Made by a program: the position numbers and the translations under genes. From contig JBBIVV010000001.1 in the NCBI GenBank assembly GCA_037439545.1, positions 35,469-99,468 of the forward strand: a stretch of 64,000 nt of DNA. Reading direction: 5' to 3'. This document shows, piece after piece, positions 1-64,000 of the stretch; positions within the stretch are counted from its first letter, which is position 1; each line of letters begins with the position of its first letter. Below the pieces are notes generated by a model. That model made no database searches and was not told where the DNA came from. It was given only the letters and a program-made list of their open reading frames with translations. This DNA is from a bacterium (lineage in GTDB: Bacteria > JAMCPX01).

Positions 1-222
1 CAGATTGAGGGACATTGTGATGAGAGGGGCTCGGAGGAGTATAATCTTGCACTGGGAGAGAAAAGGGCTGTTTCAGGGCGGGATTATCTGATACAGCTTG
101 GTTTGCAGGCTGACAGGATGTCTGTTATAAGTTACGGCAAGGAAAGACCGGTTAATCCAGGACACGATGAAAAGGCATGGGCGGAGAACAGGAGAGACGA
201 ATTTGTTGTCATTACGAGGTAG
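1..222 (+). CDS. pal: Peptidoglycan-associated lipoprotein Pal, C-terminal OmpA-like domain; 5' end lies outside the window
   Basis: Frame 1 translates to ...[67 protein letters not shown], a classic OmpA/Pal C-terminal signature; stop at 220-222; followed by a cpoB-like gene. Confidence 0.8.
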
Positions 223-225
223 GGT

Positions 226-1041
226 ATGAAAAGACTGTTGCTTATCATGAGCGCACTGATAGTTGTTACCGGTGCTGCGGGATGTATAAAGACAAACGAG
301 GATATAAGGCTTGACAAGGAGTTGAGCGATCTCCAGACACAGGTAGACCTGAACAACCAGCAGACGAACACAAAGATAGACACTGAAATATCAAGTATCA
401 GGAAGAATCAGGTCGATATGCTCTCCAAAATTGACGGCTCGCATGATGATATAAAAGATTTGAGAAACAGACTCGATATACTGCAGCATAGTTTGAACAA
501 CATGAAGCTGGATCTCGATCTCTTTACGACCACGGGCGGGACATTAAATACAAGCATCGAACAGCGGATTTCAGCACTCGAAGTGTCTATGACTGCCGTC
601 GAAGCGTGGATGAGTTTCTCCAATGCTTACAGTAAAAAGGCTGCAACCACGCATACCGAGAGTGTTTCAAAGCAGGCAAGTCTTTCAATGGATGATGCCG
701 TAAAGTTTTTCAAGGACAATAAGTTCGATCAGGCAAAACCCGTTTTCGAAAAATTCTCGAAAAGCAGCAATGAAAAGCAAAAGGCAAGAGCACTTTTTTA
801 TCTCGGTGAGATAGCTTACAAAGAAAAGGACTATAAAACGGCCATAGTGAATTATGGTACCATCGTAGAAAAACACCCTGAAAGTCATCTCATCACCAGT
901 GCATATTTCATGATCGGCAGGAGTTTTGTCCATCTCGGGGATAACAAAAAAGCAAAATTGTTCTTTGAGGAGCTTATTTCAAGATATCCCGATGACAAGC
1001 GTGCGAAGGACGCAAAGAAGGAAATAAAAAAACTTAAATGA
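226..1041 (+). CDS. cpoB: Tol-Pal system protein CpoB/YbgF-like (lipobox signal, coiled coil, C-terminal TPR)
   Basis: N-terminus MKRLLLIMSALIVVTGAAGC; heptad-like coiled-coil middle; C-terminal TPR-like repeats (ALFYLGEIAYKEKDYKTAIVNYGTIVEKHPES...); lies directly after pal. Confidence 0.6.
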   Translation: MKRLLLIMSALIVVTGAAGCIKTNEDIRLDKELSDLQTQVDLNNQQTNTKIDTEISSIRKNQVDMLSKIDGSHDDIKDLRNRLDILQHSLNNMKLDLDLFTTTGGTLNTSIEQRISALEVSMTAVEAWMSFSNAYSKKAATTHTESVSKQASLSMDDAVKFFKDNKFDQAKPVFEKFSKSSNEKQKARALFYLGEIAYKEKDYKTAIVNYGTIVEKHPESHLITSAYFMIGRSFVHLGDNKKAKLFFEELISRYPDDKRAKDAKKEIKKLK

Positions 1042-2063
1042 TCCTGCTCGGTATTGAAAGCTCCTGCGACGAAACGGGTGTCGCAGTTGTTAAAGACGGA
1101 AAGGTGCTCGTCGATCTTGTTTCAAGTCAGATAGATATCCACAAAAATTACGGCGGTGTTGTGCCGGAATTTGCATCGAGGATTCAGCTTGAAGTCATCG
1201 GTTCGCTGACACAGAAGGCATGTGAAGATGCCGGCATATCATTGTCCGCTGTCGATGGTATTGCCGTAACATCCGGTCCCGGGCTCATCGGCTCCGTCCT
1301 CGTGGGCGTTAATTTTGCAAAAGGGCTTGCATACGCCCTGGATAAACCGTTGATAGGCGTGGATCATGTCCAGGCACATTTATTCTCGCCGATGATAGAA
1401 TATGAACAGCTTTCATTCCCCTACATAGGGCTTGTCGTTTCAGGCGGTCACACCGAGCTTTATACGGTTAAATCCATGACCGATATAAGCCTGAACGGGA
1501 AGACCGTTGATGATGCGGCAGGGGAGGCGTATGACAAGATAGCCGGCGCACTCGGGCTCGGATACCCAGGCGGGCCGGTCATCGACAGAATCGCAAAGCA
1601 GTGGACGGGTAGCCGGAAGGTGAAATTCCCCATGGCCATGATGAAAACAGGTAATTATAATTTTTCTTTCAGCGGGCTCAAAACAGCAGTAATGAGATAC
1701 ATCGGGGCGCAGAGCACCGATATGGATCAGGCCGCGCTCTCGTCCATAGTTTCCGGGTTCCAGGATGCGGCAGCCGGTGTGCTGGTGAAAAAGACCATCG
1801 CCCTTGCACGGTATCAGCGTATGAAAAGGATAGCCGTGTCAGGCGGTGTTGCTGCAAATTCCCAGCTCAGGGAGATGTTCATGGCATATAGAAAAGAATT
1901 TGAAATATATGTGCCATCCTTGAAGCTGTGTACAGATAATGGTTCCATGATAGGTTTTCTCGGTTACCAGCTTTTGAAGCTCGGTATCAAAAGCAGTATT
2001 GACATAGACGCATATGCAAATAACACACACATTCCTCAAAGAACACGGACTTCTGCCCCATAA
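1038..2063 (+). CDS. tsaD: tRNA N6-adenosine threonylcarbamoyltransferase TsaD (Kae1/YgjD family)
   Basis: MILLGIESSCDETGVAVV... N-terminus, HVQAHL and SGG motifs; 341 aa; start overlaps the cpoB stop (ATGA). Confidence 0.9.
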   Translation: MILLGIESSCDETGVAVVKDGKVLVDLVSSQIDIHKNYGGVVPEFASRIQLEVIGSLTQKACEDAGISLSAVDGIAVTSGPGLIGSVLVGVNFAKGLAYALDKPLIGVDHVQAHLFSPMIEYEQLSFPYIGLVVSGGHTELYTVKSMTDISLNGKTVDDAAGEAYDKIAGALGLGYPGGPVIDRIAKQWTGSRKVKFPMAMMKTGNYNFSFSGLKTAVMRYIGAQSTDMDQAALSSIVSGFQDAAAGVLVKKTIALARYQRMKRIAVSGGVAANSQLREMFMAYRKEFEIYVPSLKLCTDNGSMIGFLGYQLLKLGIKSSIDIDAYANNTHIPQRTRTSAP

Positions 2064-2859
2064 ATCATTAGCGCAGTATCTGCTTGCCGATGAGTCTGTG
2101 ATTGATGATATCATAAGAGCATTAGATATCCGGCGGGATGATCGTATACTTGAAATAGGTGCCGGGTGCGGTGCTTTAACGGAACATATACTGGGAAAGA
2201 TTGATCAGACAGGCGGAGAACAAACATCCCTGATATCGGTTGAGATAGAAGACAGGTACGTAAATTACCTGAAAAGCCGTTTCAGGAATAACGGCAGGTT
2301 TAAAGTCATGAGGCAGGATATACTGAAACTGGATATAAGCCGGCTGTTTCACGGGTCATTGAAGGTTGCAGGCAATGTACCCTATTATATATCAAGCCCT
2401 ATCCTGCGTTTATTATTCCATAACCACGCATTGATAGGAGATATTGTAATTATGCTGCAGAAAGAGGTCGGCATGAGAGTCGTATCACAGCCGTCAGAGG
2501 AATATTTCGGGCTATTATCCGTGATGCGTATGCTCCATTATGATGCATCCGTGGTGAGGCATGTCGATAAAAATTTATTTGTGCCCGTGCCGAAGGTTGA
2601 TTCGGTTGTCATAAAGATGCATGTCCATGAGCCAATCATGAGTGCCGAAGATGAACATGCCTTACTCGGCCTCCTGAAGCATGCATTGAACGCAAGAAGG
2701 AAGATGATTAAAAATACGTTAAAAGCCGTCGGTACGTCATCAGAGATAGAAAAATGGTGCAGGGAGGCTGATATAAGTATGAATGACAGGGCAGAGAATA
2801 TCGATTTGAACAGATGGATCAGGTTCCTCACTATCTATAAAAAGGACAGAGGCTTATAA
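2014..2859 (+). CDS. rsmA: 16S rRNA (adenine1518/1519-N6)-dimethyltransferase RsmA/KsgA
   Basis: LPHKSLAQYLLADESVIDDII...ILEIGAGCGALTE aligns to the KsgA N-terminus (RFGQNFL...VEIGPGLGALT); start may be downstream, since the ORF overlaps the tsaD 3' end. Confidence 0.8.
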   Translation: MQITHTFLKEHGLLPHKSLAQYLLADESVIDDIIRALDIRRDDRILEIGAGCGALTEHILGKIDQTGGEQTSLISVEIEDRYVNYLKSRFRNNGRFKVMRQDILKLDISRLFHGSLKVAGNVPYYISSPILRLLFHNHALIGDIVIMLQKEVGMRVVSQPSEEYFGLLSVMRMLHYDASVVRHVDKNLFVPVPKVDSVVIKMHVHEPIMSAEDEHALLGLLKHALNARRKMIKNTLKAVGTSSEIEKWCREADISMNDRAENIDLNRWIRFLTIYKKDRGL

Positions 2860-2910
2860 TCTATTCAGTCCCGAACAATCCTGAGATTGTTATGACCGGT
2901 CTATGCCCGT

Positions 2911-3732
2911 TTATATCTTCGCAAGGATCTTGTAATAGAATAACCCTACGTATTCGTGCATTCCCCTATAGGTGTTGGATAATGCCTCCAAGTCCGGCAT
3001 ATAGTCCATAAAATCATAGTGTCTTCTGTTAATTTTATAATCAGCAGGTGCAGGTATTATGTTGGTCAGACCAGCATTCCTGAATGCATAGACAGCTCTT
3101 CTTAAGTGATATGCAGACGTAATAAGGATGATCCTCTTACACATGAGCTTTTCGCACAAGCTTTTGACTTCTATGGCGTTTTCATAGGTATTCCTGCTCG
3201 TTGAATCCATAAAGATATCCTTTTCCGGCACACCCATCTGGACAAGATATCGCCGCATGACAGGTGCTTCAGGCTTCTGGTATTTAAACCCCTTGCCGCT
3301 GCTTACGATTAAAGGTAAGGGTTGGATCCTGTACAGCCGGAAAGCATATACAAGTCTTTCCAGAGAGTCACCCGTCGGTGTTCCATTGCCTTCAAGATCC
3401 GGTGAATTATCGTGTATACCGCCGCCGAGTACGACATAAACATCGTGTGCAGATATGTCCTTGACATTCAATTGAGAATAAGTGTTTTCAAGAGGCAGCA
3501 TGAGTTTATCTGCCAGCGGCCCCAGACATGCCGTGTAGATGGAAACTGAGAATATCAACATCATGATACCTATGCCCGTTTTCTTTTGTTTTATGAGCAT
3601 TATTGCCCATAAGAAAGACATGGTGATGGCCAGCCCTGGTGGTAGAATCCACGCAGTGAAAAGTTTTGATATTATATACATGTATCCTCCATTGAGATCC
3701 GTTATAAAGCTCCCGTGCAGCTCTCCCTGCAT
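2911..3732 (-). CDS. DUF218 (YdcF/SanA/ElyC-like) membrane-anchored protein
   Basis: N-terminal TM segments, then VVLGGGIHDNSPDLEGNGTPTGDSLERLVYAFRLYRIQPLPLIVSSGKG, typical of the DUF218 fold. Confidence 0.55.
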   Translation of the reverse strand: MQGELHGSFITDLNGGYMYIISKLFTAWILPPGLAITMSFLWAIMLIKQKKTGIGIMMLIFSVSIYTACLGPLADKLMLPLENTYSQLNVKDISAHDVYVVLGGGIHDNSPDLEGNGTPTGDSLERLVYAFRLYRIQPLPLIVSSGKGFKYQKPEAPVMRRYLVQMGVPEKDIFMDSTSRNTYENAIEVKSLCEKLMCKRIILITSAYHLRRAVYAFRNAGLTNIIPAPADYKINRRHYDFMDYMPDLEALSNTYRGMHEYVGLFYYKILAKI

Positions 3733-3789
3733 TTTTCTCTATCAATATATTTAAGGACTTGCAACAAATTAAAGGGGGGGATTCGTTTC

Positions 3790-4344
3790 TCAGATGGTAA
3801 TATTGAGGTCCAGAGAATTTGATTCTATGCCGTTCATTTTGACAGAGATTTTGTACTCACCCTGACTCAGTTGCTTCGGAAGGGTCAGTATGACCATGTT
3901 TTTCGATTCCACGTCCTTTGCATATTTCCTGTCAAACAAGGTCACAGCTGTGTTTTTATCAGCCGCACGCGCAAGAGTAATATTGATCTCTGCATTGGAT
4001 GACGAAGGCACAGAAAGATTGAACCCGATTTTGTCGCCCGGGTGAACAGGTAATGAGTCTATCCTTATTTCATGATATCGTCTCATTTCGTGATACTTCT
4101 TTCCTTTCCCGTGTCCTCCAAAGTATATCGAGCCTGTAGTAAAATCTATAACCAGTGCTGCTACACCCGGCACGATACCAACCAAAAGCCATAGACAATC
4201 CATGACAAGTACTGCCCCGTCAATATCACCCGGCATGTTGTCCCTTCTTTCGGGGTAAAGTAAGAAACCGCAATTCACCGTCGTGAATGTCATAAACAAT
4301 AAAACTACTACAGCTAAAACACGGGATCTAATAAATATTTTCAC
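3790..4344 (-). CDS. Hypothetical lipoprotein
   Basis: Signal peptide with lipobox-like TTVNC; no recognisable catalytic motif. Confidence 0.35.
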   Translation of the reverse strand: MKIFIRSRVLAVVVLLFMTFTTVNCGFLLYPERRDNMPGDIDGAVLVMDCLWLLVGIVPGVAALVIDFTTGSIYFGGHGKGKKYHEMRRYHEIRIDSLPVHPGDKIGFNLSVPSSSNAEINITLARAADKNTAVTLFDRKYAKDVESKNMVILTLPKQLSQGEYKISVKMNGIESNSLDLNITI

Positions 4345-4405
4345 GGTAATCTCCTCCTGAATGTTATGCCGATATTCTTTTTAGTAACCGCACATCTGGC
4401 TTTTG

Positions 4406-5659
4406 TCAACTCCGTAAAAATGTCGATTCGATGTAGTGTATCCGCTCTGTGACCGGCGGGTGCGAGTAGTAGAATGCAGAATAGAGAGGGTGGGGGTGAA
4501 GGTTCGAGAGATTGTCTTTCGAAAGTTTTACGAGAGCGCTGACCATAGCACTGCTGTTACCCGTCAGTTTACACGCAAATGCATCGGCATCCCTCTCGTG
4601 CATCCTTGAGAATAAATTAAACAACGGTGTGAAGGGAAATGCTGCAATGGTCCCGAGCAGACCGAGTATGACGATCTTTGCAAATACCGTATGAGCGGTA
4701 AGATTGAAAAGACCGGGTAAAATGCCGCCCTGCATCAGTCTGAAGGACATAAAGAGTACTGCAAGGGAAATGACCTCCATGAGGATCATTTGTTTTAAAA
4801 CATGCTTCTTTTTCCAGTGACCGAGCTCATGTGCGAGTACCGCGAGAATCTCATCCGTATTCATGGTACTGAGGAGGGTGTCGAAGAGGACGACTCTTTT
4901 AACCCTGCCGATTCCGGTAAAATAGGCATTGGTATGTTTTGTCCTCTTTGATGCATCCATCTTCAGAACCTTGCTGATCTTTATCCCGACTTTATCGGTT
5001 AAATTATGGATGCCTGCTTTAAGATTTTCATCGTCGACAGGCGAAAATTTATTGAAGAGCGGCTCTATGACATAGGGGGACAGGTACATCATAAAGATGC
5101 TGAATATCAGGAAGAAAAGCCATACCCAGAGCCACCAGTGTAAAGGGCTCCTTGCAATGAGCCATAGACCGGCGGATATGATTAAAGATAAAAGGACTGT
5201 TGTTATTACTGTGGATTTTATGAAATCGGCGATCCATAATTTTGCCGTCATCGTATTGAATCCGTATTTCTTTTCTATCCTGAATGTCTGATATATGCTC
5301 AAAGGTATCGTAAGAAATGTGTCCGCATAAAGCAGCAGCATAAAAAATATGATGCCGGACACAATAAAATTCAAATGCAGTGAATTGATCCATGAATTAT
5401 AAGTATTCAATATGCCGGTAAAGAAAAACAGGATCATCAAGATAGTACTGAAGATCGAAGAGGCGATCCCGAACCGTGTTGAATCAACGGTATAATTTCT
5501 CGATTTGTCCAGCAATGACTGTTCTATGTGTCCTTCGAATGCAGGCGGAACGATGCTGCCGTATTTCCTCAGATAAGAAAGCTTCAGATGTTCGAGCCAG
5601 TAGCCGCACAGTACGACAATCAGGTAAGCAGTCAATAGAGAGAAAGCTGAAAAGCCCAT
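4406..5659 (-). CDS. M48-family zinc metalloprotease (Ste24/HtpX-like), polytopic membrane protein
   Basis: Multiple TM helices; HEXXH motif HELGHWKKKH at about residue 285; 417 aa. Confidence 0.7.
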   Translation of the reverse strand: MGFSAFSLLTAYLIVVLCGYWLEHLKLSYLRKYGSIVPPAFEGHIEQSLLDKSRNYTVDSTRFGIASSIFSTILMILFFFTGILNTYNSWINSLHLNFIVSGIIFFMLLLYADTFLTIPLSIYQTFRIEKKYGFNTMTAKLWIADFIKSTVITTVLLSLIISAGLWLIARSPLHWWLWVWLFFLIFSIFMMYLSPYVIEPLFNKFSPVDDENLKAGIHNLTDKVGIKISKVLKMDASKRTKHTNAYFTGIGRVKRVVLFDTLLSTMNTDEILAVLAHELGHWKKKHVLKQMILMEVISLAVLFMSFRLMQGGILPGLFNLTAHTVFAKIVILGLLGTIAAFPFTPLFNLFSRMHERDADAFACKLTGNSSAMVSALVKLSKDNLSNLHPHPLYSAFYYSHPPVTERIHYIESTFLRS

Positions 5660-5663
5660 GCGT

Positions 5664-6467
5664 TTAAAATACCACTATTCCTGCGTATCCGACCACTTCG
5701 TCATAATCATGGGTAACCTGTCCTGATGTTTTATAATCTACGAGCTTTGCTTTTTTTGCCCCGAGTTTTTTTGCACTGAGAAGCATAATAGCAGCGGGAA
5801 TCACACCGCACATCGAAATATCTTTTTCAGCAGTGACCCTGAGCAGTCCTGGAACGTCGAATGCGAGGATCCTTTCAATGGCGAGGGTGTCCTTTTTTTT
5901 TGCAATGTCCTGGGATTCGTAATGGGTCATATCCGAACTTGCTATAATCAATGTTTCCCTGCCGGTATCTTTAATTGCTTTTGCTATGGCATTTCCTATG
6001 GAACTTACAAAATCATAATCCCTGCCCATGACACAGAGAGGGACGATCATGGCTGACGGGTTATAGTGATGAATAAAAGGGAGTTGGACTTCGAGTGAAT
6101 GTTCCTGTGCTTGAGAATCGAAGTCGTCGTTTAAAAAATCAGTATTTTTCATGAGAGCGTCTGCAAGCTCATGGTCTATATTCATGTCAAAACCCGGCAT
6201 ACTGAAGGTACCGCTTGACAGTATCCCTCCTCTGGAACCATACCCGGTGTGATTGGGACCTATGACAATGACCGTAGACGGGATTGTGATGGACGAGTAT
6301 ACCTTTCCCGCTACACTTCCGGAGTACATATAGCCTGCATGGGGTGAGATCGCACCGATTGCTTTTACCGGTTTTTGGTCTTGAGGCACCAGTTCCTTTA
6401 CCAGCCTCTCCAGGCTTGCCGGGTTTGCAGGATAAAAAGAGCCTGCAACTGCCGGTTGTCTCTTCAT
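5664..6467 (-). CDS. MEMO1-family protein (AmmeMemoRadiSam system protein B-like)
   Basis: MKRQPAVAGSFYPANPASLERLV...AISPHAGYMYSG... N-terminus characteristic of the Memo family; 267 aa. Confidence 0.7.
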   Translation of the reverse strand: MKRQPAVAGSFYPANPASLERLVKELVPQDQKPVKAIGAISPHAGYMYSGSVAGKVYSSITIPSTVIVIGPNHTGYGSRGGILSSGTFSMPGFDMNIDHELADALMKNTDFLNDDFDSQAQEHSLEVQLPFIHHYNPSAMIVPLCVMGRDYDFVSSIGNAIAKAIKDTGRETLIIASSDMTHYESQDIAKKKDTLAIERILAFDVPGLLRVTAEKDISMCGVIPAAIMLLSAKKLGAKKAKLVDYKTSGQVTHDYDEVVGYAGIVVF

Positions 6468-6475
6468 AAAACCTC

Positions 6476-8314
6476 CTATCTTATTCTTATCAGGGCTTCT
6501 CCCGGGTTTACCGTATCGCCCTCGCTTATGTATATTTCATATACGATTCCATCAATAGGCGTATGGATTTCATTTTCCATCTTCATTGCCTCCATAACCA
6601 TGACTGTATCGCCCGCTATGAGCTTATCGCCTTTTTTAACCTTTATGGATGATACCTTTCCCGGTATCGTTGTCGTTACATCTCCGATCTCTGTTGCTTT
6701 CGGCCTTTCTGTCTTGATGGCTGCCTTCGGTATCAATTCGCCTTCCTGTGAGGCAACGACCTGAACTAATGGTTCTACGAGTACCTCTTCGAGCTTACCA
6801 TCGACATATACAAAGAACATTCTCGGGTTTTCGGTCCTCTGTCCGGAACCTGCAATTTTTATATTATACATTTCACCGTGCAGCTTGACGTTGAATTCAC
6901 TGGGTGCAAGCCGTGCTATGTGTTTCTTTTCTTTATCAGTCTGCGGTTTTTCGAATTTCGGCATCAGGACCTTTAATTCACCTTTTTCCCTGAGGTCAAA
7001 AAATTCACCTGCAACCTGCGGGAAAAGGGCATAGGAAAGCACATCCTCTTCCGATTTTGCTTTTCCCCCAATCTCATCCTTGAGCCTGCTAAATTCTGAT
7101 TCAATGTAATCCGCAGGCCTGCGATCTATTACCCTTTCATCGCCTATAGCAAGCTTTCTCAATTCCGGATTGACTTCGCCGGGAGGTTTGCCGTAAAGTC
7201 CTTTAAGATAATTCTTTATCTCATTGGTTATTACCTTGTATCGTTCGCCGCTGATGACATTCAAGGTCGCCTGAGAGCCCACTATCTGGCTTGTGGGAGT
7301 TACGAGCGGAGGATAACCAAGGTCTTTCCTCACCACAGGCACTTCATCAAGCACTTCATTTATCTTGTCGAGTGCGTTCTGCTCCTTTAACTGTGACGCA
7401 AGGTTGGACAGCATGCCCCCGGGGATCTGCCATAAAAGTATCTTCGTATTTATGCCCGTATACTCGCTTTCAAAAGCAGCGTATTTCCTTTTTACCTCTC
7501 TGAAATAATCCGCAATGTCCGCGAGCAGTTCGAGTGATAGGCCTGTATCGGAATCAGTGTCTTTTAATGCCGCCACTATCGATTCTGTCGCGGCCTGGGA
7601 TGTGCCTGATGCAAATGGCGAGATTGCCGTGTCGACGATGTCGACGCCCGCCTCGATGGCCTTTAAAATAGACATGGCTGCAAAGCCTGCGGTGTCGTGC
7701 GTGTGGAAGTGGAGCGGGACCTTTATGACCGATTTAATCCTCCCAATGAGTTCAAAAGCCTCATAAGGTCTTATCAAACCTGCCATATCTTTTATGCAAA
7801 CGCTGTCTACACCAAGGTCCTCAAGGGCTTTTGCATAATCGATAAAGTATTCTATGGTATGTACAGGGCTTGTCGTATAACTCAGGGCACCTTCGACGAA
7901 CTTCCCGAACTGCTTCACAGCCTTTACCGATGAGCGTATATTCCTTATGTCATTCAGGGCATCGAAGGTCCTGAATATATCAATACCGTTTTCAGCGGAC
8001 TTTTCTACGAACTTCCATACAATATCGTCGGAATAATGCCTGTAACCGACGAGGTTCTGTCCCCGCAGGAGCATCTGAAGCTTCGTGTTCGGCAATGCTT
8101 TCTTGAGTTCCCTGAGCCTTTCCCATGGGTCTTCCCGCAGGAAGCGCATTGCTGTGTCGAATGTGGCGCCTCCCCATACTTCCATGGACCAAAATCCCAC
8201 CCTGTCCATCTTATCGCATATCGGTAGCATGTCTTCTGTTTTTAATCGTGTCGCAATATGGGACTGATGTGCATCCCTTAGAGTTGTATCTGTAACATTT
8301 ATTTTCTTTATCAC
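6476..8314 (-). CDS. pycB: Pyruvate carboxylase subunit B / oxaloacetate decarboxylase alpha-like (carboxyltransferase + biotinyl domain)
   Basis: HMGL-like N-terminus (VTDTTLRDAHQS) and C-terminal biotinyl domain with EAMKMENEI (biotin-Lys motif). Probable GTG start at 8314 preceded by GGAGAG; the longer ATG-start ORF in the track would overlap pycA. Confidence 0.8.
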   Translation of the reverse strand: MIKKINVTDTTLRDAHQSHIATRLKTEDMLPICDKMDRVGFWSMEVWGGATFDTAMRFLREDPWERLRELKKALPNTKLQMLLRGQNLVGYRHYSDDIVWKFVEKSAENGIDIFRTFDALNDIRNIRSSVKAVKQFGKFVEGALSYTTSPVHTIEYFIDYAKALEDLGVDSVCIKDMAGLIRPYEAFELIGRIKSVIKVPLHFHTHDTAGFAAMSILKAIEAGVDIVDTAISPFASGTSQAATESIVAALKDTDSDTGLSLELLADIADYFREVKRKYAAFESEYTGINTKILLWQIPGGMLSNLASQLKEQNALDKINEVLDEVPVVRKDLGYPPLVTPTSQIVGSQATLNVISGERYKVITNEIKNYLKGLYGKPPGEVNPELRKLAIGDERVIDRRPADYIESEFSRLKDEIGGKAKSEEDVLSYALFPQVAGEFFDLREKGELKVLMPKFEKPQTDKEKKHIARLAPSEFNVKLHGEMYNIKIAGSGQRTENPRMFFVYVDGKLEEVLVEPLVQVVASQEGELIPKAAIKTERPKATEIGDVTTTIPGKVSSIKVKKGDKLIAGDTVMVMEAMKMENEIHTPIDGIVYEIYISEGDTVNPGEALIRIR

Positions 8315-8327
8315 GATCTCTCCTCTT

Positions 8328-9746
8328 CTAAATGCCCTCATGCATGGCTATGGCCGATGCAATAGCAATAACCATATCGCTGGGGTCGACTGTATTTGCA
8401 TAATCCAGAAGGTCCGGATGCTCATTTATAAATTCGGTATCAAAATAGCCCCTTTTAAAATCCTCGCTGTTTACGATCGCCTGCAGATAGAAAATATTTG
8501 TTTTGATACCTCTTATAACGAATTCATCGAGCGCTCTTCTCATCCTGTTGACTGCTTCTTCCCATGTCCCGCCGGTGACAGTTAATTTTGCTATCATCGG
8601 ATCGTAGTAGTCAGGCACGACATAATCCTTGTAAACAGCTCCGTCTATTCTTACACCGATGCCGCCTGGAGAATAATAAGCCGTAATCCTGCCTCCGTTC
8701 GGCAGAAACGCGTTTTGCGGGTCCTCGGCTATAAGCCTGCATTCGATTGCATTGCCGCGTATTTTTACGTCCTTTTGTTTTATACCCAGCTCCAACCCTG
8801 CAGCGACCTCTATCTGTTTCTTAACTATGTCGATGCCCGTTATCGACTCTGTAACGGGATGCTCGACCTGCAGTCTCGTATTCATCTCCATGAAGTGGTA
8901 CCGCATGCTGCTGTCGACAATAAATTCAATGGTGCCTGCATTCGTATAATTGACGAGTTTCGCAATTTTTACCGCAAGGTTTCCCAATTCCTTCCTTTTT
9001 TTATCACCGAGGAGCAATGAAGGAGCAATCTCTATCACCTTCTGGTGCCTCCTCTGTATGGAGCAATCCCTTTCACCGAGATGGATCACATTGCCGTGAT
9101 GATCCGCGAGTATCTGCACCTCAATGTGATGAGGTTTTGTAATATATTTTTCGATAAAGATCTCAGGATTATTAAAGAATTTCTCAGCCTCTGACCTTGC
9201 AAGGCTATAGTACCGGATCAGTTCGTTTTCTGTTTTTGCAATCCGCAGACCTCTTCCACCGCCGCCTCCGGATGCTTTTATAATCACGGGGTAGCCTATT
9301 TTTTTGCCCCATTTTATTGCATCATCCTCGCTTTCTACCGGTCCATCGCTGCCGTCTACAACAGGGATGTTATGCTCTTTCATAAACTCTCTTGCCTTGA
9401 GTTTGTTCCCCATGAGTTCAATCACAGGGGAGGAGGGACCAATGAAAACAACGCCCCGCTTTTCGCACAACTCTGCCATCTTCGGGTTTTCCGATACAAA
9501 GCCATACCCCGGGTGTATGGCATCGGCCCCGATCTTTTTTGCAATATCCACGATCCTATGGATATTGAGATAGGCTTCAATAGGCCCCGGTGTAACGAGA
9601 TAAGCTTCGTCCGCTTTCTTTATATAAAGGGCTGTCGAGTCTTCTTCCGTATAAATGACAGCACTCCTTACATTCATCTCCTTGCATGCCCTTATTATTC
9701 TTGTCGCAATCTCGCCTCTGTTTGCTATGAGAATTTTATTAAACAT
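8328..9746 (-). CDS. pycA: Biotin carboxylase (pyruvate carboxylase subunit A / AccC-like)
   Basis: MFNKILIANRGEIATRIIRACKEM... ATP-grasp biotin carboxylase N-terminus; 472 aa; directly upstream of the biotinyl/carboxyltransferase subunit. Confidence 0.85.
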   Translation of the reverse strand: MFNKILIANRGEIATRIIRACKEMNVRSAVIYTEEDSTALYIKKADEAYLVTPGPIEAYLNIHRIVDIAKKIGADAIHPGYGFVSENPKMAELCEKRGVVFIGPSSPVIELMGNKLKAREFMKEHNIPVVDGSDGPVESEDDAIKWGKKIGYPVIIKASGGGGGRGLRIAKTENELIRYYSLARSEAEKFFNNPEIFIEKYITKPHHIEVQILADHHGNVIHLGERDCSIQRRHQKVIEIAPSLLLGDKKRKELGNLAVKIAKLVNYTNAGTIEFIVDSSMRYHFMEMNTRLQVEHPVTESITGIDIVKKQIEVAAGLELGIKQKDVKIRGNAIECRLIAEDPQNAFLPNGGRITAYYSPGGIGVRIDGAVYKDYVVPDYYDPMIAKLTVTGGTWEEAVNRMRRALDEFVIRGIKTNIFYLQAIVNSEDFKRGYFDTEFINEHPDLLDYANTVDPSDMVIAIASAIAMHEGI

Positions 9747-9781
9747 TCCTTTTGCTCCAATTTATATATAATGCATGTATA

Positions 9782-10297
9782 TTAAATAAGTCCAAACATC
9801 AATTGAATGATAATCAGAGCAGTCTTGATAATCTTATCGGGCAGTGAGCTTAAATCATTATTGCCCGGTGATTGATTTAAGACATCGATAAACCCGGGGT
9901 TATTGTACATTGACATTATTTTTTGTTTTGTTCCGTCCTGTGCAAAATGGCTGCGGAATTCGGCGTAATCCATAACCTCCTTGCTGTTCATCCATACGCC
10001 TTCACAGTTTCTGCACAGCATAAACACCACCATATTTTTGAACAGGGGATCGTTATACTCTATGAGTTCCGTGCCGCATACGGGACAATGAAGTTCTTTC
10101 TTCGTAAGTACTGGCTTCCCCAGCAGCTCGCGGTCCACCTCAAGAAGGGTATCGGGTATTGTGGTGAACTGATAAAGCTCGTGGTGATCAAACCATACGC
10201 CGCCGCAGCCCGGACACTGGTCAACGGTAACATAGTTGTTTTCATCCGTCTTAAGAGAACTGGATTTCATGTCTCCCTGGCAATTCGGACATTTCAT
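9782..10297 (-). CDS. Double zinc-ribbon domain protein (two CxxC...CxxC units)
   Basis: MKCPNCQGDM...CPGCGGVWFDHHELYQ and CPVCGTEL...CRNCEGVWMNSKEV: two tandem zinc-ribbon modules. Confidence 0.5.
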   Translation of the reverse strand: MKCPNCQGDMKSSSLKTDENNYVTVDQCPGCGGVWFDHHELYQFTTIPDTLLEVDRELLGKPVLTKKELHCPVCGTELIEYNDPLFKNMVVFMLCRNCEGVWMNSKEVMDYAEFRSHFAQDGTKQKIMSMYNNPGFIDVLNQSPGNNDLSSLPDKIIKTALIIIQLMFGLI

Positions 10298-10911
10298 TTC
10301 TTTTTGAATGCCTTTTCCTCGCCCCTGGAGAGCCGTTTTATGTTTTCACGGTGTGTGAATAAGATGAATGCCGTCATAAATACTGCAAACCCTGTCATAA
10401 TGCCCCGCACGGATGTACCATGAAATAAAATCAATGAGATGAACGGAAGGCTTATTGCTACCGTCAATGCACCGACAGACGAGACCCGTGTGATTAAAAA
10501 TGCGGCCAGCCATACGACTATCAAGAGTAAGGCAAATAAGGGACTTAGTGCCAGAAACATTCCAAGACTCGTTGCAATGCCTTTGCCGCCTTTGAATTTA
10601 AGGAATGGAGTGAATACATGTCCTGCTACGGCAAGTACACCGGTAACAGCCATAAATAAATAAAGCTGTATCTGAGGCAACTCCTTGAAATAAAGCTTTA
10701 TCAGGAGCACGGGTAAAAAGCCTTTCAGTGCATCTATGACAAGTACAAACGCGCCCCAGCCTTTTCCCATGGCACGTGTGACATTCGTTGCGCCAATATT
10801 ACCGCTTCCGACAGTTTTTATGTCTATACCCTTGGCTTTCGCAACAAGATAACCTGTCGGAAGTGAACCCATGAAAAACGCACCGATTAAAATAAGGATA
10901 TAAAGGATCAT
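10294..10911 (-). CDS. plsY: Glycerol-3-phosphate acyltransferase PlsY
   Basis: GSLPTGYLVAKAKGIDIKTVGSGNIGATNVTRAMGKGWGAFVLVIDALKG: canonical PlsY motifs; 205 aa polytopic. Confidence 0.85.
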   Translation of the reverse strand: MILYILILIGAFFMGSLPTGYLVAKAKGIDIKTVGSGNIGATNVTRAMGKGWGAFVLVIDALKGFLPVLLIKLYFKELPQIQLYLFMAVTGVLAVAGHVFTPFLKFKGGKGIATSLGMFLALSPLFALLLIVVWLAAFLITRVSSVGALTVAISLPFISLILFHGTSVRGIMTGFAVFMTAFILFTHRENIKRLSRGEEKAFKKK

Positions 10912-11041
10912 AAAGCATAAATAACAGCTATTATTCTATGCGTCAACTCTGACGGAGTTTATTTGCTCTCGAGGGTTAATCATGCTATAATAATTACATG
11001 ACAAGGTATCGACTATCTCTATTGTAAAGGAGGTTTATGCT

Positions 11042-11677
11042 ATGCCAACCAAATCCGCGCTGCAGGCTCTTTCGATTCTAAGGGATCCGTCCCAGTTCCA
11101 ATGGTATGTGGTGCCTCTGCTGATCATCGTGATTTACGTATACAATGCCGAGGTCGGGAAAAAGAACTGGAATCTGGTTTTTGCAGGGCTTGCCCTCTGG
11201 GGGATGGACTGGTTTAACGAGATCTGGAACGGACTTGTCTTTCATTTTACTGACTATGCTCCGGTCTGGGGGACGCCTGGGAAATCGGCATTTGTAATTT
11301 TAATAGGACTTAACATCGAGATCTGCTTCATGTTTGCGATCATGGGTATTGCTTCTGCCTATGCACTCCCTGCAGATAAAAAAATGAGGATACTCGGAAT
11401 ACCAAACCGTATTTTCTTTGCTGTGGTATACAGCATACTGAGCGTGATTGTAGAGCTTTTATTGAACCGTGCGGGTGCGCTGACCTGGGATTACTCATGG
11501 TGGAATGCGGGAGAGCCCTGGCTTATCTTTTTGATTGGATATCTGCCTTTCTTTGTAGTGGCTTTTTGGGTGCATGACATGGAAAAAGTCAGAAATAAGG
11601 TAATAGCGGTAGGCTCTATACTCGGCTTTGACCTTGCCTGTCTCGTTTTATTCGCCGGTGTCCTTAAGTGGATATAA
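11042..11677 (+). CDS. Hypothetical polytopic membrane protein
   Basis: SD AAGGAGG 7 nt upstream; about 6 predicted TM helices; no motif recognised. Confidence 0.4.
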   Translation: MPTKSALQALSILRDPSQFQWYVVPLLIIVIYVYNAEVGKKNWNLVFAGLALWGMDWFNEIWNGLVFHFTDYAPVWGTPGKSAFVILIGLNIEICFMFAIMGIASAYALPADKKMRILGIPNRIFFAVVYSILSVIVELLLNRAGALTWDYSWWNAGEPWLIFLIGYLPFFVVAFWVHDMEKVRNKVIAVGSILGFDLACLVLFAGVLKWI

Positions 11678-11712
11678 AGCCCGGTGAATGTTCTCAATTT
11701 TGGAGGCGGTAA

Positions 11713-12513
11713 ATGCTCGTTCGTAAAGAGAAACGAAAACTTGGCGAACTGCTTCAGGATGTCGATCTTCTGAATGAAGAACAGGTGAAGCAAGCACTGC
11801 GCGTGCAAAAAGAACAGGGAATAAAATTCGGCGATGCAGTCGTAAAACTCGGTTTTTTGAAAATAGACGACATTAACTGGGCATTATCGAATCAGTTAAA
11901 CATTCCCTATATACCGGACCTGAAGGAAAAGGGTATTTTTGACCCTGCGAGTGTAGCTCTATTACCTTATGATTTTGCACAGAAGCATTGTGTTATCATA
12001 CTGGGACAGATGTCCGGCACGGTAAATATTGTCATGGCTGATCCGTTAAACGACACGGTCATAGAATATGTGGCACATAGTACGGGTAAAAGCGTCAATG
12101 TTTCTATAAGCGATGAACAGGCGATACGGGATATGATTGAAGTACTTTACATGAACAGCGGTGTTGCCGCTGCAAGGCATCATGAAGAAGGCGATGTCTC
12201 ACAGATAAAAGCAGAGATTAATACTGTGCTTAAAGAGATAGGTTCCGGGTTCGACGCAGAGGTATATAAAAACGCACTATGTATTTCTTTCAATGAAAGA
12301 GCAAAAAAAAATGTCAGTATCCAACTCATATATAAGGACACTGAGACAGGTAAGTATTTCATAGACATCCTTATAGACAATTCTGTAGGCGTCTTATTTT
12401 CCAACAGGGACATAGAGGAACAGCATATAAATGCGCTGTTGAAACTCAGCAGGTTACAGGGGCTTATCGTCATAAAGATTACAGAGAACCTAACCTTAGA
12501 AGCATTGGAATAG
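11713..12513 (+). CDS. T2SSE_N / MshEN-like domain protein (putative c-di-GMP-binding), stand-alone
   Basis: N-terminus carries two tandem 24-residue motifs, LGELLQDVDLLNEEQVKQALRVQ and FGDAVVKLGFLKIDDINWALSNQ, matching the MshEN consensus (RLGxxLVxxGLITxxQLxxALxxQ, twice). Confidence 0.6.
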   Translation: MLVRKEKRKLGELLQDVDLLNEEQVKQALRVQKEQGIKFGDAVVKLGFLKIDDINWALSNQLNIPYIPDLKEKGIFDPASVALLPYDFAQKHCVIILGQMSGTVNIVMADPLNDTVIEYVAHSTGKSVNVSISDEQAIRDMIEVLYMNSGVAAARHHEEGDVSQIKAEINTVLKEIGSGFDAEVYKNALCISFNERAKKNVSIQLIYKDTETGKYFIDILIDNSVGVLFSNRDIEEQHINALLKLSRLQGLIVIKITENLTLEALE

Positions 12514-12517
12514 CGTT

Positions 12518-13723
12518 ATGGCAAAAATAGACGGATTATTAAAATTACTGAAGGATAAGAAGGGGTCTGATCTTCACCTCGCGGTCGGTTCTCCTCCGAC
12601 ACTGCGCATCCACGGTGAACTCGAGAAAATGGAAGCAAGGGAAATCACACAATCGGATATGGAAGTCCTATTGTTTGAAATAATGGACAATGATAAAAAG
12701 GATCAATTCCTGAAGAATAAAGAGTATGATTTTGCGTATGAAGTAAAAGATATTGCACGGTTCAGGGTAAACGCCTTTTACCAGAGAAAGGGACTTGCGG
12801 CTGTTTTGAGGCTCATCCCGGCAATAATACCTAAATTTGAAGATCTCGATATGCCTGAGGTGATGAAGACTTTTTGTTTCTATGATAGGGGACTTGTGCT
12901 GGTCACAGGACCGACCGGCAGCGGAAAATCAACGACGCTCGCTGCGCTCATTGATTTTATAAACAGGAACTCTTCAGCCCATGTCCTGACCCTGGAAGAC
13001 CCTATAGAATTTGTGCATCAAAATGTCTCGTGTCTCGTAAACCAGAGACAGATCGGAGAGCATAGCCATACATTTGCGTCTGCACTGCGTTCAGCCTTGA
13101 GGGAGGATCCGGACGTTATCCTTGTCGGTGAAATGAGGGACCTTGAGACAATATCTCTCGCAATTACGGCCGCAGAAACGGGGCACCTCGTCTTCGGTAC
13201 ACTCCATACATCGAGTGCGGCAAAAACCGTAGACAGAATAATAGACGCTTTTCCGAAGGATCAGCAGGAACAAATAAGGACAATGCTCTCAGAATCGCTC
13301 AAGGCTGTCGTTGCTCAACAGCTTATAAAAACGGTAGACGGAAAAGGCAGGGTTGCGGCATTGGAGATTATGGTCGTCACGCCTGCAATCTCAAACCTCA
13401 TAAGGGAAGCAAAGACATTCCAGATACCCTCCATTATTCAGATAGGCAAGAAAGACGGCATGCAGATAATGGATCAGGCAATACTGGATCTTCTAAAGCT
13501 TAAAAAAATATCGGCACATGAAGCATACGCACATGCCAATAACAAGTCCATGTTCGAACAATACATGGCGAAAGGTACCAATATTTACATGGCTTACGGT
13601 ATAGAAACGGGCGCACAGGAAGTAGCACCCAATAAAGATATTTCCGGTAAACTAAATAAAGACGCAAAATCTGCCAACAAGATTCAAGAAGCAAACATGC
13701 AGAAGGGCGTTACAAGCCGTTAA
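12518..13723 (+). CDS. pilT: Type IV pilus retraction ATPase PilT/PilU family (with about 50 aa C-terminal extension)
   Basis: MAKIDGLLKLLKDKKGSDLHLAVGSPPTLRIHGEL..., Walker A GPTGSGKSTT, Asp box and His box; 401 aa versus about 345 typical. Confidence 0.85.
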   Translation: MAKIDGLLKLLKDKKGSDLHLAVGSPPTLRIHGELEKMEAREITQSDMEVLLFEIMDNDKKDQFLKNKEYDFAYEVKDIARFRVNAFYQRKGLAAVLRLIPAIIPKFEDLDMPEVMKTFCFYDRGLVLVTGPTGSGKSTTLAALIDFINRNSSAHVLTLEDPIEFVHQNVSCLVNQRQIGEHSHTFASALRSALREDPDVILVGEMRDLETISLAITAAETGHLVFGTLHTSSAAKTVDRIIDAFPKDQQEQIRTMLSESLKAVVAQQLIKTVDGKGRVAALEIMVVTPAISNLIREAKTFQIPSIIQIGKKDGMQIMDQAILDLLKLKKISAHEAYAHANNKSMFEQYMAKGTNIYMAYGIETGAQEVAPNKDISGKLNKDAKSANKIQEANMQKGVTSR

Positions 13724-13823
13724 ATACAAACATTTCAACACTTTTTGTCTATTTTTAAACATCTCGATATACTTTGAATATTCTTAGTCCTTAATTTACA
13801 AATAGTTAAAACTATTTTTTCAT

Positions 13824-13839
13824 TGGCACGTATAATGCT
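13824..13839 (+). promoter_or_regulatory. Candidate sigma54 (-24/-12) promoter TGGCACG-N4-ATGC upstream of the PAS/HD-GYP gene
   Basis: cattGGCACGtataaTGCtat compared with consensus TGGCACG-N4-TTGCW; one mismatch in the -12 element; about 20 nt upstream of the ATG at 13858. Confidence 0.3.
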
Positions 13840-13857
13840 ATTAATTTTAATATTACT

Positions 13858-15018
13858 ATGCCTATTTATGATGATTATAAAAATGAAAATATGAATAATG
13901 TGGTAAACAGGGCGTACAAGTTTGAGTCTAATAAACTCCGGGACAATCAACGCGTGAAAACTGAGAACCAGAGATTGAAAGACAATATAAAAGTTCATGA
14001 AACAACAACTGAAGAAGAGCTGAAGAAAAAAGAGTCATATTTTCGCTCAATTATCGAAGATTCCCAGGATATCATTACCGTTTTGAACAATGACGGGACC
14101 ATCCAATATGAGAGTCCTGCCATAGAACAGGTGCTTGGCTATAAACAGCAAGAACTAATAGGGAAAAATGTATTCGAATTTATTCACCCTGATGAGAGAC
14201 AGAGAGTTATTGAAATCTTCATAGAAGGTATCAAAGAAGCCGGCCACACAGAGGTAATGGAGCTGCGCTTTAAACATAAAGACGACTCATGGCGTTTTCT
14301 TGAAGCCAAAGCCAAGAACCTGCTCGATAAAGATGAAGTAACGGGTATTGCCATCAGTTCCAGGGACATCTCAGAACGTAAGAATTACGAGGACGAATTG
14401 CGTAAAAGAAACCATGAACTTAATTTACTGCATGCAGACTTTGAAGAACTGTTTTTAGGGACTGTCAAAGTCTTGTCGAACGCACTCGATGCCAAATCAA
14501 AATGGACTGCCGGACATGCAGAGAGGGTCACGAAATATGCAGTCGCAATCGGGAAAGAAATGGGCCTTGAGGAAAAGTCATTGAAGGAACTTGAGATTGC
14601 AGGACTACTGCATGATATAGGAAAAATGGAGACCTATATAGACCTTCTTGACAAGAAGGGAGAACTTACTGTCGAAGAAATAGAATTGATTCGGCATCAT
14701 CCTGTCAAAGGCGCAGAAATACTTTCTCCTATAAAACAATTGAAGGATGTTATTCTTGCCGTAAAAAACCACCATGAGTTTTATGACGGCACAGGTTACC
14801 CCGATGGTTTAAAAGGAGTAGAAATACCGTTTTATGCAAGGATTCTGACAGTTGCAGATTCAGTCGATGCAATGTCTTCGGACAGACCTTACAGGAAAAG
14901 CAAGGCAAAGAATGAAATCATTGCCGAGTTGACCAGAGGATCGGGCAAACAGTTCGATCCTGAAATTGTTCAAGTTTTTTTACGGATCTACCCCGCGATT
15001 GGCTGGGACAATAAATAA
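13858..15018 (+). CDS. PAS domain / HD-GYP domain protein (putative c-di-GMP phosphodiesterase)
   Basis: PAS-like region (IITVLNNDGTIQYESPAIEQVLGYKQQELIGKNVFEFIHPDE) plus HD-GYP (LLHDIGKM ... HHEFYDGTGYPDGLKG). Confidence 0.8.
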   Translation: MPIYDDYKNENMNNVVNRAYKFESNKLRDNQRVKTENQRLKDNIKVHETTTEEELKKKESYFRSIIEDSQDIITVLNNDGTIQYESPAIEQVLGYKQQELIGKNVFEFIHPDERQRVIEIFIEGIKEAGHTEVMELRFKHKDDSWRFLEAKAKNLLDKDEVTGIAISSRDISERKNYEDELRKRNHELNLLHADFEELFLGTVKVLSNALDAKSKWTAGHAERVTKYAVAIGKEMGLEEKSLKELEIAGLLHDIGKMETYIDLLDKKGELTVEEIELIRHHPVKGAEILSPIKQLKDVILAVKNHHEFYDGTGYPDGLKGVEIPFYARILTVADSVDAMSSDRPYRKSKAKNEIIAELTRGSGKQFDPEIVQVFLRIYPAIGWDNK

Positions 15019-15038
15019 TGCATTCCTGTGATTAATTG

Positions 15039-15066
15039 TTGACATCAGTAAAATATTATTTATAAT
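15039..15066 (+). promoter_or_regulatory. Sigma70-type promoter TTGACA-N16-TATAAT upstream of the cytochrome c peroxidase gene
   Basis: TTGACA at 15039-15044, TATAAT at 15061-15066; GGAGG SD at 15115-15119. Confidence 0.5.
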
Positions 15067-15124
15067 CATTACAGAAAGAATTCGCACTGCAAACAGCCGT
15101 GTTACTTTTAAAATGGAGGTTTGT

Positions 15125-16204
15125 ATGAGGCATGTAAAATTGTTCATGTCGTTTATATTTTTGTTTATTCAGTCAGTTCTCATGATCAATGCGAATGCAG
15201 ATGGATTATCAGGTTCAGCTTTCACAACTATCAATATTCATTCCCTTGGCCCGCAAAGAATCGGTGATTTACGGTCTGTGCCGGTTCCTGTCGGCAATCC
15301 GCAATCGCCGATGAAGATTGTGCTTGGGAAACAGCTTTATTTTGATACGCGTCTGTCAAAGAACGACACGATAAGCTGTGCAACGTGTCATAGTCCGTTT
15401 ATGGGCTGGTCTGATGCAGGACCGACAAGTACAGGTATTCATGGTCAAAAAGGTCCTCGCAGGGCTCCACCTGTTTCAGATGCGGCTTACAGCTCTTTAC
15501 AGTTCTGGGACGGCAGGGCAGCAAGCCTTGAAGAGCAGGCAGAAGGTCCTATGCAGAACCCTGTGGAGATGGGCAATACGCTCGATAATGTAGTTAAGAC
15601 GCTGAACGGTATCCCCGGTTATGTAGAAGAATTCAAACAGGTGTTTGGAGAAACTCCTATCACTATAGAGCAGGTCGTTAAAGCCATAGCAGCATTCGAA
15701 CGTACTGTGGTGACAAGCGATTCCCCCTTTGACAGGTATGTCAAGGGTGATGATAACGCCCTTACGGATGACGAGAAAGAGGGTCTTGAGATCTTCAACG
15801 GTAAGGCGCATTGCACGGCATGCCATTGGGGCGGTTATTTCAGCGACGGAAGGTTCCATAACCTCGGTACTGCACAGACCGGCCCGTTAAAAGTGGATGA
15901 TGGAAGATATGCAATAACGCAAGATCAGGAAGATAGGGGCGCATTTAAGACGCCCACTATACGGGATGCTGTCAGACGCCCGCCTTATATGCACGATGGG
16001 TCCGAGAAGACGCTTGAAGAGGTAGTGGAGTTCTACAACAAGGGCGGTGGAGACGATCCGAATCTTGACCCATTGATTGTACCGCTTGGACTCTCAAATG
16101 AAGAGAAAAAAGATCTTGTCTTGTTTATGGAAGCGGCACTCATAAGCCTTAACCCCGGGGTTGCCGGAGTAACGCCTATTCCGCCGTCCGTATTGCCTAA
16201 ATAG
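15125..16204 (+). CDS. Di-haem cytochrome c peroxidase (CCP/MauG family)
   Basis: Two CxxCH motifs (CATCHSP and CTACHWGGYFSDGRFHN), signal peptide, about 360 aa; start moved to the second ATG (15125), preceded by GGAGG. Confidence 0.8.
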   Translation: MRHVKLFMSFIFLFIQSVLMINANADGLSGSAFTTINIHSLGPQRIGDLRSVPVPVGNPQSPMKIVLGKQLYFDTRLSKNDTISCATCHSPFMGWSDAGPTSTGIHGQKGPRRAPPVSDAAYSSLQFWDGRAASLEEQAEGPMQNPVEMGNTLDNVVKTLNGIPGYVEEFKQVFGETPITIEQVVKAIAAFERTVVTSDSPFDRYVKGDDNALTDDEKEGLEIFNGKAHCTACHWGGYFSDGRFHNLGTAQTGPLKVDDGRYAITQDQEDRGAFKTPTIRDAVRRPPYMHDGSEKTLEEVVEFYNKGGGDDPNLDPLIVPLGLSNEEKKDLVLFMEAALISLNPGVAGVTPIPPSVLPK

Positions 16205-16215
16205 AGGAGAACTCA

Positions 16216-17472
16216 ATGAAAAGAATTTATATTTTTATATTGATAATCTCTGCCATAACATTTTTTATGCCCGATAGAGCACACGCTATACCTGCTTTTG
16301 CAAGGAAATATGGATTTACCTGCACCATGTGTCATACTGCGTACCCGAAGCTCAATGACTTTGGACAGAGGTTCAGGGACAATGGCTATCAGATACCCGG
16401 GCAGGAGGGTTATGAAAAGAATGTTTTTGAAATAGCACCGCCAATATCTTTAAGAACCACGACAGGGTTGACCATCTATGATTCAAAGCAGGGAACAACG
16501 TCAGGTTTCAATATTTATGGTCTTGATCTGCTCGCCGCAGGAGTATTGCATAAAAACATATCGTTTTTACTCATCTATACTCCGAGGATTGACGAACCCG
16601 CGGCAGATTACACGGGTCCCCAGGGAACCAACCCATCACAGCTCGGTTCAATGGAATCGGCAAACATTGTGTTCAGCAATATCATCCATGACGCACTCAA
16701 TCTGAGGATAGGGAGATTTGAACCGGCTTATCAGGCAATCAGTTCGCACCGATCGTTCTATATTATGGAACCTTATGAGGTGTATACATTTACCACGCCT
16801 TCAAACAGCTTTGTATTTGCAGACAATCAAATGGGTGCCGAGGCTACGGGACATTTCAGGAGCGGATTTAAATACGCACTCGGTGTTGTTAATGGTAATG
16901 GCGGTAATCCTGATAACAACACCTATAAAGATGTTTATGCGAATCTGTTTCAGGTAATAGGAAAAGGCGATGGACAGAGTGCGGGTCAGAGAATAGGCGT
17001 GTTCGGTTATTACGGCTGGCAGCCTGCTGTTCTGCCGGGGCCTGCAGCTGCACCGACAGGTGAGACGAATGGCGGCGGCAACAAGCCTTTCTACAGGCTC
17101 GGTGCAGATTTAAGCTTTAATTGGTCTACATTAAATTTTGAGGTGTTATATATGGCAGGCGTTGATGATAAGGCGCTTAACACATTGGATCCTACGAAAG
17201 GCTATGTTTATTCAGGAGGGTTTGCAGAGCTTGATTGGGCATTGCTTACCAATAACGGTCTTATAGCCTCTATAATTTACAATTGGGTCATACCTCCGGA
17301 TTATGATAATGCCAGAACAGTCAACGCGTACTCGGTTCTTATGAGGTATTATCTTGGAGATTGGACAGCATACAACATCGCTTTACACGGCGAATATACC
17401 TACAGAGAAACGGGAAAGAACAGCCCACGAAGGGAAAATCTATTCACCGCATTAGTGGATTTTGCTTTCTGA
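16216..17472 (+). CDS. Putative Cyc2-like fused monohaem cytochrome-porin (outer-membrane beta-barrel with N-terminal CxxCH)
   Basis: Signal peptide, then a single CTMCH motif within about 15 residues of the predicted cleavage site (AIPAFARKYGFTCTMCHTAYPKLNDFGQRF); the remaining 370 aa are beta-rich, Gly/aromatic-rich and end in ...ALVDFAF (OMP C-terminal Phe). Confidence 0.45.
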   Translation: MKRIYIFILIISAITFFMPDRAHAIPAFARKYGFTCTMCHTAYPKLNDFGQRFRDNGYQIPGQEGYEKNVFEIAPPISLRTTTGLTIYDSKQGTTSGFNIYGLDLLAAGVLHKNISFLLIYTPRIDEPAADYTGPQGTNPSQLGSMESANIVFSNIIHDALNLRIGRFEPAYQAISSHRSFYIMEPYEVYTFTTPSNSFVFADNQMGAEATGHFRSGFKYALGVVNGNGGNPDNNTYKDVYANLFQVIGKGDGQSAGQRIGVFGYYGWQPAVLPGPAAAPTGETNGGGNKPFYRLGADLSFNWSTLNFEVLYMAGVDDKALNTLDPTKGYVYSGGFAELDWALLTNNGLIASIIYNWVIPPDYDNARTVNAYSVLMRYYLGDWTAYNIALHGEYTYRETGKNSPRRENLFTALVDFAF

Positions 17473-17474
17473 TG

Positions 17475-18497
17475 TTACTCGCTGAAGCTGTAACTTAATC
17501 CTCCAATCCAGATAACCTGCGGTGCGGTAGAGAAAGAGCCTGTTGTTACCCTGTCAGACACTTTCTTTGAAACGGACAATTCTGCAGCTATAGCAATCCG
17601 CAATCCCCTGACCGGCGTGTAGAATAGTATGCCCGGTGTAATGTATAAAGGATTTTGATTCCATGATACACTCGAAAATGATGGATCGGTCAATGAATAA
17701 GAGCTGTAGCTGTCTGTAAATTGCGATGTAAATTCGAGCATGGGTTCTATGTAATATTCCGGCAATGGGAATAAAAGCGAAATTCCCAGCAAGGTAAGTC
17801 CGTCTCCCCGTATACCCATAGCATATTTTCCAAGAGGAGGAATGAGATTGTTATCAGTCGAAGATAAGAGATTTTGTGTGTTATCCCACAGATAACCTAT
17901 ACGCAAGGTTGCAATAAGCGGGAATGACAGCTTCGATTTACTCATATCATAAGATGCAAGCAGACTCAGGGTATAGCTTGCTGCATTGCCATTGTATCCA
18001 ATGGCTCCAACCTTGCTGTAAAGCAGGGCTTCCGTCAGGATACCGATACTCAGGTCCGGTATTACTTCATAGCTTCCCTTTATACCTATCTTTAAGTCGC
18101 CGGAATAATGTAAGGATTGTGATGAAGTAACAATACTTGAAGAATCGAGAGAACCGAGAGATATTTCAAGATACTGAAGCGGTGCATACGATAGTGCTCC
18201 ATACACGGTATTGTTCTCGAGTTTATTGCCTTGTCCTAAAAAATTATTCTGCGATGCATACGCATCATATACGGCAATATTGGCCCTTCCTTTCGTTATA
18301 AACGCCGACGGGACATTGATAGAACCGCTCTGACCTGTGACAGAAACCTCTGTTCCCCTTGAAAGAGCGTTATGGCTCTCTATGGTATCAAAAGATGGGA
18401 CAGTGATTGAATTGTTTTGACCTGTTGCAGGAGACTCTGCGCCTGCAACCCCGGTAAATAGTATAAGACATAAAAGAGTAATGACATAGGTTTTCAT
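17475..18497 (-). CDS. Hypothetical secreted / outer-membrane beta-barrel-like protein
   Basis: Signal peptide MKTYVITLLCLILFTGVAGA; alternating hydrophobic pattern, Ser/Gly/Tyr-rich. Confidence 0.4.
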   Translation of the reverse strand: MKTYVITLLCLILFTGVAGAESPATGQNNSITVPSFDTIESHNALSRGTEVSVTGQSGSINVPSAFITKGRANIAVYDAYASQNNFLGQGNKLENNTVYGALSYAPLQYLEISLGSLDSSSIVTSSQSLHYSGDLKIGIKGSYEVIPDLSIGILTEALLYSKVGAIGYNGNAASYTLSLLASYDMSKSKLSFPLIATLRIGYLWDNTQNLLSSTDNNLIPPLGKYAMGIRGDGLTLLGISLLFPLPEYYIEPMLEFTSQFTDSYSSYSLTDPSFSSVSWNQNPLYITPGILFYTPVRGLRIAIAAELSVSKKVSDRVTTGSFSTAPQVIWIGGLSYSFSE

Positions 18498-18544
18498 AAC
18501 CTCTCCTTTTTTGATTTCTTATATAACAGGTGTACGCACAAGTT

Positions 18545-19630
18545 TCAATGTTTGCTTTTATGTTTGTACCGGTGTTTGATTTGCGCAGGACTTTTCAAGG
18601 TATGACTATGTTTTGTGTTTATGTAATCCTTGGCCCACGGATCATCTTTGTAAGATTCTATCCAGTCAATCTTCTTGAAGTATTTGGAACAGTAAAAGCA
18701 GGAGAAGTAATCAAGTTCCGTAATACCGCCGTTCTTTATCAGGTCTATCTTATCTTTGTTGAATTTGTTAATCGCGTCTGCCCACATTTTATGCGCATCA
18801 AACAGGCTGACCGTGTTAAGGTCTGCTATTATATCGAGTTCGTCCGGCGACCCCGTGTAGCCGGATATCTGGCAGCAGAAGGTAAGCCTGCCTTTGTAAT
18901 CAATATTCGGCGAGTACATGGTGAGCGCCCTGCACTGGTAGAACAGGACGGGCTCATGATGTCCGAGAGAAAAGTTTATATCGATCTTCATTATGCTCTT
19001 TAACTTCTCGACCCTCTGTTCCGCTTCCCTGTATTGTTCGGGAGATAGTACGAGGTCCTGTTCGAATGCGAGGGGGGTCGGCTCAAGGTGCGCATAGAAA
19101 AGCCTTTTCAGACCGAGTTCAGATGCAAGGACCGCCATTTTTTCTATGTCATCGAAGTTTTTTTTATTTACCGTGATCTGAACGCTTATGTCGATGCCTT
19201 TTACCTTCAGTATGCTTATTGCCTGCATTATCTTTCTGAACGAGCCTTTTCCTCTGATATAATCATGGGTCTCGTCCGTTGCACCGTCTAAAGAAATAGA
19301 AATGCCGGATAGTTTACCGAGCCTGCCCGGTGATTCCGGGTCATTCAGCGTTTTCCATACAGAGGGAAAGTTCCATGCATTTGTGACAAAATGGTATGTA
19401 TATCCATACCGGACAACTGTATCTATGATCTTATCGAACTGGGGATGCAGCGTCGGCTCACCTCCGGTAAAGGCAATGTGCTTAAGGTTGTATGACTTTG
19501 CCTGCTTCAGGATCTTATCGAAAAGTTCGAGTGATATATAACTCTTCATATCGACCTTATCCCTTAAACAGTGCCTGCAGGATAGATTGCATTTATTGGT
19601 AAGCTCAAAGCTCATTTCATAAAATGACAT
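18545..19630 (-). CDS. Radical SAM / SPASM-domain protein (peptide- or protein-modifying maturase type)
   Basis: CNLSCRHC (CxxxCxxC) at residues 14-21; C-terminal Cys-rich region (FCCQISGY...CFYCSKYF) consistent with a SPASM/twitch auxiliary cluster domain; 361 aa. Confidence 0.7.
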   Translation of the reverse strand: MSFYEMSFELTNKCNLSCRHCLRDKVDMKSYISLELFDKILKQAKSYNLKHIAFTGGEPTLHPQFDKIIDTVVRYGYTYHFVTNAWNFPSVWKTLNDPESPGRLGKLSGISISLDGATDETHDYIRGKGSFRKIMQAISILKVKGIDISVQITVNKKNFDDIEKMAVLASELGLKRLFYAHLEPTPLAFEQDLVLSPEQYREAEQRVEKLKSIMKIDINFSLGHHEPVLFYQCRALTMYSPNIDYKGRLTFCCQISGYTGSPDELDIIADLNTVSLFDAHKMWADAINKFNKDKIDLIKNGGITELDYFSCFYCSKYFKKIDWIESYKDDPWAKDYINTKHSHTLKSPAQIKHRYKHKSKH

Positions 19631-19639
19631 GTTTTCTCC

Positions 19640-20599
19640 TTATTCCTTTATACCGTCTAACACGATCAAAGGATTTTTCAAAAGATCCCTGCCGCAGAAA
19701 CACCGGTAGGCTTTCGTCTGATGCAAGAGTATCTTTAATGCATGCATATGGCGGTCTGCATGTATCTTATTGAAAAATACCATAAGTGATTGAGGCAGAA
19801 GCATTGACATTGCCTGTGTTTCGCCGATGGGTTCCGTTATCGTTTTTTTGGTGCCTGTACGCTCAACGAAAAGTATAATATCAGGTGTGATACTATCAAT
19901 CGTTTTGAAATTTCCGTAGGGTATGGATGATTTTTTAAAAGGTGGTCTTGGCAGGCGCACATCTTTTAAGAGATGACTGAAATGCCGGATCGTATTTCCG
20001 GTTACATGGATATCTTTTTTAAAACCGATTGCTGATATTCTGTTCTTGCCCTGCTTCATGAGTACGGCATCATCGGCACACATCTTCCAGCCGTTGAAAG
20101 CAAGTCCGAGGGTAAGCGTCGTTTTTCCCGACATGCCCATTCCGCACACGAGGATAGAATGCCTGCCGTCGGTAACAGCTCCGGCATGCAGGTAATAGAG
20201 TTTATGATGCCTGAGGAGCTCTATGAGAGCTATTGTCAGAAAAATCGACACGAATTCAGTACCCCTTTTCAGGGTTGCAGAATCGACAAAAGCAATTGAT
20301 TTTCCTTCTTTTGCATGAACGATCATAAAAGTATTATCGTCCGATAATAACAGGGTATCATCATCAAGAATATATCCTTTTATTCTGCCGTAGGTAAATA
20401 ATAACGTAGTGCTCGCATCGGGTTTCAACGGTATCTTATGTGAAGTATAAAGTTTTATGTTTATATCATGAGGCTCGTTGCCGGATTGTGATGCGTTATA
20501 TCCCGCAAAGAATGCCTTTACAGTGCCGAGCAATACCTGTTCATCCGCTTCGATCAATATTCTTATTCCGGATATTTGAAATGAGAATCTTAAGTCCAT
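19640..20599 (-). CDS. HPr kinase/phosphorylase C-terminal-domain-like putative Ser/Thr kinase (HprK-related)
   Basis: LHAGAVTDGRHSILVCGMGMSGKTTLTLGLAFNGWKMCADDAVLM: P-loop (GxxxxGKT) in the HprK-like context (HAxAV...G.SG.GKSTLA...DD); 319 aa. Start overlaps the stop of the upstream nucleotidyltransferase. Confidence 0.55.
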   Translation of the reverse strand: MDLRFSFQISGIRILIEADEQVLLGTVKAFFAGYNASQSGNEPHDINIKLYTSHKIPLKPDASTTLLFTYGRIKGYILDDDTLLLSDDNTFMIVHAKEGKSIAFVDSATLKRGTEFVSIFLTIALIELLRHHKLYYLHAGAVTDGRHSILVCGMGMSGKTTLTLGLAFNGWKMCADDAVLMKQGKNRISAIGFKKDIHVTGNTIRHFSHLLKDVRLPRPPFKKSSIPYGNFKTIDSITPDIILFVERTGTKKTITEPIGETQAMSMLLPQSLMVFFNKIHADRHMHALKILLHQTKAYRCFCGRDLLKNPLIVLDGIKE

Positions 20600-21294
20600 T
20601 ATGAAAAAAGCCTTCTCGCAAGTTCTAATCTATCAATTTTGCCGATATCGATCCATAAGCCATTATGCACATATCCGGCAATAAGCCCGTTATTTTTAAG
20701 CAGCCCGGGATACATATGCACGGTTGTGGAAGGCTGTTTAATATTTACCGGTATATAATCCATTACGGATGGTTTTACGAATTGAATCCCGGTAAATATA
20801 TAGGGGGAAGTATCGGGGGAGGGGGTAAAAAGGCTTTTAATATATCCCTTACGGTCGAGATAGATGTTTGCGATATTAACCTCATTCTGTTTTGCTTTAT
20901 AGAGCACCATGACGGCATCGGCACCTCTGTCGTTCAACAGTGGAGGCAGGAGAGAAAGGTCGATGTCGAATAAAATATCGCTGTTTATGAGATAAAATGG
21001 CTCATCAAGGAATTTTTTTGCCCACAACAGTGCACCTGCAGTCCCCTGAATCTCAGGCTCATAGGAATAATGCAGATCTATTCCCTGTATTGAGCTGTTA
21101 CCGAGTTTCTCCCGGATCATTTCTCCAAGATGATGAAGGTTTATGATTACACTTTTCACGCCCGCCTTTTTTAGGGCGGCAAGCGTATGTTCGATGACCG
21201 GTTTGCCGTTTATATCGACAAGAGGCTTTGGAATGCTTTCAGTGATGGGCTTAAGCCTCGTTCCAAAGCCGGCTGCAAGTATCATTGCTTTCAT
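20599..21294 (-). CDS. Sugar-phosphate nucleotidyltransferase family protein
   Basis: MKAMILAAGFGTRLKPITESIPKPLVDINGKPVIEHTL: canonical NTP_transferase N-terminus (GxGTRL). Track ORF uses an upstream TTG (21318); the ATG at 21294 fits the family N-terminus. Confidence 0.75.
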   Translation of the reverse strand: MKAMILAAGFGTRLKPITESIPKPLVDINGKPVIEHTLAALKKAGVKSVIINLHHLGEMIREKLGNSSIQGIDLHYSYEPEIQGTAGALLWAKKFLDEPFYLINSDILFDIDLSLLPPLLNDRGADAVMVLYKAKQNEVNIANIYLDRKGYIKSLFTPSPDTSPYIFTGIQFVKPSVMDYIPVNIKQPSTTVHMYPGLLKNNGLIAGYVHNGLWIDIGKIDRLELARRLFS

Positions 21295-21516
21295 GATTAT
21301 CCTATTAACATAAAACAATTAAAACAAAATAACAACAGAGAGCCTATGCCAGGGTGCGCATGGAATGCGGTTGCATGTTTGTGAGCTGTGGCTCGATCGG
21401 TTTCTTGCAAAAAAATATATATTATGATATAAGTTAAAAACTTCTTTGTTGAAGCATTATCATTAAAAATACATGCCATGGTGCATGAAAGTATAACACT
21501 ATACGGAGGTGTCGGT

Positions 21517-22479
21517 TTGAAGTCATTGATTACAGGCGGGGCCGGGTTTATCGGTTCACATTTATGCGAGGAACTTTTAAAGAGGGGAGACGAACTCTTC
21601 ATACTGGATAATCTGTCGACGGGCAGTATGGATAATATAAAGCATATAAAAGACAGGAAAGGCTTTAACCTGATCATAGATTCGGTATTAAATAAACCTG
21701 TGCTCGAAGAATTGATGAGTAAATCAGACAGGGTATTCCATCTCGCTGCTGCCGTCGGAGTCAAATTGATCATGGAAAAGCCCGTCGATACCATTGAAAC
21801 AAATGTTCTTGGTACGGAGAATGTATTGAGTCTTGCAAACAAATACCGGAAAAAAGTGCTTATTGCATCTACATCGGAGGTATACGGCAAGCACAAGGAT
21901 CATACATTGAATGAACTCAGCAACATGGTTTTGGGTCCGACAAGGAAAAGAAGATGGGCTTATGCATGTACCAAGGCGCTGGATGAGTTTCTTGCGTTCG
22001 CTTACTTTGACGAGAAGAAATTGCCCGTCGTTGTGGTAAGATTTTTCAATACAATCGGTCCACGGCAGACGGGGCAATATGGAATGGTCGTTCCAAAATT
22101 TATAAAAAGTGCGCTTCTCGGTAACCCCATAACGGTATTTGGAAACGGCACACAGTCCAGAAGCTTTACGTATGTAAAAGATGCGGTAAGAGCTGTGCTT
22201 ATGCTTATGGACAATCCTGCCGCCGAGGGCGAAGTATTTAACATAGGCGATGGAAGGGAAATAACCGTGCTCGAACTTGCAAAAAAAATAAAAGAGCTTA
22301 CCAAAAGTTCCTCGGAGATTACTTTTGTTTCTTATGATGATGCTTATGGCAAGGGATTTGAAGATATGGAGAGACGTGCTCCTGACATATCCAAGATACG
22401 GCAATTGATAGGCTATGAACCGTCGGTCAACCTCAATCAGAGTTTAGAGATTATCATTCAACATATGAAGAACGGATAA
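21517..22479 (+). CDS. NAD-dependent epimerase/dehydratase (UDP-glucuronate decarboxylase / 4-epimerase-like SDR)
   Basis: LITGGAGFIGSHLCEELLKRGDELFILDNLSTG; YxxxK later. Probable TTG start at 21517 after the SD ACGGAGGTG; the track ORF begins upstream at 21478. Confidence 0.8.
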   Translation: MKSLITGGAGFIGSHLCEELLKRGDELFILDNLSTGSMDNIKHIKDRKGFNLIIDSVLNKPVLEELMSKSDRVFHLAAAVGVKLIMEKPVDTIETNVLGTENVLSLANKYRKKVLIASTSEVYGKHKDHTLNELSNMVLGPTRKRRWAYACTKALDEFLAFAYFDEKKLPVVVVRFFNTIGPRQTGQYGMVVPKFIKSALLGNPITVFGNGTQSRSFTYVKDAVRAVLMLMDNPAAEGEVFNIGDGREITVLELAKKIKELTKSSSEITFVSYDDAYGKGFEDMERRAPDISKIRQLIGYEPSVNLNQSLEIIIQHMKNG

Positions 22480-22521
22480 TTTGCCCCGTGTGGAGACGTA
22501 GTCCTCCAACAGTGTTTACCG

Positions 22522-23886
22522 CTATTTTATCGTTGCGATAACACTCTGTGTTGCCGGAGAGATTACATAAATGGAATTGGTGAGTATGTCCGTGATGTAA
22601 GCCTGGTTCGTTATTTGATCCATAATGACATTTTCCGGAAACCCGATTCCCGTCAGTATCTTGATATTCTGAGCCGCTATCGTATTGAACGTGAACATAT
22701 CATTGTTGTTCAGCGCTGTTGTGCCCGGGTTTATATAAAATGATACCCCATCGTTTATACTGTCAAAAAATGTCCCGTTACGTGCAGGGTTTGCCTGCAG
22801 TCCTGAAACAGTCCCCGCGACAGTATAATTTTTTGCACCTGAATTATAAACGACTGTCCATATCTCGGATTGTGTCGTGCAATCATTGGTAATAATGGAT
22901 TGTATTGAGGATGCCAAGGAAGCAGGAATGGAGCTTGTGAGCCTAAGTCCCGTGAATGAGCTTGGTGTCAAAGGTATATTGCACCCGTGGTCGATATTCA
23001 AGAAATGTATGTATCCATTCGCATTGGCAACAATCCCGAGATATGAAAAATGATCGTCATCGAGCGCTACTCTCTGCGGTGTGATGGTGAAATCATAAGG
23101 TATGCCCGGCACAGTGAATTCATAACCCGTAATGCCGTTTTCTGTGTTTATAGATTCGAAGTTGTAGCCTGTAGAAGTATATACCATCGCATAAAGCATG
23201 GTATTCGCATACTGATTGACAATGCCGCCGATAACGGAAACGGGATAATCCGTAACAATCCTCTTAATCTCTATAAGGGTGTACGGATCCAACACGGATA
23301 TGAACGGCTGATCATTAGATGAAACAAACAGTTCACGGTTGTCAGGCCCTGTTATCATCGATGACGGAGTAAACGTTAAACTGGTGAATGTCGACGGCGT
23401 TATGACATTGCTGACGGTAAATGATTCGAGATAAAAATTGTCATTCTGTGCATCAAGGACGAATAGCGTCGAAGTCTGGGGAATGAGCAGTGTTTTCAGC
23501 GGATAGCCTCTCAGATATATGGTGCTCGTCGTCTGGTTTGTCAGAAGGTTCAATGATTCAAGCAAACCCGCAGCTTGCGTGAATCCCGCAACATAGAGAT
23601 AACTGTCGTTATATGCGAGTGATTTTGGATACATATTCATCTGCAGCGCATGGGTTCCTGCCGGGGTCGTAATCGGCATGACGCTGTTTGTCGCTGTGTT
23701 TATTTCCGATATGGTACCGGTAAATGTGTTTGCGACAAAGAGTGTTCTTGTATTCGATAAAGGCAGATAACCGAGGGTCATTGCAGACGGATAGGTAAAG
23801 TTGGTTTGGGTCGATGATGTCGAACTGCATGCAGAAACCATGAGCAGGAGAATAAAAGACAGGGATGCCTGAATAATCTTTTTCAT
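22522..23886 (-). CDS. YVTN-family beta-propeller repeat lipoprotein
   Basis: Lipobox LLLMVSAC; repeated YVTN/NHL-like units (QAYITDILTNSIYVISPAT...); C-terminus similar to its upstream paralogue; start overlaps the upstream stop (ATGA). Confidence 0.5.
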   Translation of the reverse strand: MKKIIQASLSFILLLMVSACSSTSSTQTNFTYPSAMTLGYLPLSNTRTLFVANTFTGTISEINTATNSVMPITTPAGTHALQMNMYPKSLAYNDSYLYVAGFTQAAGLLESLNLLTNQTTSTIYLRGYPLKTLLIPQTSTLFVLDAQNDNFYLESFTVSNVITPSTFTSLTFTPSSMITGPDNRELFVSSNDQPFISVLDPYTLIEIKRIVTDYPVSVIGGIVNQYANTMLYAMVYTSTGYNFESINTENGITGYEFTVPGIPYDFTITPQRVALDDDHFSYLGIVANANGYIHFLNIDHGCNIPLTPSSFTGLRLTSSIPASLASSIQSIITNDCTTQSEIWTVVYNSGAKNYTVAGTVSGLQANPARNGTFFDSINDGVSFYINPGTTALNNNDMFTFNTIAAQNIKILTGIGFPENVIMDQITNQAYITDILTNSIYVISPATQSVIATIK

Positions 23887-25283
23887 TTTAATGTGCCCAC
23901 AATAGTAAAATTGGTCAGATCTATAACGTCAAGATTGTTGTCCCCATAATTCAACTCGTAAAGATAGTGCTGATCCGGAGATAGAACCATTGAAAATGGA
24001 CCTTGCCCGACACTGATTCTTCCTATCACTGATTCCGTATTGGTATCGATGACGTAGATTGTATTGGAGTTATAGCATGCTACATAAAGCGTAGAGCCGT
24101 CAGCGCTGAGCGCCATGGCCTCTGGAGATTTGCCGACTTTAATGTAGTTTTCAACCGTATTGCTGCCGGTAGCGATGACAACGACGCTGTCCAGCCCCTT
24201 ATAACTGACGAAAACTTTTCTCATGTCCGGCGTCATGACGATGCCTTTCGTCACAGGAGTAGCAGTGCCTATACCTGCACCGGGAAGGTTCGGTATGTTT
24301 ATCAAACCGCTCGATGCGGTCGTATAAAAAGTAAAGCTTTCTCCGGATACGAACGGATAAACCGGATCGTAGATCGTGAAGCCGGCATCACCGTTATCCG
24401 ATGTATAAGGTATGCCTGCACGCGCATGTGCTTTCATAGGTCCTGAAACAGAACCGTTTACTAAAAAATCGGATGTTGCCGGTGTAAAACTTAATGTCCA
24501 TTCCTCTGATTTGGTCTGACAATTTTGTGTTTGCACGGACGACATAGTCTCAGTCCTGCCATAGGTATTTGTGTTGAATACGGGCAGGGTAGCAGAGCTT
24601 GGAAACATCGGATTGAACTCGCAATGATTATTTATCGAAACAACGGATATGTTGTTGTCAGCGCCTCTTGCTATATATGCATACATGTCCGGAGGTTGAT
24701 TATTAATAACAACCGGTGACGGTGTAACGACAGCATTTAAAGGGGATGCCCCCAAACCATTATTTGTCAATTGGATTCTGTAGAGCTCCTTCTGCTGTAT
24801 CGAAGAAATTATGGATACGTCATTTCCCGAGAGATTACATGAAAGCATCAACTGATCCCCGTCTACGCTGCCTATCGGTACCACTGCCGTGGGGTTTTGA
24901 TCGACCTGTATACCCGATGTTATCGTATTTATTGCAGTATCAAAAATTAAAATTCTGCTGTTTGATCTGTCTGTAAGCCAGAGGAGTCCTGTCGATGAAA
25001 GGTATGCACCGGCAATGTACGATATGTCCGATCCTTTATAGCGCATCGGTGCAACATTGGAATAAGAAGGTTGAGTGGGCGATGACAGCGAAATCATGGA
25101 TATATAGCTTGAACAATATCTCGCATCAGCATTGCTGTTTAGAACATAAAGAAAGTTGTCCTGCTTCATAATCATAGACACAGGTCCATCCATGGAATTT
25201 AAAGGCGGAGGTGTGCATTTTGGCGTATAGACACAGCCCCCGGAAAACACCGCTAAAAATGTCATTATAATTACATTTTTCAT
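23883..25283 (-). CDS. YVTN-family beta-propeller repeat lipoprotein (paralogue of 22522-23886)
   Basis: MKNVIIMTFLAVFSGGC lipobox start at 25283, overlapping the yidC stop (TGATG); repeats such as TLYVACYNSNTIYVIDTNTESVIGRISVG match the 40-residue YVTN beta-propeller repeat. Confidence 0.55.
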   Translation of the reverse strand: MKNVIIMTFLAVFSGGCVYTPKCTPPPLNSMDGPVSMIMKQDNFLYVLNSNADARYCSSYISMISLSSPTQPSYSNVAPMRYKGSDISYIAGAYLSSTGLLWLTDRSNSRILIFDTAINTITSGIQVDQNPTAVVPIGSVDGDQLMLSCNLSGNDVSIISSIQQKELYRIQLTNNGLGASPLNAVVTPSPVVINNQPPDMYAYIARGADNNISVVSINNHCEFNPMFPSSATLPVFNTNTYGRTETMSSVQTQNCQTKSEEWTLSFTPATSDFLVNGSVSGPMKAHARAGIPYTSDNGDAGFTIYDPVYPFVSGESFTFYTTASSGLINIPNLPGAGIGTATPVTKGIVMTPDMRKVFVSYKGLDSVVVIATGSNTVENYIKVGKSPEAMALSADGSTLYVACYNSNTIYVIDTNTESVIGRISVGQGPFSMVLSPDQHYLYELNYGDNNLDVIDLTNFTIVGTLK

Positions 25284-26986
25284 CAATATTTTTTTAAAAT
25301 GTAATACTGCTGTCCTATGCTGAATAAATTGTTTACAGTCCAGTAGAGGGCAAGCCCTGATGGGAATGACCATAGGATTACGGTCAGGAATATAGGCATG
25401 AACCACAGCATGAGCTTTGTTTGTGTAGGGTCAGCCGTAGTTGGGGTAAGCAATTGCTGCGCAAACATGGTTATGCCCATAATCAGCGGTAATACATGTA
25501 TACCCACTGCAAAGTTCATAAGATGTATCGTTCCAATAGTGTCGGGAGAAGCCAGATCCTTTATCCACCACATAAAAGGCGCATGCCTTAACTCTATCGC
25601 CGCTAATAAGACCTCGTAGAGCGCTATAAAAACAGGTATTTGAAGGAGCATGGGCAGGCAGCCGCCTAAAGGGTTGACCTTGTAGCTTCTATACAGGTTT
25701 GTCGTCTCCCTGTACAACCGTTCTTTGTCATCCTTGTATTTCTCTTTGATCTCATTGATCTTCGGTGCCAGCTTCTGCATCTGACGCATTGATTTGTAAC
25801 TAATCTGACCGAGGGGAAATAGCAGGATCTTTATGAGGAGTGTCATAAGAACTATTGCCCAGCCGTAATTGCCGGTAAATCTATTGGTGAATCTGAGAAC
25901 AAAGAAGAGCGGTTTTGCAATTATATTTGCCCACCCGAAATAAAGCGCTCTATTTAAATCAGAGCCGGCGCTGTTCAGCACATCTATTGCCTTTGGACCC
26001 AGGAATACGGTATAAACCTTTTTTTCTGTCGTACGGGGCCCGATGGTTACAGGGTTATAAATATAGGTCAACAGCATGGGAGTTAAATTGTTATCGGTGG
26101 TATTTGTTTTTGTGGCATAAAGATGGGCGGCAGTGGACTCACCGGGCAGCACTGTCTGGATAAAATATCTATTTTCAAGCCCGAACCATTGAATGAATCC
26201 GTCGTACGATTTTGACAGGTTGAGGGATTTTGTCTCTATGGTTTCTCTGCTATCGTTTATCAATACAATCCCGTCTGCAATGTCATATTTTGAGCCGAGT
26301 TCCCCGGACAATCCACTCCAATTTACCCCGAGCCTTTCGGTCACGGATTTATTTGAACGGTTATCGAGTGAAATCTCGACTGTAGCGGTGTAAGAATTGC
26401 CGTAGAATGTTACGGTCTTCTTTATTCCAACAAGCGAATCATTGTACGCACAGATTATCCGGGCATCGTCTTCCTTATTTTTGATTGTAACGGTAAACCC
26501 TGTTACACGTTCATTTTTTCCCGAGGTCTTTTCTCTTGCTGAAGAATCTTTTAACGGGGTAAGGTCTGAGCACGTGTAGATTATGTTTGCCGGTACTGAA
26601 AAACTTGAACCATCAAAGCTCTCCCACATGGGGTAAGAGATATCGGGCGCATTACGGATAATATCGACAGAGGGACTATCTTTCTCAAGTTCTGTCTTAT
26701 AATTTTTTAGATACCAATGCATTATCGTAAGATTGTTTGTCGACAGCTCTGCGTCATAGAAGGGGGTGTTTATATGTATGGTTTTTGCATTGGCAGATTG
26801 TTTTTCTTTGTAGGACGGGCTAAAGTTCAGCTCCCCGGCCATTTTTTGCTGAGACATTTGTTGCCCGGATGTTTGCTGCCCCGCAGGCTGGACATTTGGT
26901 TTCTTCTGTACAGGTACGACGAACCATTGATATAATACCAATACAAGAAAAGACAGGACTATTGCTATGAGTGTTCTGTTTTCCAT
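25283..26986 (-). CDS. yidC: Membrane protein insertase YidC
   Basis: 567 aa; N-terminal TM, large periplasmic domain, C-terminal five-TM core (GCLPMLLQIPVFIALY...); sits in the rpmH-rnpA-yidD-yidC cluster. Confidence 0.85.
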   Translation of the reverse strand: MENRTLIAIVLSFLVLVLYQWFVVPVQKKPNVQPAGQQTSGQQMSQQKMAGELNFSPSYKEKQSANAKTIHINTPFYDAELSTNNLTIMHWYLKNYKTELEKDSPSVDIIRNAPDISYPMWESFDGSSFSVPANIIYTCSDLTPLKDSSAREKTSGKNERVTGFTVTIKNKEDDARIICAYNDSLVGIKKTVTFYGNSYTATVEISLDNRSNKSVTERLGVNWSGLSGELGSKYDIADGIVLINDSRETIETKSLNLSKSYDGFIQWFGLENRYFIQTVLPGESTAAHLYATKTNTTDNNLTPMLLTYIYNPVTIGPRTTEKKVYTVFLGPKAIDVLNSAGSDLNRALYFGWANIIAKPLFFVLRFTNRFTGNYGWAIVLMTLLIKILLFPLGQISYKSMRQMQKLAPKINEIKEKYKDDKERLYRETTNLYRSYKVNPLGGCLPMLLQIPVFIALYEVLLAAIELRHAPFMWWIKDLASPDTIGTIHLMNFAVGIHVLPLIMGITMFAQQLLTPTTADPTQTKLMLWFMPIFLTVILWSFPSGLALYWTVNNLFSIGQQYYILKKY

Positions 26987-26988
26987 GA

Positions 26989-27243
26989 TTATGGTACCTG
27001 GTCATCCCCGCCGGCGTGGAATGGATGACATTTCAGTATCCTTTTTGCCGACAGGAATCCGCCTTTAAAGATCCCATACCTGTTTATCGCAATAATTGAG
27101 TACTCAGAACATGTCGGATTGAATCTGCATGTCGCACCGAGCAGCGGTGAAATGAAGATCCTGTAAAGCTTAATGATATTGATTGCAAATATATCTGCAG
27201 CAGTCATGGTTTTTTGTTTTATAGTATATATTATTTTGATCAT
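26989..27243 (-). CDS. yidD: Membrane protein insertion efficiency factor YidD
   Basis: [58 protein letters not shown]: canonical YidD. Confidence 0.8.
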
Positions 27244-27258
27244 GTCACGGATCTTTTA

Positions 27259-27576
27259 TTAAATCTTCGTCACGTTTAACAACTCGTCTCTTACCTGTTC
27301 GTAGGAGATAGTGCCGATATTGTTCTTGGCTATAAAGATAAAATCAACTTTCTGCATCATAGTTTTATTTAACCTAAAGAATGCCCTGAGTAATCTTTTA
27401 ATCCTGTTCCGTTTTACAGCATTTCCGGCTTTTTTGCTCACTATAATCCCGAACCTTAGAATATTCAACGTGTTTGCATGTACCAATATTATAAAATGAC
27501 GGGATTCTCTTTTATAGCTGCTGCGTTTTAGTGTCTGATAATCCCTGGATGAAACAATCTTTTCCTGCCGGGACAG
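27259..27576 (-). CDS. rnpA: Ribonuclease P protein component RnpA (non-AUG start inferred)
   Basis: Frame translates LSRQEKIVSSRDYQTLKRSSYKRESRHFIILVHANTLNILRFGIIVSKKAGNAVKRNRIKRLLRAFFRL...; the RnpA N-terminal region lies upstream of the 75-aa GTG-initiated track ORF with no in-frame ATG. AGGAG sits 7 nt before a CTG at 27576, which I take as the start; the exact start is uncertain. Confidence 0.65.
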   Translation of the reverse strand: MSRQEKIVSSRDYQTLKRSSYKRESRHFIILVHANTLNILRFGIIVSKKAGNAVKRNRIKRLLRAFFRLNKTMMQKVDFIFIAKNNIGTISYEQVRDELLNVTKI

Positions 27577-27587
27577 GCCGCAGCTCC

Positions 27588-27743
27588 TTAGAATGGCTTG
27601 CCACCGATATCCACGGTCAAACGATGCCTGCCTTTCGATCTTCTTCTGCTTAAAACAGCTCTGCCTGTTTTGGTTTCCATACGTGACAGAAAACCATGAG
27701 TCCTCGACCTTTTAACGTTATGTGGTTGATATGTCCTTTTCAT
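27588..27743 (-). CDS. rpmH: 50S ribosomal protein L34
   Basis: Not in the ORF track (51 codons). ATG preceded by GGAG; translation [51 protein letters not shown] matches the L34 consensus (MKRTYQPS..KR.RTHGFR.RM.TK.GR.VL.RRR.KGRKRLTV) with a 7-aa C-terminal extension. Confidence 0.8.
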
Positions 27744-27933
27744 TTTTTCTCCAAATAGAATTTAGTATAATCTTGATTTAAAAAACACATAGAAACCTTA
27801 TTGTCAAGCAACTATACCGGAGTGACTGAAAAAATGAATCAAGAAACGGAGGCATGGTTCATGAAAATATCCCTCTTGACCAATAGATAAGATTACTATA
27901 TATTAAATAACATTAAATAAAAAAAATAAATAT

Positions 27934-29613
27934 ATGCAACAACATAAACTTTTAATAGTTACGTGGCTGTCGGATATTACGAACAGCATTCATCAGATAC
28001 TGAAAAACAACGAATATGTGTTTGACAGCGCTTCTACCCCGATTGAGGCTATGAATGCAATCGGGAAATATGCCTATAAGGTCATAGTGATTGACAGCTT
28101 ATTGCCGGGAGTGAATGGTTATCAATTGGTGAAACGTCTCAGGAATACACCTCATGCGGAAAATACAAAATTCATTGTTTTCATGAACAATTTACCTCAC
28201 GACAAACATGAAGATGTGAGCAAACGCTGGGGTATATATGCTTTGTTGAAGAAACCTGTGAAATCCGATGAAATGATGCTCATACTGAAGAAAGCAGAGG
28301 CTTATGACCTGCCAAGCGAAAAATTAGAGATGCATTCTTCTGAATCAACCGAGGCAATGCTGGCAGAGCTTGCCAGTGTTCTATGGACTGGCAAAACGAC
28401 ATGTTATGGCAAGGGCGGTATTATAAAGGAGATTTACTGGGACAGCGGTAATCCTGTTTTTGCAATAAGTAATGATGAGGACGAAAGACTTGATAAATGG
28501 CTTTTAAAAACACAGCAAGTGACTGAGGGCGTACTTAAATCAGCCTATGATATAATGAATAAAAGAGGCAAAAGGCTTGGCGATGCACTTATAATGCTTG
28601 GAGCCATTAGTGAGGACAACCTTGAGACGGCTATTTCCGATAACATGAAAGCGGTCATTATGGATCTGTTTTCATGGGATGGGGTAGAGTATACAAAAGA
28701 AGAAAAGGTAACAGGTATAAAAGAGCTGACCTCAATAAAAGATTCCCTGCCCGTAATGCTTTTTGAAGGTGTAAAAAGAAGAACTGACATGGAACGTATA
28801 AAGAAGAAGTTAGAATCAGAGGGTGGAATCGTGAGCTTTATGCCCGATAACATATTTAATATCGAAGATTTCAAATTTCCGCATTCGTATAACAGGATAA
28901 TGAACCTTATTAATGGCAAGAGAACGATATACGAGCTGATCGCTAAAAGCGGTGTGGCTCAGGACGATGCATATAGATTTATTTATATTTTATTCCTTTT
29001 AAAGTTTATAAAGCTTGGAGCTCCAGCCAACGAAGATAAGGACGGCCTTGGCAACATGCCGAAGATACAGGCAGATCCGAACAGGAAAACCAGATTTACA
29101 GGTAGTCTCAATGACATATCGATAATAGAACTTATTCAAATGCTCGAGTTCAACAGAAAATCCGGTGCACTTCAGATCAATGATGCAAATGAGATTGGCT
29201 GGCTTTTGTTCAATAAGGGAAGGATTACAGATGCATATTATGGAGATCTCACGAGACAGAATGCGGTGTACAGAATATTGTTCCTTACAGAAGGAGAATT
29301 TGAGATAAAATTTAAAGATATCGTGGGTGATCCGAGAATAGACATAGATACCCAAACGTTATTGATGGAAGGATTACGCCTGCTTGATGAAATCAAAAGG
29401 ATCGAACCTACATTCGGTAGTCTCAAAAAGCGGTTTATGATAAATTCATCTCACCGGTTCAATGCAGAAGAAGAAAAGGAAGAACTTTCGCGCATATTCA
29501 ATGGCAAGAATGATATGTTGACATCTGCATTTATGCTGAATCCGGATCCGCAGATAGGCTTTGACATTATGAACACGCTGTTAAAAAATAATGTAATCGA
29601 GGAAGGAAAATGA
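27934..29613 (+). CDS. Atypical receiver-domain protein with two repeat modules I recall as DUF4388-like (family name uncertain)
   Basis: N-terminal CheY-like fold (KVIVIDSLLPGVNG, ALLKKP) but the acidic pair is degenerate (LIVTWLSD); two repeats of a roughly 90-aa module (LAELASVLWTGKTTCYGKGGIIKEIYWDSGNPVFA... and ISIIELIQMLEFNRKSGALQINDANEIGWLLFNKGRITDAYYG...). Confidence 0.45.
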   Translation: MQQHKLLIVTWLSDITNSIHQILKNNEYVFDSASTPIEAMNAIGKYAYKVIVIDSLLPGVNGYQLVKRLRNTPHAENTKFIVFMNNLPHDKHEDVSKRWGIYALLKKPVKSDEMMLILKKAEAYDLPSEKLEMHSSESTEAMLAELASVLWTGKTTCYGKGGIIKEIYWDSGNPVFAISNDEDERLDKWLLKTQQVTEGVLKSAYDIMNKRGKRLGDALIMLGAISEDNLETAISDNMKAVIMDLFSWDGVEYTKEEKVTGIKELTSIKDSLPVMLFEGVKRRTDMERIKKKLESEGGIVSFMPDNIFNIEDFKFPHSYNRIMNLINGKRTIYELIAKSGVAQDDAYRFIYILFLLKFIKLGAPANEDKDGLGNMPKIQADPNRKTRFTGSLNDISIIELIQMLEFNRKSGALQINDANEIGWLLFNKGRITDAYYGDLTRQNAVYRILFLTEGEFEIKFKDIVGDPRIDIDTQTLLMEGLRLLDEIKRIEPTFGSLKKRFMINSSHRFNAEEEKEELSRIFNGKNDMLTSAFMLNPDPQIGFDIMNTLLKNNVIEEGK

Positions 29614-30212
29614 AAATTCTCTGTGACAAATGCGGCAATGAATTTGTAATCAAAGAAAACAATATAAGAAAACAATCCTATACAATGAGATGCCCTGTGT
29701 GTAAAAACCCCATCAATGTCAAGAGGGCAGAAGCACACGATAGTATATATGGTAAGGGTGAAAAAGCCGGTTCAACGGCAATCCAGCATCCGGCAGCCGT
29801 ATCGGTAACTACAGATATTTTACATGAGAAGACAACGGAAAACCGTGCAGCGAACCGTATAGCAGAAAGAAATAATCTTATCGCACAACAAGACATGCTT
29901 AAACAGATTGAAAATGGTTCGGATAGTATCGTGGAGGCATCTGAAAGTTTTATCGACGATGAAGGGATCGAAAGCTCTATGGAATCACGCAGAAAGGAGG
30001 ATGTCCGGCACTGGTTAATTCAGCTTGTCGATGGCATGGATGTCCCTTTTCTTGCAAGAAAATATATACCGTATATTTACTATACAATGGCGACAGTTAC
30101 TGTTTTTACCATACTATTTTTCTTTGACGATTTCATTAAGCTTCATGGCATAACACGCGGCGTTTTATCGATGTTTATACAGGCGTTCCATGATTTAAAA
30201 CACTATATATAA
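29610..30212 (+). CDS. Zinc-ribbon domain protein with C-terminal transmembrane segment
   Basis: MKILCDKCGNEFVIKENNIRKQSYTMRCPVCKNPINV (CxxC...CxxC zinc ribbon), acidic linker, C-terminal hydrophobic helix; start overlaps the upstream stop (ATGA). Confidence 0.4.
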   Translation: MKILCDKCGNEFVIKENNIRKQSYTMRCPVCKNPINVKRAEAHDSIYGKGEKAGSTAIQHPAAVSVTTDILHEKTTENRAANRIAERNNLIAQQDMLKQIENGSDSIVEASESFIDDEGIESSMESRRKEDVRHWLIQLVDGMDVPFLARKYIPYIYYTMATVTVFTILFFFDDFIKLHGITRGVLSMFIQAFHDLKHYI

Positions 30213-31012
30213 TGGATAGCTACAGGGATGCTGTAACATATAATCTCGGTTTATTAAAATTTATAAGTGGTATTGTTTATCATGACTCCACAGACTCTAC
30301 CAATACCATTGCATCGGGGCTTGCTCATGCAGGAGCTAAGGAATGGACGGTGGTTGTTGCAGATTCGCAGAATAATGGCCGCGGCAGGCAGGGGAGAGTA
30401 TGGCATTCGCCGCCGAACACGAACATATACACATCTTTTATGGTAAAACCTGATATTTCGTATGAGTATTTTCCGGCAATGAGTTTACTGGCAGGCATGG
30501 TCGTTGCCCTGCTCATTGAACAATTTACCGGAATGCCGATGGAAATCAAATGGCCCAATGATGTAATTGTCCATAATGAGAAGATAAGCGGCATACTGCT
30601 TGAACTCGGGAATGATGTTGATAACCGTGCGTATGTCGTTGTTGGTATCGGTATAAATGTAAATGCCGATGTAACCGTTTATCCCGATACTATTGCTTTA
30701 CTGTCAACGTCACTGATGCGGTTAACAGGTAAGGCATTCGACAGGGCTGAAATGATTGGCTGTCTGTACTCTATATTTTACAAATGGTATTCTCTGTACA
30801 TAAGCCGTCCTGGATTTAACTGTATACGGGAACAATACATGCAAAGATTCAAAATGATGGGGAAAGAGGTTGCCATAGTAAATGGTGCAGAAACTGTACG
30901 CGGTGTGGTAAAAGATATTGATAACTATGGGAGATTAGTGATAAAAGACTCCGATGATAGCATAGTTACCGTTAAGTCAGGAGATGTCCATTTGGTAAGG
31001 ACAGCAGTATAG
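30212..31012 (+). CDS. birA: Biotin--[acetyl-CoA-carboxylase] ligase (BirA catalytic domain, no HTH)
   Basis: DSTNTIASGLAHAGAKEWTVVVADSQNNGRGRQGRVWHSPP (GRGRxGRxW biotin-ligase motif), KWPNDV; 266 aa. Confidence 0.7.
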   Translation: MDSYRDAVTYNLGLLKFISGIVYHDSTDSTNTIASGLAHAGAKEWTVVVADSQNNGRGRQGRVWHSPPNTNIYTSFMVKPDISYEYFPAMSLLAGMVVALLIEQFTGMPMEIKWPNDVIVHNEKISGILLELGNDVDNRAYVVVGIGINVNADVTVYPDTIALLSTSLMRLTGKAFDRAEMIGCLYSIFYKWYSLYISRPGFNCIREQYMQRFKMMGKEVAIVNGAETVRGVVKDIDNYGRLVIKDSDDSIVTVKSGDVHLVRTAV

Positions 31013-31040
31013 TATTAAATAAAAACGGAGAGAGAAGATA

Positions 31041-31817
31041 ATGTTTCTTGCAATAGACGTAGGCAATACAAATATTGTTTTCGGCGTATTTGACGGTGAT
31101 AATTTACTTACCCACTGGAGGGTCGTAACTTCACGGGAAAGAACAGTGGATGAGTATAAGCTGTTACTCAGGGAATTATTTGAACTTGGCGGTGTAAAAA
31201 TATCTTCTATCGATGGTATAGCAATTTCATGCGTCGTTCCACCCGTAATAATGTCCCTCGAGAAAGCATGTGAAGATCTGTACGGTATAAAGCCTGTCGT
31301 AATAGGTCCCGGCATTAAAACGGGCATAAGCATACTTTATGATAATCCGAGGGAGGTTGGCGCTGACAGAATAGTCAATGCGGTTGCCGGATACGATAAA
31401 TACAAAAAGAATCTTATAATAGTGGATTTCGGTACGGCTACCACATTTGATTGTGTCGGTAAAAAAGGTGAATATCTTGGAGGAGTAATAGCTCCGGGCA
31501 TCGGTATTTCGCTTGAGGCCCTGTTTACACACGCATCTAAACTGCCAAGGATTGAAATAACTGCACCGCCGCATGTTATAGGCACAAACACTGTCAACAG
31601 TATGCAATCGGGCATATTTTATGGGTACAAAGCCCTCGTCGAGGGCATTATAAAACTTATTTCGAAGGAGATGAAGGAAGAAAAACCTGTGGTCATCGCA
31701 ACAGGAGGATTTGCAGAATTGATAGGTAATGCTACATCCTTTATAAACGATGTAGATGAATTCTTGACATTAAAAGGGTTAAAGCTAATATATAGTAAGA
31801 ATATTACTAAAAAATAA
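31041..31817 (+). CDS. coaX: Type III pantothenate kinase CoaX
   Basis: MFLAIDVGNTNIVFGVFDGD..., GADRIVNAVAG, IIVDFGTATTFD: canonical CoaX. Confidence 0.85.
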   Translation: MFLAIDVGNTNIVFGVFDGDNLLTHWRVVTSRERTVDEYKLLLRELFELGGVKISSIDGIAISCVVPPVIMSLEKACEDLYGIKPVVIGPGIKTGISILYDNPREVGADRIVNAVAGYDKYKKNLIIVDFGTATTFDCVGKKGEYLGGVIAPGIGISLEALFTHASKLPRIEITAPPHVIGTNTVNSMQSGIFYGYKALVEGIIKLISKEMKEEKPVVIATGGFAELIGNATSFINDVDEFLTLKGLKLIYSKNITKK

Positions 31818-31832
31818 TTGTAAGGAGGCTTA

Positions 31833-32324
31833 ATGGCTTCTGAAAATGCAGAAGACTTTTTTGAACAGGCTCTTAAATTAATAAAAGCAGGTAAGAGTCG
31901 TGAAGCCTTTGAATTACTGAAGAAGCTTGTCGAAAATGCGCCATCTTCTATTTATGAGATAGAGGCCAGGTACCTGTCGTATTATGGTTATCTGACAGGT
32001 ATGGTTGCTCACAACTATCAACGCGGTATCGAGCTGTGTAATGAGGCTATAAAAAGAGAATTCTTCCATCCTGATTTTTATCTCAACCTCGGAAGGCTGC
32101 ATCTGGCCATTAACAATAAGGGTATGGCTGTAAAGACCTTTTATAAAGGTTTGAGGATTGATAGAACGAATAAGGGACTCATAGAAGAAATAAAAAAATT
32201 GGGTGTAAGAAAGAAACCCATTTTTTCGTTCCTGGGCAGGGAGCATCCTGTCAACAAGCTCGTCGGTAAAATCAGGACATCATTCCACGGATTAATAAGG
32301 GGGAAAAATGGCCGGAAACAATGA
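31833..32324 (+). CDS. Hypothetical helical (TPR-like) protein
   Basis: 163 aa, helical repeat-like (EAFELLKKLVENAPSS...YYGYLTGM...ELCNEAIK...YLNLGRLHLAIN); first gene of a tightly coupled five-gene operon. Confidence 0.35.
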   Translation: MASENAEDFFEQALKLIKAGKSREAFELLKKLVENAPSSIYEIEARYLSYYGYLTGMVAHNYQRGIELCNEAIKREFFHPDFYLNLGRLHLAINNKGMAVKTFYKGLRIDRTNKGLIEEIKKLGVRKKPIFSFLGREHPVNKLVGKIRTSFHGLIRGKNGRKQ

Positions 32325-34392
32325 TCACACGAGGAATATCGCAATTATAGGTATTGGTGCAAGCGGAAAAACGCAGCTCGCAGATACTTTTCTCTTCAAT
32401 GCAAAAGCAGTTCCAGGCATAGGGAAAGTAATAGATAAAACATCCAACATGGTCCTTGAGCAGGAGGAATTTGAGCATCTTACAACCATTACTGCCTCTC
32501 TCGCTACTGTTGAAATCAACGGAATAAAATTCAATTTTATCGATACGCCGAGTCAGGACGGATTTATTGCTGAAACGATCAATTCTCTCCAGTCTGTTGA
32601 CGGTGCAATCTTTTTAATGAGTGCACAAACCGATATAAAGCAGGAGGCAGAAACACTCATGAAGTATACGGCAGCATTTCATCTGCCGGTCATCTTTCTT
32701 ATAAACAAGATGGATGGCGAAAATGCGGATTTTTACAACGCACTGCATGAATACGGCACGTACCTGAATATCAAACTTACGCCTGTTGCCCTGCCAATCG
32801 GGAGCGGTGAGAAGTTCGAAGGTATTTATAATATCATTGATAAGAAAACATATCTTTATCCAAAAGATGCTTCCGGTCATCCGAAACAGGTTGCAGGCAA
32901 CATACCTGAAGATGTTGAGGAATTTGAGAAGGGATTGTTCGAGACTGCTGCTGAAAACGACGATGCCCTGCTCGAGAGGTACCTGAACAATGAAAAATTA
33001 AAGGTTGAAGAAATAATCGAACCTATAAAAAAGGCGGTCTCATCCAGAAACATGTTCCCGGTCATGCCTGGTTCCGCGCTGCTTAACATTGGTATGGACA
33101 AATTGACCGAGTTCTGTTTTTCATGGCTCCCTGCTCACCACGAAGTAAATGGGAAAACAATTCTAAAACCCTCCCATGGAGACGGGGCCATTGAGGTCAA
33201 GCGCACTGCATCGGAAAAGCCGGTTCTTTTTATATTTAAGACGACGATAGATCCTTATTCCGGTAAGATGAGCTATGCAAGGATTCTTGCCGGCAGGATA
33301 AATCAGGATACAGTCGTTTATAATGCCTCAACAGGGGCGGAAGAGAAAACAAACCATATTTACACCATGATAGGGAAGAAGAGCAAACTTATCAATGCGG
33401 CAGAGTGCGGCGACATTGTTGCGCTCGCAAAGCTGCAGGCAACCAGGACAGGAGATACGCTGAAAGCAATAAAGGATGCATTTGCTGTTCCGCAGTTATA
33501 CAGGCCGAAAAAACTTGTTTCGTATGCGGTTAAACCCAAGGGTAAGAGCGATGAGGAAAAGGTTACACAGACACTGAACAAAATCCTCGAGGAGGACACA
33601 TCGCTATCACTCAGGAGGGATGCTCAGTTAAAGGAATTGATACTTGAGGGTGTGTCTAAAGAACAGCTTGAAATTGTTATGCATAAAGCGAGGAGGAAAT
33701 ACGGCATAGATTTAGAGTTGGTCTTGCCGGACATCCCATACAAAGAGACCATAAAAGGAAGAGCAGAGGCACAGGGTAAGTATAAAAAACAATCAGGGGG
33801 CAGGGGGCAGTATGGTGATGTATGGATAAAGCTTGAACCGCTTGCAAGGGGAAGAGGTGTTGAATTTATAGACAAAATAGTCGGAGGTGCTATACCAAGA
33901 CAGTATATACCTGCAGTAGAAAAGGGGATAAGGGACGCAACGACGGAAGGTTTCCTTGCAGGTTTCCCGGTTGTAGATTTTGCTGCAACTGCGTATGATG
34001 GATCATATCATGATGTTGATTCATCCGAACTTGCATTTAAGATTGCAGGTTCGTTTGCTTTTAAAAAGTGTATGGAGAGTGCAATCCCTGTAATACTTGA
34101 ACCTATAATGTTAATTACTGTAACAGTGCCGGAGGCCTTTACCGGAGAGGTTATAGGCGGGCTTAATTCTAAAAGGGCAAAGATACTCGGTATGGCTCAG
34201 GATGAGAATAAGAAGCAGGTGATAAAGGCACATGTGCCTTTATCAGAGGTTCAAATGTATGGAGATGAATTGCGTTCCATAACAAAGGGGATGGGGACTT
34301 TTGATATCGAATACTTCGGCTATGAGGAGGTTCCTTCGCATATAGCTGAAAAGATTATTGGCAGTAAAAATAAAAAAGAAGTAAAGGTATAG
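32308..34392 (+). CDS. EF-G-family translational GTPase paralogue with degenerate G3 motif
   Basis: G1 GIGASGKT, switch-I-like EHLTTITAS, G3 position reads IDTPSQDGF (canonical DTPGHVDF), G4 NKMD, G5 GSAL; C-terminal EF-G domain IV/V signature (QSGGRGQYGDVWIKLEPL...FAFKKCME); 694 aa. Confidence 0.7.
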   Translation: MAGNNDHTRNIAIIGIGASGKTQLADTFLFNAKAVPGIGKVIDKTSNMVLEQEEFEHLTTITASLATVEINGIKFNFIDTPSQDGFIAETINSLQSVDGAIFLMSAQTDIKQEAETLMKYTAAFHLPVIFLINKMDGENADFYNALHEYGTYLNIKLTPVALPIGSGEKFEGIYNIIDKKTYLYPKDASGHPKQVAGNIPEDVEEFEKGLFETAAENDDALLERYLNNEKLKVEEIIEPIKKAVSSRNMFPVMPGSALLNIGMDKLTEFCFSWLPAHHEVNGKTILKPSHGDGAIEVKRTASEKPVLFIFKTTIDPYSGKMSYARILAGRINQDTVVYNASTGAEEKTNHIYTMIGKKSKLINAAECGDIVALAKLQATRTGDTLKAIKDAFAVPQLYRPKKLVSYAVKPKGKSDEEKVTQTLNKILEEDTSLSLRRDAQLKELILEGVSKEQLEIVMHKARRKYGIDLELVLPDIPYKETIKGRAEAQGKYKKQSGGRGQYGDVWIKLEPLARGRGVEFIDKIVGGAIPRQYIPAVEKGIRDATTEGFLAGFPVVDFAATAYDGSYHDVDSSELAFKIAGSFAFKKCMESAIPVILEPIMLITVTVPEAFTGEVIGGLNSKRAKILGMAQDENKKQVIKAHVPLSEVQMYGDELRSITKGMGTFDIEYFGYEEVPSHIAEKIIGSKNKKEVKV

Positions 34393-34393
34393 T

Positions 34394-35539
34394 ATGGATA
34401 AAAAAGACAAAGAAACAAAAAAAACAATAGCAGATGAGCTGTTGGAAGATAATTTCTTTAAGCCTCCCATGGATGATGTGATTGATGATGAGGTGCCGGA
34501 AAAACATGGTGTTTCGGATGCAGGAGAGGAAGGACCTGAAAAAAGTGACAGCAGTCTTCTCTTTGATGAGTTTCTTAAATCGCCCGTTGAAATATCACCT
34601 GAAGAAACTTCTGAATTAACGATAGAGGAAAGGCCTGTTATCCCTCAGACTCGGGAGGCAATTCCCGACATACATCCCACGGTATCTGCATCCCGGTCTG
34701 CAGCAGTTCTAAAGACTGCAGGACCTTCCGGAAGCAAGATGAAGTTGATAATAGCATCTCTCGGAGGCGGTGCGGTCCTTTTATTAGCAGTTGCCGGATA
34801 TTTTTATTTAGGTCATAAATCCACTGATACGACCCGGAGCACTGCCGTAACAGGCTCACAAACTATTGTCATGACTCATGAAACACCGCCTTCCGGAGTA
34901 CAGCCTCCTGAAGTTACCCGTGAGAGCGCCAAACCTGCACCATTGCCTGACGGCAATCATGAAAACAACCCGACGGTCAAGGAACAGACACCGCATCAGC
35001 CAGGTCAGCAGGTAGCTGAGAATGTTCCTCCTGTTCAAACGTCTCAGCCTGCCCAGACAATCCAGGAAGCGTCAAAACAGTTTGAAGTTGCACTCGAGAA
35101 GATCAAGACAAAAGCAGCATTGGACAGGGTAAAACGGATTGGAGCTTCAATAGATAAATCATTAAATTTCGATATCAAGGAAAATACGGCGAACAATACC
35201 CTGTATAACCTTTATGTCGATAAAATATATTCCTCGGAAGGCGAGGCTACAGCGGACAATCTTAAACTTATGGTAGCCAATATATCGAACGCTTCGGTTA
35301 TTAAGGCTGATGGAGGATACCGGATACTTATAGGTAAATACAACTCAAGAGGACCCGCCGATACTGATATGAAGAATATAGAATCAGCAGGACTTAAAGG
35401 GGTAATAAAAGAAGCTACCAGTAAAGTTTCAACCTATAATATAAGAGTTTTTCCTTTCAAATCATCGAAAGATGCCAAAGAGTATATTTCGAAAGTGAGA
35501 AAATTAGCGTTCAAGGCAAGCTTTTCAGAAATAAAATAA
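34394..35539 (+). CDS. Membrane-anchored protein with acidic N-terminus, Pro/Gln-rich linker and C-terminal SPOR-like repeat(s)
   Basis: TM segment LIIASLGGGAVLLLAVAGYFYL; low-complexity PPEV/QPGQQ region; C-terminus GGYRILIGKYNSRGPADTDMKNIESAGLKGVIKE and TYNIRVFPFKSSKDAKEYISKV resemble SPOR (RNP-like peptidoglycan-binding) motifs. Confidence 0.45.
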   Translation: MDKKDKETKKTIADELLEDNFFKPPMDDVIDDEVPEKHGVSDAGEEGPEKSDSSLLFDEFLKSPVEISPEETSELTIEERPVIPQTREAIPDIHPTVSASRSAAVLKTAGPSGSKMKLIIASLGGGAVLLLAVAGYFYLGHKSTDTTRSTAVTGSQTIVMTHETPPSGVQPPEVTRESAKPAPLPDGNHENNPTVKEQTPHQPGQQVAENVPPVQTSQPAQTIQEASKQFEVALEKIKTKAALDRVKRIGASIDKSLNFDIKENTANNTLYNLYVDKIYSSEGEATADNLKLMVANISNASVIKADGGYRILIGKYNSRGPADTDMKNIESAGLKGVIKEATSKVSTYNIRVFPFKSSKDAKEYISKVRKLAFKASFSEIK

Positions 35540-35540
35540 T

Positions 35541-36743
35541 ATGTTTGAGAATCTATCGGATAATGCAAAACTTTATTTAAAAGAATCAGTGCCGGCGCAG
35601 CTCGTGTCTGCTGTTGTAAGGGGCTTGGTGCCGCTTGAGCCGAAGGAACTGCTGATAGTGATTGCCTATCATTATGTGAATGGTAACGATCAGATAAAAG
35701 CTGATGCAGTAAATACCCTTAAATCTCTTCCATCCAACATTATCGACACCGTGGTCGGAGGCGATGTGCCTGATTTTGTCCTTGGATTCATATATCACAA
35801 CAGCACACTATCACAGACTGCCGTTTATCCTTTTATAACAAACAAGAATCTTTCGGATGACATGTTTATAGAACTTGCGCGCAGCGATAATGAAGCAATT
35901 CTTGAACTTATTGCAAAGAACCAGATGAGGATCCTGAAGAATGACAAGATATTCGATACAATCATTACGAATCCACATTTACCGAAGATATTGAGGGACC
36001 AACTCATGGAGTTTTTTGCGACCTTGGCAAGTAAACAGCTGAGGAAGCTCAATATTAAAATAGAAAAAAAAGATGTCCGGCAGCCTGATAAAACAAAAGA
36101 CCTTCCTTCATCTGTAATCAATCCTGCAGGTTTGCCCTCTGATCTAAAATCATCTGATCTTCCTTCTGACATGCAGGGGCAGGGACTCCCTTCAAATGTT
36201 GCCATGCTTCCTTCAAACGTACTTTCAGGCTTACCGTCCGATGCGCTCGATAACCTGCCGGTCAACCTTATGATGGAAGGGCTTCCGTCAGAATTAATAC
36301 AGGATGAAGCCGTTCAGATCGAAGATGAAGGTGTCAAATTGACACTTTTTCAACATATACAAAAGATGACTGTTTCCCAGAAGATAAAGCTTGCTTTGCT
36401 CGGAAATAAAGAGGCCCGCACGATACTTTTCAGAGACTCCAACAGGATCGTTATTGAGTCGGTCATGAAGAGTCCCCGCATAACTGACGGTGAAATACTT
36501 GGTATCGCAAATTCACGGAGTGTAAGCGAAGACATTGTCAGGATAATTGCCGCGAACAGAGAATGGCAGAAAAATTACAGAGTTCGCCAGGCACTTGCCG
36601 GCAATCCGAAAACTCCTGTGCCCATTGCGTTGAAATTGCTTGAAACTATATCAAAACAGGATTTAAAGAGTCTCAGTAACAGCAAAAATATTTCTTCGGT
36701 TATTGCTACGACAGCAAAACGAATGATAGGAGATGTGAAATAA
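35541..36743 (+). CDS. Hypothetical repeat protein (helical HEAT/ARM-like ends, central degenerate GLPS(D/N/E) repeats)
   Basis: Central run LPSDLKSSDLPSDMQGQGLPSNVAMLPSNVLSGLPSDALDNLPVNLMMEGLPSEL; C-terminal helical repeats (ALAGNPKTPVPIALKLLE). Start ATG overlaps the upstream stop; its stop overlaps the mglA-like start (TAATG). Confidence 0.35.
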   Translation: MFENLSDNAKLYLKESVPAQLVSAVVRGLVPLEPKELLIVIAYHYVNGNDQIKADAVNTLKSLPSNIIDTVVGGDVPDFVLGFIYHNSTLSQTAVYPFITNKNLSDDMFIELARSDNEAILELIAKNQMRILKNDKIFDTIITNPHLPKILRDQLMEFFATLASKQLRKLNIKIEKKDVRQPDKTKDLPSSVINPAGLPSDLKSSDLPSDMQGQGLPSNVAMLPSNVLSGLPSDALDNLPVNLMMEGLPSELIQDEAVQIEDEGVKLTLFQHIQKMTVSQKIKLALLGNKEARTILFRDSNRIVIESVMKSPRITDGEILGIANSRSVSEDIVRIIAANREWQKNYRVRQALAGNPKTPVPIALKLLETISKQDLKSLSNSKNISSVIATTAKRMIGDVK

Positions 36744-45567: not shown

Positions 45568-47592
45568 ATGAAAAAGTATATACTATTAAATCTGGTAATG
45601 TTTTTGTTTGCCTATGCGGGCTGTACAAGCAGTTCGTCGTCACCAGCATCGGGCCCTAAAGTATTTTTCAAACCTGCTGCAACAGCTTCAGGTGTCGTTT
45701 ACCGGTCGATTCCATTTCCCAACGATCTTTATCTTTCAGGCAATGTATACAGCTCAGCGGGCTTCAATGCGATAGCTCCAAGCACTGATCCGAACCTTTC
45801 ATCGAGGACAGCACTGAACAACATGCTGATTCCCATGATGAACACGATAGACGGCTTTGGCACATCAGGCGCCGTGCTGTTCAGCCTGTCCGGCACCGTC
45901 GACCAGTTGACCCTGCCGCAAACAGTTCAGGCCTCGTTACAACCGACTGCGAGCGCATTCATCATCGATATAGATCAAAATTCGCCGGATTATGGAAAGC
46001 TCGCCCCTGCGGTGTTTCTTTTTACTGCAACGACTTACAATGGCACCGATTACCTTTATACGCTCGGGATCAAGCCTGCGTACGGCTATCCTCTGGCCCA
46101 AGGAACCAGGTATGCTGTTGTCATAACCACAAAGGTTAAAGGCAGCAATGGCGCAGGTCTTTCACCGGATGCGGGCTTCAATACGATAAAAACGTCTGCT
46201 GTCCTATCGGACCCTTTGCTCGAAAAGGCGAGGCAGTTGTACGCACCGCTATTTTCAATACTCTCGAAACCGCCCTATGATCTCGGCTATTCAAATATAG
46301 CCGGTGCAACGGTGTTCACGACAGAGCAAATAACGCCTGTCATACAGCATATTATATCTTGGCTCACGACGACGACCTTGCCGATTCCAAACTTCACCTC
46401 AACGACTGAGCAGTCCACGGTTATCTCCAAGCCTACATTCTCATACATCACCGGAGAATTCGCATCGCCGAACTTTCTGACTGATCCCGTATCAGGCACG
46501 ATACAGGTCGATGCGGCGGGCAATCCCATATTGCAGGGCTGGTCGACGTTGTATTTTTCTGTCACTGTGCCGGCAGCGGCACCGCCTGCAGGCGGCTATC
46601 CGGTTGCGATTGTCCAGCATGGCCTGGGCAGTGACCGGGCACAGATAATCCTGTCCGTTGCAGACCGGTTCGCACAGCATGGCATAGCATGCATCAGTAT
46701 CAATGCAGTCGATCACGGTGACAGGGCTCCGGGTGGCGACGCAACCAAAGCTACTATTGATTTTCTGAATTTTGTCGCACCATTTTCTATCCGCGATCAT
46801 TTTATTCAGACTGTTACGGACATAATCCAGCTCTCGAGGCTTGCACAGAGTCCCACGCTTACAACCTTGCTTACAACATATATGGGCAGGCCGGTCATGT
46901 TCAATACGACGAACGATACGAATCCCACTTCATACATAGGACAGTCGCTCGGCGGCATCATAGGAAGCTTTTATATAAGTGTTGCTCCCTACACGAAGAA
47001 TGCAGTGATCAATGTCGGTGGAGGGGAGCTTTCATCATTACTTATGAACTCGCCGGTCATCTACACGGAGTTTATGCCTATCATTTCGAGTATACTTGCG
47101 ATACCATCGTGGATTGTCCCTTCACTTGCTACCGATGAAGTGGTGATGTTCCAGTCTTTGATCGATCCCGGGGATTCGATGAATTACGGACGTTTCGCAC
47201 TGAAACAGCCGCTTTCAGCACTTGGATTTACGAAACAGATACTGTTCCAGATGGCTGACCTTGACCAGCTTGTTCCTCATCTATCGACAGAAGGAGAGGC
47301 AACTGCTATGGGCGTTACCGGCGTATCGAGAGGAGACACCGACCCGCTCATCGTCCTCCCTTTTTTCACCTTTACGACATATACTCCGCCGGTGAATATG
47401 AACGGTATATATCAGTACTATGGCACGCATGGTATGCTGAATACTCCTACTGATACAGTAGCGCTTGAGGAAACCTATCCGTTCGCAAAATTGGCCAATC
47501 CGCTTACCATAACCAATCCTTTAATACAGATTCAAAACCAGGCAGCGACGTTTCTCACCACGGGCGTGATTATCAATCCATGGGTTCCGTAG
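45568..47592 (+). CDS. Secreted lipoprotein with alpha/beta-hydrolase (lipase/esterase-like) core
   Basis: Lipobox LFAYAGC; GxSxG nucleophile elbow GQSLGGIIG; HGLGSD oxyanion-hole-like region; 674 aa; SD GGGAGG. Confidence 0.5.
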   Translation: MKKYILLNLVMFLFAYAGCTSSSSSPASGPKVFFKPAATASGVVYRSIPFPNDLYLSGNVYSSAGFNAIAPSTDPNLSSRTALNNMLIPMMNTIDGFGTSGAVLFSLSGTVDQLTLPQTVQASLQPTASAFIIDIDQNSPDYGKLAPAVFLFTATTYNGTDYLYTLGIKPAYGYPLAQGTRYAVVITTKVKGSNGAGLSPDAGFNTIKTSAVLSDPLLEKARQLYAPLFSILSKPPYDLGYSNIAGATVFTTEQITPVIQHIISWLTTTTLPIPNFTSTTEQSTVISKPTFSYITGEFASPNFLTDPVSGTIQVDAAGNPILQGWSTLYFSVTVPAAAPPAGGYPVAIVQHGLGSDRAQIILSVADRFAQHGIACISINAVDHGDRAPGGDATKATIDFLNFVAPFSIRDHFIQTVTDIIQLSRLAQSPTLTTLLTTYMGRPVMFNTTNDTNPTSYIGQSLGGIIGSFYISVAPYTKNAVINVGGGELSSLLMNSPVIYTEFMPIISSILAIPSWIVPSLATDEVVMFQSLIDPGDSMNYGRFALKQPLSALGFTKQILFQMADLDQLVPHLSTEGEATAMGVTGVSRGDTDPLIVLPFFTFTTYTPPVNMNGIYQYYGTHGMLNTPTDTVALEETYPFAKLANPLTITNPLIQIQNQAATFLTTGVIINPWVP

Positions 47593-47617
47593 AGATAAAT
47601 CGAAAAATCTCCCCTTG

Positions 47618-47650
47618 CCCCTCTTTTTCAAAGAGGGGGATGGTTTTTTC
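47618..47650 (+). terminator. Rho-independent terminator (hairpin CCCCTCTTT / AAAGAGGGG + T-run)
   Basis: Perfect 9-bp stem, 3-nt loop, followed by GGTTTTTTC. Confidence 0.6.
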
Positions 47651-47651
47651 T

Positions 47652-47690
47652 CCTCCCTTTGGAAAAGGGAGGCAGGGAGGGATTTTATTT
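47652..47690 (+). terminator. Second tandem hairpin (CCTCCCTTT / AAAGGGAGG)
   Basis: 9-bp inverted repeat immediately after the first terminator; the T-tract (GATTTTATTT) is weaker and displaced. Confidence 0.4.
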
Positions 47691-47731
47691 ATATGATCCG
47701 CCTCATACACATAGTTGACATCTTTCATTAA

Positions 47732-48496
47732 ATGATAGGTATGAAGATGAAGGACATACCCTTTCCCAAAGAATACGGCTCATGGGGCATACTGCTGACA
47801 TCCTGTGTTATCGGCATATTTATTCAGGGACAGGTAACAGGGCGGACCTTTGTCTCGCTTGCAGGTATTGCGCTCCTTTTCATGACAAAAGCCCCCATAG
47901 GTATCTTTGTGAGGAGAAGGAAGATAACTTTTTTCCTATTTACGCTCGTGTATGGGGTTGCCGGCATACTTTTGCTTTTGCCAGTGGTCCTCGACTTCAG
48001 CATGAGAGACACTTTTTTTTTATTAACTATTCCCCTGATGACCGTCGGCGTATATGTTGTGTCGGCGTATTTGCACAAAGAGCGGGCATCAGTGGTTGAG
48101 CTGTTCGCAATGACAACACTCACATTGCCCGTACTGTTCTTTTATCTTCAGGGTTCAGGCAGACCTGGTATTGGTATCGTTCTTTTATGGGTTTCAACTT
48201 TTTTATATTTTTCTGCAAGTATATTTCGCGTGAAGATGCTGCTCTATAAAAAAACAGCTTACAGGATTGCGAATATCCTGTACCTTACGTTCGTATTCAT
48301 AGTTGTTTCAATCATGATCTACCTGCAATTCATCCCGCTGCTTTCTGCTGCTGCATTCACGCCATTACTCGAAAACATTACAGACACCTTCAGACATGCG
48401 CGCAGGCACAATCTTAAGCTCGTCGGCATAACGGAGCTTGTAAAAGGAACTGCTTTTGCGGTCATTATTATAATGGCCGAGAGACACATGATGTAA
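47732..48496 (+). CDS. Hypothetical polytopic membrane protein
   Basis: Seven or eight hydrophobic helices; no catalytic motif recognised. Confidence 0.4.
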   Translation: MIGMKMKDIPFPKEYGSWGILLTSCVIGIFIQGQVTGRTFVSLAGIALLFMTKAPIGIFVRRRKITFFLFTLVYGVAGILLLLPVVLDFSMRDTFFLLTIPLMTVGVYVVSAYLHKERASVVELFAMTTLTLPVLFFYLQGSGRPGIGIVLLWVSTFLYFSASIFRVKMLLYKKTAYRIANILYLTFVFIVVSIMIYLQFIPLLSAAAFTPLLENITDTFRHARRHNLKLVGITELVKGTAFAVIIIMAERHMM

Positions 48497-48779
48497 TGTT
48501 ATCCAAAAAATATTTTTTCATCTTGACAAATTAATATTCATAATGTAAAAAGAAGATAATGAAAGTAATTAATCTCAAAATTAGAGGAGATAATTATAAT
48601 TACTGAAGCAAATAATTATAATGTGATATTTTCAGAAAGTATGGAAAACATCTTTTTGGATAACCGCTCGTCTTTACCCGATCAGTTTCTTTTTAAATCC
48701 TGTTTGAATCAAACCGCATTTCTTAACCGGTCTATGATAACGCTATCAATTCATTTCAACATAAAGGAGGTGAACAATA

Positions 48780-48830
48780 ATGGCAACAAAGAAGAAAGCC
48801 AAAAAAGCAGCAAAGAAAAAGAAGAAGTAA
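48780..48830 (+). CDS. Putative 16-codon lysine-rich micro-ORF (MATKKKAKKAAKKKKK)
   Basis: ATG preceded by AAGGAGG at a 9-nt spacing; TAA stop; followed 31 nt later by a strong intrinsic terminator. Not in the ORF track, which lists an overlapping 70-aa ORF in another frame. Confidence 0.35.
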   Translation: MATKKKAKKAAKKKKK

Positions 48831-48861
48831 GCTGAACTCATTGGAATTTACCACCTGCTTA

Positions 48862-48899
48862 GGGCTGAACCTGCTTTGACAGGTTCAGCCCCTTTTTTT
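48862..48899 (+). terminator. Rho-independent terminator (GGGCTGAACCTG / CAGGTTCAGCCC + T8)
   Basis: 12-bp perfect stem, 6-nt loop, followed by CTTTTTTTC. Confidence 0.75.
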
Positions 48900-49176
48900 C
48901 ATGAAAAGATGATCCATCTGAAATAAGTATAGTAAGAATAAGAATCAACTGTCAATAAATTTATAAATAGTCGTAAAAATTATATTAATTAGCAACTTGT
49001 ATGTAGTGTGAATATGTAATATAGCTATATCTTATAACTAATAGAAATATAAGGTAATAATACGACTACACTGTAAATAATGTATATCAGGGTAAAATGT
49101 AATATTTTTGTGATTTTACAACTAATTGTAGTTGTTTATAATTCCTATTCTACATATTGGTGTTAAATGTATTGGC

Positions 49177-49962
49177 TCAAAAGTGCATAACCAGGCTCAG
49201 TCCCATGCTTAAATTGTTTAAAGGAGCAAGATATTTATTGCTATTATTGTAAAGATTGATGTGCCTGTACTTGAGTTCAGTCGCTATAGATGATGTGCTG
49301 CTTAAATATGTTTCTAAACCTATGATTCCCTGTCCCCCGATTCCAAATCCGTGAGATTCGATCTGATAAGCAGTAGTATTTTGTTTAATCTGTAATCCTG
49401 CAAGATAAACGGGTCCTACACCGGCATATAAACTGAAACTGTTCATGGGAATGAAAATCAATATGTTAACGGACAGCGGGAATCCGGAATAAGATGTATT
49501 TGTGGTGGTCCCCGAAAAATTTCCCGAGAGTATACCGTAGAGATAGTCTGCTTCACAGGACAACATCAAATCTTCCGTTAAGCCGTATCTTCCGGCTATA
49601 CCGAGATAGCCTATCGAGCCCGACTGGCTGTTAGTATCGTTTGACAGGCTCGGGTTGTCGATACTGTAGAAAGAATAGGCAAGAGAAGCTGCCGCTGACC
49701 ATGTATTTTTGATGGATCTGCCGCCCGTGTTCGGAGAAACGTAAAAGGATTCAGGCATTGCAATGGATGCAGGTGACGTGACAGCCGCTGCCGTTATGCC
49801 GTTATTCATATTCTCCGTTTCAGCTCCGTAGACCTGTGCAATTGAAAATACCGGCACGAGTAGAAACACCGATAGAGCTATTATAAGCCTTTGATACTTC
49901 TTTCCTTGTGCTTCACGAACCTCTCCTTTGACCGCGTCTCTGTTCATAATTTTATTCATCAA
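49177..49962 (-). CDS. Hypothetical outer-membrane beta-barrel protein
   Basis: Charged N-terminus + TM/signal, Gly/Ser/Tyr-rich alternating strands, C-terminus ...LSLVMHF. Confidence 0.45.
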   Translation of the reverse strand: MMNKIMNRDAVKGEVREAQGKKYQRLIIALSVFLLVPVFSIAQVYGAETENMNNGITAAAVTSPASIAMPESFYVSPNTGGRSIKNTWSAAASLAYSFYSIDNPSLSNDTNSQSGSIGYLGIAGRYGLTEDLMLSCEADYLYGILSGNFSGTTTNTSYSGFPLSVNILIFIPMNSFSLYAGVGPVYLAGLQIKQNTTAYQIESHGFGIGGQGIIGLETYLSSTSSIATELKYRHINLYNNSNKYLAPLNNLSMGLSLVMHF

Positions 49963-49995
49963 AATTATTCTCCTTTAAAACATATTGATCCTTAA

Positions 49996-51780
49996 TCAAT
50001 CCTTCTCATACAGGGCATCGAGCCGTGCTTTAAAATGTTCTATGACTATGTTTTTCTTTATCTTCATCGTTGGAGTGAGCTCGCCTGATTGCAGAGTAAA
50101 CTCATGGTCCGACAGTATGAATTTTTTTATCGTTTCGAATGATGCAAGCTTATCATTAAACCTGTCAATTTTCTGCTTTATGAATTCATAGACCCGTGTG
50201 CTCTGCGTCAGATCGGCATAATCATTGAAAGGCACGTTGTTCTGCCTTGCCCATTCAAATATTTCCTGCTCATTGAGCACGAGAACTGCCGTCAGATACT
50301 TCTTGTTGTCTCCGAATGCAACACACTGCGCAATATACGGATCTGTCGTAAACAGGTTTTCGATGTTCTGAGGTGTTATATTTTTGCCTCCTGCAGTTAT
50401 GATGAGGTCTTTCTTTCTGCCTGTGATCCTGACAAAACCATCTTTATCGATGTCACCGAGATCGCCCGAATGGAGCCAGCCCTGCTCATCGATCATTGCA
50501 GGTGTCCCTTCAGGTTTTTTATAATAACCTTTGAAAACAGCGGGACCTTTCATAAGAATCTCGCCGTCATCCGCTATCTTTACCTGCATGCTTGGGAGAG
50601 GTTGCCCGACATAGCCTATCTTGAACTTTCCCTCATAACTGACGATTGCCGGAGCAAATGTCTCTGTCATGCCATAGCCTTCGTATATGGGGATACCGAG
50701 TGCATTGAAGAATTCAATTATGGTGGGCGACAGAGGGGCTGCGGCAGTAATCCCTATCCTCAATCTCCCGCCTAATTTCTTTTTCAGCTTATTGAAGACA
50801 AGAGCATTTGCTACGATGTAATTCATTTTTAACCGGCATGGCAGTGGCTTTTTTGCAAGCCTGTAGGGCAGGGATGCCTTTCCGGTATCCAATGCCCAGT
50901 TAAACAGGACCTTCTTGATCTTCGGTCCATTCTGAATCTCGTTGATAATGCGTGCGTAGATCTTTTCATACACCCTTGGCACGCCCGGGAGTATGGTCGG
51001 TCTTACCTCTAAAATATTTTTTGCGACTGTATCGAGGCTTTCTGCGTAAGCATATATCATGCGTACATATATGGCTCCGAACTGGTTTATTCTTTCGTAT
51101 GCATGTGCAAGCGGCAGATAGCCGAGCGTTATGTCACCGGGCATATTGAATGTCAGAGTCAGAAGATCTTTCAGGTTTGCAATAATATTTTCATGAATAA
51201 TCTCGGCGCCCTTTGGCGGTCCTGTCGTTCCCGATGTGTATATAATGGTTGCGGTATCATTCATCGTTATCCTGTTCATGCGGGTTTTTATCTCGTCAGG
51301 ATTGAGGTTGTCTTCTCCAAGTTTCTCAAGCTGTCGTAAGGTAATGACCTTGTCGTTTTTTACGGATACGTCTTCGAAAACTATGATTTTACCGATCTTC
51401 GGCAGATCCCCGATAACATTCAGTACCCTGTTTAGTGCAGCGTCATTCTCGACAAAAACAGCCCTTGAATCGGAATTATCAAGAATAAATCTGACATCAT
51501 GATCAAGCAAGGACGGATATATCGTTGCAGTAATCCCTCGTAAAGACAGAATAGCCATATCTGCCAGTGTCCACTCGACCCTTGTCGATCCCATTATGGC
51601 AATCTTGTCCGTTTCATTGATGCCAAGCTTGATAAGGCCTGAAGCAATCTTCTCGACCCTGGTCCAGAACCATTGAGCCGATCTGGTCACATATATATCC
51701 TTTTCTTTGAACATCAATGCAGGGTCGTCAGGCATATCTTTTGCCCTCTTGTAGAGACTATGAACTATATTTTCTTCCAT
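49996..51780 (-). CDS. Long-chain-fatty-acid--CoA ligase (AMP-binding family)
   Basis: AMP-binding motif YTSGTTGPPKGA; motif II/III regions (GYGMTE, TGDLG); 594 aa. Confidence 0.8.
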   Translation of the reverse strand: MEENIVHSLYKRAKDMPDDPALMFKEKDIYVTRSAQWFWTRVEKIASGLIKLGINETDKIAIMGSTRVEWTLADMAILSLRGITATIYPSLLDHDVRFILDNSDSRAVFVENDAALNRVLNVIGDLPKIGKIIVFEDVSVKNDKVITLRQLEKLGEDNLNPDEIKTRMNRITMNDTATIIYTSGTTGPPKGAEIIHENIIANLKDLLTLTFNMPGDITLGYLPLAHAYERINQFGAIYVRMIYAYAESLDTVAKNILEVRPTILPGVPRVYEKIYARIINEIQNGPKIKKVLFNWALDTGKASLPYRLAKKPLPCRLKMNYIVANALVFNKLKKKLGGRLRIGITAAAPLSPTIIEFFNALGIPIYEGYGMTETFAPAIVSYEGKFKIGYVGQPLPSMQVKIADDGEILMKGPAVFKGYYKKPEGTPAMIDEQGWLHSGDLGDIDKDGFVRITGRKKDLIITAGGKNITPQNIENLFTTDPYIAQCVAFGDNKKYLTAVLVLNEQEIFEWARQNNVPFNDYADLTQSTRVYEFIKQKIDRFNDKLASFETIKKFILSDHEFTLQSGELTPTMKIKKNIVIEHFKARLDALYEKD

Positions 51781-51838
51781 ACCACCTCCGCTTCTTCTTA
51801 AAGCCCATTAACACATTTACAAAGTATTGTGAAGTAGC

Positions 51839-51878
51839 AATTGACATAATCAATGATTCTGATAAAATAAAAATTATG
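51839..51878 (+). promoter_or_regulatory. Sigma70-type promoter (TTGACA-N16-TAAAAT) with an overlapping Fur-box-like imperfect palindrome; nearly leaderless fur mRNA
   Basis: TTGACA at 51841-51846, TAAAAT at 51863-51868, ATG at 51876; ATAATCAATGATTCTGATA lies in the spacer (Fur consensus GATAATGATAATCATTATC). Confidence 0.45.
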
Positions 51879-52331
51879 GATGACAGGGCGATTTTGAGAA
51901 AAAAGATTATTTCAACACTCAGAGAGAATGGATTGCGAAACAGCTCTAAAAGGAACGCGGTTATCGGTGCTTTTGTCAAAAGCAGAAAACATCTTAATGC
52001 GGATGAACTATACTTCATTGTAAAAAAGATAAAGACAGGCATTGGTTTTGTTACCGTCTACAGGACACTGAAACTCCTCGTCCAATACGGCTTTGCGAGG
52101 GAAGTAGATTTCAAGGACGGATTCACAAGGTATGAGATAAAGGACGAGCTTTCAAACCAGCACGACCATCTTATTTGTATTACCTGCGGTAATATAACGG
52201 AATTCAAGAACAATGAAATAGAGATAATGAAGCGGCGGGCACGCCTGAAAACTGGATTTAAACCGCTGTATCACAGGCTTGAGATCTTTGGTGTGTGCAG
52301 GGAATGCCAGGAAAAAGGGAAAAGAACTTAA
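51876..52331 (+). CDS. fur: Fur-family transcriptional regulator (Fur/Zur/PerR)
   Basis: MDDRAILRKKIISTLRENGLRNSSKRNAVIGAFVKSRKHLNADELY...HDHLICITCGNITEF...VCRECQEK (HxH and CxxC...CxxC metal sites). Start moved to the ATG at 51876; the track ORF begins far upstream and overlaps the acyl-CoA ligase. Confidence 0.75.
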   Translation: MDDRAILRKKIISTLRENGLRNSSKRNAVIGAFVKSRKHLNADELYFIVKKIKTGIGFVTVYRTLKLLVQYGFAREVDFKDGFTRYEIKDELSNQHDHLICITCGNITEFKNNEIEIMKRRARLKTGFKPLYHRLEIFGVCRECQEKGKRT

Positions 52332-52376
52332 GGATCCGGACAGCTGAGACTTTAAGGAATAAAAGGATGTAGAACG

Positions 52377-52658
52377 ATGAAATTGAACAATGATGAGATT
52401 CAGGGCTTAAGCGAGTTCCTCGCCAAATTGCTTGTAGAAAAAAATCATGTCATAAAAAATGTCAAAGTGGATGATATCCGCTCCGCTATCTATAGTATCA
52501 TTTCCGTGGATATGAGCAGAGAGGATAAGCTGAACGAGGAAGTCAAGGACATTATGGAACGATACGACGCAGAGCTGAAGAGTGGAAAGCTGGACTACAA
52601 TAAACTGTTCAATATGATAAAACTGCAGCTTATTAAAGAGAGGAAACTCATTGTATGA
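52377..52658 (+). CDS. DUF507-family protein
   Basis: 93 aa; I recall the DUF507 pattern in MKLNNDEIQGLSEFLAKLLVEKNHVIKNV...; tandem with a second member. Confidence 0.45.
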   Translation: MKLNNDEIQGLSEFLAKLLVEKNHVIKNVKVDDIRSAIYSIISVDMSREDKLNEEVKDIMERYDAELKSGKLDYNKLFNMIKLQLIKERKLIV

Positions 52659-52942
52659 GCCGTCTGAGCGAAGAGCGGATTAGTTATATAGCTCACAACA
52701 TAATCAGTAACCTTATAAAAAACAATTTTATAGATCCGACCAGAAGGGGAGAAGTCCTTACAGTCCTGAAGAAAGGTTTTGCGGATTTTGAGGCCTTCAA
52801 TGATCGCATTGACGAAGACGCCAGGGCGAGAATAGCGTCCTTATCAAAGAAGGTGCCGGAGGGTAGTGATGAGTGGAAGATACTCTACGCAAAGTATAGA
52901 GCAGAGATTTTGAAGAAGCAAAAGGTTCCGACGATAAAATAA
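52655..52942 (+). CDS. DUF507-family protein (second tandem copy)
   Basis: 95 aa; MSRLSEERISYIAHNIISNLIKNNFID...; start overlaps the upstream stop (ATGA). Confidence 0.45.
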   Translation: MSRLSEERISYIAHNIISNLIKNNFIDPTRRGEVLTVLKKGFADFEAFNDRIDEDARARIASLSKKVPEGSDEWKILYAKYRAEILKKQKVPTIK

Positions 52943-52952
52943 GGAGGGTAAG

Positions 52953-53183
52953 ATGAAAGAGCTTTTAGAAAAGATTGCAAAAGCGATGGTGGATAATCCG
53001 GAAGAGGTTAAGGTAAATGAGATTGAAGGCGAACATACGGTTGTTTTGGAGCTGAGTGTTGCGAAAACCGATGTCGGTAAGATTGTGGGCAAGGAAGGGA
53101 ATCATGCAAAAGCGATACGGACTATACTGCTCGCTGCAAGCGGGAAAAAAGGGAAGAGGTATAGTCTTGAGATTATCGGATAA
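52953..53183 (+). CDS. KH-domain RNA-binding protein (YlqC/UPF0109 family)
   Basis: VGKIVGKEGNHAKAIRTILLAASGKKGKRYSLEI (GxxG KH loop); 76 aa; SD AAGGAGGG. Confidence 0.7.
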   Translation: MKELLEKIAKAMVDNPEEVKVNEIEGEHTVVLELSVAKTDVGKIVGKEGNHAKAIRTILLAASGKKGKRYSLEIIG

Positions 53184-53237
53184 TTCTTGGTATGCTTAAG
53201 CTTTTTCAAAAGCCTTAGCCGTTTCGATTTATTGTAA

Positions 53238-54368
53238 GTGCGGGTTCTATACATGGATTTTATAAAGGGGATACCGAAACTGAGTTCATCGATATCTTAC
53301 AATACGCTGAGCCTTACGCCTACTGAAGGATATTTCCTTTCAAGGATAGACGGGGTGAGTTCTGTAGAGGAAATCGCTTCTCTCAGCGGGCTCCCTTATG
53401 ATCAGGCCATAGGCGTAATAAAATCCCTTTGGAATAAAAAGGTCTTTGCAGTCGAGGGGGTCGAACAGAGTGCCGGTGAAGAAAATGATGTTGATTTAAA
53501 CGAAGATGAAAGATATGCTATAGAAAAAATGGCTAAAACGACGGAGAATGGCACCTATTATCAGATACTTTCCCTGCCTTTTGACGTTAAACCGGAACAG
53601 GTAAAGGTAAGGTTTTTCGAGCTTTCCAAAAGCTTTCATCCGGACAAATATTTTAGGAAGAACATAGGCAGATACAAAGACATGCTTACGATGATTTTCA
53701 AGAAGATGTCGGAAGCTTATGAGGTGTTGTATGACCCTCAGAAAAAAAGATGGTATGATTCGGAGCTGAGGAAGCCAAAGCCGTCAGAACCAAGCGCTGC
53801 CCAAAAGCCGCCGGCTCCGAAAATTAATACGACAGCCGAAGTCATAGAGGTAAAGAGTGTACAGAAACGGCAGGCGCAGGAGGAAACAAACAAAAGCCGG
53901 AATGATATCGATAGTACCGAAGAGACCCAGGCTTATGAAGACGAGGATAACATAAGTGAATCTGTAAGCACTGAAGAGACCGTGGAGTTTGAGAAACCGG
54001 AATCCGTTGATTCCATTATAGAACAGAAGATCGCCCTTATTAAGGAGAATCTTGACAAAAATATGCTCGATCAGGCTTTAAAGGAAATGGACATAGTCAA
54101 GAATATCAAGGATGTAAGAATACCTTTACTAATGGCAAATTATTATTTAAAAGAGAATGATCTTTTAAGTGCCAAAGATTATGCAAGGACGGCGGTAGAA
54201 TACGATGAAAAGAATATAAAAGCTTACGAAATACTTGGCAGCATATACATGAAGTTTAAGCTATACAGAAACGCATTAAAGGTGTATGAGACAATTATAA
54301 AGGTTACTCCGGATAATATCTATGCGGTTAAAATGATAAAAGAAATAAAATTATTAATAGAGGATTAA
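53238..54368 (+). CDS. J-domain protein with acidic linker and C-terminal TPR-like region
   Basis: [33 protein letters not shown] (HPD motif); C-terminal [41 protein letters not shown] (TPR-like). Confidence 0.7.
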
Positions 54369-54370
54369 CT

Positions 54371-55948
54371 ATGAGTAAAGTAATAGGAATAGATCTTGGA
54401 ACCACGAATTCATGTGTAGCGATGATGGTCAATAAGCAGCCTGTCGTAATACCCAACAAGGCGGGTTACAGGATAACCCCGTCATATTTCGCAATAACAA
54501 AAGACAACAAAAAGCTTGTCGGGAACCTTGCAAAACGCCAGGCGGTAATTAATCCCGACAATACGGTATTCGCCTTTAAACGGCTTATAGGGAGAAGGTT
54601 CGATGCACCGGAATCAGAGGTAGCACAGAAAAATGTCGCTTATCGTCTCATCAAAGGACCGAACGAGGATGTCAGGATAAATATTGCAGGCAAAGACTAC
54701 AGTATACCCGAGATATCCGCAATGATACTCATAGAAATGAAAAAGGTTGCCGAAGAGTACCTTTCGGAAGAGGTCAAAGAGGCTGTTATAACAGTGCCTG
54801 CGTATTTCAACGACAACCAGAGACAGGCGACCAAAGATGCCGGAAAGATAGCGGGGCTCGATATCCTCAGGATCATAAATGAACCTACGGCAGCGGCAAT
54901 AGCGTATGGCTTGAACAGGCATGTCGATAATGAGAAAGTGCTTGTTTATGATTTTGGCGGCGGTACGTTCGATGTATCCATACTCGAGATCCATAAAGGC
55001 GTGTTTGAGGTCATATCGACATCCGGCGACACATACCTCGGGGGAGAGGATATTGACAACAGGCTCATACAGCTCTTTTTAAAGGAAATAAAAGATACAA
55101 TAAACATCGATCTCGTTTCGGACAGAATGGCGCTTCAGAGGTTGAAAGAGGCTGCAGAAAAAGCCAAGATAGAACTTTCAGGCGGCATGGAATCGATGGT
55201 CAACCTTCCGTTTATCGCTTATGATAAGACGGGACCAAGACACTATACTCGCAGGATTACGCGCCACGAACTTGAACAGCTCTCCGTGGATCTGATCGAT
55301 AAGACTATCGGCATAGTAAAACAGGCGCTTGAAAATGCAAAACTAAGCACTTCTGATATAAATGAGATTATACTTGTCGGCGGTCAGACAAGGATGCCAT
55401 TGCTCGTGGAGAAGGTAAAGAAGTTTTTCGGCAAAGCTTCGCACAAGGGCGTTAACCCCGATGAAGTCGTTGCAATAGGTGCTGCAATTGATGCAGTTGC
55501 TCTTGCTGAAGGTTCGAGTGATATGCTGCTCCTTGACGTTACCCCGCTTTCACTCGGTATTGAGACCCACGGTGGTGAATTTGCCAAGATCATAGAGAGG
55601 AATACGACAATCCCTGTAAAAAAGAGCCATGTTTTTACCACATCGTACGATAACCAGAGTGCAGTAAGAATAAGGGTCTTTCAGGGGGAAAGCAAATCAG
55701 CGGAGGATAACGAATTGCTCGGAGAATTTATACTGTCAGGCATCAGAATGACAAAGAAGGGTGAACCGAGGATAGACGTCAGCTTTGATATCGATAACAA
55801 CGGTATCGTGAATGTCTCGGCAGTCGATCTCGATACGGGACTCGAAAACAAGATAGAGATCATGTCAAGCAGTAAACTGACGGAAGATGAGATTAAGACC
55901 ATGTCGGATGAAGCCCATCTTTATGAAATTGATCTGAAAGACGAATGA
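54371..55948 (+). CDS. Hsp70-family chaperone, short (lidless) paralogue
   Basis: [38 protein letters not shown]; 525 aa ends just after the SBD beta-sandwich, with no helical lid or EEVD. Confidence 0.85.
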
Positions 55949-56526
55949 TGAAAAAGCCGGAATATATTCTGAAAAACGAAGAAATCCTCCATATCTTTGA
56001 GTCCGGACTTGACAGTTTTGCACTGGGTGATTTTATAGCAGCTCAGAAATTGTGGAAAAAGGTCCTTGAGCTCGATCCGGAGAACGAGCTTGCCATGGAC
56101 TACATTCGCTCCATGGAGGAAGAGATACCTTTTGAAGACAAGAAGCTTGCGGACAAAGAGCTGCTCGACGAGGCGATAAGACTTATAGGAAAAAATCAGC
56201 TTGAACCTGCTTATGAGTTGCTCGAAATGATACTGAAAGACGCTCCCGGCAATAAAAAGGCGCAGAAATTTCTTGATACGACAAAAGGATTGTTATTGAA
56301 AGATTATGTCAATGAGATCGGAAGTACCAGCTCTATCATAAAATTGAAGAAAGACATGAATGAGATTATGAAGATAAACCTCACGAGAGAGTCGGCGTTC
56401 ATCATCGCGACGATAGACGGCAGTCTGAGTGTCGATGAACTCCACGCTTTGAGTAATGTTGACAGATTCAGCTTTATGAGAAATCTGGTTATGCTGTTGA
56501 GAAACGATATTATAAATATAAATTAA
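55945..56526 (+). CDS. Hypothetical helical protein (TPR-like N-terminus)
   Basis: 193 aa; start overlaps the Hsp70 stop (ATGA); [29 protein letters not shown]. Confidence 0.3.
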
Positions 56527-56541
56527 TCTGAGGAGACGAAC

Positions 56542-57726
56542 GTGAAAGAGATAAAGAAGGTTGTCGTGGCGTATTCCGGCGGACTGGATACATCGGTTAT
56601 ACTGAACTGGTTAAAGGAAAAATACAACTGTGAGGTCATTGCATTTATAGCTGATTTGGGGCAGGGTGAGGCGCTCGAAGAAATAAAAGAAAAGGCATTA
56701 AAAACAGGTGCGAAACAGGCATATATAAAAGATGTGAAGGACGTTTTCGTGGCGGATTATATATTTCCGATGCTGCGGGCAAATGCCCTGTATGAGGGCG
56801 CATATTTGCTCGGAACATCCATTGCAAGACCATTGATAGCAAAAACGCAGATGGAAGTTGTAAAAGAGACCGGGGCCGACGCAGTTGCACATGGTGCAAC
56901 AGGCAAAGGCAACGATCAGGTCAGGTTTGAACTTACCTATTATACCATTGATCCGAAGATCCATGTTATTACTCCATGGAGGGAATGGGAGTTCAAATCG
57001 AGGACACACCTTATTGAGTATTCCCGGAAACACGGTATTCCTGTTACGGCAACGAAGGACAAACCTTATTCGAGCGACAGGAATATATTCCACATAAGCT
57101 ACGAGGGCGGCATTCTCGAGGACCCATGGTCAGAACCTCCATCGGACATGTACACCCTTATGACATCACCCGAGAAGGCCCCGGACAAACCCGTTTATAT
57201 CGAGATATCTTATGAAAAAGGAAATCCGGTCGCGGTGAATGGCAAAAGGAAACAACCCCTCGAGTTGCTTGAGACCCTGAACAAAATAGGAGGAGAGAAC
57301 GGCATCGGAAGGGTTGACCTTGTCGAGAACAGGTATGTCGGTATAAAATCAAGGGGTGTCTATGAAACACCGGGCGGGACGATACTTCACCATGCACACA
57401 GGGCAATGGAATCCATAACCCTCGATAGAGAAGTTTACCATATGAAGGACAGCATGATTACCAAGTATGCGGAGATGGTGTACTACGGCTACTGGTTTTC
57501 ACCGGAAAGAATTGCACTCCAGAAGTTTATCGATGAGACACAGAACAATGTGACCGGTGATGTGAGATTGAAATTGTACAAGGGTAATGTGCTTGTTGCC
57601 GGCAGGAGATCGCCTTACTCACTTTATAATCTGTCCCTTGCAACATTTGAAGAAGAGTATGTTTATAACCAGAAAGACGCTGAAGGGTTTATCAAGATTA
57701 ACGCCCTCAGACTAAAACGATTTTAG
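56542..57726 (+). CDS. argG: Argininosuccinate synthase
   Basis: [16 protein letters not shown] (PP-loop), canonical ArgG length of 394 aa. Confidence 0.9.
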
Positions 57727-57734
57727 GAGAAACA

Positions 57735-58769
57735 ATGGCGGGATTGTTTGTAAGTTTATTTTCGAATGACTTGAGCATAGATCTCGGTACTGCCAATACG
57801 CTTGTCTACGTAAAGGGCAAAGGTATTGTCGCGAACGAGCCGTCCGTTGTCGCAATTTATACCGACAGCCATGGTGTAAAGAAAATACTTGCCGTCGGCA
57901 ATGAAGCGAAGAAGATGCTCGGAAGGACACCGGGCAATATATCTGCGATAAGGCCTTTGAGGGAAGGTGTTATAGCTGATTTCTATGTTACCGAACAGAT
58001 GCTCAAGTACTTTATCAGCAAGGCGCAAAACAACCGTTATACGCTTATGAGGCCGAGGATCATTGTCTGTATTCCGCTGGGCCTTACGCCTGTCGAGAAA
58101 AAAGCCGTAAAAGAATCGGCGGAATCGGCAGGAGCTAAAGATGTTTTTCTTATCGAAGAGCCTATGGCTGCTGCAATTGGAGCAGGTCTTGATATAACAA
58201 AGCCATCCGGAAACATGATCGTAGACATCGGCGGCGGAACAACGGGTGTTGCCGTCATCTCATTGTCGGGTATTGTCTACTCCCGCTCAATAAAGATTGG
58301 CGGTGACAAGATGGATGATGCAATAGTTAATTATATGAAAAAGAAATACAACATGCTCATAGGTGAATCGACGGCAGAGGGTATAAAGATATCGATCGGC
58401 AGCGCCTATCCTTTAAACACGCCGCTCAAGTTCGATGTCCGCGGCAGAGACCTTCTTACAGGCATACCGAAGATGCTTGAAATTACAGATGAAGAGGTGC
58501 GTGAGGCTCTCCAGGAGCCCCTTGAGTCCATCATTGACGTTATAAAAGAGGCGCTGGAACATACGCCGCCGGAGCTTGCCGCTGATATAGTTGAAAAGGG
58601 CATCGTGCTGTCGGGCGGCGGTTCAATGCTCAGGAATCTCGATGTGCTTATTAGGGAGCACACCGCTTTGCCCGTTATAACTGTAGACGATCCCCTTACC
58701 AGTGTCGTTAAAGGGAGCGGCAAGGTACTCGATGAACTTGCAAAACTCGGCAAGGTGCTGGTAACATAG
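57735..58769 (+). CDS. mreB: Rod shape-determining protein MreB
   Basis: DLSIDLGTANTLVYVKGKGIVANEPSVVA..., DIGGGTT; 344 aa; followed by mreC, mreD, mrdA and rodA. Confidence 0.9.
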   Translation: MAGLFVSLFSNDLSIDLGTANTLVYVKGKGIVANEPSVVAIYTDSHGVKKILAVGNEAKKMLGRTPGNISAIRPLREGVIADFYVTEQMLKYFISKAQNNRYTLMRPRIIVCIPLGLTPVEKKAVKESAESAGAKDVFLIEEPMAAAIGAGLDITKPSGNMIVDIGGGTTGVAVISLSGIVYSRSIKIGGDKMDDAIVNYMKKKYNMLIGESTAEGIKISIGSAYPLNTPLKFDVRGRDLLTGIPKMLEITDEEVREALQEPLESIIDVIKEALEHTPPELAADIVEKGIVLSGGGSMLRNLDVLIREHTALPVITVDDPLTSVVKGSGKVLDELAKLGKVLVT

Positions 58770-58775
58770 TACAAA

Positions 58776-59603
58776 ATGTGGGACTGGCTTGTTAAGCATC
58801 ACAGACATGTGATAGTACTGCTGATCCTGATCCTCACCTTTCAGCTTGCTTATTCCGACATCTTTTCCAGAGGACCGCTTGTCGGACCTTCGAAACTCAT
58901 ATTCGAAGGCGGAGCCGGGATAATGTCGGGCGTAGCCGGTGTTTTTAACGGTATACGAAAAACATGGAATAACTATATTGCACTTATCGATGTAAAAAAG
59001 GAAAACGTCGGGCTGAAAGACCAGGTGGCAATGCTTCAAATGAAGTTAAAGCTGCTCCAGGATATAGAGATCAGGTACCAGAATATCTTAAACGTATTAA
59101 ATCTTCCCCTGCCGCATAAGAATCTCTCTTATGTAACCGCCATTGTTTCAGCAAGAGACATGAACAGCATATTCAAATCTATCATAGTCAACAAGGGTGA
59201 GCTCGACGGCATAAAGAAAGGCAACGGCGTCCTCTCCACCGCAGGTGTTGTCGGAAGGGTCGTGAAGTTGACACCGCATGCAGCCGAGATACTCCTGTTA
59301 ACGGATGCAGACAGCTACATTGAAGGCATTGATGAAAAGAGCAGGATACGGGGCATTGTCAATGGCGCAGGGTCGGACAAACTGAAATTTCTGTATATCC
59401 TTTCAGGCGATCCGATCAATGCCGGGGATAGTTTGATCACGGGCGGCAAGGACGGCGTGTTTCCCGAAGGGATCATGATAGGTACGGTAACAGGGATAAA
59501 AGGCAATCCCCAGGGCTGGTTGTTCAAAGATATTTCTATAAAACCGTCGGTCGATATAAACAGGCTTAACTATGTCATGGTCATAACAGGGGAAAAACAG
59601 TGA
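58776..59603 (+). CDS. mreC: Rod shape-determining protein MreC
   Basis: N-terminal TM, coiled coil, C-terminal beta domain (GDSLITGGKDGVFPEGIMIGTV); position between mreB and mreD. Confidence 0.75.
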   Translation: MWDWLVKHHRHVIVLLILILTFQLAYSDIFSRGPLVGPSKLIFEGGAGIMSGVAGVFNGIRKTWNNYIALIDVKKENVGLKDQVAMLQMKLKLLQDIEIRYQNILNVLNLPLPHKNLSYVTAIVSARDMNSIFKSIIVNKGELDGIKKGNGVLSTAGVVGRVVKLTPHAAEILLLTDADSYIEGIDEKSRIRGIVNGAGSDKLKFLYILSGDPINAGDSLITGGKDGVFPEGIMIGTVTGIKGNPQGWLFKDISIKPSVDINRLNYVMVITGEKQ

Positions 59604-60097
59604 GATATCTATTCTGGATAACCGGTGTAACTGCGGCGGGAGCACTGCAGGGGATACTGAACAATTATATGCCCGTGTTTCTTGCTCCGAACCTATTCTT
59701 GATGTTTACCGTTTATATGACTTTTTACTACGGTTATTATACGGCGTTGCTCGGTATTATTTTTATGTCTTATATCAGCTCCGTGTTCAGCTACGGCAGT
59801 ATCTGGTTTTATATGTTCTCTTATATAACCGTTTTTTACCTGTTAAATTTCTTTAAAAAGTTTTTTGACAGGAAACAGCTTGCGGCAATTATCGTTTTGT
59901 CCCTGATAACGACCCTGATCTACCCGCTCTTTGTACTTTTCCCTGCCGTGCTTTCAGAAAAAACTGTGTTATTTAAAGAGGCGTTCGATCTGAGCTTCAT
60001 GCAGCTGCCCGGTAATGTTGCTGCTGCATACTTTATATTCAGGTATGCCCCCATTATGGATTACAAGTTTAAAGCACATATACAAATTGTGTCATAA
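59600..60097 (+). CDS. mreD: Rod shape-determining protein MreD
   Basis: 165-aa polytopic membrane protein; start overlaps the mreC stop; canonical position. Confidence 0.6.
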   Translation: MRYLFWITGVTAAGALQGILNNYMPVFLAPNLFLMFTVYMTFYYGYYTALLGIIFMSYISSVFSYGSIWFYMFSYITVFYLLNFFKKFFDRKQLAAIIVLSLITTLIYPLFVLFPAVLSEKTVLFKEAFDLSFMQLPGNVAAAYFIFRYAPIMDYKFKAHIQIVS

Positions 60098-60111
60098 CGC
60101 CGGTACTCATT

Positions 60112-61932
60112 ATGAATTTTAATGACGAATTCAATGCATACGATCCGGAAGCTCTGGAAACCGGGAGGGTATACCGGATACTATTTGTTATCATGAGCCT
60201 GCTCGTGGCTGTTATTATCGTCAGACTCTGGTATCTTCAGATATATAAGGGCTCGCAACTGGAATATTATTCACAAAACAATCATTTGCGCAGGATAGAT
60301 ATTATTGCGCCGAGGGGCAAGCTCTATGACAGGAACGGCCTATTGCTTGCAGATAACAATGTCAGCTATTCTTTATACATTACGCCGCCGGAATTTAAAT
60401 ATACTGAAAAGGAAAGGCTTTCACAGATCGTAGATATAAAGGTGAAAGATCTGGATGCGAAGCTGTCTGTATGGGACGGATTTTCCTACACTCCGTTGCT
60501 CATAGATCCCTACCTTTCATGGGAGCAAGTCTCACAGATACTTGCCGATAAGCCGTTTCTGCCCGGTGTAGCGGTACAATGGCAGACCAAGAGGTTTTAT
60601 CTCGACGGGAAGGGAATGTCACACGTGCTGGGATATGTGAGGGAGATAGGTGAAGAAGAACTCGATGCGCTGAACAAAAAATACCCGGACAGGTATGTGA
60701 GCGGTGACTTCATCGGTAAATACGGTATAGAAAAGACGTATGAAAATGATCTAAGCGGCAAGGATGGAGCAATTGTTAAGCTTGTAGACGCATCCGGCAA
60801 AGAGATAAGAACATACACCTATATAGATCCTGTTCAGGGGGAATCCATATCATTGACCATAGATGCCAGGCTGCAGGATTATACCTCGGGTCTTATGCAG
60901 GGGTATGTCGGTTGCGCGGTCGCAATGGATCCGGCTACGGGAGCGATACTCGCAATGGTGAGTGAGCCTTCATTTGACATAAATAATTTTTCATCCTACC
61001 TGACCCCTGCCGAATGGAGCAGTGTAGCCAATAATCCGGATCATCCGCTTGAAAACAAATGCATCCAGGGTATGTTTGCGCCCGGTTCGACCTACAAGCC
61101 CGTTTTGGCCATAGCCGGACTGAACGAGCGTGTCATCAGTCCGGAGAAGACAATCTCTGACCCCGGATATTTTGTCGTCGGCAACAGGGTATATCACGAC
61201 TGGAAAAAGGGGGGGCATGGTATAGTGGATATGCACAAAGCGATAGTCCAGTCATGCGATACCTATTTCTACAGACTCGGCACATTGCTCGGCGTAGATA
61301 CAATAGCAAAATATGCGAGGCTTCTTGGACTTGGAAAGCCTACGGGCATTGATCTGTCGTCTGAGAAACCGGGACTTGTCCCTACTTCGGAATGGAAGGA
61401 GCAAACATTTCATGAACCGTGGTATCCTGGAGATACACCGCCGATTGCAATAGGTCAGGGGTATGATCTTGTTACGCCTTTGCAGCTGCTTGTTGCGTAT
61501 TCTGCGATAGCAAACGGCGGCAGCATAATGAGACCGCATGTTCTGCTTTATCCGACAGCGACCACCCAGGACTACATTGTATCAAAGTTAGGAGTAAACG
61601 GACAAATACTCGATGTTATCAGAAAAGGCTTGCTGGGTGTTGTGAACGAACCTCATGGCACGGCTCCGGGTGCACGGCTTAAGGATATACAGGTAGCAGG
61701 TAAAACAGGTACGGCACAGGTTATAAAAGAAGGCGCCTTCAGGAATATACCTGAGTCAAAAATCCCTGTGATGTACAGGGACAACGCATGGTTTGTGGCC
61801 TTTGCACCCTATAAATCGCCGCGCATAGCTGTTGTCGTACTTGTGGAGCACGGAGGACACGGAGGTTTTGCAAGCGCTCCAATAGCAAAAAATATGATAA
61901 ATTTCTATCTTCAGGGGGATAAACTGCAATGA
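60112..61932 (+). CDS. mrdA: Penicillin-binding protein 2 (peptidoglycan D,D-transpeptidase MrdA)
   Basis: N-terminal TM, dimerisation domain, transpeptidase motifs STYKP (SxxK), SCD (SxN-like) and KTGTA; 606 aa. Confidence 0.85.
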   Translation: MNFNDEFNAYDPEALETGRVYRILFVIMSLLVAVIIVRLWYLQIYKGSQLEYYSQNNHLRRIDIIAPRGKLYDRNGLLLADNNVSYSLYITPPEFKYTEKERLSQIVDIKVKDLDAKLSVWDGFSYTPLLIDPYLSWEQVSQILADKPFLPGVAVQWQTKRFYLDGKGMSHVLGYVREIGEEELDALNKKYPDRYVSGDFIGKYGIEKTYENDLSGKDGAIVKLVDASGKEIRTYTYIDPVQGESISLTIDARLQDYTSGLMQGYVGCAVAMDPATGAILAMVSEPSFDINNFSSYLTPAEWSSVANNPDHPLENKCIQGMFAPGSTYKPVLAIAGLNERVISPEKTISDPGYFVVGNRVYHDWKKGGHGIVDMHKAIVQSCDTYFYRLGTLLGVDTIAKYARLLGLGKPTGIDLSSEKPGLVPTSEWKEQTFHEPWYPGDTPPIAIGQGYDLVTPLQLLVAYSAIANGGSIMRPHVLLYPTATTQDYIVSKLGVNGQILDVIRKGLLGVVNEPHGTAPGARLKDIQVAGKTGTAQVIKEGAFRNIPESKIPVMYRDNAWFVAFAPYKSPRIAVVVLVEHGGHGGFASAPIAKNMINFYLQGDKLQ

Positions 61933-63026
61933 GCAGGAAAACATCTTTACTGGACTATAATCTGCTTTTGCCTTTCGGACTCTTGATGATCATAGGGATC
62001 CTGAATTTGTACAGTGCGACAAGAGGCATGCACGGCACGACAGATCTTTTTGAAAGGCAGTTATTGTGGTTCGGTATCGGCATCCCTGTTATGTTTTTCT
62101 TCGCATACATAGACTACAGGATGCTGAAAAAGCTTTCGTTCATACTGTATATCTTAACGCTCATGCTCATTGTCCTTACCGTCATTAAGGGCAGGACGGC
62201 ATACGGCGCACAGAGATGGCTTTCACTCGGCATCTTTTCCTTCCAGCCTTCGGAACTTGCAAAGTTTTCAATGATGCTTATCCTTGCAAACTATTTCGAT
62301 GATCACTGGTTGGAACAGGGGTTTTCCCTGAGACAGCTCTTGATGCCCCTTGTCTATGTAATTATACCGGCAGCATTAATCCTGAAACAGCCTGATCTCG
62401 GCACTGCCATTATCGTGATACTGATCAGTATTTCCATAGTATTGTTTTGCAGGGTGAAGCTCAGGACATTCCTTTTATTCCTGTTTGCATTCATAATAAT
62501 AATGCCTGTTGGCTGGCACTTTATGAAAGGTTATCAGAAGGCAAGAATTCTTGCTTTTGCCGATCCGTACAAAGACCCGCTTGGTTCAGGGTATCACTTA
62601 CTCCAGTCAAGGATAGCAGTCGGTTCCGGAAAGCTCACCGGTGTAGGCTATCTTAAAGGTACGCAGAGCCATCTCAACTTCCTGCCTGAAAGTCACACGG
62701 ATTTCATCTTTTCAGTGCTTGCAGAGGAGTGGGGCTTTGCAGGCTCGATTGTAGTCGTCGCATTATTCACTTTTATATTTATTGAAGGTTTCACTATATC
62801 GAGATATGCAAAGGACAGGTTCGGTGTCATACTCGCATTCGGCATTACGATGTCGCTGTTTCTGCAATTTTTCATAAATATAGGCATGAGTACGGGCATA
62901 CTGCCGGTCGTAGGCATAACGCTTCCTTTTATGAGTTATGGAGGCACGTCATTGCTTATATTCATGGCTGAGATCGGCATACTGCTGAGCATCGATATAA
63001 GAAGATTCAGATTTGAGGAGATATAA
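61929..63026 (+). CDS. rodA: Peptidoglycan glycosyltransferase RodA (SEDS family)
   Basis: FtsW/RodA/SpoVE signatures (QPSELAKF, DFIFSVLAEEWGFAGS, PFMSYGGTSLL); 365 aa; start overlaps the mrdA stop. Confidence 0.85.
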   Translation: MSRKTSLLDYNLLLPFGLLMIIGILNLYSATRGMHGTTDLFERQLLWFGIGIPVMFFFAYIDYRMLKKLSFILYILTLMLIVLTVIKGRTAYGAQRWLSLGIFSFQPSELAKFSMMLILANYFDDHWLEQGFSLRQLLMPLVYVIIPAALILKQPDLGTAIIVILISISIVLFCRVKLRTFLLFLFAFIIIMPVGWHFMKGYQKARILAFADPYKDPLGSGYHLLQSRIAVGSGKLTGVGYLKGTQSHLNFLPESHTDFIFSVLAEEWGFAGSIVVVALFTFIFIEGFTISRYAKDRFGVILAFGITMSLFLQFFINIGMSTGILPVVGITLPFMSYGGTSLLIFMAEIGILLSIDIRRFRFEEI

Positions 63027-63027
63027 T

Positions 63028-64000
63028 ATGAGAAACAAACCGATAGTAGAGGAAAAGGTTATTTTCGATCGTAAAAATAACGGGGACGCATTCCGGCGCA
63101 TTCCTGCAAAAGATATTCCCGACAGGTACATCCGGCAGGATATCGAAGGTATGCCCGATGCAGCCGAACCCGAGGTTGTGAGGCATTTTACGAGGCTCTC
63201 TTATATGAACCATAACCTCGATGCCGGAATGTATCCTCTTGGCTCATGCACCATGAAGTATAATCCAAAGGTCATGGAGGAGGCGGCAGGGAATAAAGGT
63301 TTCTCGATGCTTCACCCCATGACACCGCACACAATGACTCAGGGTATTCTCGAGCTGATGTATGGCATCGAGCACTACCTTAAGACAGTGACCGGTATGG
63401 ACAGTTTTTCGCTGCAGCTTGCAGCAGGTGCACACGGGGAACTTGCCGGTATGCTCATTGCGGCAAAATATCACAGGATAAATAAGACCGGTAAACATAC
63501 AATACTCATACCCGATACAGCCCACGGCACCAATCCGGCAAGCGCTGCAATGGCAGGGTTCAAGGTTACGAACATACCTTCGGGCAGTCACGGCATGATT
63601 GAGGCCGGCATGCTGAAACAGTTTATAAATGAAGATACTGCGGGCATTATGCTCACCATTCCGAATACACTCGGCATTTTCGAAGAACAGATCGCGGGCA
63701 TTGCAAAACTCATCCATGATGCAGGCGGCATTGTTTATGTCGACGGGGCAAATTTCAATGCACTTCTCGGTAAAGCGAGGTACAGCGATATGGGAGTCGA
63801 CATTGTCCATTTGAACCTCCATAAAACATTTGCAACACCGCATGGGAGCGGCGGACCGGGTGCAGGCGTAATAGGCGTAGTTCCCCGGTTGAAAGAATTC
63901 CTGCCGGTACCCGTGGTCGAAAAGAAAAAAAGCAAGTTCACGATGAAGTATGATCTGAAGCATACCATAGGCAGAATGGTAAGCTTTTACGGTAATGCCG
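63028..64000 (+). CDS. gcvPB: Glycine dehydrogenase (decarboxylating) subunit 2 GcvPB, 5' part (runs off window end)
   Basis: Not in the ORF track (no stop in the window). ATG at 63028; translation HFTRLSYMNHNLDAGMYPLGSCTMKYNPKV...PDTAHGTNPASAAMAGF...NLHKTF matches the GcvP beta-subunit PLP region. Confidence 0.8.
   Translation, partial: MRNKPIVEEKVIFDRKNNGDAFRRIPAKDIPDRYIRQDIEGMPDAAEPEVVRHFTRLSYMNHNLDAGMYPLGSCTMKYNPKVMEEAAGNKGFSMLHPMTPHTMTQGILELMYGIEHYLKTVTGMDSFSLQLAAGAHGELAGMLIAAKYHRINKTGKHTILIPDTAHGTNPASAAMAGFKVTNIPSGSHGMIEAGMLKQFINEDTAGIMLTIPNTLGIFEEQIAGIAKLIHDAGGIVYVDGANFNALLGKARYSDMGVDIVHLNLHKTFATPHGSGGPGAGVIGVVPRLKEFLPVPVVEKKKSKFTMKYDLKHTIGRMVSFYGNA

Follow-up and report, generated by a model that had tools for sequence, protein, structure and literature searches.

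To our knowledge, little is known about the regulation of the retraction ATPase PilT, and c-di-GMP controls type IV pili by routes that, as far as we know, target the assembly ATPase, via either the MshEN domain of MshE or PilB itself or FimX/PilZ. The 24-residue motifs of MshEN domains have been characterized in MshE and PilF, in which three residues are essential, namely Gly at position 3, Gln at position 24, and a basic one at position 1 (PMC5013675, PMC12002112). A perfect consensus is no guarantee of binding, as exemplified by GSPII-A of PilF (PMC12002112). In Geobacter, an "mshE"-pilT3 arrangement is conserved, and PilT3 is competent for retraction and in P. aeruginosa brings back both retraction and twitching (PMC5065972). 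In G. sulfurreducens, co-transcription of mshE and pilT3 was judged unlikely, deletion of pilT3 did not result in hyperpiliation, and Speers et al. raised the possibility that PilT3 has a role outside of type IV pili (PMC5065972).

Here, we analyzed a gene pair of a related type in a bacterial DNA stretch of 64 kb, in the following called the window. Gene 1 encodes a protein of 266 amino acids (P1) and is followed by a pilT gene and by a gene for an HD-GYP phosphodiesterase. With a probability of roughly 60%, we propose that P1 senses c-di-GMP and serves as an accessory subunit of PilT, whose gene starts 4 nt downstream. The features of the locus are as follows:

11702..11706, + strand: Shine-Dalgarno (SD) motif GGAGG, 6 nt 5' of the ATG of gene 1, read directly from the sequence
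11713..12513, + strand: gene 1 (P1), a three-domain MshEN protein of 266 aa without an ATPase, from the ORF list
11737..11895, + strand: MshEN_N of P1, residues 9-61, with the motifs K9-Q32 and K38-Q61 and the spacer KEQGI, a predicted four-helix bundle
11941..12156, + strand: MshEN_C / T2SSE_N1 alpha/beta subdomain of P1, residues 77-148
12190..12510, + strand: predicted PD-(D/E)XK (GxxExxY-type) C-terminal fold of P1, residues 160-266
12514..12517, + strand: spacer of 4 nt (CGTT) from the stop codon of gene 1 (TAG, 12511-12513) to the pilT ATG (12518), read directly from the sequence
12518..13723, + strand: PilT-family retraction ATPase, 401 aa (TIGR01420), with orthologs after gene 1 in every locus
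13580..13720, + strand: extension at the PilT C-terminus that is specific for the clade, residues 355-401, from the alignment of ortholog C-termini
13858..15018, + strand: phosphodiesterase of 386 aa with PAS (residues 57-181) and HD-GYP (residues 204-370) domains (Pfam, NCBIfam), 134 nt 3' of pilT

The original prediction, which was made from the sequence alone, had placed two tandem MshEN motifs at the start of P1, and profile searches bore this out. The NCBIfam model NF053729 (c-di-GMP_motif) matched P1 with 43 bits at a cut-off of 38 (E 2.8e-11), the Pfam model PF05157 matched residues 77-148 (E 3.5e-12), and a P1 profile matched the N-domain of MshE (PDB 5HTL) with E 2.5e-19 and in an identical register. 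These matches greatly exceed what chance would produce. The two motifs of 24 residues are real, but each of them starts one residue earlier than had been quoted, at K9 and K38, respectively. Both were scored against the relaxed consensus of Wang et al. 2016 (PMC5013675), which constrains 11 positions. Motif 2 agreed at 11 of 11 positions and motif 1 at nine, with Q15 and D18 as the misfits. In all 12 family members, G11, Q32, G40, and Q61 were invariant and positions 9 and 38 were occupied by Lys or Arg; in P1, position 1 of both motifs is Lys instead of Arg, which is a conservative deviation. Judged from these comparisons, the MshEN domain of P1 is complete, and its ligand-contacting positions are preserved.

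The Lys at position 1, the misfits Q15 and D18, and the precedent of PilF GSPII-A were counted against P1 as a c-di-GMP sensor. They would also fit a protein that is past c-di-GMP binding, like XpsE and PilF GSPII-A, and that acts as a structural adaptor or decoy, partnering PilT or competing with PilB for the pilus base regardless of the nucleotide. A consensus is by itself insufficient for binding, and in a clade of ATPase-dead PilB-like proteins of about 550 aa, described below, position 1 of motif 1 is Ser, Thr, or Ala and position 3 is sometimes Cys. We nevertheless regard the loss of binding as unlikely, because both motifs retain Gly3, Gln24, and the basic position 1, with at most conservative variation across the P1 family, NF053729 scores above its cut-off, and c-di-GMP turnover genes have been recruited beside the gene pair several times independently.

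P1 had been described as a stand-alone MshEN domain, which proved to be incomplete, as PF13366 and TIGR04256 (PD-(D/E)XK, GxxExxY) matched residues 163-227 above both cut-offs. P1 thus consists of three parts, i.e., MshEN_N, MshEN_C (T2SSE_N1), and a catalytically degenerate PD-(D/E)XK/GxxExxY domain. The latter was placed by a fold search; a comparison of its sequence with the PDB yielded nothing. In an alignment with annotated GxxExxY proteins, the helix Glu of the family was replaced by A182 in P1 and by Ala, Pro, Thr, Ile, or Lys across all 13 sequences, and the ExK motif was replaced by L-F-S in 13 of 13 (L228-F-S230 in P1). The beta-2 Asp (D218) and an acidic residue at +4 (D222) are kept. 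The C-terminal domain is thus a predicted PD-(D/E)XK fold that has been stripped of its nuclease residues. One practical consequence is that genes of the P1 type are mis-annotated as "GxxExxY protein".

The P1 family comprised 12 clusters of 50-96% identity, each of about 266 aa, and a more distant relative (P0016, 35% identity) kept the length and all three domains. The dN/dS values were between 0.06 and 0.14 in each domain, and therefore P1 is under purifying selection. Some of the relatives are labelled "Deltaproteobacteria bacterium", and the nearest PilB-like and pseudo-PilB matches stem from Nitrospirota. No T2SSE ATPase domain was found in P1 by the Pfam and NCBIfam HMM scan, and TIGR02538 reached 46.7 bits at a cut-off of 675 and covered the N-terminus alone. 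P1 is not a PilB/MshE/GspE assembly ATPase, as it lacks a T2SSE domain with Walker A/B, Asp, and His boxes. The order pilB-pilT is a common ancestral one, e.g., in Geobacter pilB-pilT4, and P1 sits in the position of pilB, and gene 1 could in principle be a decaying, functionless remnant of pilB in a leftover gene order. A strong SD motif, the tight spacing to pilT, a C-terminal domain of a different fold, the absence of any ATPase fragment, and the retention of the length and the three domains under purifying selection, even at 35% identity, leave next to no room for this explanation. Within the limits of sequence analysis, the disrupted-pilB reading of gene 1 was rejected on the conserved domains, the dN/dS values, and the apparent non-ATPase fold of the C-terminal domain. 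The original prediction had likewise argued against such a fragment, and the constant length in 12-13 clusters, the low dN/dS values, and the missing ATPase remnant agree with it.

The downstream gene encodes an intact PilT. TIGR01420 matched residues 4-343 with 486.8 bits (cut-off 319), and the closest PDB entry was P. aeruginosa PilT (3JVU, E 1e-108). The Walker A and B motifs (GPTGSGKST, DVILVGEMRD) and the His box (GHLVFGTLHT) are intact, and AIRNLIRE is replaced by AISNLIRE. The predicted distance of 4 nt between the gene 1 stop codon and pilT was exact, and in orthologous loci the spacing ranged from 4 to 15 nt, which makes translational coupling of the two genes likely. A pilT gene directly 3' of gene 1 was present in all 10 genome loci and in both metagenome loci, and likewise next to P0016. 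The PilT orthologs at these loci had 76-87% identity. The PilTs linked to P1 formed a tight clade of 79-87% identity, with next-best matches of at most 68%. Together, these results show that the coupling of P1 to PilT is strongly conserved.

An unusual C-terminal tail of 50 aa had also been noted for PilT. The tail exists, but it is about 47 aa long, is specific for the clade, and is missing in two of 11 orthologs (L001 and L009). Ordinary PilTs have 352-367 aa. The extension consists of a conserved part, NIYMAYGIETGAQE(L/V)(S/A)P(K/N)KD, and of a variable Lys-rich end. A link between the tail and P1 was considered and rejected: next to both tailless PilTs, P1 still has all of its pocket residues conserved, and therefore co-variation gives such a link no support.

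Both proteins also bear on the question of whether the pair acts at type IV pili at all. It might instead act on nucleic acid, i.e., in DNA uptake or processing, or belong to another secretion apparatus. P1 has a PD-(D/E)XK fold, and because D218, D222, K186, Y185, and Y215 are invariant across its family, its pocket may have kept a ligand of some kind. The 64-kb window contains neither pilB, pilC, or pilin genes nor pilus structural genes, and the proposal of Speers et al. on Geobacter PilT3 points in the same direction. On the other hand, all members have lost the helix Glu and the ExK motif, and the window PilT shares 57-65% identity with authentic retraction ATPases and has retained the AIRNLIRE-type motif, which is specific for PilT. 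Furthermore, Geobacter PilT3, from the same type of pair, does support retraction and twitching in P. aeruginosa, and P1 had no defence-system match in PADLOC, in which PilT and the HD-GYP protein yielded nothing but P-loop or HD noise. On balance, a role of the pair outside of pilus retraction appears quite improbable.

The MshEN domain of P1 could be traced to a wider group. The signature [DE][DE]hxWAh, which P1 bears as DDINWAL (residues 52-58, with W56), was present in 52 of the best 150 profile matches, and a Walker A motif was found in none of the 52. The PilB-like ORFs of this clade are about 550 aa long, and Walker A, Walker B, and the His box were degenerate in all 18 complete ORFs. 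Of the 24 ORFs of this type for which the sequence extended far enough downstream, 22 were followed by an intact pilT, and the same pseudo-PilB-pilT arrangement was found in Trichlorobacter lovleyi (WP_265551959.1). By its sequence, the P1 MshEN domain thus falls within a large clade of PilB-like proteins whose ATPase is dead and whose genes nearly always lie immediately 5' of pilT, and the Geobacter "mshE"-pilT3 pair is probably a further member. P1, with its 266 aa and its C-terminal PD-(D/E)XK domain, lacks the degenerate T2SSE body, and a dead nuclease fold occupies the place of the relatives' dead ATPase. The locus had been interpreted as a split, c-di-GMP-gated retraction-ATPase module; this has to be revised, as the MshEN domain comes from a clade that was already ATPase-dead and not from a recent split of an active PilB. 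Many genes that adjoin pilT and are annotated as "PilB" or "MshE" would accordingly be ATPase-dead and mis-annotated as assembly ATPases, and in Geobacter this pattern may account both for the mshE-pilT3 pair, which has been puzzling, and for the non-canonical phenotype of pilT3. A literature search on MshEN with GxxExxY, on stand-alone MshEN with PilT, and on pseudo-ATPase PilB retrieved no relevant paper.

As predicted, an HD-GYP phosphodiesterase gene follows pilT. Its product matched HD_5 (PF13487) with 133 bits, LLHDIGK and HHEFYDGTGYP are intact, and the HD and HHExxDGxGYP motifs align with those of the active HD-GYP enzymes 4MCW (PmGH) and 5Z7C (V-cGAP3). The closest solved relative is a cGAMP-specific enzyme, so the sensed nucleotide could differ from c-di-GMP. 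The proposal that this gene is the local degrading enzyme of the module was borne out in part. HD-GYP or GGDEF genes lie within about 3 kb of the P1-pilT pair in six of nine independent lineages, in at least four arrangements. However, the HD-GYPs of related loci are not orthologous to gene 3 (about 33% identity, with a REC domain where gene 3 has PAS), and in three of the nine lineages a c-di-GMP enzyme is absent from the sequence at hand; therefore, the gene is a recurrent association and not a fixed part. The varying position and strand of these genes would also fit a mere chance neighbour outside of the module, as would the 134-nt gap from pilT with its promoter-like hexamers. Promoter and terminator sites in 10800-15300 were no commoner than in shuffled sequence, and these scans were thus uninformative. 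The recurrence in several arrangements speaks against chance, as does one unrelated MshEN protein of 210 aa that directly precedes a PAS-HD-GYP gene, and we consider a chance neighbourhood rather doubtful. An Rfam scan of the whole window yielded no matches, and thus it contains no c-di-GMP riboswitch.

In the preferred reading, with P1 as a c-di-GMP-sensing subunit of PilT, the two proteins would be produced together and would bind one another. Binding of c-di-GMP to the four-helix bundle of P1 would alter its engagement of PilT or the pilus base and would thereby determine if PilT is able to retract pili. The dead nuclease domain may serve for oligomerisation or docking, at the place of the dead ATPase ring in the ancestral proteins, and the neighbouring PAS-HD-GYP protein (REC-HD-GYP or GAF-GGDEF in relatives) may tune the nucleotide pool that is read by P1. 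As to the direction of control, we suggest with low confidence that nucleotide-bound P1 restrains PilT such that the pili stay out for attachment, and that HD-GYP activity frees PilT. The three lineages without a c-di-GMP enzyme, the window without pilB, pilC, and pilin genes, the G. sulfurreducens mshE/pilT3 data, and the cGAMP-specific relative of gene 3 were counted against the sensor reading. If it is true, a c-di-GMP receptor dedicated to PilT would feed a second messenger directly into the control of retraction. We tentatively extend this idea, at less than even odds, to a widespread, unrecognised class of PilT partners, which would be PilB-derived and ATPase-dead, carry a sensory N-terminus (MshEN or REC-MshEN), bind PilT3-type ATPases, and gate retraction by c-di-GMP. 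P1 would be its minimal form, which would imply that an MshEN head together with a module for oligomerisation or docking suffices and that the dead ATPase ring can be swapped for a dead nuclease fold. The wider pseudo-PilB pattern makes the idea testable in cultured Geobacter and Trichlorobacter.

Comparison with known systems underscores both the relationship and the peculiarities of P1. With the MshEN domains of MshE and PilB/PilF (PDB 5HTL, 8PDK), P1 shares the two-subdomain fold, the pair of 24-residue motifs, the 5-residue spacer, and the register, and it keeps Gly3, Gln24, and the basic position 1. It differs in the Lys for Arg at position 1 and in the clade-specific Trp56 signature, and its MshEN domain is not fused to a T2SSE ATPase but is encoded together with the antagonistic retraction ATPase. 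In the FimX/PilZ-PilB systems of Xanthomonas and Pseudomonas, the c-di-GMP receptor is likewise a polypeptide of its own and acts in trans on the motor ATPase of type IV pili, as is proposed for P1; however, degenerate EAL/PilZ receptors act on the assembly ATPase PilB in these systems, instead of an MshEN domain on PilT. MshEN domains without an ATPase, as free c-di-GMP receptors, were listed by Wang et al. 2016, namely PA3740 of P. aeruginosa, which influences swarming, MshEN-REC, and FrgA. Unlike P1, these architectures have no PDDEXK_3/GxxExxY domain and no reported linkage to pilT, and neither an MshEN-PDDEXK_3 architecture nor a pilT linkage is included in the supplementary tables of that study. 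The C-terminal domain of P1 shares the fold and recognisable sequence similarity with GxxExxY/PDDEXK_3 proteins (TIGR04256, PF13366), including D218 and the acidic residue at +4, but it lacks the eponymous Glu and the ExK motif and is fused to MshEN, in contrast to the free proteins of about 125 aa. The closest parallels are the Geobacter pair GSU0435 ("mshE")-GSU0436 (pilT3) and the T. lovleyi pair, in which an MshEN PilB-like gene is also located directly upstream of pilT, the PilT is 61% identical to the window PilT, and the Trp56 MshEN signature is shared. The missing ATPase motifs were shown for T. lovleyi, whereas GSU0435 has been treated as a pilB-like ATPase in published work. In these pairs, the proteins have about 550 aa and a degenerate ATPase body, whereas P1 has 266 aa and a dead PD-(D/E)XK domain.

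The three genes occupy the positions that the original prediction gave them:

11713-12513, + strand: gene 1, encoding P1, the MshEN protein of 266 aa
12518-13723, + strand: gene 2, pilT, 401 aa
13858-15018, + strand: gene 3, PAS-HD-GYP gene, 386 aa

A GGAGG motif is present 6 nt upstream of the P1 start codon, and the P1 stop codon (TAG, 12511-12513) is followed by CGTT and then by the ATG of pilT, confirming the predicted spacing of 4 nt. Base composition is uniform across the region, and the gene content of the window is that of an ordinary chromosome (pyruvate carboxylase subunits, plsY, yidC, mreBCD, and others). A 211-aa membrane protein is encoded just upstream of P1 (11042-11677, +; ortholog at the related locus L002, 3267-3902, 75% identical). 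In related genomes this ortholog lies 4 kb farther from P1, separated by a block that is missing from the window (thiC, a Yip1 protein, a 70-aa ORF, and a GAF-GGDEF cyclase). Downstream of gene 3, a di-haem cytochrome c peroxidase (15113-16204, +) is followed, in the stretch 15113-17472 (+), by a 418-aa protein that has no Pfam match and bears, close to the N-terminus, a haem-binding CxxCH motif (CTMCH).

P1 had been described as a stand-alone MshEN domain. This description was incorrect, as P1 comprises three domains. The proposed HMM searches identified MshEN_N at residues 9-61 (NF053729, the NCBIfam c-di-GMP motif model, 43 bits, cut-off 38) and MshEN_C at residues 77-148 (Pfam PF05157, T2SSE_N1 part, E 3.5e-12), and a C-terminal domain at residues 160-266 gave hits to both PF13366 (PDDEXK_3) and TIGR04256 (GxxExxY) above cut-off, revealing a PD-(D/E)XK fold. 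An AlphaFold2 model (pLDDT 76.7) contained a four-helix bundle (10-62), an alpha/beta subdomain (86-148), a disordered linker (150-158), and a compact alpha-alpha-beta-beta-beta-alpha-beta-beta domain (162-265), the latter consistent with the PF13366 and TIGR04256 matches. Three GxxExxY proteins annotated in plasmid records served as references in an alignment of the P1 family. Where they have the eponymous Glu, P1 has A182 and its relatives A, P, T, I or K, and their beta-3 ExK is L-F-S in the P1 family; a fold without nuclease activity is therefore predicted. Still in place are the beta-2 Asp (D218) and an acidic residue four positions on (D222), and Y185, K186, N187, Y215, D218, and D222 are invariant in the former nuclease pocket.

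A family profile aligned P1 residues 1-139 with residues 1-138 of the V. cholerae MshE N-domain crystal structure (5HTL, E 2.5e-19), so that the numbering of P1 equals that of the structural paper. The ligand contacts described for VcMshE by Wang et al. 2016 (PMC5013675) were mapped onto the two tandem 24-residue motifs. In motif 1 (K9-Q32), R9, L10, G11, L25, L29, and Q32 correspond to K9, L10, G11, V25, L29, and Q32; in motif 2 (K38-Q61), R38, L39, G40, L54, L58, and Q61 correspond to K38, F39, G40, I54, L58, and Q61. With the relaxed search pattern of the same study, motif 2 agreed at 11 of 11 constrained positions and motif 1 at 9 of 11, the misses being Q15 and D18. The residues found experimentally to be indispensable in the GSPII domains of PilF, namely Gly at position 3, Gln at position 24, and a basic residue at position 1 of motif 2 (PMC12002112), are all present in P1 and conserved across its family. 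Because a perfect motif did not guarantee binding in the PilF study (PMC12002112), c-di-GMP binding by P1 is a prediction, and P1 might alternatively be a ligand-blind adaptor; the key residues favor a c-di-GMP binder, and the two misses in motif 1 weaken the case.

A search of 5.8 billion proteins yielded 12 clusters of P1 relatives (50-96% identity), every one about 266 aa long and alike in architecture. One distant relative that shares all three domains (P0016, 35% identity) was found in addition when 1.84 billion representatives were searched with a profile. The dN/dS values between P1 and its orthologs were 0.06-0.14, with dS near saturation, and each domain was constrained. The possibility that P1 is a remnant of a disrupted pilB was thereby excluded at the level of sequence analysis.

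Gene 2 encodes a true PilT-family ATPase (TIGR01420, 486.8 bits, cut-off 319; best solved relative P. aeruginosa PilT, E 1e-108). Its Walker A, Walker B, and His-box motifs are all preserved, and the AIRNLIRE motif reads AISNLIRE. The predicted unusual C-terminal tail exists as an extension (residues 355-401) beyond ordinary PilTs of 352-367 aa; it opens with the motif NIYMAYGIETGAQE..P.KD, which nine of 11 orthologs share and two lack. In 10 out of 10 genome loci, a PilT ortholog (76-87% identity) starts 4-15 nt past P1, and the same order was found in two further metagenome loci and next to P0016. The P1-linked PilTs, nine clusters at 79-87% identity, group in a tight clade; the next-best matches reach at most 68%. 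The association could, with low probability, serve a function outside type IV pili, and pilB, pilC, and pilin genes were not found within the 64-kb window; the gene 2 product itself is a genuine PilT.

Motif 2 of P1 contains a Trp within DDINWAL, corresponding to the pattern [DE][DE]hxWAh. This signature occurred in 52 of the best 150 profile hits, and a Walker A motif in none of these 52; 35 of the 52 were PilB-like proteins of about 500-560 aa. When such pseudo-PilBs were aligned with intact PilB ATPase domains, none had kept Walker A, the Walker B Glu, or the His box: this was true of all 12 database proteins sampled, of all 18 complete ORFs that a metagenome scan supplied, and of a Nitrospirota locus. 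Adjacency was counted for 24 MshEN ORFs that lacked Walker A, were 3'-complete, and had at least 300 nt of downstream sequence. In 22 cases an intact pilT came next on the same strand, usually no more than about 15 nt away, its product 55-86% identical to the window PilT; the two exceptions were truncated ORFs. The single intact PilB recovered in the scan had no adjacent pilT. ATPase-less MshEN proteins of 196 aa and 411 aa as well as REC-MshEN-X proteins also precede pilT. The ~550-aa family, annotated as assembly ATPases, is encoded immediately upstream of intact pilT, with representatives among Nitrospirota MAGs and in the cultured Trichlorobacter lovleyi (L018, L020, L021, L024-L044, L057). 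Its motif 1 begins with S, T or A instead of R/K, and therefore ligand binding appears less certain than in P1.

The MshEN region of P1 is 34-41% identical to the pseudo-PilB clade versus 31-32% to intact (MshEN)4-PilB. The notion of a split ATPase module needs correction, as the MshEN relatives were already ATPase-dead and the C-terminal body is a nuclease fold. The likely history is that catalysis was lost in the PilB-like member of a pilB-like/pilT pair, and that the dead ATPase body was later swapped for a dead nuclease fold.

Gene 3 combines a PAS domain with an HD-GYP domain that contains the HD and HHExxDGxGYP motifs, and can be aligned with PmGH and V-cGAP3, both active enzymes. Because its closest solved relative is cGAMP-specific and MshEN also binds cGAMP, albeit more weakly (PMC5013675), the nucleotide involved is not certain. 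Genes for c-di-GMP turnover adjoin P1-pilT in six of nine independent P1 lineages, and their arrangement takes at least four forms. In the window, PAS-HD-GYP follows the pair on the same strand. Related loci have REC-HD-GYP ahead of the pair on the same strand, HD-GYP ahead of it on the opposite strand, or GAF-GGDEF ahead of it combined with REC-HD-GYP behind it on the opposite strand. In the other three lineages none was found within the available sequence, as would be expected if gene 3 were a mere chance neighbor. The HD-GYP genes of related loci are not orthologs of gene 3 (~33% identity), which argues for repeated recruitment rather than inheritance. The proposed local degrading enzyme therefore recurs beside the pair but is not a constant partner.

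Two further MshEN-like proteins were observed. Locus L017 (151-1937) encodes an unrelated MshEN protein of 210 aa, likewise ATPase-less, whose gene overlaps the beginning of one for PAS-HD-GYP; here MshEN and a c-di-GMP phosphodiesterase are paired in a second way. In the window, a 559-aa response regulator with REC and DUF4388 (PATAN-like) domains (27934-29613, +), followed by a zinc-ribbon protein (29610-30212), carries a single 24-residue motif resembling those of MshEN_N (RLGDALIMLGAISEDNLETAISDN, near residues 213-236), which would seem to make up half of a c-di-GMP site. An EF-G-family gene (32308-34392) precedes genes for a SPOR-domain protein and a 400-aa protein without a Pfam match (34394-36743) and for a 297-aa small Ras-like GTPase, possibly MglA-like (36743-37636, +), a stretch that may bear on cell polarity or motility. 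An atypical chaperone pair (53238-55948, +) consists of a DnaJ-TPR protein (376 aa) and a short Hsp70 (525 aa) in which the C-terminal lid region appears to be missing. ORFs without a Pfam match at E <= 1e-5 are located at 22522-23886 (-, 454 aa), 43817-44776 (-, 319 aa), and 45568-47592 (+, 674 aa).

The domain architecture of P1 and its conservation are established, as are the order of the genes and the disappearance of catalytic residues; the original interpretation is partly supported. In the proposed mechanism, the four-helix bundle of P1 would bind c-di-GMP, PilT, presumably co-expressed, would associate with P1, and the activity of PilT, or its access to the pilus base, would thereby become nucleotide-dependent. 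The dead nuclease domain might supply oligomerization or docking, and neighboring HD-GYP and GGDEF enzymes could tune the signal. High c-di-GMP favors extended pili in Vibrio; by analogy, our guess is that nucleotide-bound P1 restrains PilT.

A cultured example of the pseudo-PilB clade is WP_265551959.1 of Trichlorobacter (Geobacter) lovleyi, annotated as "pilus assembly protein PilB". Its three ATPase motifs are degenerate, and a 356-aa PilT, 61% identical to the window PilT, starts 18 nt after it. Speers et al. 2016 (PMC5065972) reported that in G. sulfurreducens a pilB-like "mshE" (GSU0435), treated as an ATPase, precedes pilT3 (GSU0436), an order conserved in Geobacter; that PilT3 rescues a P. 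aeruginosa pilT mutant for retraction and twitching; and that deletion of pilT3 in Geobacter delayed attachment and did not cause hyperpiliation. Identity between GSU0435 and PilB is only 26% (PMC8557921); we infer that GSU0435 belongs to the dead-ATPase clade. The architecture table of Wang et al. (PMC5013675) includes the ATPase-less MshEN proteins PA3740, MshEN-REC, and FrgA, and contains neither a nuclease-fold fusion nor a link to pilT. Full-text literature searches retrieved no paper on an ATPase-less MshEN-pilT link or a pseudo-ATPase PilB. The pairing of ATPase-dead PilB-like sensors with PilT appears to be a broader arrangement new to the literature, and the locus, an MshEN protein with a dead PD-(D/E)XK domain tied to PilT, is new within a known receptor family.

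Follow-up and report, generated by a model that had tools for sequence, protein, structure and literature searches.

Organization of the locus

The window (the whole stretch of 64,000 nucleotides that was analysed) contains two adjacent genes in the same orientation, the first encoding a secreted dihaem enzyme of the CCP/MauG family and the second a protein of 418 amino acids which, judged from its sequence, belongs to the Cyc2 family of outer-membrane haem-porins (Table 1). The open reading frame of the dihaem gene extends from 15113 to 16204, with the ATG at 15125 as the likely start, giving a product of 359 amino acids. The last base of its stop codon is 16204 and the second gene starts with the ATG at 16216, which confirms the 11-nt gap given in a preliminary description of this DNA; the intergenic spacing is about 10–15 nt in most orthologous loci. 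The existence of more than 1000 homologues, with an invariant CxxCH motif, indicates that both reading frames are real genes.

The consensus promoter that had been described ahead of the pair is also present, and there is no second perfect site in the region, where the total count of promoter-like sites is not above that in shuffled sequence. A TTGACA-like −35 element also occurs upstream of many orthologous cassettes, which suggests that the pair is its own transcription unit; AGGAGG-like sites precede the dihaem gene in most orthologues. A candidate Fur/PerR operator (TTATAATCATTACAG), which overlaps the −10 element and matches a PerR-type 7-1-7 box at 12 of 14 positions, was rejected as a conserved site, because PerR-type boxes with up to three mismatches are not enriched in 70 orthologous upstream regions (11%, compared with 7% in shuffled sequence). 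No conserved PerR-, Fur- or OxyR-type operator was found in these 70 regions, so that nothing in the regulation ties the pair to peroxide or iron. The window gave no match in an Rfam scan. The window has a chromosomal context and a GC content of 43%.

Table 1. Features of the two-gene locus, numbered from the first nucleotide of the window.
Feature	Position	Strand	Basis or remark
Sigma-70-type promoter, TTGACA-N16-TATAAT	15039..15066	+	12/12 match to consensus
Ribosome binding site of dihaem gene, GGAGG	15115..15119	+	Read from sequence; 6 nt before ATG 15125
Secreted dihaem CCP/MauG-family enzyme, 359 aa, predicted Tyr/His (MauG-like) type	15125..16204	+	Pfam CCP_MauG PF03150, E 3.8e-61
First CxxCH (CATCH, aa 85–89), predicted N-terminal peroxide-binding haem	15377..15391	+	Invariant in orthologues
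Second CxxCH (CTACH, aa 230–234), predicted six-coordinate haem	15812..15826	+	Invariant in orthologues
Tyr304, predicted axial ligand of six-coordinate haem	16034..16036	+	Alignment with MauG Tyr294
11-nt spacer with AGGAG, ribosome binding site of second gene	16205..16215	+	Read from sequence
Putative Cyc2-family fused cytochrome-porin, 418 aa	16216..17472	+	Motif, homologues, model, profile alignment
Signal peptide, aa 1–24 (...AHA/IP cleavage)	16216..16287	+	Read from sequence
Cytochrome region, aa 25–76	16288..16443	+	Cyc2 consensus motif of Keffer et al. 2021 (PMC8406198)
Single CxxCH (CTMCH, aa 36–40)	16321..16335	+	C36, C39 and H40 invariant
Predicted 16-strand beta-barrel, aa 77–418, beta-signal ..VDFAF at end	16444..17469	+	

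The second gene encodes a predicted Cyc2-family haem-porin

The 418-amino-acid protein gave no match in scans of Pfam and NCBIfam and nothing significant in a PDB sequence and profile search, and thus no match to a soluble monohaem cytochrome family in any of these; the family is covered by no model in Pfam or NCBIfam, an annotation gap, and its members are listed as hypothetical proteins. The family is large, comprising 2689 clusters at 50% identity; of the candidates that were scored, 1106 were homologues at E ≤ 1e-3, and the best 120 share 61–96% identity with the window protein.

The cytochrome region reads AIPAFARKY-GFT-CTMCH-TAY-PKL...NGYQIPGQ. A motif that Keffer et al. (2021; PMC8406198) state to be unique to Cyc2, AxPxFAR[Q/K][T/Y] ahead of CxxCH, is present as AIPAFARKY (amino acids 24–32), with five residues (KYGFT) between FAR and the first cysteine; the form PxF[AST][RKH]-x5-CxxCH occurs in 114 of 120 close homologues and in 97 of 103 full-length distant ones. 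The PxL motif of Cyc2, four residues after CxxCH, is present in the window protein as PKL (amino acids 44–46) but is no constant of the clade, as most close relatives have TKL rather than PKL; the strict motif with proline occurs in 14 of 120, and K45 and L46 are invariant. Exactly one CxxCH is found in each of the 120 close homologues, at an invariant position, and it takes the form CxMCH in all 25 members that were aligned. The signal peptide and single CTMCH noted in the preliminary description are both present, although the motif lies 11 residues after the predicted cleavage site and not about 15. The length of 418 amino acids is above the 365 that is the minimum for Cyc2 proteins.

The description of the remainder as Gly/Tyr/Asn-rich and barrel-like with a C-terminal FAF agrees with its composition (G 10.0%, Y 7.2%, N 7.2%), with the terminal sequence ...VDFAF, and with an AF2 model (pLDDT 68 overall and below 50 for the haem segment) which predicts a 16-strand barrel resembling OprP/OprO; as the model is of moderate quality, both the turns assigned and the placement of the haem with respect to the barrel are tentative. 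A profile alignment (hhalign) with unnamed Cyc2 homologues linked to c4 cytochrome or oxidase (cox) genes extends over the full length of the porin (probability 100%, E 2.3e-62, 397 columns). By BLASTP the porin matches a Methylocystis Cyc2-like protein (E 1e-13) over the cytochrome region, and three c-type cytochrome genes follow that Methylocystis gene; a plasmid search (tblastn) found only Ralstonia and Methylocystis and only the N-terminal part of the porin, Ralstonia being a genus rich in Cyc2 homologues (Keffer et al., PMC8406198). Together, the AxPxFAR motif, the invariant CxxCH and the lack of a soluble-cytochrome match support the Cyc2-like reading.

Mean identity among orthologues is 31% in the signal-peptide region and 78% in the cytochrome region, and the barrel averages 59% across phyla. 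Within the barrel, conservation is highest in the predicted periplasmic turns (0.79, compared with 0.62 in the extracellular loops). Periplasmic turns are commonly better kept than surface loops in outer-membrane proteins at large. Nine aromatic residues of the porin are invariant (Y58, Y121, Y190, Y220, Y241, Y265, Y330, Y378 and W383).

With Acidithiobacillus ferrooxidans Cyc2, Mariprofundus Cyc2PV-1 and Leptospirillum Cyt572 the porin shares a signal peptide and one N-terminal CxxCH, the AxPxFAR[Q/K][T/Y] and downstream PxL motifs, a length above 365 amino acids, a predicted 16-strand barrel with OprP/OprO as structural relative and a C-terminal aromatic beta-signal. It differs in a clade-specific insertion (PRIDEP..) in loop L2 and in the conservation of its barrel, for which the mean identity of 59% compares with whole-protein identities of 15–53% in the named, tabulated Cyc2 proteins. 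The carriers differ too, being uncultured and mostly anaerobic-sediment phyla, unlike known Cyc2 iron oxidisers. A more general likeness is to MtrAB, MtoAB and PioAB, in which an outer-membrane barrel and c-type haem are likewise combined for electron transfer at or across that membrane.

The dihaem enzyme has tyrosine in place of the methionine ligand

The preliminary description took the upstream gene to encode a CCP/MauG-family dihaem peroxidase. The family and the two CxxCH motifs stand, but the protein is not a canonical peroxidase, having a tyrosine at the position of the methionine ligand. As its AF2 model has a pLDDT of 58, the enzyme was classified from sequence alone. Tyr304 aligns with Tyr294 of MauG, with the tyrosine of the MbnH motif IYSEGG and with the methionine of the Nitrosomonas peroxidase (..AVETM); it is invariant in 70 of 70 orthologues, and the methionine of the PYMHDG sequence is not conserved among them. 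For the six-coordinate haem this predicts ligation by His and Tyr, the arrangement of MauG, MbnH and BthA. Also invariant are Q138, P142, E148 and M149 in the distal pocket and W128 between the haems. Ile105 aligns with the distal histidine of Geobacter CcpA, and by this alignment the peroxide-binding haem lacks the conserved distal histidine that closes canonical enzymes.

In overall sequence, the nearest PDB entries are canonical bacterial peroxidases (E 1.6e-75 with the family profile and 3.4e-66 with the single sequence), Geobacter MacA and CcpA being among the nearest solved relatives, followed by MbnH (E 1e-53) and MauG (E 1e-37); the C-terminal third, however, has MbnH as its best match (E 5e-10). 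The top NCBIfam matches are the MauG model (TIGR03791; 256.9 bits against a cutoff of 443.85) and the MbnH model (TIGR04039; 220.4 bits against 362.85), and as both scores are below cutoff the enzyme is not an orthologue of either.

The enzyme thus resembles two groups. Its two CxxCH motifs, the tyrosine at the MauG Tyr294 position and the retained peroxide pocket and inter-haem tryptophan are shared with MauG, MbnH and BthA, and, as with MauG and MbnH, its gene lies beside that of a dedicated partner protein; that partner is here an outer-membrane haem-porin, whereas theirs is an amine dehydrogenase precursor or MbnP, and overall the sequence is nearer to canonical peroxidases. To the latter (Paracoccus, Pseudomonas, Nitrosomonas and Geobacter CcpA/MacA), its best overall match, it is alike in its periplasmic location, domain layout, CCP_MauG fold, two CxxCH motifs, inter-haem tryptophan and Gln/Glu peroxide pocket. 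It departs from them in that the methionine ligand of their high-potential haem is replaced by the invariant tyrosine, in the isoleucine at the distal-ligand position of Geobacter CcpA, and in the electron donor, which for canonical enzymes is a free small cytochrome or cupredoxin and here would presumably be the adjacent haem-porin.

The two genes are paired across at least ten phyla

In each of the 81 related loci for which upstream DNA was available, from at least ten phyla, the gene directly upstream of the porin gene is a dihaem gene of the same orientation; such a gene is also present upstream of porin homologues of only 38–44% identity. Pairwise distances of the porin and the dihaem enzyme are correlated (r = 0.75), and one metagenome-assembled genome (MAG) carries two complete pairs. 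Among 140 flanking genes of 75 loci scanned with Pfam, no family occurred in more than eight genes, and no third conserved gene was identified; the gene downstream of the pair in the window is common only to L005, a close relative, and no further c-type cytochrome genes occur elsewhere in the window. Given the diversity of the flanks, it is unlikely that the pairing arose as a sampling artefact of one mobile element, and the region is best read as a self-contained two-gene operon. A genome scan found the cassette in MAGs only, mostly of anoxic-sediment lineages. No description of a Cyc2 and MauG or peroxidase pairing was found in the searchable literature.

More distant Cyc2 homologues, by contrast, have a gene for a periplasmic dihaem c4 cytochrome (Cyc1 in the named Cyc2 systems) downstream, with or without aa3 oxidase genes, and this cytochrome is the presumed electron acceptor of Cyc2. 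Neither a c4 cytochrome nor an oxidase gene was found beside members of the porin clade. By analogy, the dihaem enzyme appears to fill the genomic role held by the c4 cytochrome in those distant loci.

Proposed function and alternative explanations

The preliminary description suggested an electron-transfer or peroxide-detoxifying module. The constant adjacency makes such a module much more plausible, and from it, together with the observed gene identities, architecture and Tyr substitution, we infer the following function, which we hold tentatively. The porin haem would feed electrons, probably from Fe(II), to an H2O2-reducing Tyr/His dihaem enzyme in a self-contained module. At the periplasmic end of its OprP-like outer-membrane barrel of 16 strands, the porin would carry a monohaem c-type segment of about 50 residues. 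Reaction with H2O2 would take the enzyme from its diferric resting form to a high-valent state of the bis-Fe(IV) type; electrons from the porin haem would then reduce it again one by one, and Fe2+ or some other small reductant that enters the pore would in turn re-reduce the porin haem. Periplasmic peroxide would be removed at the cost of external Fe(II) and the two Fenton reactants would be kept apart, with no conservation of energy. BthA, also a Tyr/His dihaem enzyme, forms the bis-Fe(IV) state and turns over H2O2 when given an electron donor (PMC6405878). The predicted periplasmic turns, as the best-conserved parts of the barrel, would fit a docking surface on the periplasmic side. That the two proteins touch, that electrons flow in this direction and that Fe(II) and H2O2 are the substrates is presumed here, and the choice of Fe(II) as donor is an extrapolation from Cyc2 proteins tested biochemically, which are distant relatives of less than 30% identity.

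MauG and MbnH, the Tyr/His enzymes with a known physiological role, modify a protein encoded nearby and are not scavenging peroxidases, which counts against peroxide scavenging, as does the lack of a conserved operator in the upstream regions. The main rival explanation is that the enzyme in its bis-Fe(IV) state modifies the porin, for example by oxidising or cross-linking Trp, Tyr or Lys, and that the modified haem-porin is the working part, in parallel with the action of MauG on pre-methylamine dehydrogenase and of MbnH on MbnP. We consider this somewhat unlikely. It would account for the invariant tyrosine, for the MbnH-like C-terminal third and the MauG and MbnH models as top NCBIfam matches, and for the strict 1:1 pairing and co-duplication, which fit an enzyme with a dedicated substrate; the invariant aromatic residues of the porin would be possible targets, and it is well established that MauG-type enzymes act on proteins encoded beside them (PMC6405878). 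Yet the enzyme is far nearer to canonical peroxidases than to MbnH or MauG and falls below the cutoffs of both models, and the porin has no similarity to MbnP or amine dehydrogenase subunits in Pfam and PDB searches. Moreover, were modification the only role, some other periplasmic protein would have to exchange electrons with the haem-porin, and the 75 loci encode no such partner nearby, whereas distant Cyc2 genes keep theirs adjacent. A broader alternative, which we regard as unlikely, is that the pair is a trans-outer-membrane oxidising machine or that the enzyme equips the porin with a protein-derived cofactor, in either case with no respiratory iron oxidase. As a machine, it may pass oxidising power from H2O2 through the bis-Fe(IV) enzyme to the porin haem and so oxidise a substrate in or beyond the pore, for which Fe(II), Mn(II) and humic and phenolic compounds may be candidates.

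Electrons might also flow outwards, the dihaem protein carrying metabolic electrons to the porin for reduction of extracellular Fe(III) or another acceptor, a carrier role like that proposed for Geobacter MacA. The closeness of MacA and CcpA, the predominance of anoxic-sediment lineages among the carriers and the low potentials of MauG Tyr/His haems would suit this, but we judge it improbable: the full peroxide pocket, including W128, is invariant, a constraint not expected of a simple carrier; the cassette has no linked gene for an inner-membrane quinol oxidase or a further carrier; and solid Fe(III) is out of reach for one haem located at the periplasmic end of a narrow pore of 16 strands (Keffer et al., PMC8406198). 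It is very improbable indeed that the porin is an ordinary respiratory Cyc2 iron oxidase lying by chance beside an unrelated housekeeping peroxidase. The Cyc2 motif and fold are present, and metagenome studies count such genes as iron-oxidation markers (Aminicenantes, Krumholzibacteria, Zixibacteria), but this reading fails on the adjacency in every locus across phyla with unrelated flanks, on the co-variation of the two proteins and on the unusually conserved barrel. The preliminary description had linked the architecture to extracellular iron oxidation and electron transfer; a respiratory role of this kind does not follow, as no member of the clade adjoins a c4 cytochrome or oxidase gene, unlike the distant homologues.

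Implications for Cyc2 as a marker of iron oxidation

Cyc2, via FeGenie, is the main marker for inferring microbial iron oxidation from metagenomes. A capacity for iron oxidation has been ascribed to Aminicenantes and Krumholzibacteria MAGs with cyc2 matches, and also to subsurface communities with Cyc2 cluster 3 genes, Zixibacteria and Ignavibacteriales being among their members. Since the clade described here always lies beside a peroxide-activating dihaem gene and never beside respiratory cytochromes or oxidases, it points to a module for defence or oxidative chemistry rather than energy metabolism, and metagenomic calls of this MauG-linked cyc2 type as iron respiration may be wrong. If it is indeed no respiratory oxidase, reading it as a marker of lithotrophic iron oxidation would be mistaken for Aminicenantes, Zixibacteria, Ignavibacteria, Bacteroidota and Krumholzibacteria. 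The dihaem protein would, if the proposal is true, be the first enzyme of the MauG (Tyr/His) type with an outer-membrane haem protein as its dedicated partner, and the porin and enzyme together offer a simple two-protein system for the hand-over of electrons from Cyc2 to a periplasmic partner.

The 418-amino-acid protein is a predicted Cyc2 homologue

The 418-amino-acid protein has a hydrophobic leader (ending AHA, followed by IP), a single CxxCH (CTMCH, amino acids 36–40), 10% Gly, 7.2% Tyr and 7.2% Asn, and the C-terminus VDFAF; the Cyc2-like fused cytochrome-porin architecture proposed in the preliminary description was correct. The protein matched no Pfam or NCBIfam model and, by sequence, no solved structure; nor was homology to a soluble monohaem cytochrome family found. 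A word-seeded search scored 1106 homologues at E ≤ 1e-3 among its candidates, the best 120 of which (415–438 amino acids, 61–96% identity) are all annotated as hypothetical, and searching the 50%-identity representatives exhaustively with HMMER matched 2689 clusters. As for conservation of the haem-binding motif, C36, C39 and H40 do not vary among 25 aligned members, and each of the 120 close homologues carries a single CxxCH.

Cyc2 is defined by the consensus AxPxFAR[Q/K][T/Y], stated to be unique to Cyc2, before CxxCH and by PxL four residues after it (Keffer et al., PMC8406198). The N-terminal AIPAFARKY-GFT-CTMCH-TAY-PKL matches this consensus, a signature common to almost all full-length distant homologues. 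The clade also aligned end-to-end with homologues from cytochrome c4/aa3-oxidase clusters (397 columns, probability 100%, E 2.3e-62; hhalign), and its cytochrome segment matches Cyc2-like ORFs in Methylocystis and Ralstonia. Given the motif and the strong though indirect evidence of the full-length alignment and segment matches, we assign the protein to the Cyc2 superfamily by sequence. The connections of the porin alternate between short, conserved and long, variable ones, a pattern consistent with typical porin topology, in which the N- and C-termini are both predicted to be periplasmic.

A clade-specific insertion (PRIDEPAADY..., amino acids 123–141) lies in predicted extracellular loop L2; P123, R124, D126 and P128 are invariant, and the insertion is absent from the c4/cox-linked homologues (hhalign comparison). 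One database protein, P0247 (143 amino acids), has a CCP-like start (..GYVEEYRAVFG..) yet matches the porin at amino acids 251–339; it probably reflects chimeric or frameshifted gene prediction.

Organization of the cassette

The two adjoining ORFs and the strong promoter described previously were both borne out, the promoter being a perfect match; these and neighbouring features are listed in the table. No terminator-like site was found 3' of the 418-amino-acid ORF. Apart from the two genes of the cassette, the 64 kb window contains no c-type cytochrome genes.

Features of the cassette and its neighbours
Feature	Position	Strand	Remarks
PilT-like ATPase	12518–13723	+	precedes PAS + HD-GYP gene
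PAS + HD-GYP (HD_5) protein	13858–15018	+	directly upstream of cassette promoter
Promoter TTGACA-N16-TATAAT	15039–15066	+	upstream of dihaem gene
PerR/Fur-type box-like site	15053–15067	+	overlaps -10 element
RBS GGAGG of dihaem gene	15115–15119	+	precedes ATG 15125
Dihaem enzyme ORF	15113–16204	+	likely ATG 15125 (15125–16204), giving 359 amino acids with signal peptide
418-amino-acid haem-porin ORF	16216–17472	+	11 nt after dihaem stop, behind AGGAG
Loop L2 insertion	16582–16638		within haem-porin
Secreted beta-rich protein, 340 amino acids	17475–18497	-	convergent to cassette; may be another outer-membrane barrel
Radical SAM/SPASM enzyme, HprK-related-kinase-like protein, nucleotidyltransferase-like ORF, in a row	18545–21318	-	

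The promoter-overlapping sequence TTATAATCATTACAG matches a PerR/Fur-type 7-1-7 box at 12/14 positions; the upstream regions of 70 orthologous cassettes showed no enrichment of this box. The PAS + HD-GYP protein is likely a c-di-GMP phosphodiesterase, and neither its gene nor that of the PilT-like ATPase is kept beside the cassette in other loci. The 340-amino-acid protein had no match in Pfam or NCBIfam, and L005, the closest relative, is the one locus where it is likewise found next to the cassette (77%, tblastx). The row of three genes beyond it, including weak TIGR04352/04355 matches for the HprK-related-kinase-like protein, looks like a peptide-maturation cluster.

The gene pair is conserved across phyla

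In three of three long-contig homologues a CCP_MauG gene lies immediately upstream and the remaining neighbours are unrelated. A scan with one genome per species gave 80 loci, all from metagenome-assembled genomes (MAGs): Aminicenantes (19), Bacteroidota (16), Zixibacteria (10), Ignavibacteriota (8, including one labelled Chlorobiaceae), other Acidobacteriota (6), with the remainder in Planctomycetota, Calditrichota, Krumholzibacteria, Eisenbacteria, Fibrobacterota and others. A dihaem gene on the same strand immediately preceded the porin gene, usually with a gap of 10–15 nt, in 81/81 loci with upstream DNA (of 84, the other three being cut off upstream). The two proteins diverge in parallel (r = 0.75 between their pairwise distances), and one Bacteroidales MAG, MFD00032.bin.2.138, carries two complete cassettes on separate contigs. 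There was no third conserved gene, no Pfam family occurring in more than 8 of 140 flanking genes.

The pairing extends to homologues of only 38–44% identity and no further. Four homologues with 28–38% identity, and the Methylocystis gene, instead have at least one c-type cytochrome gene downstream, most of these being of the dihaem c4 type, and two of the homologues also have aa3-oxidase genes nearby, the classical Cyc2-Cyc1-oxidase arrangement. Distant Cyc2 homologues in L088, L090, L091, L092 and L093 lie in cyc2-cytochrome c4 clusters with or without COX1-4; L092 carries a fusion of its c4-type cytochrome with an OmpA domain. The window clade, in contrast, has a dihaem CCP/MauG gene upstream as its adjacent partner. 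Given where the pairing stops and that c-type cytochromes adjoin the more distant homologues, this clade represents its own branch of the superfamily, one that has changed its neighbouring periplasmic partner. It is also unusually conserved, with mean identities across phyla of 78% for the cytochrome segment and 59% for the barrel, whereas the named Cyc2 proteins listed by Keffer et al. are mutually 15–53% identical over the whole protein (PMC8406198, Fig. S7).

The partner is a predicted MauG-type dihaem enzyme

The partner belongs to Pfam family CCP_MauG and is named 'cytochrome c peroxidase' in the sources. Over the whole sequence, its nearest relatives are canonical bacterial peroxidases (E about 1e-75, family profile), followed by MbnH (1e-53), MauG (1e-37) and then BthA; it scores below the cutoffs of both the curated MauG and MbnH models and is an orthologue of neither. 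At the decisive position, however, it departs from the canonical peroxidases. The Tyr of its segment EEVVEFYNKGG aligns with MauG Tyr294 (numbered from the printed alignment), which we take to be the axial ligand of the six-coordinate haem, with the Tyr in the IYSEGG motif of MbnH, and with the last Met of Nitrosomonas CCP segment ..AVETM (residue 258), presumably the corresponding haem ligand. This Tyr is invariant in 70/70 partner enzymes, whereas the Met in PYMHDG varies. The inter-haem Trp and peroxide-pocket residues are also invariant. Ile replaces the His of Geobacter CcpA loop TGHGWQ, which we assume to be the distal ligand closing the resting canonical enzyme, so the resting partner enzyme may lack a closing ligand. 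Taken together, these features point to a bCCP-like scaffold with a predicted MauG-type haem pair. PMC6405878 bears out the broad distinction between Met-His and Tyr-His ligation; there BthA, a Tyr/His dihaem enzyme, forms bis-Fe(IV) and turns over H2O2 if a donor is supplied, a precedent for both activities in such enzymes.

Possible functions of the pair

We tentatively favour, at somewhat under even chances, a two-protein redox chain in which H2O2 would oxidize the resting diferric dihaem enzyme, the porin haem would re-reduce it, and the porin haem would in turn be reduced again by Fe2+ or some other small reductant inside the pore. By analogy, the cyc2-adjacent gene in the superfamily encodes a presumed periplasmic electron acceptor; in addition, the cassette needs no further redox gene to be complete, the peroxide pocket is preserved, and the most conserved parts of the barrel are the predicted periplasmic turns. 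The main alternative, for which MauG and MbnH provide precedent as modifiers of partner proteins, is that the dihaem enzyme covalently modifies the porin, and we regard this as distinctly less probable than the redox chain. Outward electron transfer via the pair is improbable and chance adjacency of the two genes very improbable, both fitting more poorly than either the redox chain or porin modification.

In the open-access literature searched we found no report that this cyc2 type is obligatorily paired with a Tyr/His dihaem enzyme or that it lacks respiratory partners. Beyond the preliminary description, the present analysis adds the invariable operon, the predicted MauG-type ligand and their consequences for interpreting this cyc2 type. 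The kind of protein is itself already known, since FeGenie has flagged Cyc2-like genes in both Aminicenantes and Krumholzibacteria, and DeMMO subsurface communities are dominated by genes of Cyc2 cluster 3, both interpreted as iron-oxidation potential; one Zixibacteria MAG of our locus set comes from the DeMMO communities.

Follow-up and report, generated by a model that had tools for sequence, protein, structure and literature searches.

A tightly packed four-gene operon encodes, in this order, a nucleotidyltransferase (NTase), an HprK-like P-loop kinase, a radical SAM enzyme and a fourth protein, P4 (Table 1). It seems to be a leaderless branch of a large, uncharacterised family of cassettes, whose core is the pair of kinase and radical SAM enzyme. 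Descent of this pair from RiPP-type machinery is supported by its relatives, which occur together with PqqD, the lasso-B2 protease, sulfotransferases, an NTase of the PsmN type and, in seven loci, a precursor-like peptide; a RiPP function of the operon itself is a candidate. Positions refer to the window, that is, the whole 64-kb stretch of DNA that was analysed.

Table 1. Genes of the operon and its upstream region (positions in the window)
Feature	Position	Strand	Remarks
NTase, sugar-1-phosphate nucleotidylyltransferase (predicted)	20599..21294	minus	231 aa, operon gene 1, PF00483
HprK-like / PEPCK-fold P-loop kinase	19640..20599	minus	319 aa, two domains
Radical SAM enzyme, predicted Twitch-like C-terminal auxiliary-cluster domain	18545..19630	minus	361 aa, PF04055
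P4, predicted secreted 12-stranded outer-membrane beta-barrel	17475..18497	minus	340 aa, conserved fourth gene
Divergent intergenic region upstream of NTase	21295..21477	.	short box before ATG

A preliminary description of this DNA had listed the first three genes as translationally coupled on the minus strand. Their open reading frames were confirmed, and so was the overlap of the kinase start with the NTase stop, where TAA and ATG share one base (TAATG). The remaining junctions, also read directly, have gaps of 9 nt between the kinase stop and the radical SAM ATG and 47 nt between the radical SAM stop and P4. The NTase starts at the ATG at 21294 (MKAMILAAGFGTRL) and not at the TTG at 21318, since all homologues begin there.

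The four-gene order was found again in 10 further distinct metagenome-assembled loci with differing flanks (L002, L004, L006, L007, L009-L013 and L105; L003 and L008, re-samplings of the L002 genome, were not counted as distinct), and is therefore more than chance. The three genes thus form a conserved neighbourhood, in support of the preliminary reading, and P4 belongs to it. Gaps within the unit do not exceed about 135 nt across the related loci, and, as here, the end of the NTase gene overlaps the kinase start in all five relatives with gene calls read, by 1 or 4 nt. The unit is lineage-restricted, being known from a few uncultured bacteria only, and the kinase and P4 families number about 17 clusters each among 5.8 billion proteins. 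Loci of the window's clade (clade A) lie in conserved core-genome synteny (LptE, holA, rpsT). In one locus, L104, P4 adjoins the NTase, and the 19-kb stretch read contains no kinase or radical SAM gene. Several loci encode a basic protein of 138-162 aa (C26) downstream of P4; it is missing from the window and was rejected as a cassette member, representing flank synteny.

Assignment of the four proteins

The NTase matches PF00483 with 98.9 bits (cut-off 21.2) and contains the motifs GxGTRLxPxTxxxPKPL and WIDIG (WxDxG-like). Its top NCBIfam match, aligned over the full length, is MurU (145 bits, below the equivalog cut-off of 250), and among its PDB relatives, UGPase, GDP-Man pyrophosphorylase (GMPP) and MurU lie at much the same distance (~1e-26). 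It is 63-72% identical to the NTases of the 10 cassette loci and L104. By these motifs and matches it is a predicted sugar-1-phosphate NTase of the GlmU/RmlA/MurU type, not of the PsmN type of lasso clusters. In PMC6993621, PsmN appears as an uncharacterised NTase whose structural homology is aminoglycoside-NTase-like; the two proteins belong to different superfamilies. The identification of a sugar-nucleotidyltransferase with a GxGTRL N-terminus in the preliminary description thus stands, while its analogy to the NTases of lasso peptide clusters is one of name only.

The kinase has the catalytic His, the P-loop GxxGxGK[ST], the DD and the C-domain fold of HPr kinase/phosphorylase. In particular, 17 homologues all share H138, the P-loop G153-T161 (GMGMSGKTT) and D176-D177, and an alignment of 40 sequences with 22-29% identity still shows no variation at H138, G158, K159 and D176-D177. 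K159 and D176 are 17 residues apart, and we take the spacing of His, P-loop and DD to fit HprK rather than PEPCK; the whole-length fold is PEPCK-like. The protein scores 13.7 bits against PF07475 (HPr kinase/phosphorylase, a family also modelled as TIGR00679; cut-off 33.3), a model to which a distant relative in L016 scores 33.6 bits, and 33.8 and 31.3 bits against HprK_rel_A and HprK_rel_B (TIGR04352 and TIGR04355, cut-off 200). On the basis of the motifs, a profile match to Coxiella HprK (E 2.6e-4) and the fold, the assignment as HprK-like holds, although the protein falls below every curated cut-off. The DD>AA mutant of PsmK, equivalent to the DD of the kinase, is inactive (PMC6993621), and the characterised HprK-family enzymes in the papers cited have Ser residues of proteins or peptides as their targets (PMC6993621, PMC9266682).

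The radical SAM enzyme matches PF04055 with 87.3 bits (gathering cut-off 29.5), and its CX3CX2C motif consists of C14, C18 and C21, as first described. It has exactly eight cysteines, the other five being C-terminal (233, 252, 253, 311 and 314), each of them being invariant or conserved to at least 90% in sequences with as little as 33% identity. To the same depth the pattern C233-x18-C252/C253 ... C311-x2-C314 is kept together with a G247-x4-C252 hairpin. The C-terminus had been called SPASM-like, but no match to a SPASM domain was found in Pfam (E<=0.01) or NCBIfam. Since there are only five C-terminal cysteines, as opposed to the 7-Cys motif of SPASM for two clusters, the domain is predicted to be Twitch-like with one auxiliary cluster. 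The N_Twi_rSAM model gives 56 bits, below its cut-off of 170, and aligns only with residues 7-209; an N-terminal RRE is lacking. At 78-82% identity, no other gene of the cassette is as conserved. Its closest solved relatives are SkfB, BlsE (the second-best PDB match) and PqqE, the alignments with SkfB and BlsE covering only the radical SAM core (residues about 7-180). None of the known-family models reaches its cut-off, the SynChlorMet and GeoRSP equivalogs (cut-off 400) giving 92.8 (ScmF), 81.5 (ScmE) and 69.0 bits (GeoRSP). Peptide maturases (SkfB, PqqE, ScmE/F, WgkB, MftC) make up most of the nearest characterised relatives, and there is likeness to the small-molecule enzymes BlsE, MoaA and NirJ/AhbD as well.

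P4 combines a signal peptide with an even number of antiparallel strands modelled as a barrel, and structurally resembles the COG4313 channel 4rl8, KdgM/NanC and FapF. From these 12-stranded channels it differs in having invariant long loops, in forming an orphan family and in its sequence (7-14% identity, no homology); the confidence of the predicted model is moderate. FapF and autotransporter barrels are matched equally well. Directly after the signal peptide there is a conserved motif, VSxTGQNGSIxVPSAF, that contains Ser/Thr. The flanking beta-rich protein had been suggested to be either a substrate or an exporter-associated component. It is the fourth gene of the conserved unit, and the modelled barrel makes a channel more likely than a substrate.

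Peptide-handling genes and relatives of the kinase and radical SAM pair

No precursor or PqqD-like RRE gene had been seen in the flanks, and this holds for the whole 64 kb and for the related clade-A loci, in which no precursor, RRE or protease was found. HMMs of PqqD and B2 from the relatives, an HMM of the type-C precursor and phmmer with a 55-aa ORF of L101 gave no match in either. A search for small ORFs, as had been recommended, compared nine intergenic ORFs of 15-90 aa at 11.5-27.6 kb with 11 related loci; none is conserved, in line with the absence of a visible precursor. A cyclase-like gene is lacking among the ORFs at 15.1-25.4 kb of the window and in the gene calls of the related loci. 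The locus thus does not contain the lasso cluster set (precursor, B1, B2 and C cyclase), nor the generic mark of RiPP clusters, an adjacent precursor gene conserved across loci, which concerns linked precursors only. The four-gene unit itself includes no glycosyltransferase and no inner-membrane transporter or exporter.

A different picture emerged elsewhere, where the search included a metagenome scan with the radical SAM alignment as query. The genes of the HprK-like kinase and of this radical SAM subfamily are adjacent in most loci sampled, and relatives of the pair (24-35% identity for the kinase, 28-49% for the radical SAM enzyme) adjoin several peptide-handling genes, namely PqqD (L018 and L100) and the lasso-B2 protease (46.6 bits, above the cut-off of 33). 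Further neighbours are an NTP_transf_5 (PF14907) NTase, sulfotransferases and GalK; the NTase is of an uncharacterised kind, as PsmN is described (PMC6993621). Seven loci have a conserved precursor-like ORF, ...KKAFVEPxISxPVDVLEATTFFQxxSSGxTN*, which ends shortly upstream of the kinase gene. The association of HprK-like proteins with radical SAM/PqqD cassettes, mentioned in the preliminary description, is therefore real. Sugar-handling genes are present in each architecture (GalK, PF00483 NTase, PMT_2/GT2 or NTP_transf_5), and in other architectures, too, the gene immediately 3' of the radical SAM gene encodes a secreted protein or lipoprotein, for example the PD40 propellers of types B and D. 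In all architectures other than that of the window the pair occurs without an NTase or P4 of the window's kind. HMM searches found neither PqqD nor B2 in the sister clade (L101 and L103, the gap after the radical SAM gene of L103 being masked with N), which adjoins PMT_2 and GT2 glycosyltransferases.

That the gene trio is not a described system is consistent with the curated models, none of which reaches its cut-off, and no paper joining HPr kinase or HprK with radical SAM was found in the literature searched; the TIGRFAMs paper has nothing specific. The lasso kinases PadeK, ThcoK and PsmK together with PsmN resemble the window in the HprK-family P-loop kinase with its catalytic DD and in the kinase and NTase genes lying side by side, and relatives of the pair adjoin PqqD (B1), lasso-B2 and the PF14907 NTase. 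The window differs in lacking a lasso cyclase, B1, B2 and a precursor, in its PF00483 NTase and in its radical SAM enzyme, a kind of gene that is not listed in the psm cluster. The best model matches of the radical SAM enzyme and the kinase are the SynChlorMet (ScmC/D/E/F), GeoRSP and HprK-related kinase A/B families, which NCBIfam lists but which are uncharacterised, and whose cassettes combine radical SAM with PqqD; ScmC weakly matches HprK-like relatives. However, the window scores far below their cut-offs (92.8/400, 69/400 and about 32/200), lacks PqqD, and has one Twitch radical SAM enzyme instead of SPASM proteins, plus the NTase and the barrel. Similarly, the AmgK-MurU and HddA-HddC pairs have a kinase gene coupled to an NTase gene, and MurU is the best equivalog match of the NTase, but at 145 bits against 250, and the window adds a radical SAM enzyme and an outer-membrane barrel. 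Its kinase has the HprK/PEPCK P-loop fold, whereas those of the two pairs are APH-like or GHMP. Finally, SkfB, BtrN and BlsE, the first and last being the top PDB sequence matches, resemble the radical SAM enzyme in the C-x18-C(C)...C-x2-C pattern, the G-x4-C hairpin and its predicted single auxiliary cluster; alignment is confined to the radical SAM core, and their family models are not matched.

Possible functions

Our tentative preference is for an unlinked peptide or protein that is phosphorylated, capped with a sugar and modified by radical chemistry, and that would reach the surface by way of P4. The kinase would use ATP to phosphorylate a hydroxyl, most likely of Ser or Thr. The coupled NTase would supply an NDP-sugar or directly nucleotidylate the new phosphate monoester, and the phosphate could then be sugar-capped, as on the phospho-Ser of pseudomycoidin. 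The radical SAM enzyme, with its RS cluster and one auxiliary cluster, would take a hydrogen atom from the same substrate, resulting in a cross-link, epimerisation or oxidation, and the product may get to the cell surface via P4.

The peptide substrate that we infer for the window's clade is favoured by the conservation of the unit amid variable flanks, by the NTase/kinase overlap, by the invariant His, P-loop and DD of a kinase whose cited family members act on Ser, and by the peptide-handling neighbours of the relatives, including the seven loci with a precursor-like ORF. The sugar-handling genes in each architecture, the prevalence of peptide maturases among the radical SAM relatives and the channel- or secretion-type barrel of P4 point the same way. 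It is weakened by the lack of a precursor, RRE and protease over 11 distinct loci, which is unusual for a RiPP, by the affiliation of the NTase outside the PsmN superfamily, by the missing glycosyltransferase and inner-membrane exporter, by the coupling of the kinase to a sugar-1-phosphate NTase and its PEPCK-like whole-length fold, by L104 and the sister clade without PqqD and B2, and by the likeness of the radical SAM enzyme to BlsE, MoaA and NirJ/AhbD. Should the pair have peptide substrates, its wider family may represent a new class of RiPPs, for which the seven loci combining kinase and radical SAM enzyme with PqqD and a conserved precursor offer a test case. In the window's clade, RiPP machinery would then have been taken over for a leaderless role, perhaps at the cell envelope.

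An extended form of the peptide reading is rather doubtful. The pair would constitute an undescribed RiPP class in which a radical SAM enzyme replaced the lasso cyclase, lasso-type leader recognition was kept (FxxPx[ILV] leader, B1 and B2), and tailoring with phosphate, sugar or sulfate was added. The window's clade would be its leader-free offshoot, in which the pair became connected to an enzyme forming NDP-sugars and to a barrel of its own, and it may build or export a phospho-glycosylated component of the envelope, or a protein that is modified prior to export.

A sugar-nucleotide pathway is possible and nearly as likely as the peptide or protein reading. Here the kinase would phosphorylate a sugar, a sugar acid or a similar compound, the NTase would make the NDP-activated form, and the Twitch radical SAM enzyme would modify the nucleotide-linked molecule, as BtrN or BlsE do, while P4 would import the starting compound or export or anchor a glycoconjugate. 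Translational coupling between a kinase and a sugar-1-phosphate NTase follows the usual logic of small-molecule activation, and the two genes overlap wherever gene calls were read; the NTase is a standard enzyme of this type with intact motifs, and L104 retains only it and P4. Carbohydrate and nucleoside enzymes occur among Twitch-type radical SAM proteins, BlsE ranks second among the PDB matches, and the radical SAM enzyme (~80% identity) is as conserved as housekeeping neighbours. The lack of any peptide-handling gene found in clade A and the glycosyltransferases beside the sister clade also agree with a glycan product. Nevertheless, we know of no HprK-family enzyme that phosphorylates a small molecule, the His/P-loop/DD spacing appears to fit HprK rather than PEPCK, and the wider relatives of the pair sit in peptide-handling contexts. 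The unit moreover has no inner-membrane transporter or glycosyltransferase, and the barrel fits FapF and autotransporters equally well. A small-molecule kinase would be, to our knowledge, the first case of sugar-type activation in the HprK family, feeding a radical SAM enzyme that acts on a nucleotide-linked substrate. Either outcome would provide a function for the HprK-related superfamily (>5,700 representatives at 50% identity) and an account of the orphan P4 family.

It is unlikely that the operon joins two unrelated modules, NTase with P4 and kinase with radical SAM enzyme, that have no common pathway. Such a division would explain L104 and the occurrence of the pair without NTase or P4 in all other architectures, but 11 distinct loci have the pair between NTase and P4, always in the same order. 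The overlap of the NTase and kinase codons and the absence of an evident internal terminator argue for co-expression and selection on the unit.

Slightly less probable still is that P4, or another secreted envelope protein, is the substrate, modified in the cytoplasm before Sec export in the way that anaerobic sulfatase-maturing radical SAM enzymes treat exported sulfatases; kinase and radical SAM enzyme might then target the N-terminal VSxTGQNGSIxVPSAF motif. P4 is strictly dedicated to the cassette, its conserved Ser/Thr-containing motif directly follows the signal peptide, genes for secreted proteins or lipoproteins follow the radical SAM gene in other architectures (for example PD40 in types B and D), and no separate substrate gene is visible. 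However, L104 has P4 with no kinase or radical SAM gene nearby, the model is poor across the motif (pLDDT of 41 for residues 51-60 and 76 for 61-70), outer-membrane barrels are not known to need such modification, and the reading is a purely contextual one.

A viperin-like antiviral system, in which the radical SAM enzyme, kinase and NTase make chain-terminating nucleotides, is very improbable, and a defence role was rejected. The PADLOC pVip model 'associated with kinases' gives 80.5 bits (no curated cut-off) and viperins occur among the PDB profile matches (53 bits), but the pVip score is no better than those of a dozen unrelated radical SAM families, the NCBIfam model of prokaryotic viperin (cut-off 180) reaches only 60.3 bits, PADLOC finds no match for the kinase, NTase or P4, the loci lie in core-genome synteny and not in defence islands, and we know of no auxiliary-cluster Cys motif in viperins.

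Region upstream of the operon

Two small ORFs upstream of the NTase, 21354-21437 and 21365-21427 (both plus strand), are not conserved, and the antisense ORF clusters C7 and C12 over the NTase 5' end were dismissed as shadows of the conserved coding region. A scan for consensus promoters and terminators was at chance level, and Rfam gave no matches in the 64 kb. Over the 300 nt upstream in nine loci, similarity is confined to roughly the last 25 nt, where the relatives have a short box just 5' of the NTase start codon, TGTGATAAT-GGATAATC-ATG, the window version of which is TATGTTAATAGGATAATCATG.

A conserved and co-translated four-gene unit

The preliminary description recognized three genes here, encoding a nucleotidyltransferase (NTase), an HprK-like kinase and a radical SAM protein. 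Their presence and order are confirmed, but the co-directional minus-strand genes number four, and the flanking beta-rich protein, earlier viewed as a possible substrate or exporter-associated component, is indeed secreted and associated with the unit, as its conserved fourth member, the outer-membrane barrel P4. In the window the NTase and kinase genes overlap by one base (TAATG), an overlap also occurs in each of five relatives with gene calls that were read, and the window's other two junctions are gaps of 9 and 47 nt; the gaps are too short to hold a gene. The TTG at 21318, the ORF finder's choice of NTase start, is used by no homologue. A consensus scan of the region for promoters and terminators gave a count not above chance. 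A short conserved box only some 12 nt ahead of the start codon of the NTase, in the same position in L002, L006, L007 and L011, reads TGTGATAAT-GGATAATC-ATG in the relatives; it is similar to an extended -10 element, in which case the 5' leader may be very short.

Coordinates of the unit, its neighbours and features of related loci
Sequence	Feature	Position	Strand	Remark
Window	NTase	20599-21294	-	start ATG 21294, preceded by AGGA
Window	HprK-like kinase	19640-20599	-	
Window	Radical SAM	18545-19630	-	
Window	P4	17475-18497	-	340 aa, secreted
Window	Conserved box	21295-21320		
Window	Di-haem peroxidase, then secreted protein	15113-17472	+	
Window	Two tandem secreted proteins	22522-25406	-	
Window	rnpA-yidD-yidC	25283-27486	-	
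L104	P4 and NTase orthologues	9001-10724		GCA_023382265.1
L029	Precursor-like ORF	1442-1633	+	
L031	Precursor-like ORF	2635-2814	+	
L032	Precursor-like ORF	1358-1537	+	
L034	Precursor-like ORF	2-157	+	
L046	Precursor-like ORF	2770-3264	+	
L048	Precursor-like ORF	421-678	+	
L049	Precursor-like ORF	306-539	+	
L101	55-aa ORF	10659-10826	+	MKERKMAKPAKDQKKNGVKKTFIKPEVVEERDF...

The order NTase-kinase-radical SAM-P4, which defines the window's own group (clade A), was found again in 10 further distinct loci (L002, L004, L006, L007, L009-L013 and L105; L003 and L008 re-sample the genome of L002), so that the trio is conserved in related genomes. All are from uncultured MAGs of diderm bacteria. The radical SAM protein is the most conserved across these loci (78-82% identity), followed by the NTase (63-72%), P4 (53-64%) and the kinase (50-61%). 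The upstream neighbours vary (M48 peptidase, FGGY kinase, methyltransferase, AF_1499, epimerase), as do the downstream ones, and the regions upstream of the NTase resemble each other only over some 25 nt leading up to the ATG. Among 5.8 billion proteins there are 17 close clusters of the kinase and 17-18 of P4, and no distant relatives of P4 were found. In an exhaustive HMM search the kinase clade comprises two 50%-identity representatives; below them the score steps down, 372 bits to 178, to where a superfamily with 5,707 representatives begins.

Enzymes of the unit

The NTase matches PF00483 (98.9 bits). Its best NCBIfam match is MurU (145 bits, under the cut-off of 250), and it lies about equally far from the solved structures of UGPase, GDP-mannose pyrophosphorylase and MurU; as such it is an ordinary sugar-1-phosphate nucleotidylyltransferase. 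The lasso peptide precedent proposed earlier for both enzymes holds for the window's kinase and fails for the NTase. In the pseudomycoidin system, the DD-to-AA mutant of the kinase PsmK is inactive (PMC6993621) and the NTase PsmN is required for placing hexose on phospho-Ser (PMC6993621; PMC9266682). The description given of PsmN is that of an uncharacterised NTase, its homology being aminoglycoside-NTase-like (PMC6993621); this matches the PF14907 genes of the type C relatives, a different class from the window's enzyme.

The kinase reaches none of the curated cut-offs (PF07475, 13.7 bits versus 33.3; HprK_rel_A/B, 33.8/31.3 bits versus 200). Nevertheless, the residues needed for catalysis and the fold are preserved. 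No member of the clade departs from H138, the P-loop GMGMSGKTT or D176-D177; H138, G158, K159, D176 and D177 are unchanged even when 40 sequences at 22-29% identity are aligned; and the family profile matches Coxiella HprK (E 2.6e-4). The most fitting description is that of a two-domain "mini-PEPCK/HprK" P-loop kinase.

Besides the CX3CX2C motif (residues 14-21), the radical SAM protein contains five cysteines and no more (233, 252, 253, 311 and 314), kept down to 33% identity. These five account for the C-terminus formerly called SPASM-like; neither a SPASM model match nor an N-terminal RRE was found in this protein. The pattern C-x18-C...C-x2-C with G-x4-C is, judged from sequence, Twitch-like, which would point to a single auxiliary cluster. 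Among solved structures, those of SkfB, BlsE and PqqE are closest. In the literature available for searching, no paper connects HPr-type kinases with radical SAM proteins.

Relatives of the kinase-radical SAM pair

The wider family was surveyed by genome and metagenome scans and look-ups, followed by ORF clustering and domain scans. The two genes are adjacent in most relatives, in several architectures. L100 and L018 have the order PqqD-kinase-radical SAM-lasso B2 protease (NF033537, 46.6 bits, over the cut-off of 33). Type B loci (L014-L017, L021, L022) have kinase-radical SAM-PD40 lipoprotein-Transglut_core3-sulfotransferase-GalK, and type C loci (L028, L029, L031, L032, L038, L042, L046) NTP_transf_5 (PF14907)-secreted protein-small ORF-kinase-radical SAM-sulfotransferase-like-PqqD-membrane protein-HTTM-LTD. 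Type D is radical SAM-PD40-PqqD-B2-kinase, and in L101-L103 a PMT_2 glycosyltransferase adjoins kinase-radical SAM. An approximate NJ tree built from the radical SAM proteins puts the window clade beside the PMT type, then beside L100 and L018. The core of the unit is homologous to cassettes with clear peptide-handling parts.

In seven metagenome loci (see table) a conserved, precursor-like small ORF (...KKAFVEPxISxPVDVLEATTFFQ-xxSSGxTN, then stop) has its 3' end a short distance ahead of the kinase gene. Where contigs are long enough, these loci also carry PqqD, radical SAM, sulfotransferase-like, NTP_transf_5 and HTTM genes, and no lasso cyclase was seen. The FVEPxI element is similar to the YxxPxL leader motif bound by lasso B1 (PqqD-like) proteins. 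The ORF and its cassette may constitute an undescribed RiPP family. In the sister clade, a 55-aa ORF of L101, identical in L102, lies two genes downstream of the kinase-radical SAM pair and has a KKTFIKPEV element akin to the type C leader motif. Homologues of this ORF were not found in other loci.

Possible roles and neighbouring genes

HMMs for PqqD, B2 and the precursor, built from the relatives, had no match across the 64 kb of the window or in the clade A loci. Between 11.5 and 27.6 kb the window has nine small ORFs in intergenic DNA, not one of them conserved, which bears out the earlier remark that no PqqD or precursor is visible nearby. The sister PMT type likewise lacks PqqD and B2. 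The RiPP-like reading has partial support: it comes from ancestry, through the peptide-handling cassettes of the relatives, and not from content.

The cassette is a new combination of known kinds of parts. Its intact catalytic motifs and its folds are shown; its chemistry and substrate we infer. Tentatively, we favour retention of the ancestral job, in which the kinase and radical SAM protein would phosphorylate and radically modify a polypeptide, in clade A a leaderless one encoded elsewhere. The phosphate would receive its sugar cap through the NTase, and the surface would be reached by way of P4. A role in a sugar-nucleotide or glycan pathway is possible too, and nearly as likely as modification of a polypeptide: it is favoured by the kinase-NTase coupling, the PEPCK-like kinase fold, the sugar-porin-like P4 barrel and the complete absence of peptide parts, as well as by L104. 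In this locus an NTase orthologue (63% identity) comes immediately after an orthologue of P4 (57%), and the 19-kb stretch read contains neither kinase nor radical SAM gene; NTase and P4 may thus be a module in their own right. That the unit consists of two independent modules is improbable, and that P4 itself is the substrate slightly more so. A viperin-like defence system can hardly be entertained. The unit's proteins reach the threshold of none of the curated families viperin, Scm, GeoRSP, HprK_rel_A/B and MurU.

Beyond P4 lie a MauG/MbnH-like di-haem peroxidase (TIGR03791, 256.9 bits; TIGR04039, 220.4 bits; both under the cut-offs) and a 418-aa secreted protein that matches no family but has a haem-like motif, CTMCH; both also lie next to the cassette in L011, and in L002 only the peroxidase does. 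On the other side, two large secreted proteins, with YVTN/lactonase-type beta-propeller repeats at their C-termini only, are encoded just downstream of yidC. The latter belongs to an rnpA-yidD-yidC string, with RnpA and YidD motifs read from the translations, an arrangement often located near the replication origin.

Follow-up and report, generated by a model that had tools for sequence, protein, structure and literature searches.

The closest described relatives of the protein analyzed here are the EFG II proteins (Margus 2011, PMC3150367), a subfamily of EF-G paralogues whose host genomes, as a reported rule, always encode a further EF-G, either EFG I or spdEFG. These are five-domain EF-Gs encoded outside the str operon, whose first three domains evolve fast and whose domain IV is conserved. 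They carry a Gly as the first residue of the P-loop, a Leu two residues past GKT, a relaxed version of the switch-I motif RGITI in which the Thr/Ser is kept, Thr, Gly and Lys in domain II, and a Lys–Lys pair in loop I of domain IV; the type I residues are Gly16, Leu25, Thr291, Gly333 and Lys352 in 1WDT numbering. The catalytic His is lost across EFG II as a rule, usually in favor of Tyr or Phe. Our protein shares this whole list, from the five-domain architecture to the missing His. It departs from the subfamily at G3, where the reported conserved motif is DxPG whereas our protein and its clade have DTPS, and in having a Gln, unique to the clade, at the His position and Ile/Phe instead of the P-loop His.

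Characterized proteins of this kind differ in activity. T. thermophilus EF-G-2 is reported to be active in GTP hydrolysis and translocation. By contrast, M. smegmatis EF-G2, in which a Tyr replaces the His, binds the 70S ribosome without ribosome-dependent GTPase activity and traps post-translocation ribosomes under stress; in EF-G1 of the same organism, H88Y abolishes the GTPase activity and R62Q markedly lowers it. EF-G2 of B. thetaiotaomicron (fusA2), also an accessory EF-G paralogue, is induced on carbon starvation and supports GTP-independent translation. An insertion of 26 residues, and no change in G3, is considered the cause of its GTPase loss. Two engineered substitutions are also relevant. 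The H91Q variant of E. coli EF-G has, like our protein, a Gln where switch II normally carries the catalytic His, but as a single change in an otherwise canonical EF-G whose Gly is intact: it hydrolyzes GTP at 174 s-1 (wild type, 202 s-1) and releases Pi at 1.2 s-1 instead of 28 s-1, i.e. >20-fold more slowly (Koripella et al. 2015, PMC4532990). Ras carrying G60A is drastically impaired in its GTPase activity and favors the inactive state 1. Extrapolation from the characterized EF-G2 proteins to ours is uncertain because the clade breaks the conserved DxPG.

The gene lies in a 64,000-nt window (the whole stretch of DNA analyzed) from an uncultured lineage whose records say Deltaproteobacteria or unclassified bacterium; all features given below are on the plus strand. 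An intact ATG-to-stop reading frame (32308–34392) encodes a protein of 694 aa in which Pfam recognizes all five EF-G domains (G+G', II, III, IV and V) and which phmmer matches, against the PDB, to S. aureus EF-G over residues 6–689 (E = 1e-140). The product scores 763.2 bits against NCBIfam NF009381 (cut-off 583) and falls below the cut-off of the canonical EF-G model TIGR00484 (571.5 versus 659.4 bits). The first-pass annotation, which read it as an EF-G paralogue, is supported: the gene is not the housekeeping fusA. It also stays below the cut-offs of NF009377, the Actinobacteria-type EF-G2 (491.8 versus 890 bits), and of NF058620, EFG2_Bacteroid (469.4 versus 1000 bits); no Bacteroidetes-type (YGYSV) EF-G2 was found among the retrieved proteins. 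The canonical motifs AHxDxGKT, RGITI and DxPGH are replaced by GIGASGKT, HLTTI and DTPSQ, and the neighbors are birA, coaX, TPR and SPOR genes, with none of the str operon genes rpsL, rpsG and tuf beside the paralogue. No second EF-G was detected by tblastn in the 64-kb window; EFG II normally coexists with a canonical EF-G, and the protein is probably an accessory EF-G paralogue.

The protein has all five of the type I residues defined by Margus 2011 (Gly15, Leu24, Thr312, Gly356 and Lys375), the three domain II positions having been mapped through residue identities (Ile/Thr, Ala/Gly, Gly/Lys) and not by direct alignment to 1WDT. They are invariant or near-invariant, in the EFG II state, throughout the clade formed by the protein and its orthologues. 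The Lys pair of domain IV loop I (K493–K494) occurs in 18/18 clade sequences, where EFG I has Ile-Arg, and of 25 positions that tell EFG I and EFG II apart, the protein shows the EFG II state at 19 and the EFG I state at none. In a neighbor-joining tree (a distance method only; bootstrap values in brackets), the clade is monophyletic (100/100), lies inside EFG II (100/100), which together with the clade is split from EFG I (100/100), and has DTPG-bearing EFG II proteins as its sister group (98/100). The clade lacks the DxPG conserved in EFG II, having DTPS or DTPA, but DxPG is a reported conserved motif, not a defining criterion, and phylogeny and family model place the protein inside the subfamily. 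Judged by its sequence, it is thus an unusual variant of the known EFG II (EF-G2-type) subfamily and no new system.

The GTP-binding motifs, whose positions were checked by translation, are largely preserved, as had been noted at first sight. The P-loop GIGASGKT (residues 15–22; 32350–32373) keeps GxxxxGKT; in the clade, Ile/Phe and Ala stand where the canonical AHxDxGKT has its His and Asp. The G4 motif NKMD, which confers guanine specificity (residues 133–136; 32704–32715), and G5 GSAL (residues 255–258; 33070–33081) are intact, and Asp79 of G3 is kept. Switch I (EHLTTIT, residues 56–62; 32473–32493) retains the Mg-binding Thr60, and HLTTI with this Thr is found in 18/18 clade sequences. The Arg of RGITI, however, is replaced by His57 in all 18, whereas it is present in 77/77 sampled EFG II and 20/20 EFG I sequences. 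All Mg/GTP ligands and the acidic helix of G' (ETAAENDDALLERYL) are kept.

The G3/switch II segment is DTPSQDGF (residues 79–86; 32542–32565). In the phmmer alignment, 'idtpsqdgf' pairs with 'idtpghvdf' of S. aureus EF-G with zero gaps, so the changes Gly82 to Ser and catalytic His to Gln83 are true positional substitutions. Both replacements claimed by the first-pass annotation are therefore real and, as seen below, conserved; the loss of the His is in itself normal for EFG II. In the clade alignment, G3 reads DTPS in 17/18 sequences and DTPA in 1/18, and Gln83 is present in all 18. The DxxG Gly is found in 77/77 near relatives and in 145 of the 146 other representatives of clusters at 50% identity (the remaining one has Ala), none of which has Gln at the His position (they have Tyr, Phe, Asp and others); from the 151-representative alignment only the G3, G4 and loop columns were taken, the switch-I columns being off by one. 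On these comparisons, Gly82Ser and the Gln at the His position are clade-specific features. A canonical DxxG followed by His was also looked for elsewhere in the protein. The sole other DxxG, D187-A-S-G-H in the G' insert, cannot be G3: it follows G4, and the His next to it varies (H10/R7/K1).

Orthologues were drawn from databases (15, at 65–100% identity), from nine full-length genome loci and from three metagenome loci. A tenth genome locus (L011) ends before G3 and was left out, and in a related genome (L166) the EFG II gene has domains II–V only. In all, DTP[S/A]QDGF is common to 21 distinct orthologue sequences, and the codons around the motif vary synonymously (AGT/AGC, CAG/CAA, ACN, CCN, GGN). 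Overall, the dN/dS ratio is ~0.06; for the P-loop and switch segments it is 0.05. Inside the clade the switch segments are 87% identical, versus 36–39% against other EF-Gs, and the switch regions are constrained as strongly as domain IV. The number of orthologues, their varying synonymous codons and the low dN/dS together show that the motif is not an error.

The strongest constraint is on the decoding-centre loops of domain IV and on domain V, while domains G, II and III evolve faster in the clade than in other EFG II. Loop I (KYKKQSGGRGQYG; 33778–33816), with its EFG II-specific Lys-Lys, is invariant in the clade, and loop II (YDGSYHDVDSSE; 33994–34029), at the decoding-centre tip, keeps all universally invariant residues. 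Together with these loops, 88 of the 94 universally invariant EF-G positions are retained and six are changed, in line with the initial remark that the domain IV signatures persist. The AF2 model (mean pLDDT 88.3) matches ribosome-bound EF-G with TM-scores of 0.86–0.92.

Compared with the characterized EF-G2 proteins, the model gives TM-scores of 0.81 with T. thermophilus EF-G-2 (PDB 1WDT/2DY1), 0.90 with M. smegmatis EF-G2 on the 70S ribosome (PDB 9K0Z/9K10) and 0.87 with that of B. thetaiotaomicron (PDB 8DMF). T. thermophilus EF-G-2, whose motifs were read from a query that matches 1WDT residues 1–154 exactly, is likewise an EFG II without the catalytic His (DAPGYGDF) and with a relaxed G2 (LHRTTV), but both its DxxG Gly and its P-loop His (GHAGSGKT) are still there. 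In M. smegmatis EF-G2, as in our protein, the catalytic His has been replaced, and so have the AHxDA residues of the P-loop and the Arg of switch I; it differs in having Tyr instead of Gln at the His position, a conserved Gly and TKLD as G4.

The gene is the sixth of nine tightly packed genes on the same strand, with gaps of -17 to +28 nt. The string begins with a response-regulator receiver + PATAN (DUF4388) protein (27934–29613; Pfam, gaps and synteny), followed by a 200-aa Zn-ribbon protein (29610–30212; the Zn-ribbon being the only domain tested), a BirA-like biotin-protein ligase (30212–31012; BPL_LplA_LipB, BPL_C), a type III pantothenate kinase, CoaX (31041–31817; Pan_kinase), and a small TPR protein (31833–32324) whose 3' end overlaps the start of the EF-G paralogue by 17 nt. 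Downstream lie a SPOR-domain protein (34394–35539) that starts 1 nt past the stop of the paralogue, a protein without Pfam match that has a disordered linker besides two domains of alpha-helical repeats (35541–36743), and an MglA-family small GTPase (36743–37636). Residues 1–192 of the last align without gaps to M. xanthus MglA (E = 9e-73), with the equivalents of Arg53, Thr78 and Gln82 kept (TDRTLFFDF, YTVPGQ), and are followed by a C-terminal extension of ~105 aa. We found no MglB (Robl_LC7/Roadblock) among the operon proteins and 10 further ORFs of the window. A promoter and terminator scan of 27.0–39.5 kb did not rise above the level expected from shuffled sequence (29 versus 33.6 and 12 versus 9.6, respectively), so the operon call is drawn from gene spacing and synteny only; Rfam, at the gathering threshold, reported zero RNA families in the whole window. 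The paralogue is probably co-transcribed with the birA, coaX, SPOR, helical-repeat and MglA-family genes.

The order EFG II–SPOR–helical repeat–MglA-like is kept in the clade, in its sister group, at a Geotalea locus and at three further loci (L012, L013 and L167), and the long MglA-like gene is in this cluster in every lineage sampled. The string birA–coaX–EFG II–SPOR–helical repeat–MglA-like also flanks EFG II genes with a normal DxPG, including that of Geotalea (Geobacteraceae), indicating that the neighborhood predates the G3 change. The association is not obligate: the Myxococcota cluster lacks both EFG II and the MglA-like gene, one genome (L168) has the MglA-like gene without EFG II, and another (L089) has EFG II without the MglA-like gene. 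Neither the survey of EFG II (PMC3150367) nor the one of small GTPases in prokaryotes mentions the EFG II–SPOR–helical repeat–MglA-like string.

We consider it likely, from sequence and model, that the protein is an EFG II accessory factor that works on the ribosome with a remodeled GTPase centre. Mg-GTP would be bound through the P-loop Lys/Thr, switch-I Thr60, Asp79, NKMD and SAL. The protein would then dock on the ribosome as EF-G does, a step suggested by the invariant loops and the match of the model to ribosome-bound EF-G, and reach into the decoding centre with a domain IV tip that has stayed the same, where it may promote, or hold, the translocated state. The GTPase centre appears to have been remodeled on the stem of the clade (Gly82Ser, Gln83 at the catalytic His, Arg57His in switch I, and Ile/Phe for the P-loop His) and to have been under strong purifying selection since then. 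The predicted outcome is a slowed or altered step of hydrolysis and Pi release, so that the protein could translocate slowly and spare energy, or dwell on the ribosome, in particular conditions (stress or starvation), as is reported of the EF-G2 proteins of B. thetaiotaomicron and M. smegmatis. The gene neighborhood itself, older than the G3 change, is not specific to it. The GTPase status itself is uncertain; impaired hydrolysis is plausible, mainly because of Gly82Ser and Arg57His.

The alternative that survives best, which we judge rather unlikely, is that the protein is a GTPase-competent EF-G: the His would have been lost in the EFG II ancestor and a Ras-type catalytic Gln acquired later (DTPSQ versus DTAGQ in Ras), making hydrolysis efficient on the ribosome. 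The fixation of Gln83 in the clade and its absence from the other cluster representatives are consistent with this, as are the kept G' acidic helix and Mg/GTP ligands, the domain IV-like constraint on the switch regions and the wild type-like hydrolysis by H91Q on the ribosome. Yet the DxxG Gly has become Ser, at the position where G60A cripples Ras, the switch-I Arg has become His, at the position where R62Q lowers the GTPase activity of M. smegmatis EF-G1, both the P-loop His and Asp are gone, and even H91Q is slow in releasing Pi.

A bolder reading, which we regard as improbable, takes both switch II hallmarks as given up: a translational GTPase with a Ras-type Gln for His and a Ser for the near-universal DxxG Gly would act on the ribosome as a timer with a long-lived GTP or GDP-Pi state, and a functional coupling to the SPOR, helical-repeat and MglA-family genes would let the state of the ribosome bear on how Desulfuromonadota-like bacteria control their cell envelope or polarity. 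Co-location with these genes does leave room for a cell-envelope or polarity link that the ribosomal model does not explain.

The first-pass annotation had gone further and suggested that the protein binds GTP, is impaired in hydrolyzing it and has been recruited to a role outside translation in the MglA operon. In its strict form, a hydrolysis-dead partner of the MglA-family GTPase in cell polarity or division, this idea is very improbable. It can draw on the tight packing of the nine genes, the conserved order from EFG II to the MglA-like gene and the constant presence of the latter in the cluster. But EFG II proteins whose DxPG is normal are encoded in the same neighborhood, and the operon and the G3 change are therefore not linked; the cluster includes the housekeeping genes birA and coaX; EFG II and the MglA-like gene are each absent from some clusters; and no MglB/Roadblock was found among the proteins scanned. 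The invariance of the domain IV tip loops, which with domain V are under the strongest constraint, makes a ribosomal role far likelier than a non-translational one.

Two readings carry practically no weight. A Tet(M)/Tet(O)-type ribosomal protection protein would share the EF-G-like five-domain fold and gives weak NCBIfam matches, but NF012153 (tet_protect) scores 266.1 bits against a cut-off of 775 and the domain IV loops are of the EF-G type. An artefact of sequencing or assembly, or the decay of a duplicated gene into a drifting pseudogene, might account for the faster evolution of domains G, II and III but is refuted by the intact reading frame, the 21 independent orthologous sequences sharing the motif, its fixation amid synonymous variation and the low dN/dS.

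The preferred reading, an EFG II factor acting on the ribosome with a remodeled GTPase centre, bears on a wider question: why only some of the EF-G2-type paralogues, which are emerging as translation factors of starvation and stress that save GTP or park ribosomes, are able to hydrolyze GTP. In this clade the two positions of switch II that are conserved best have both changed, which makes it a natural experiment: Gly to Ser hits a residue almost never replaced in P-loop GTPases, and His to Gln is the natural counterpart of H91Q, which uncouples hydrolysis from Pi release. The presence of the gene string in a named Geotalea genome means that follow-up is possible in a cultivated relative, and the clade bears on the extent to which a translocase of the ribosome can do without canonical GTPase chemistry or rewire it.

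The EF-G paralogue is encoded by an ORF at 32308-34392 (+) that runs from ATG to stop, and its translation (694 aa) contains the full EF-G domain set in Pfam (GTP_EFTU, EF-G_D2, EFG_III, EFG_IV and EFG_C) together with an acidic G' helix (ETAAENDDALLERYL). The non-canonical G3 motif described in the first-pass annotation was borne out: in a phmmer search of PDB sequences, residues 6-689 matched S. aureus EF-G (E = 1e-140), with IDTPSQDGF lying opposite IDTPGHVDF without a gap. The motifs listed in that annotation were found in place by translation, namely G1 GIGASGKT (residues 15-22), G3 DTPSQDGF (79-86), G4 NKMD (133-136) and G5 GSAL (255-258); switch I reads EHLTTIT (56-62). The sole other DxxG of the protein, D187ASGH (32866-32880, residues 187-191), belongs to the G' insert and comes after G4, and thus cannot serve as G3; its His varies among orthologues (H in 10, R in 7, K in 1).

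Sequencing error or decay was ruled out as the origin of the motif. Indeed, DTP[S/A]QDGF was found in 15 database proteins (65-100% identity to the paralogue), in nine full-length loci of species-representative genomes (a tenth such locus, L011, ends before G3 and falls outside this count) and in three metagenome loci, i.e. 21 distinct sequences, and the P-loop G[IF]G[AGS]SGKTQ, HLTTIT and NKMD are common to all of them. The G3 peptide is fixed and its codons vary synonymously (ACG/ACA/ACC/ACT, CCG/CCC/CCA, AGT/AGC, CAG/CAA, GAC/GAT, GGN). In addition, Nei-Gojobori dN/dS across ten orthologues comes to about 0.06 for the gene as a whole, with 0.08 for the G core and 0.05 for the P-loop and switch segments taken together; most ortholog pairs are saturated at synonymous sites. 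The motif is thus old and under purifying selection.

Sequence comparison with the EF-G families supports an accessory paralogue and places it in EFG II, the subfamily described by Margus et al. (2011). Among NCBIfam models, it exceeded the cut-off of NF009381 (PRK12740.1-5, 'elongation factor G' subfamily; 763 bits, cut-off 583) and fell below those of canonical EF-G (TIGR00484; 571 bits, cut-off 659) and of both named EF-G2 equivalogs, at 492 bits (cut-off 890) and 469 bits (cut-off 1000). A tetracycline protection protein identity was rejected (266 bits, cut-off 775). Beyond the tight clade of DTP[S/A]QDGF orthologues, the next database matches drop to about 45% identity; these are second EF-G copies from Geobacteraceae, Thermodesulfovibrionales, Nitrospirota and others, and in each of them Tyr, Phe, Asp or Val comes after DTPG. 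EFG II is characterized by poorly conserved domains I-III, a relaxed RGITI in which Thr/Ser is retained, conserved G1, G3 (DxPG), G4 and G5, five 'type I' positions, and Lys-Lys in domain IV loop I (Margus et al. 2011, PMC3150367). In an alignment of 18 clade, 77 EFG II and 20 EFG I (canonical EF-G) sequences, the clade carries Gly15, Leu24, Thr312, Gly356, Lys375 and Lys493-Lys494, and of the 25 positions that tell EFG I and EFG II apart, 19 show the EFG II residue in the clade and none shows that of EFG I. A neighbour-joining tree recovered the clade as monophyletic (bootstrap 100/100) and nested within EFG II (100/100), next to a sister group that retains DTPG and RG[IV]T (98/100).

The first-pass reading of an EF-G paralogue with an altered GTPase centre holds, except that loss of the catalytic His is the ordinary state for EFG II. 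Across the other 146 representatives of 50%-identity clusters that came out of the exhaustive search, this position is Tyr in 66, Phe in 29, Asp in 10, Ser in 7, Leu in 6, Ala in 5 and other residues in 16; His occurs in 7 (six canonical DTPGH EF-Gs and one EFG II-like protein) and Gln in none. Two features are special to the clade: an invariant Gln at this position, and replacement of the DxxG Gly by Ser (once Ala), this Gly being retained in all 77 near relatives, all 20 EFG I sequences and 145 of the 146 representatives (the lone exception has Ala). The clade further differs by Arg57His (the Arg of RGITI), Asp49Val and P-loop His16 to Ile/Phe, three positions invariant in the sampled EFG I and near-EFG II sequences; Arg57His is not unique family-wide, since a His as the first G2 residue is also seen elsewhere in EFG II, in other subgroups (Margus 2011, PMC3150367). 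T. thermophilus EF-G-2 (1WDT), for which both translocation activity and a ribosome-dependent GTPase have been reported, reads GHAGSGKTTL / LHRTTV / DAPGYGDF / TKLD. The entire clade forms one 50%-identity cluster, hence a small, rare lineage. Its Ser-Gln switch II, a clade-specific, selected variant within the known EFG II/EF-G2 kind, is unique among the approximately 146 nearest cluster representatives, and we have come across no description of it.

The paralogue had also been tied to an 'MglA operon'. Nine same-strand genes (27934 to 37636; gaps of -4, -1, 28, 15, -17, 1, 1 and -1 nt) encode, in order, a REC-PATAN regulator (27934-29613, +), a Zn-ribbon protein, BirA, CoaX, a TPR protein, the EF-G paralogue, a SPOR protein, a Pfam-less protein with two helical-repeat domains and an MglA-family GTPase (36743-37636, +). 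Residues 1-192 of the last align gaplessly with M. xanthus MglA (E = 9e-73) and precede a C-terminal tail of about 105 aa. The regulator, a response-regulator receiver and PATAN (DUF4388) protein, scores 31.4 bits at residues 188-235, below the cut-off of 38, with NF053729, the model of an MshEN-like c-di-GMP-binding motif. All orthologous loci keep this gene order. The string (nadC-)birA-coaX-EFG II-SPOR-helical repeat-MglA-like also surrounds EFG II genes with a normal DTPG, in the sister group, Geotalea toluenoxydans and homologous loci L012/L013 and L167, so that the neighbourhood is older than the G3 change. Membership is loose: two Myxococcota loci (L084, L085) have the helical-repeat gene and lack EFG II, SPOR and MglA-like genes; L168 has helical-repeat and MglA-like genes, no EFG II and no Pfam match for SPOR; L089 (also L090 and L014) has EFG II, helical-repeat and, in L089, SPOR genes and lacks the MglA-like one; and L166 has all four, with EFG II reduced to domains II-V. 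This L166 homologue (3441-4789 of the locus; CP070770.1, a 3.4-Mb contig) occupies the usual EFG II place in the cluster and is an intact 448-aa ORF covering query residues 246-691 at 49% identity, without G1-G4 or G'. It follows a PemK toxin gene and represents a pseudogene remnant or else a factor that does without a G domain. The MglA-like gene directly follows the helical-repeat gene in every lineage sampled (the window, L082, L083, L012/L013, L166, L167 and L168); an MglB/Roadblock gene beside it was not found among the scanned proteins. EF-G neighbours go unmentioned in a survey of prokaryotic small GTPases, and the EFG II survey gives conserved gene context for EFG I only (Margus 2011, PMC3150367). 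The co-location of EFG II and MglA-like genes is real and apparently unreported, but it is not specific to the paralogue and housekeeping genes are mixed in.

Around the string, an rpmH-rnpA-yidD-yidC cluster lies directly upstream and divergent (25283-27743, -; annotated from the identical Logan contig L001). Downstream, genes for a 290-aa protein without Pfam match whose N-terminus resembles a signal peptide (37681-38553, -) and an OsmC-family protein (38550-39104, -) form a pair kept in several orthologous loci. Farther on are a 674-aa ORF without Pfam match at E<=0.001 (45568-47592, +) and a PBP2-type transpeptidase gene (60112-61932, +), whose neighbouring ORFs (57.7-63.0 kb) are, by size only, typical of an mreBCD-pbp2-rodA cluster.

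The non-translational role proposed in the first-pass annotation found no support. Both loops at the tip of domain IV, KYKKQSGGRGQYG and YDGSYHxVDSSE, are invariant, and the clade shares 63-66% identity with both subfamilies in domain IV and only 30-32% in the G core; with EFG I as outgroup, domains G, II and III, but not domain IV, have changed more quickly in the clade than in other EFG II. Of 94 universally invariant EF-G positions, six are changed, three of them within G-domain switch regions. The AF2 model (mean pLDDT 88.3, pTM 0.81) fits EF-G in ribosome-bound states most closely (TM 0.86-0.92), with TM 0.90 to M. smegmatis EF-G2 on the 70S, 0.87 to B. thetaiotaomicron EF-G2 and 0.81 to 1WDT. 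As the decoding-centre contacts are all conserved, a non-translational role is unlikely.

GxxxxGKT, Thr60, Asp79, NKMD and SAL are invariant in the clade, which suggests that nucleotide binding is retained. Hydrolysis may be impaired or altered, as argued from the changes in the DxxG Gly, the switch-I Arg and the P-loop AHxDA. The backbone of the DxxG Gly touches the gamma-phosphate, and the Ras mutant G60A has drastically impaired GTPase activity and is shifted toward inactive state 1. A change of the switch-I Arg in M. smegmatis EF-G1, R62Q, causes a marked drop in ribosome-dependent GTPase, which H88Y abolishes, and AHxDA is likewise replaced in the GTPase-inactive M. smegmatis EF-G2. A simply 'dead' GTPase would nevertheless sit poorly with three observations. 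Gln is the catalytic residue in most non-translational G proteins. Within the clade, the switch segments are as constrained as domain IV (87% vs 88% identity), which speaks for a switch that still works, albeit differently. On the ribosome, E. coli EF-G H91Q hydrolyses GTP like the wild type (174 vs 202 s-1) and releases Pi more than 20-fold more slowly (1.2 vs 28 s-1; PMC4532990). The best reading is that the EF-G paralogue would act on the ribosome as a GTPase whose cycle is slow or limited by Pi release, and its function may resemble that of the slow, GTP-sparing EF-G2 of B. thetaiotaomicron or, alternatively, that of the ribosome-trapping EF-G2 of M. smegmatis.

Follow-up and report, generated by a model that had tools for sequence, protein, structure and literature searches.

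A lysine-rich mini-gene, very probably protein-coding, in several bacterial lineages, with a candidate convergent antisense promoter in one of them

The window analysed here, a 64-kb stretch of bacterial DNA, contains on its plus strand a 16-codon open reading frame (ORF) followed by TAA (48780–48830), with the translation MATKKKAKKAAKKKKK, which is very probably a real, selected coding gene, as judged from comparison with its relatives. On the comparative evidence, this mini-ORF is a member of a family of 12–20-codon genes in at least four bacterial lineages. The whole model, in which an independently transcribed and translated mini-gene yields a trans-acting peptide with a polyanionic target and is controlled by a convergent promoter (P2) in the lineage of the window, is one whose chances we regard as evenly balanced.

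The codons of the mini-ORF (ATG GCA ACA AAG AAG AAA GCC AAA AAA GCA GCA AAG AAA AAG AAG AAG TAA) specify 10 Lys, 4 Ala, 1 Thr, and 1 Met (62% Lys), and no hydrophobic stretch is found in the window peptide. Among ATG-started ORFs of 10–30 codons with at least 55% Lys on both strands of the 64-kb window, it is the sole case, and such Lys-rich ORFs appeared in none of 300 first-order Markov simulations of the window; its occurrence is far beyond chance. A Shine–Dalgarno (SD) sequence of ~10 nt, AAAGGAGGTGA (48763–48773, plus strand), precedes it, with the GGAGG ending 9 nt 5′ of the ATG. The 3′ untranslated region (UTR; 48831–48861, plus strand) separates the stop codon by 31 nt from the hairpin of an intrinsic terminator (48862–48899, plus strand), whose stem (48862–48891) has 12 pairs (8 G–C) and a 6-nt loop and is followed by C and T7 at 48892–48899. 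The initial annotation, which had described a 16-codon poly-lysine ORF with a strong SD and a TAA stop, is borne out in the sequence; the textbook terminator that it placed about 30 nt downstream stands with its 12-bp stem, while the reported T8 is actually T7. The terminator scan returned 2 sites in 900 nt versus 0.4 expected, and the hairpin read on the minus strand is not terminator-like, being without a T-run 3′ of it. Upstream, the mini-ORF is flanked by a gene for a YwiC-like membrane protein (47732–48496, plus strand); the next gene past it encodes a β-barrel outer-membrane protein (OMP; 49177–49962, minus strand) and is followed by an acyl-CoA ligase gene (49996–51780, minus strand). 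The earlier statement that there is no downstream gene on the same strand agrees with this arrangement, and the proposed self-contained transcription unit is supported.

Relatives were gathered through homologues of the YwiC-like neighbour, without reference to the mini-ORF, and the unit is kept between the same two genes at nine further syntenic loci of related uncultured bacteria (L002, L005, L007, L009, L010, L011, L128, L138/L139, and L141), whose YwiC-like proteins are 48–59% identical to that of the window. The unit is present in all such loci that keep the YwiC–OMP pair; at this position it is absent in the related lineage L003/L004/L008 and in the broken-synteny loci L137 and L140. The peptides of the relatives follow MATKKKAKK(A/T)(A/T/S)KKKK(K). 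Within codons 1–13 of the seven tabulated loci, the variable sites comprise seven third positions (all synonymous), two first positions, and no second position; the two variable first positions correspond to Ala/Thr/Ser at residues 10–11, and L138 and L141 are consistent with this substitution pattern. Length variants among the relatives consist of whole Lys codons and remain in frame, every locus has an ATG and closes its frame with TAA or, rarely, TAG, and GGAGGTG is invariant in every window-lineage locus. The substitutions at the tabulated sites follow a coding-type pattern. Its suggestion of a Lys-rich microprotein gains support from the synonymous substitutions, the in-frame insertions and deletions, the invariant ATG and SD, the stop codon that always closes the frame, and a peptide that outlasts its UTRs, whereas its label of “orphan” fails because the ORF has many homologues.

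The mean pairwise identity of the segments is highest in the ORF (0.89), followed by the SD (0.84), the terminator (0.81), P2 (0.75), a 5′ block of the leader (0.73), the moderately conserved 3′ UTR (0.60), the middle of the leader (0.50), and the spacer past the terminator (0.44). A motif, xTGAAC...ATTTgAC..ACTGCtTA, is common to the 3′ UTRs of window-lineage loci, and compensatory changes occur at one terminator pair in L005/L007, with further stem changes in L138. A minus-strand Phe/Leu-rich ORF across the unit was considered and rejected, as its stops are scattered from locus to locus and it has no conserved start. The sole gene called across the unit in a relative is a 70-aa antisense ORF in L002, which is spurious because the opposite strand has no conserved reading frame.

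To extend the comparison beyond this position, metagenome contigs were scanned with GGAGG-N6-12-ATGGCNACNAARAARAARGCNAARAAR, and at least 120 loci matched irrespective of context. Since the pattern fixes the first nine codons, conservation there is circular, and independent evidence is limited to the other codons, the architecture, and the loci gathered by synteny. About 100 of the matches listed have an ORF of 12–20 codons that ends soon past the pattern, nearly all of them with a terminator-like hairpin, and about 15 listed matches belong to long Lys/Ala-rich or SWIB-domain proteins, of unrelated architecture, whose N-termini carry the pattern; in viral contigs, the pattern was found only at the N-termini of long proteins. 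The 12–16-codon versions, mostly MATKKKAKKKKH, are found at about 100 listed loci in Terriglobales-type (Acidobacteriota) soil contigs. Among the matches listed, MATKKKAKKKKH occurs in 84 loci and MATKKKAKKKKKH in 12, and the other peptides are MATKKKAKKAAKKKK (the window peptide minus one Lys, as is the peptide of L077/L124), MATKKKAKKATKKKK (the same as that of the window lineage), MATKKKAKKAATKKKK, MATKKKAKKTAKRK, and MATKKKAKKKTAKRKAAKKR. Named neighbour proteins identify carriers in Terriglobales (Acidobacteriota; L103), in Omnitrophota (L054), and in Candidatus Falkowbacteria (L061), with one version each in the latter two; the rest of the soil group was assigned to the Terriglobales type by common synteny and conserved UTRs, L103 being the only one placed through named proteins. 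The window lineage itself has been deposited as “Deltaproteobacteria bacterium” or “bacterium”.

In the Terriglobales unit, the promoter is TTGACA-17-CAATAT, and a 5′ UTR of ~105 nt bearing a 5′ hairpin leads to the SD and the ORF, which are followed by a 3′ UTR hairpin and the terminator. From promoter to terminator, the Terriglobales-type transcript is 80–99% conserved per column, UTRs and most synonymous sites included, and conservation collapses directly 3′ of the terminator, a drop that sets the boundary of an independent transcription unit. Beyond the codons fixed by the pattern, only synonymous changes (AAG/AAA, CAC/CAT, and TAA/TAG) or gains and losses of whole Lys codons are seen. Programmed −1 frameshifting within the Terriglobales ORF, at A-AAA-AAG, was rejected, since neither a stop nor any sequence is conserved in the −1 frame. 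Peptides that are identical or almost so occur with quite different UTRs in L120/L121, L014, L077/L124, L023/L109, and L103; the UTRs cannot be aligned across lineages, and the ATG, SD, frame, stop codon, and peptide persist. Every member has an SD and nearly all have a terminator, and the promoter is conserved in the two well-sampled lineages. In the Terriglobales-type loci, the UTRs and synonymous sites are nearly as conserved as the amino acids, which points to an added RNA-level constraint.

In the window, the mini-gene would be transcribed from a candidate promoter, P1 (48505–48552, plus strand), in which an A/T-rich tract (48505–48522) is followed by a −35 element, TTGACA (48523–48528); the promoter scan reported P1 at 48515–48544. 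The −10 element is ambiguous in the window, being either CATAAT (48539–48544) or TGTAAAAAG (48544–48552), and in relatives the arrangement is TTGACA-N18-TA(g/a/t)TTT with TG just 5′ of it. Every window-lineage locus has “atcTTGACAaa” after an A/T tract, 234–339 nt 5′ of the ATG. The predicted transcription start leaves a 5′ leader of ~200–220 nt (48559–48762, plus strand), which begins with the conserved 5′ block (48567–48605, plus strand), a short hairpin overlapping the SD-like AGAGGAGA (48583–48590) and then ATTACTG, and which has pyrimidine-rich tracts at 48649–48702 (plus strand). The hairpin with its SD-like motif resembles the 5′ “STAB-SD” mRNA stabilisers of Bacillus, a lead only. An upstream ORF behind the SD-like AAAGGAGA was rejected, with neither a conserved start nor a conserved frame among the loci. 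Pairing between the pyrimidine tract of the leader and the purine-rich ORF, hinted at by RNAalifold, was likewise set aside, as the duplex energies are not consistently better than those of shuffled leaders (z from +1.4 to −2.7).

On the opposite strand, a convergent sigma-70-type promoter, P2 (TTGACA-N18-TATACT; 48926–48955, minus strand), faces the terminator, ORF, and SD. It scored 11/12 in the promoter scan and is the single match to TTGACA-N18-TATANT in 64 kb, versus 0.04 expected. The pattern is found in the window's own contig (L001) and in seven relatives (L002, L005, L007, L009, L010, L011, and L128) and in 0 of the 128 other loci compared; it is also present in L141, and a variant with TATATA occurs in L138. 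Throughout the window lineage, the minus-strand TTGACA-N18-TATA(N)T lies 35–60 nt past the terminator, and no P2-like conserved element past the terminator was found in the Terriglobales units. This placement suggests antisense control of the mini-gene in the window lineage, and P2 probably gives antisense or transcription-interference control, with the P2 transcript as the candidate agent; the terminator scan of the window found no minus-strand terminator for such a transcript. Housekeeping genes of the ribosomal type do not usually face a strong convergent promoter.

Several other readings of the unit have to be weighed against that of a coding mini-gene. That the ORF arose by chance in an A-rich spacer, or is what decay has left of the N-terminus of a histone-like, Lys/Ala-rich gene, would fit the long Lys/Ala-rich and SWIB-domain metagenome proteins that start with the same nine residues; the simulations, the stop codon, SD, and terminator conserved across lineages, and the lack of any trace of a decayed downstream reading frame speak against it, and conservation effectively refutes it. 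It is unlikely, though a good deal less so, that the ~225–340-nt transcript is itself the effector, as a dual-function or mainly regulatory small RNA (sRNA) for which translation of the ORF is a side activity or a modulation of the RNA. As in Hfq-type sRNAs, an A/G-rich (ARN-like), single-stranded tract lies between hairpins and the terminator supplies a U-tail; the AAR triplets match the ARN motif, and third-position A/G changes would be tolerable opposite U-rich targets. Any Lys-coding mRNA, however, would show the same Hfq-type features. The Terriglobales-type transcript is conserved throughout, and alifold counts show covariation in its 3′ UTR hairpin and terminator (for the 5′ hairpin, covariation is apparent only on visual inspection of the alignment); the window unit folds better than shuffled sequences (z = −2.8), mostly owing to the terminator. 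Against this, coding features persist between lineages whose UTRs are unalignable, the third positions of Ala/Thr codons vary among the four bases while positions 1–2 never do, and every length change is a multiple of three. The unit resembles SgrS/SgrT, RNAIII/hld, and SR1/SR1P in being a short, terminator-bounded transcript with structured, conserved UTRs and a small ORF, and it differs from them in that nothing but the ORF is conserved from lineage to lineage. The Rfam scan called for in the initial annotation, run with a permissive E-value, gave no family at the gathering threshold for the window unit (best match 24.4 bits versus a threshold of 60), and 20 related loci yielded only tRNAs at gathering thresholds. 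The earlier proposal of an sRNA with an incidental A-rich tract is not supported as a sole function; the conserved Terriglobales UTRs and covarying hairpins may reflect an added role at the RNA level.

The ribosome-stalling poly-Lys leader also put forward in the initial annotation would act in cis, the ten Lys codons reporting lysyl-tRNA or ribosome status and setting read-through of the terminator, the output being a MerR-family gene in Acidobacteriota loci and, in the window, transcription antisense to the OMP gene. An ORF of this Lys content followed by a terminator invites such a reading, as does the genomic setting in Acidobacteriota-type loci, where the unit has a divergent hydantoinase B/oxoprolinase gene on one side and on the other, in at least 39 of them, a MerR-family gene on its own strand 50–320 nt past the terminator. 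The MerR-like neighbour is not found in the window or in window-lineage loci, however, and no same-strand gene lies downstream in the window lineage, in Omnitrophota (L054), or in Falkowbacteria (L061), where the next gene converges on the unit. Occurring by itself in at least three contexts, the mini-gene fits a trans-acting product better than a general cis-regulatory function as a leader peptide. The terminator, 31 nt past the stop codon, is beyond the reach of a terminating ribosome, and folds of single sequences and of the alignment predict no conserved antiterminator as an alternative to the terminator hairpin. Conservation also stops at the terminator, no lysine-metabolism genes lie near the unit in the contexts examined, the Acidobacteriota neighbour being a MerR-family regulator, and no A-run exceeds 7, a length insufficient for poly(A) sliding. 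Attenuator leaders of the trpL/pheL/hisL type similarly have a 12–20-codon ORF rich in one amino acid, a good SD, and a terminator downstream; the mini-gene departs from them in having no regulated gene in three contexts, no predicted antiterminator, a terminator too far from the stop codon, and an exact peptide, not just a Lys content, conserved across phyla. A cis-acting sensor of this kind is improbable, and we judge a type I toxin–antitoxin-like module, in which an excess of the polycationic peptide would be harmful and the P2 RNA would be a cis-antisense antitoxin that blocks translation or triggers mRNA cleavage, to be equally hard to credit. The short ORF, the long conserved leader, and the strong convergent promoter past the terminator in all window-lineage loci are what such a module would have, and 3′-overlapping type I systems of Bacillus and Enterococcus show comparable anatomy, the likeness to txpA/RatA, bsrG/SR4, and fst/RNA II being confined to the window lineage. 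Type I toxins, however, are membrane-active and hydrophobic, whereas this polycationic peptide has no hydrophobic segment that could form a membrane helix. The Terriglobales units of Acidobacteriota lack an antisense element past the terminator, a terminator for the antisense RNA was not found in the window scan, and the unit was seen as one copy at a constant syntenic position beside neighbours 48–59% identical to those of the window, a behaviour closer to that of a core gene than to that of a mobile addiction module.

For the preferred reading, a translated mini-gene with a trans-acting product, the following course of events may be envisaged. Transcription from P1, a promoter of sigma-70 type, would produce a ~340-nt mRNA that starts with a long leader, the very strong SD would load ribosomes onto the 16-codon ORF, and the intrinsic terminator would end the transcript. 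The mini-gene would thus be transcribed and translated into a stable peptide, which would be the functional product, with 15 residues, 10 of them Lys, if the initiator Met is removed; removal of Met before Ala is expected from the specificity of methionine aminopeptidase. Among carriers, the intact peptide would have the form ATKKKAKKKKH or ATKKKAKKAAKKKKK. It would act in trans by binding something polyanionic and highly conserved, the first candidate being the ribosome or rRNA and the second other RNA, DNA, or polyphosphate. The conservation in distant lineages of the order of the residues, and not only of the composition, favours a specific polyanionic and highly conserved partner, and a ribosome or nucleic-acid target appears most plausible from the charge of the peptide and its cross-phylum conservation; no linkage to ribosomal genes was seen in any context examined. 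In the window lineage, the P2 transcript, fully complementary to the terminator, ORF, and SD, would restrain or switch expression. A more specific proposal can be made only tentatively and is possible rather than likely: that this 11–15-residue poly-lysine peptide (ATKKKAKK...), conserved in Acidobacteriota, Omnitrophota, candidate-phyla-radiation bacteria, and the lineage labelled “Deltaproteobacteria”, is an unseen integral part of a universal machine, most likely the ribosome, a bacterial counterpart of the eL41/bL37-type fillers with a dedicated convergent antisense promoter in one lineage.

Tiny basic peptides of the ribosome include eukaryotic eL41 and bacterial Thx. Others of this kind escaped annotation until cryo-EM maps revealed them: mycobacteria have bL37 (24 aa) and an eL41-like protein (PMC5876184), and Coxiella has the 22-residue CLaSP (bioRxiv 10.1101/2025.11.08.686982). 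The mini-gene resembles all of these in being a very short, stand-alone gene for a very basic peptide, missed by annotation and lineage-restricted yet conserved. In contrast to bL37, CLaSP, and their like, its peptide is shorter (12–16 aa), consists of nearly nothing other than Lys, Ala, and Thr, is distributed over several phyla rather than one clade, and is known from sequence alone. Start and stop codons are conserved, the conservation is compatible with coding, and the ORF is not consistently placed to regulate a main ORF; these are the features by which PMC11109978 defines its category of coding small ORFs (sORFs), which is a category and not a family, and the text of that paper has “lysine” 0 times and mentions no poly-Lys sORF. 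The literature searched contained no description of the peptide string, of poly-lysine small ORFs, or of a lysine-rich small protein family like it. NCBIfam gave no match for a 20-aa variant or for the doubled window peptide, the natural peptides being shorter than the 20-aa minimum of the tool, and an exact look-up of the 20-aa variant in a collection of 15 billion protein sequences found it absent. The kind of feature, an sORF-encoded microprotein and possibly a ribosome-type basic peptide, is already known, while the multi-phylum family of poly-Lys genes of 12–16 codons appears to be undescribed and could not be assigned to any named family.

Genes of 12–16 codons escape every standard gene caller, and the comparative data alone indicate purifying selection on this mini-gene in several phyla and at 100 or more environmental loci. 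As a family with its own SD and terminator in at least four lineages, the mini-genes probably rank among the shortest protein-coding genes known to be conserved. The window-lineage copy is a compact example of a candidate control circuit built around a convergent promoter. If the peptide is made, it would push down the size floor for conserved bacterial proteins that stand alone, would be a ligand simple enough to synthesise and to test directly against its target (ribosome, nucleoid, RNA, or polyphosphate), and would be a candidate for unassigned cryo-EM density in Acidobacteriota ribosomes. If it proves to be an integral part of a universal machine such as the ribosome, it would be the shortest conserved, trans-acting, and unprocessed bacterial gene product described.

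The mini-gene's 5' leader includes a conserved block (48567–48605 in the window; about 4850–4890 in the related locus L002) with a 7-bp hairpin, which reads CTTTAAT/ATTAAAG in the relatives and is weaker in the window. The hairpin overlaps a Shine-Dalgarno-like sequence, AAAGGAGA, followed by TTACTG; this Shine-Dalgarno-like sequence is not followed by a conserved ORF of its own in the window lineage, and the conserved block may serve as an mRNA-stabilising or ribosome stand-by element.

Shortly past the mini-gene terminator lies P2, a predicted sigma-70-type promoter (48926–48955, minus strand) that is oriented towards the mini-gene, and whose near-consensus TTGACA-N18-TATANT is the sole match to this pattern in the 64-kb window. 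The position of this candidate promoter is kept in the seven relatives listed, where the same pattern occurs at L002 5192–5221, L005 4189–4218, L007 2244–2273, L009 4185–4214, L010 4298–4327, L011 4276–4305, and L128 205–234. From P2 to the end of the gene for a beta-barrel outer-membrane protein (OMP), a 220-nt, very A/T-rich spacer follows (48956–49176), within which a second strong promoter-like site (49115–49142, plus strand; TTTACA-16-TATAAT, 11 of 12) is directed into the OMP gene from its 3' side.

A 70-aa gene called by a metagenome pipeline antisense to the mini-gene unit in L002 (4979–5191, minus strand) was rejected as spurious, because its reading frame is interrupted in every other locus. 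The call hides the real feature, the mini-gene unit.

Among the matches listed from the metagenome pattern scan (L014–L133), the MATKKKAKKKKH mini-genes (for example, L015 688–726, L103, L023, and L077) constitute a large soil-metagenome family of Terriglobales type (Acidobacteriota), and each of those listed has its own predicted promoter, structured UTRs, and terminator. Their synteny is fixed, with a divergent hydantoinase B/oxoprolinase gene on one side and a MerR-family regulator on the other. The same first nine residues, MATKKKAKK, also open long histone-H1-like Lys/Ala-repeat proteins of 57–167 aa (L051, L067, L073, L079, L105, L117, and L132), as well as proteins of 95–99 aa in L052 and L080 that look SWIB-like by sequence; the long proteins and the mini-gene peptides may have converged on an N-terminus that is favourable, or they may be distantly related. 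In L111, the pattern matches both strands at about 903–911, with the same sequence upstream of each match, and gives ORFs of 16 aa on one and 104 aa on the other; this points to a chimera of the assembly or to a duplication in inverted orientation at that contig position.

Linkage of the mini-gene with both the YwiC-like gene and the beta-barrel OMP gene is seen in the window, L002, L138/L139, and L141. The gene next after OMP encodes COX1 (haem-copper oxidase subunit I) in L002 and L138/L139, and an acyl-CoA ligase takes its place in the window; L141 stops short of this position. Directly upstream of the YwiC-like gene, the window encodes a 674-aa protein (45568–47592, plus strand) with a lipoprotein-like N-terminus, MKKYILLNLVMFLFAYAGC, and without a Pfam match. 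As YwiC-like proteins are of unknown function, their linkage with the mini-gene and the OMP may be informative.
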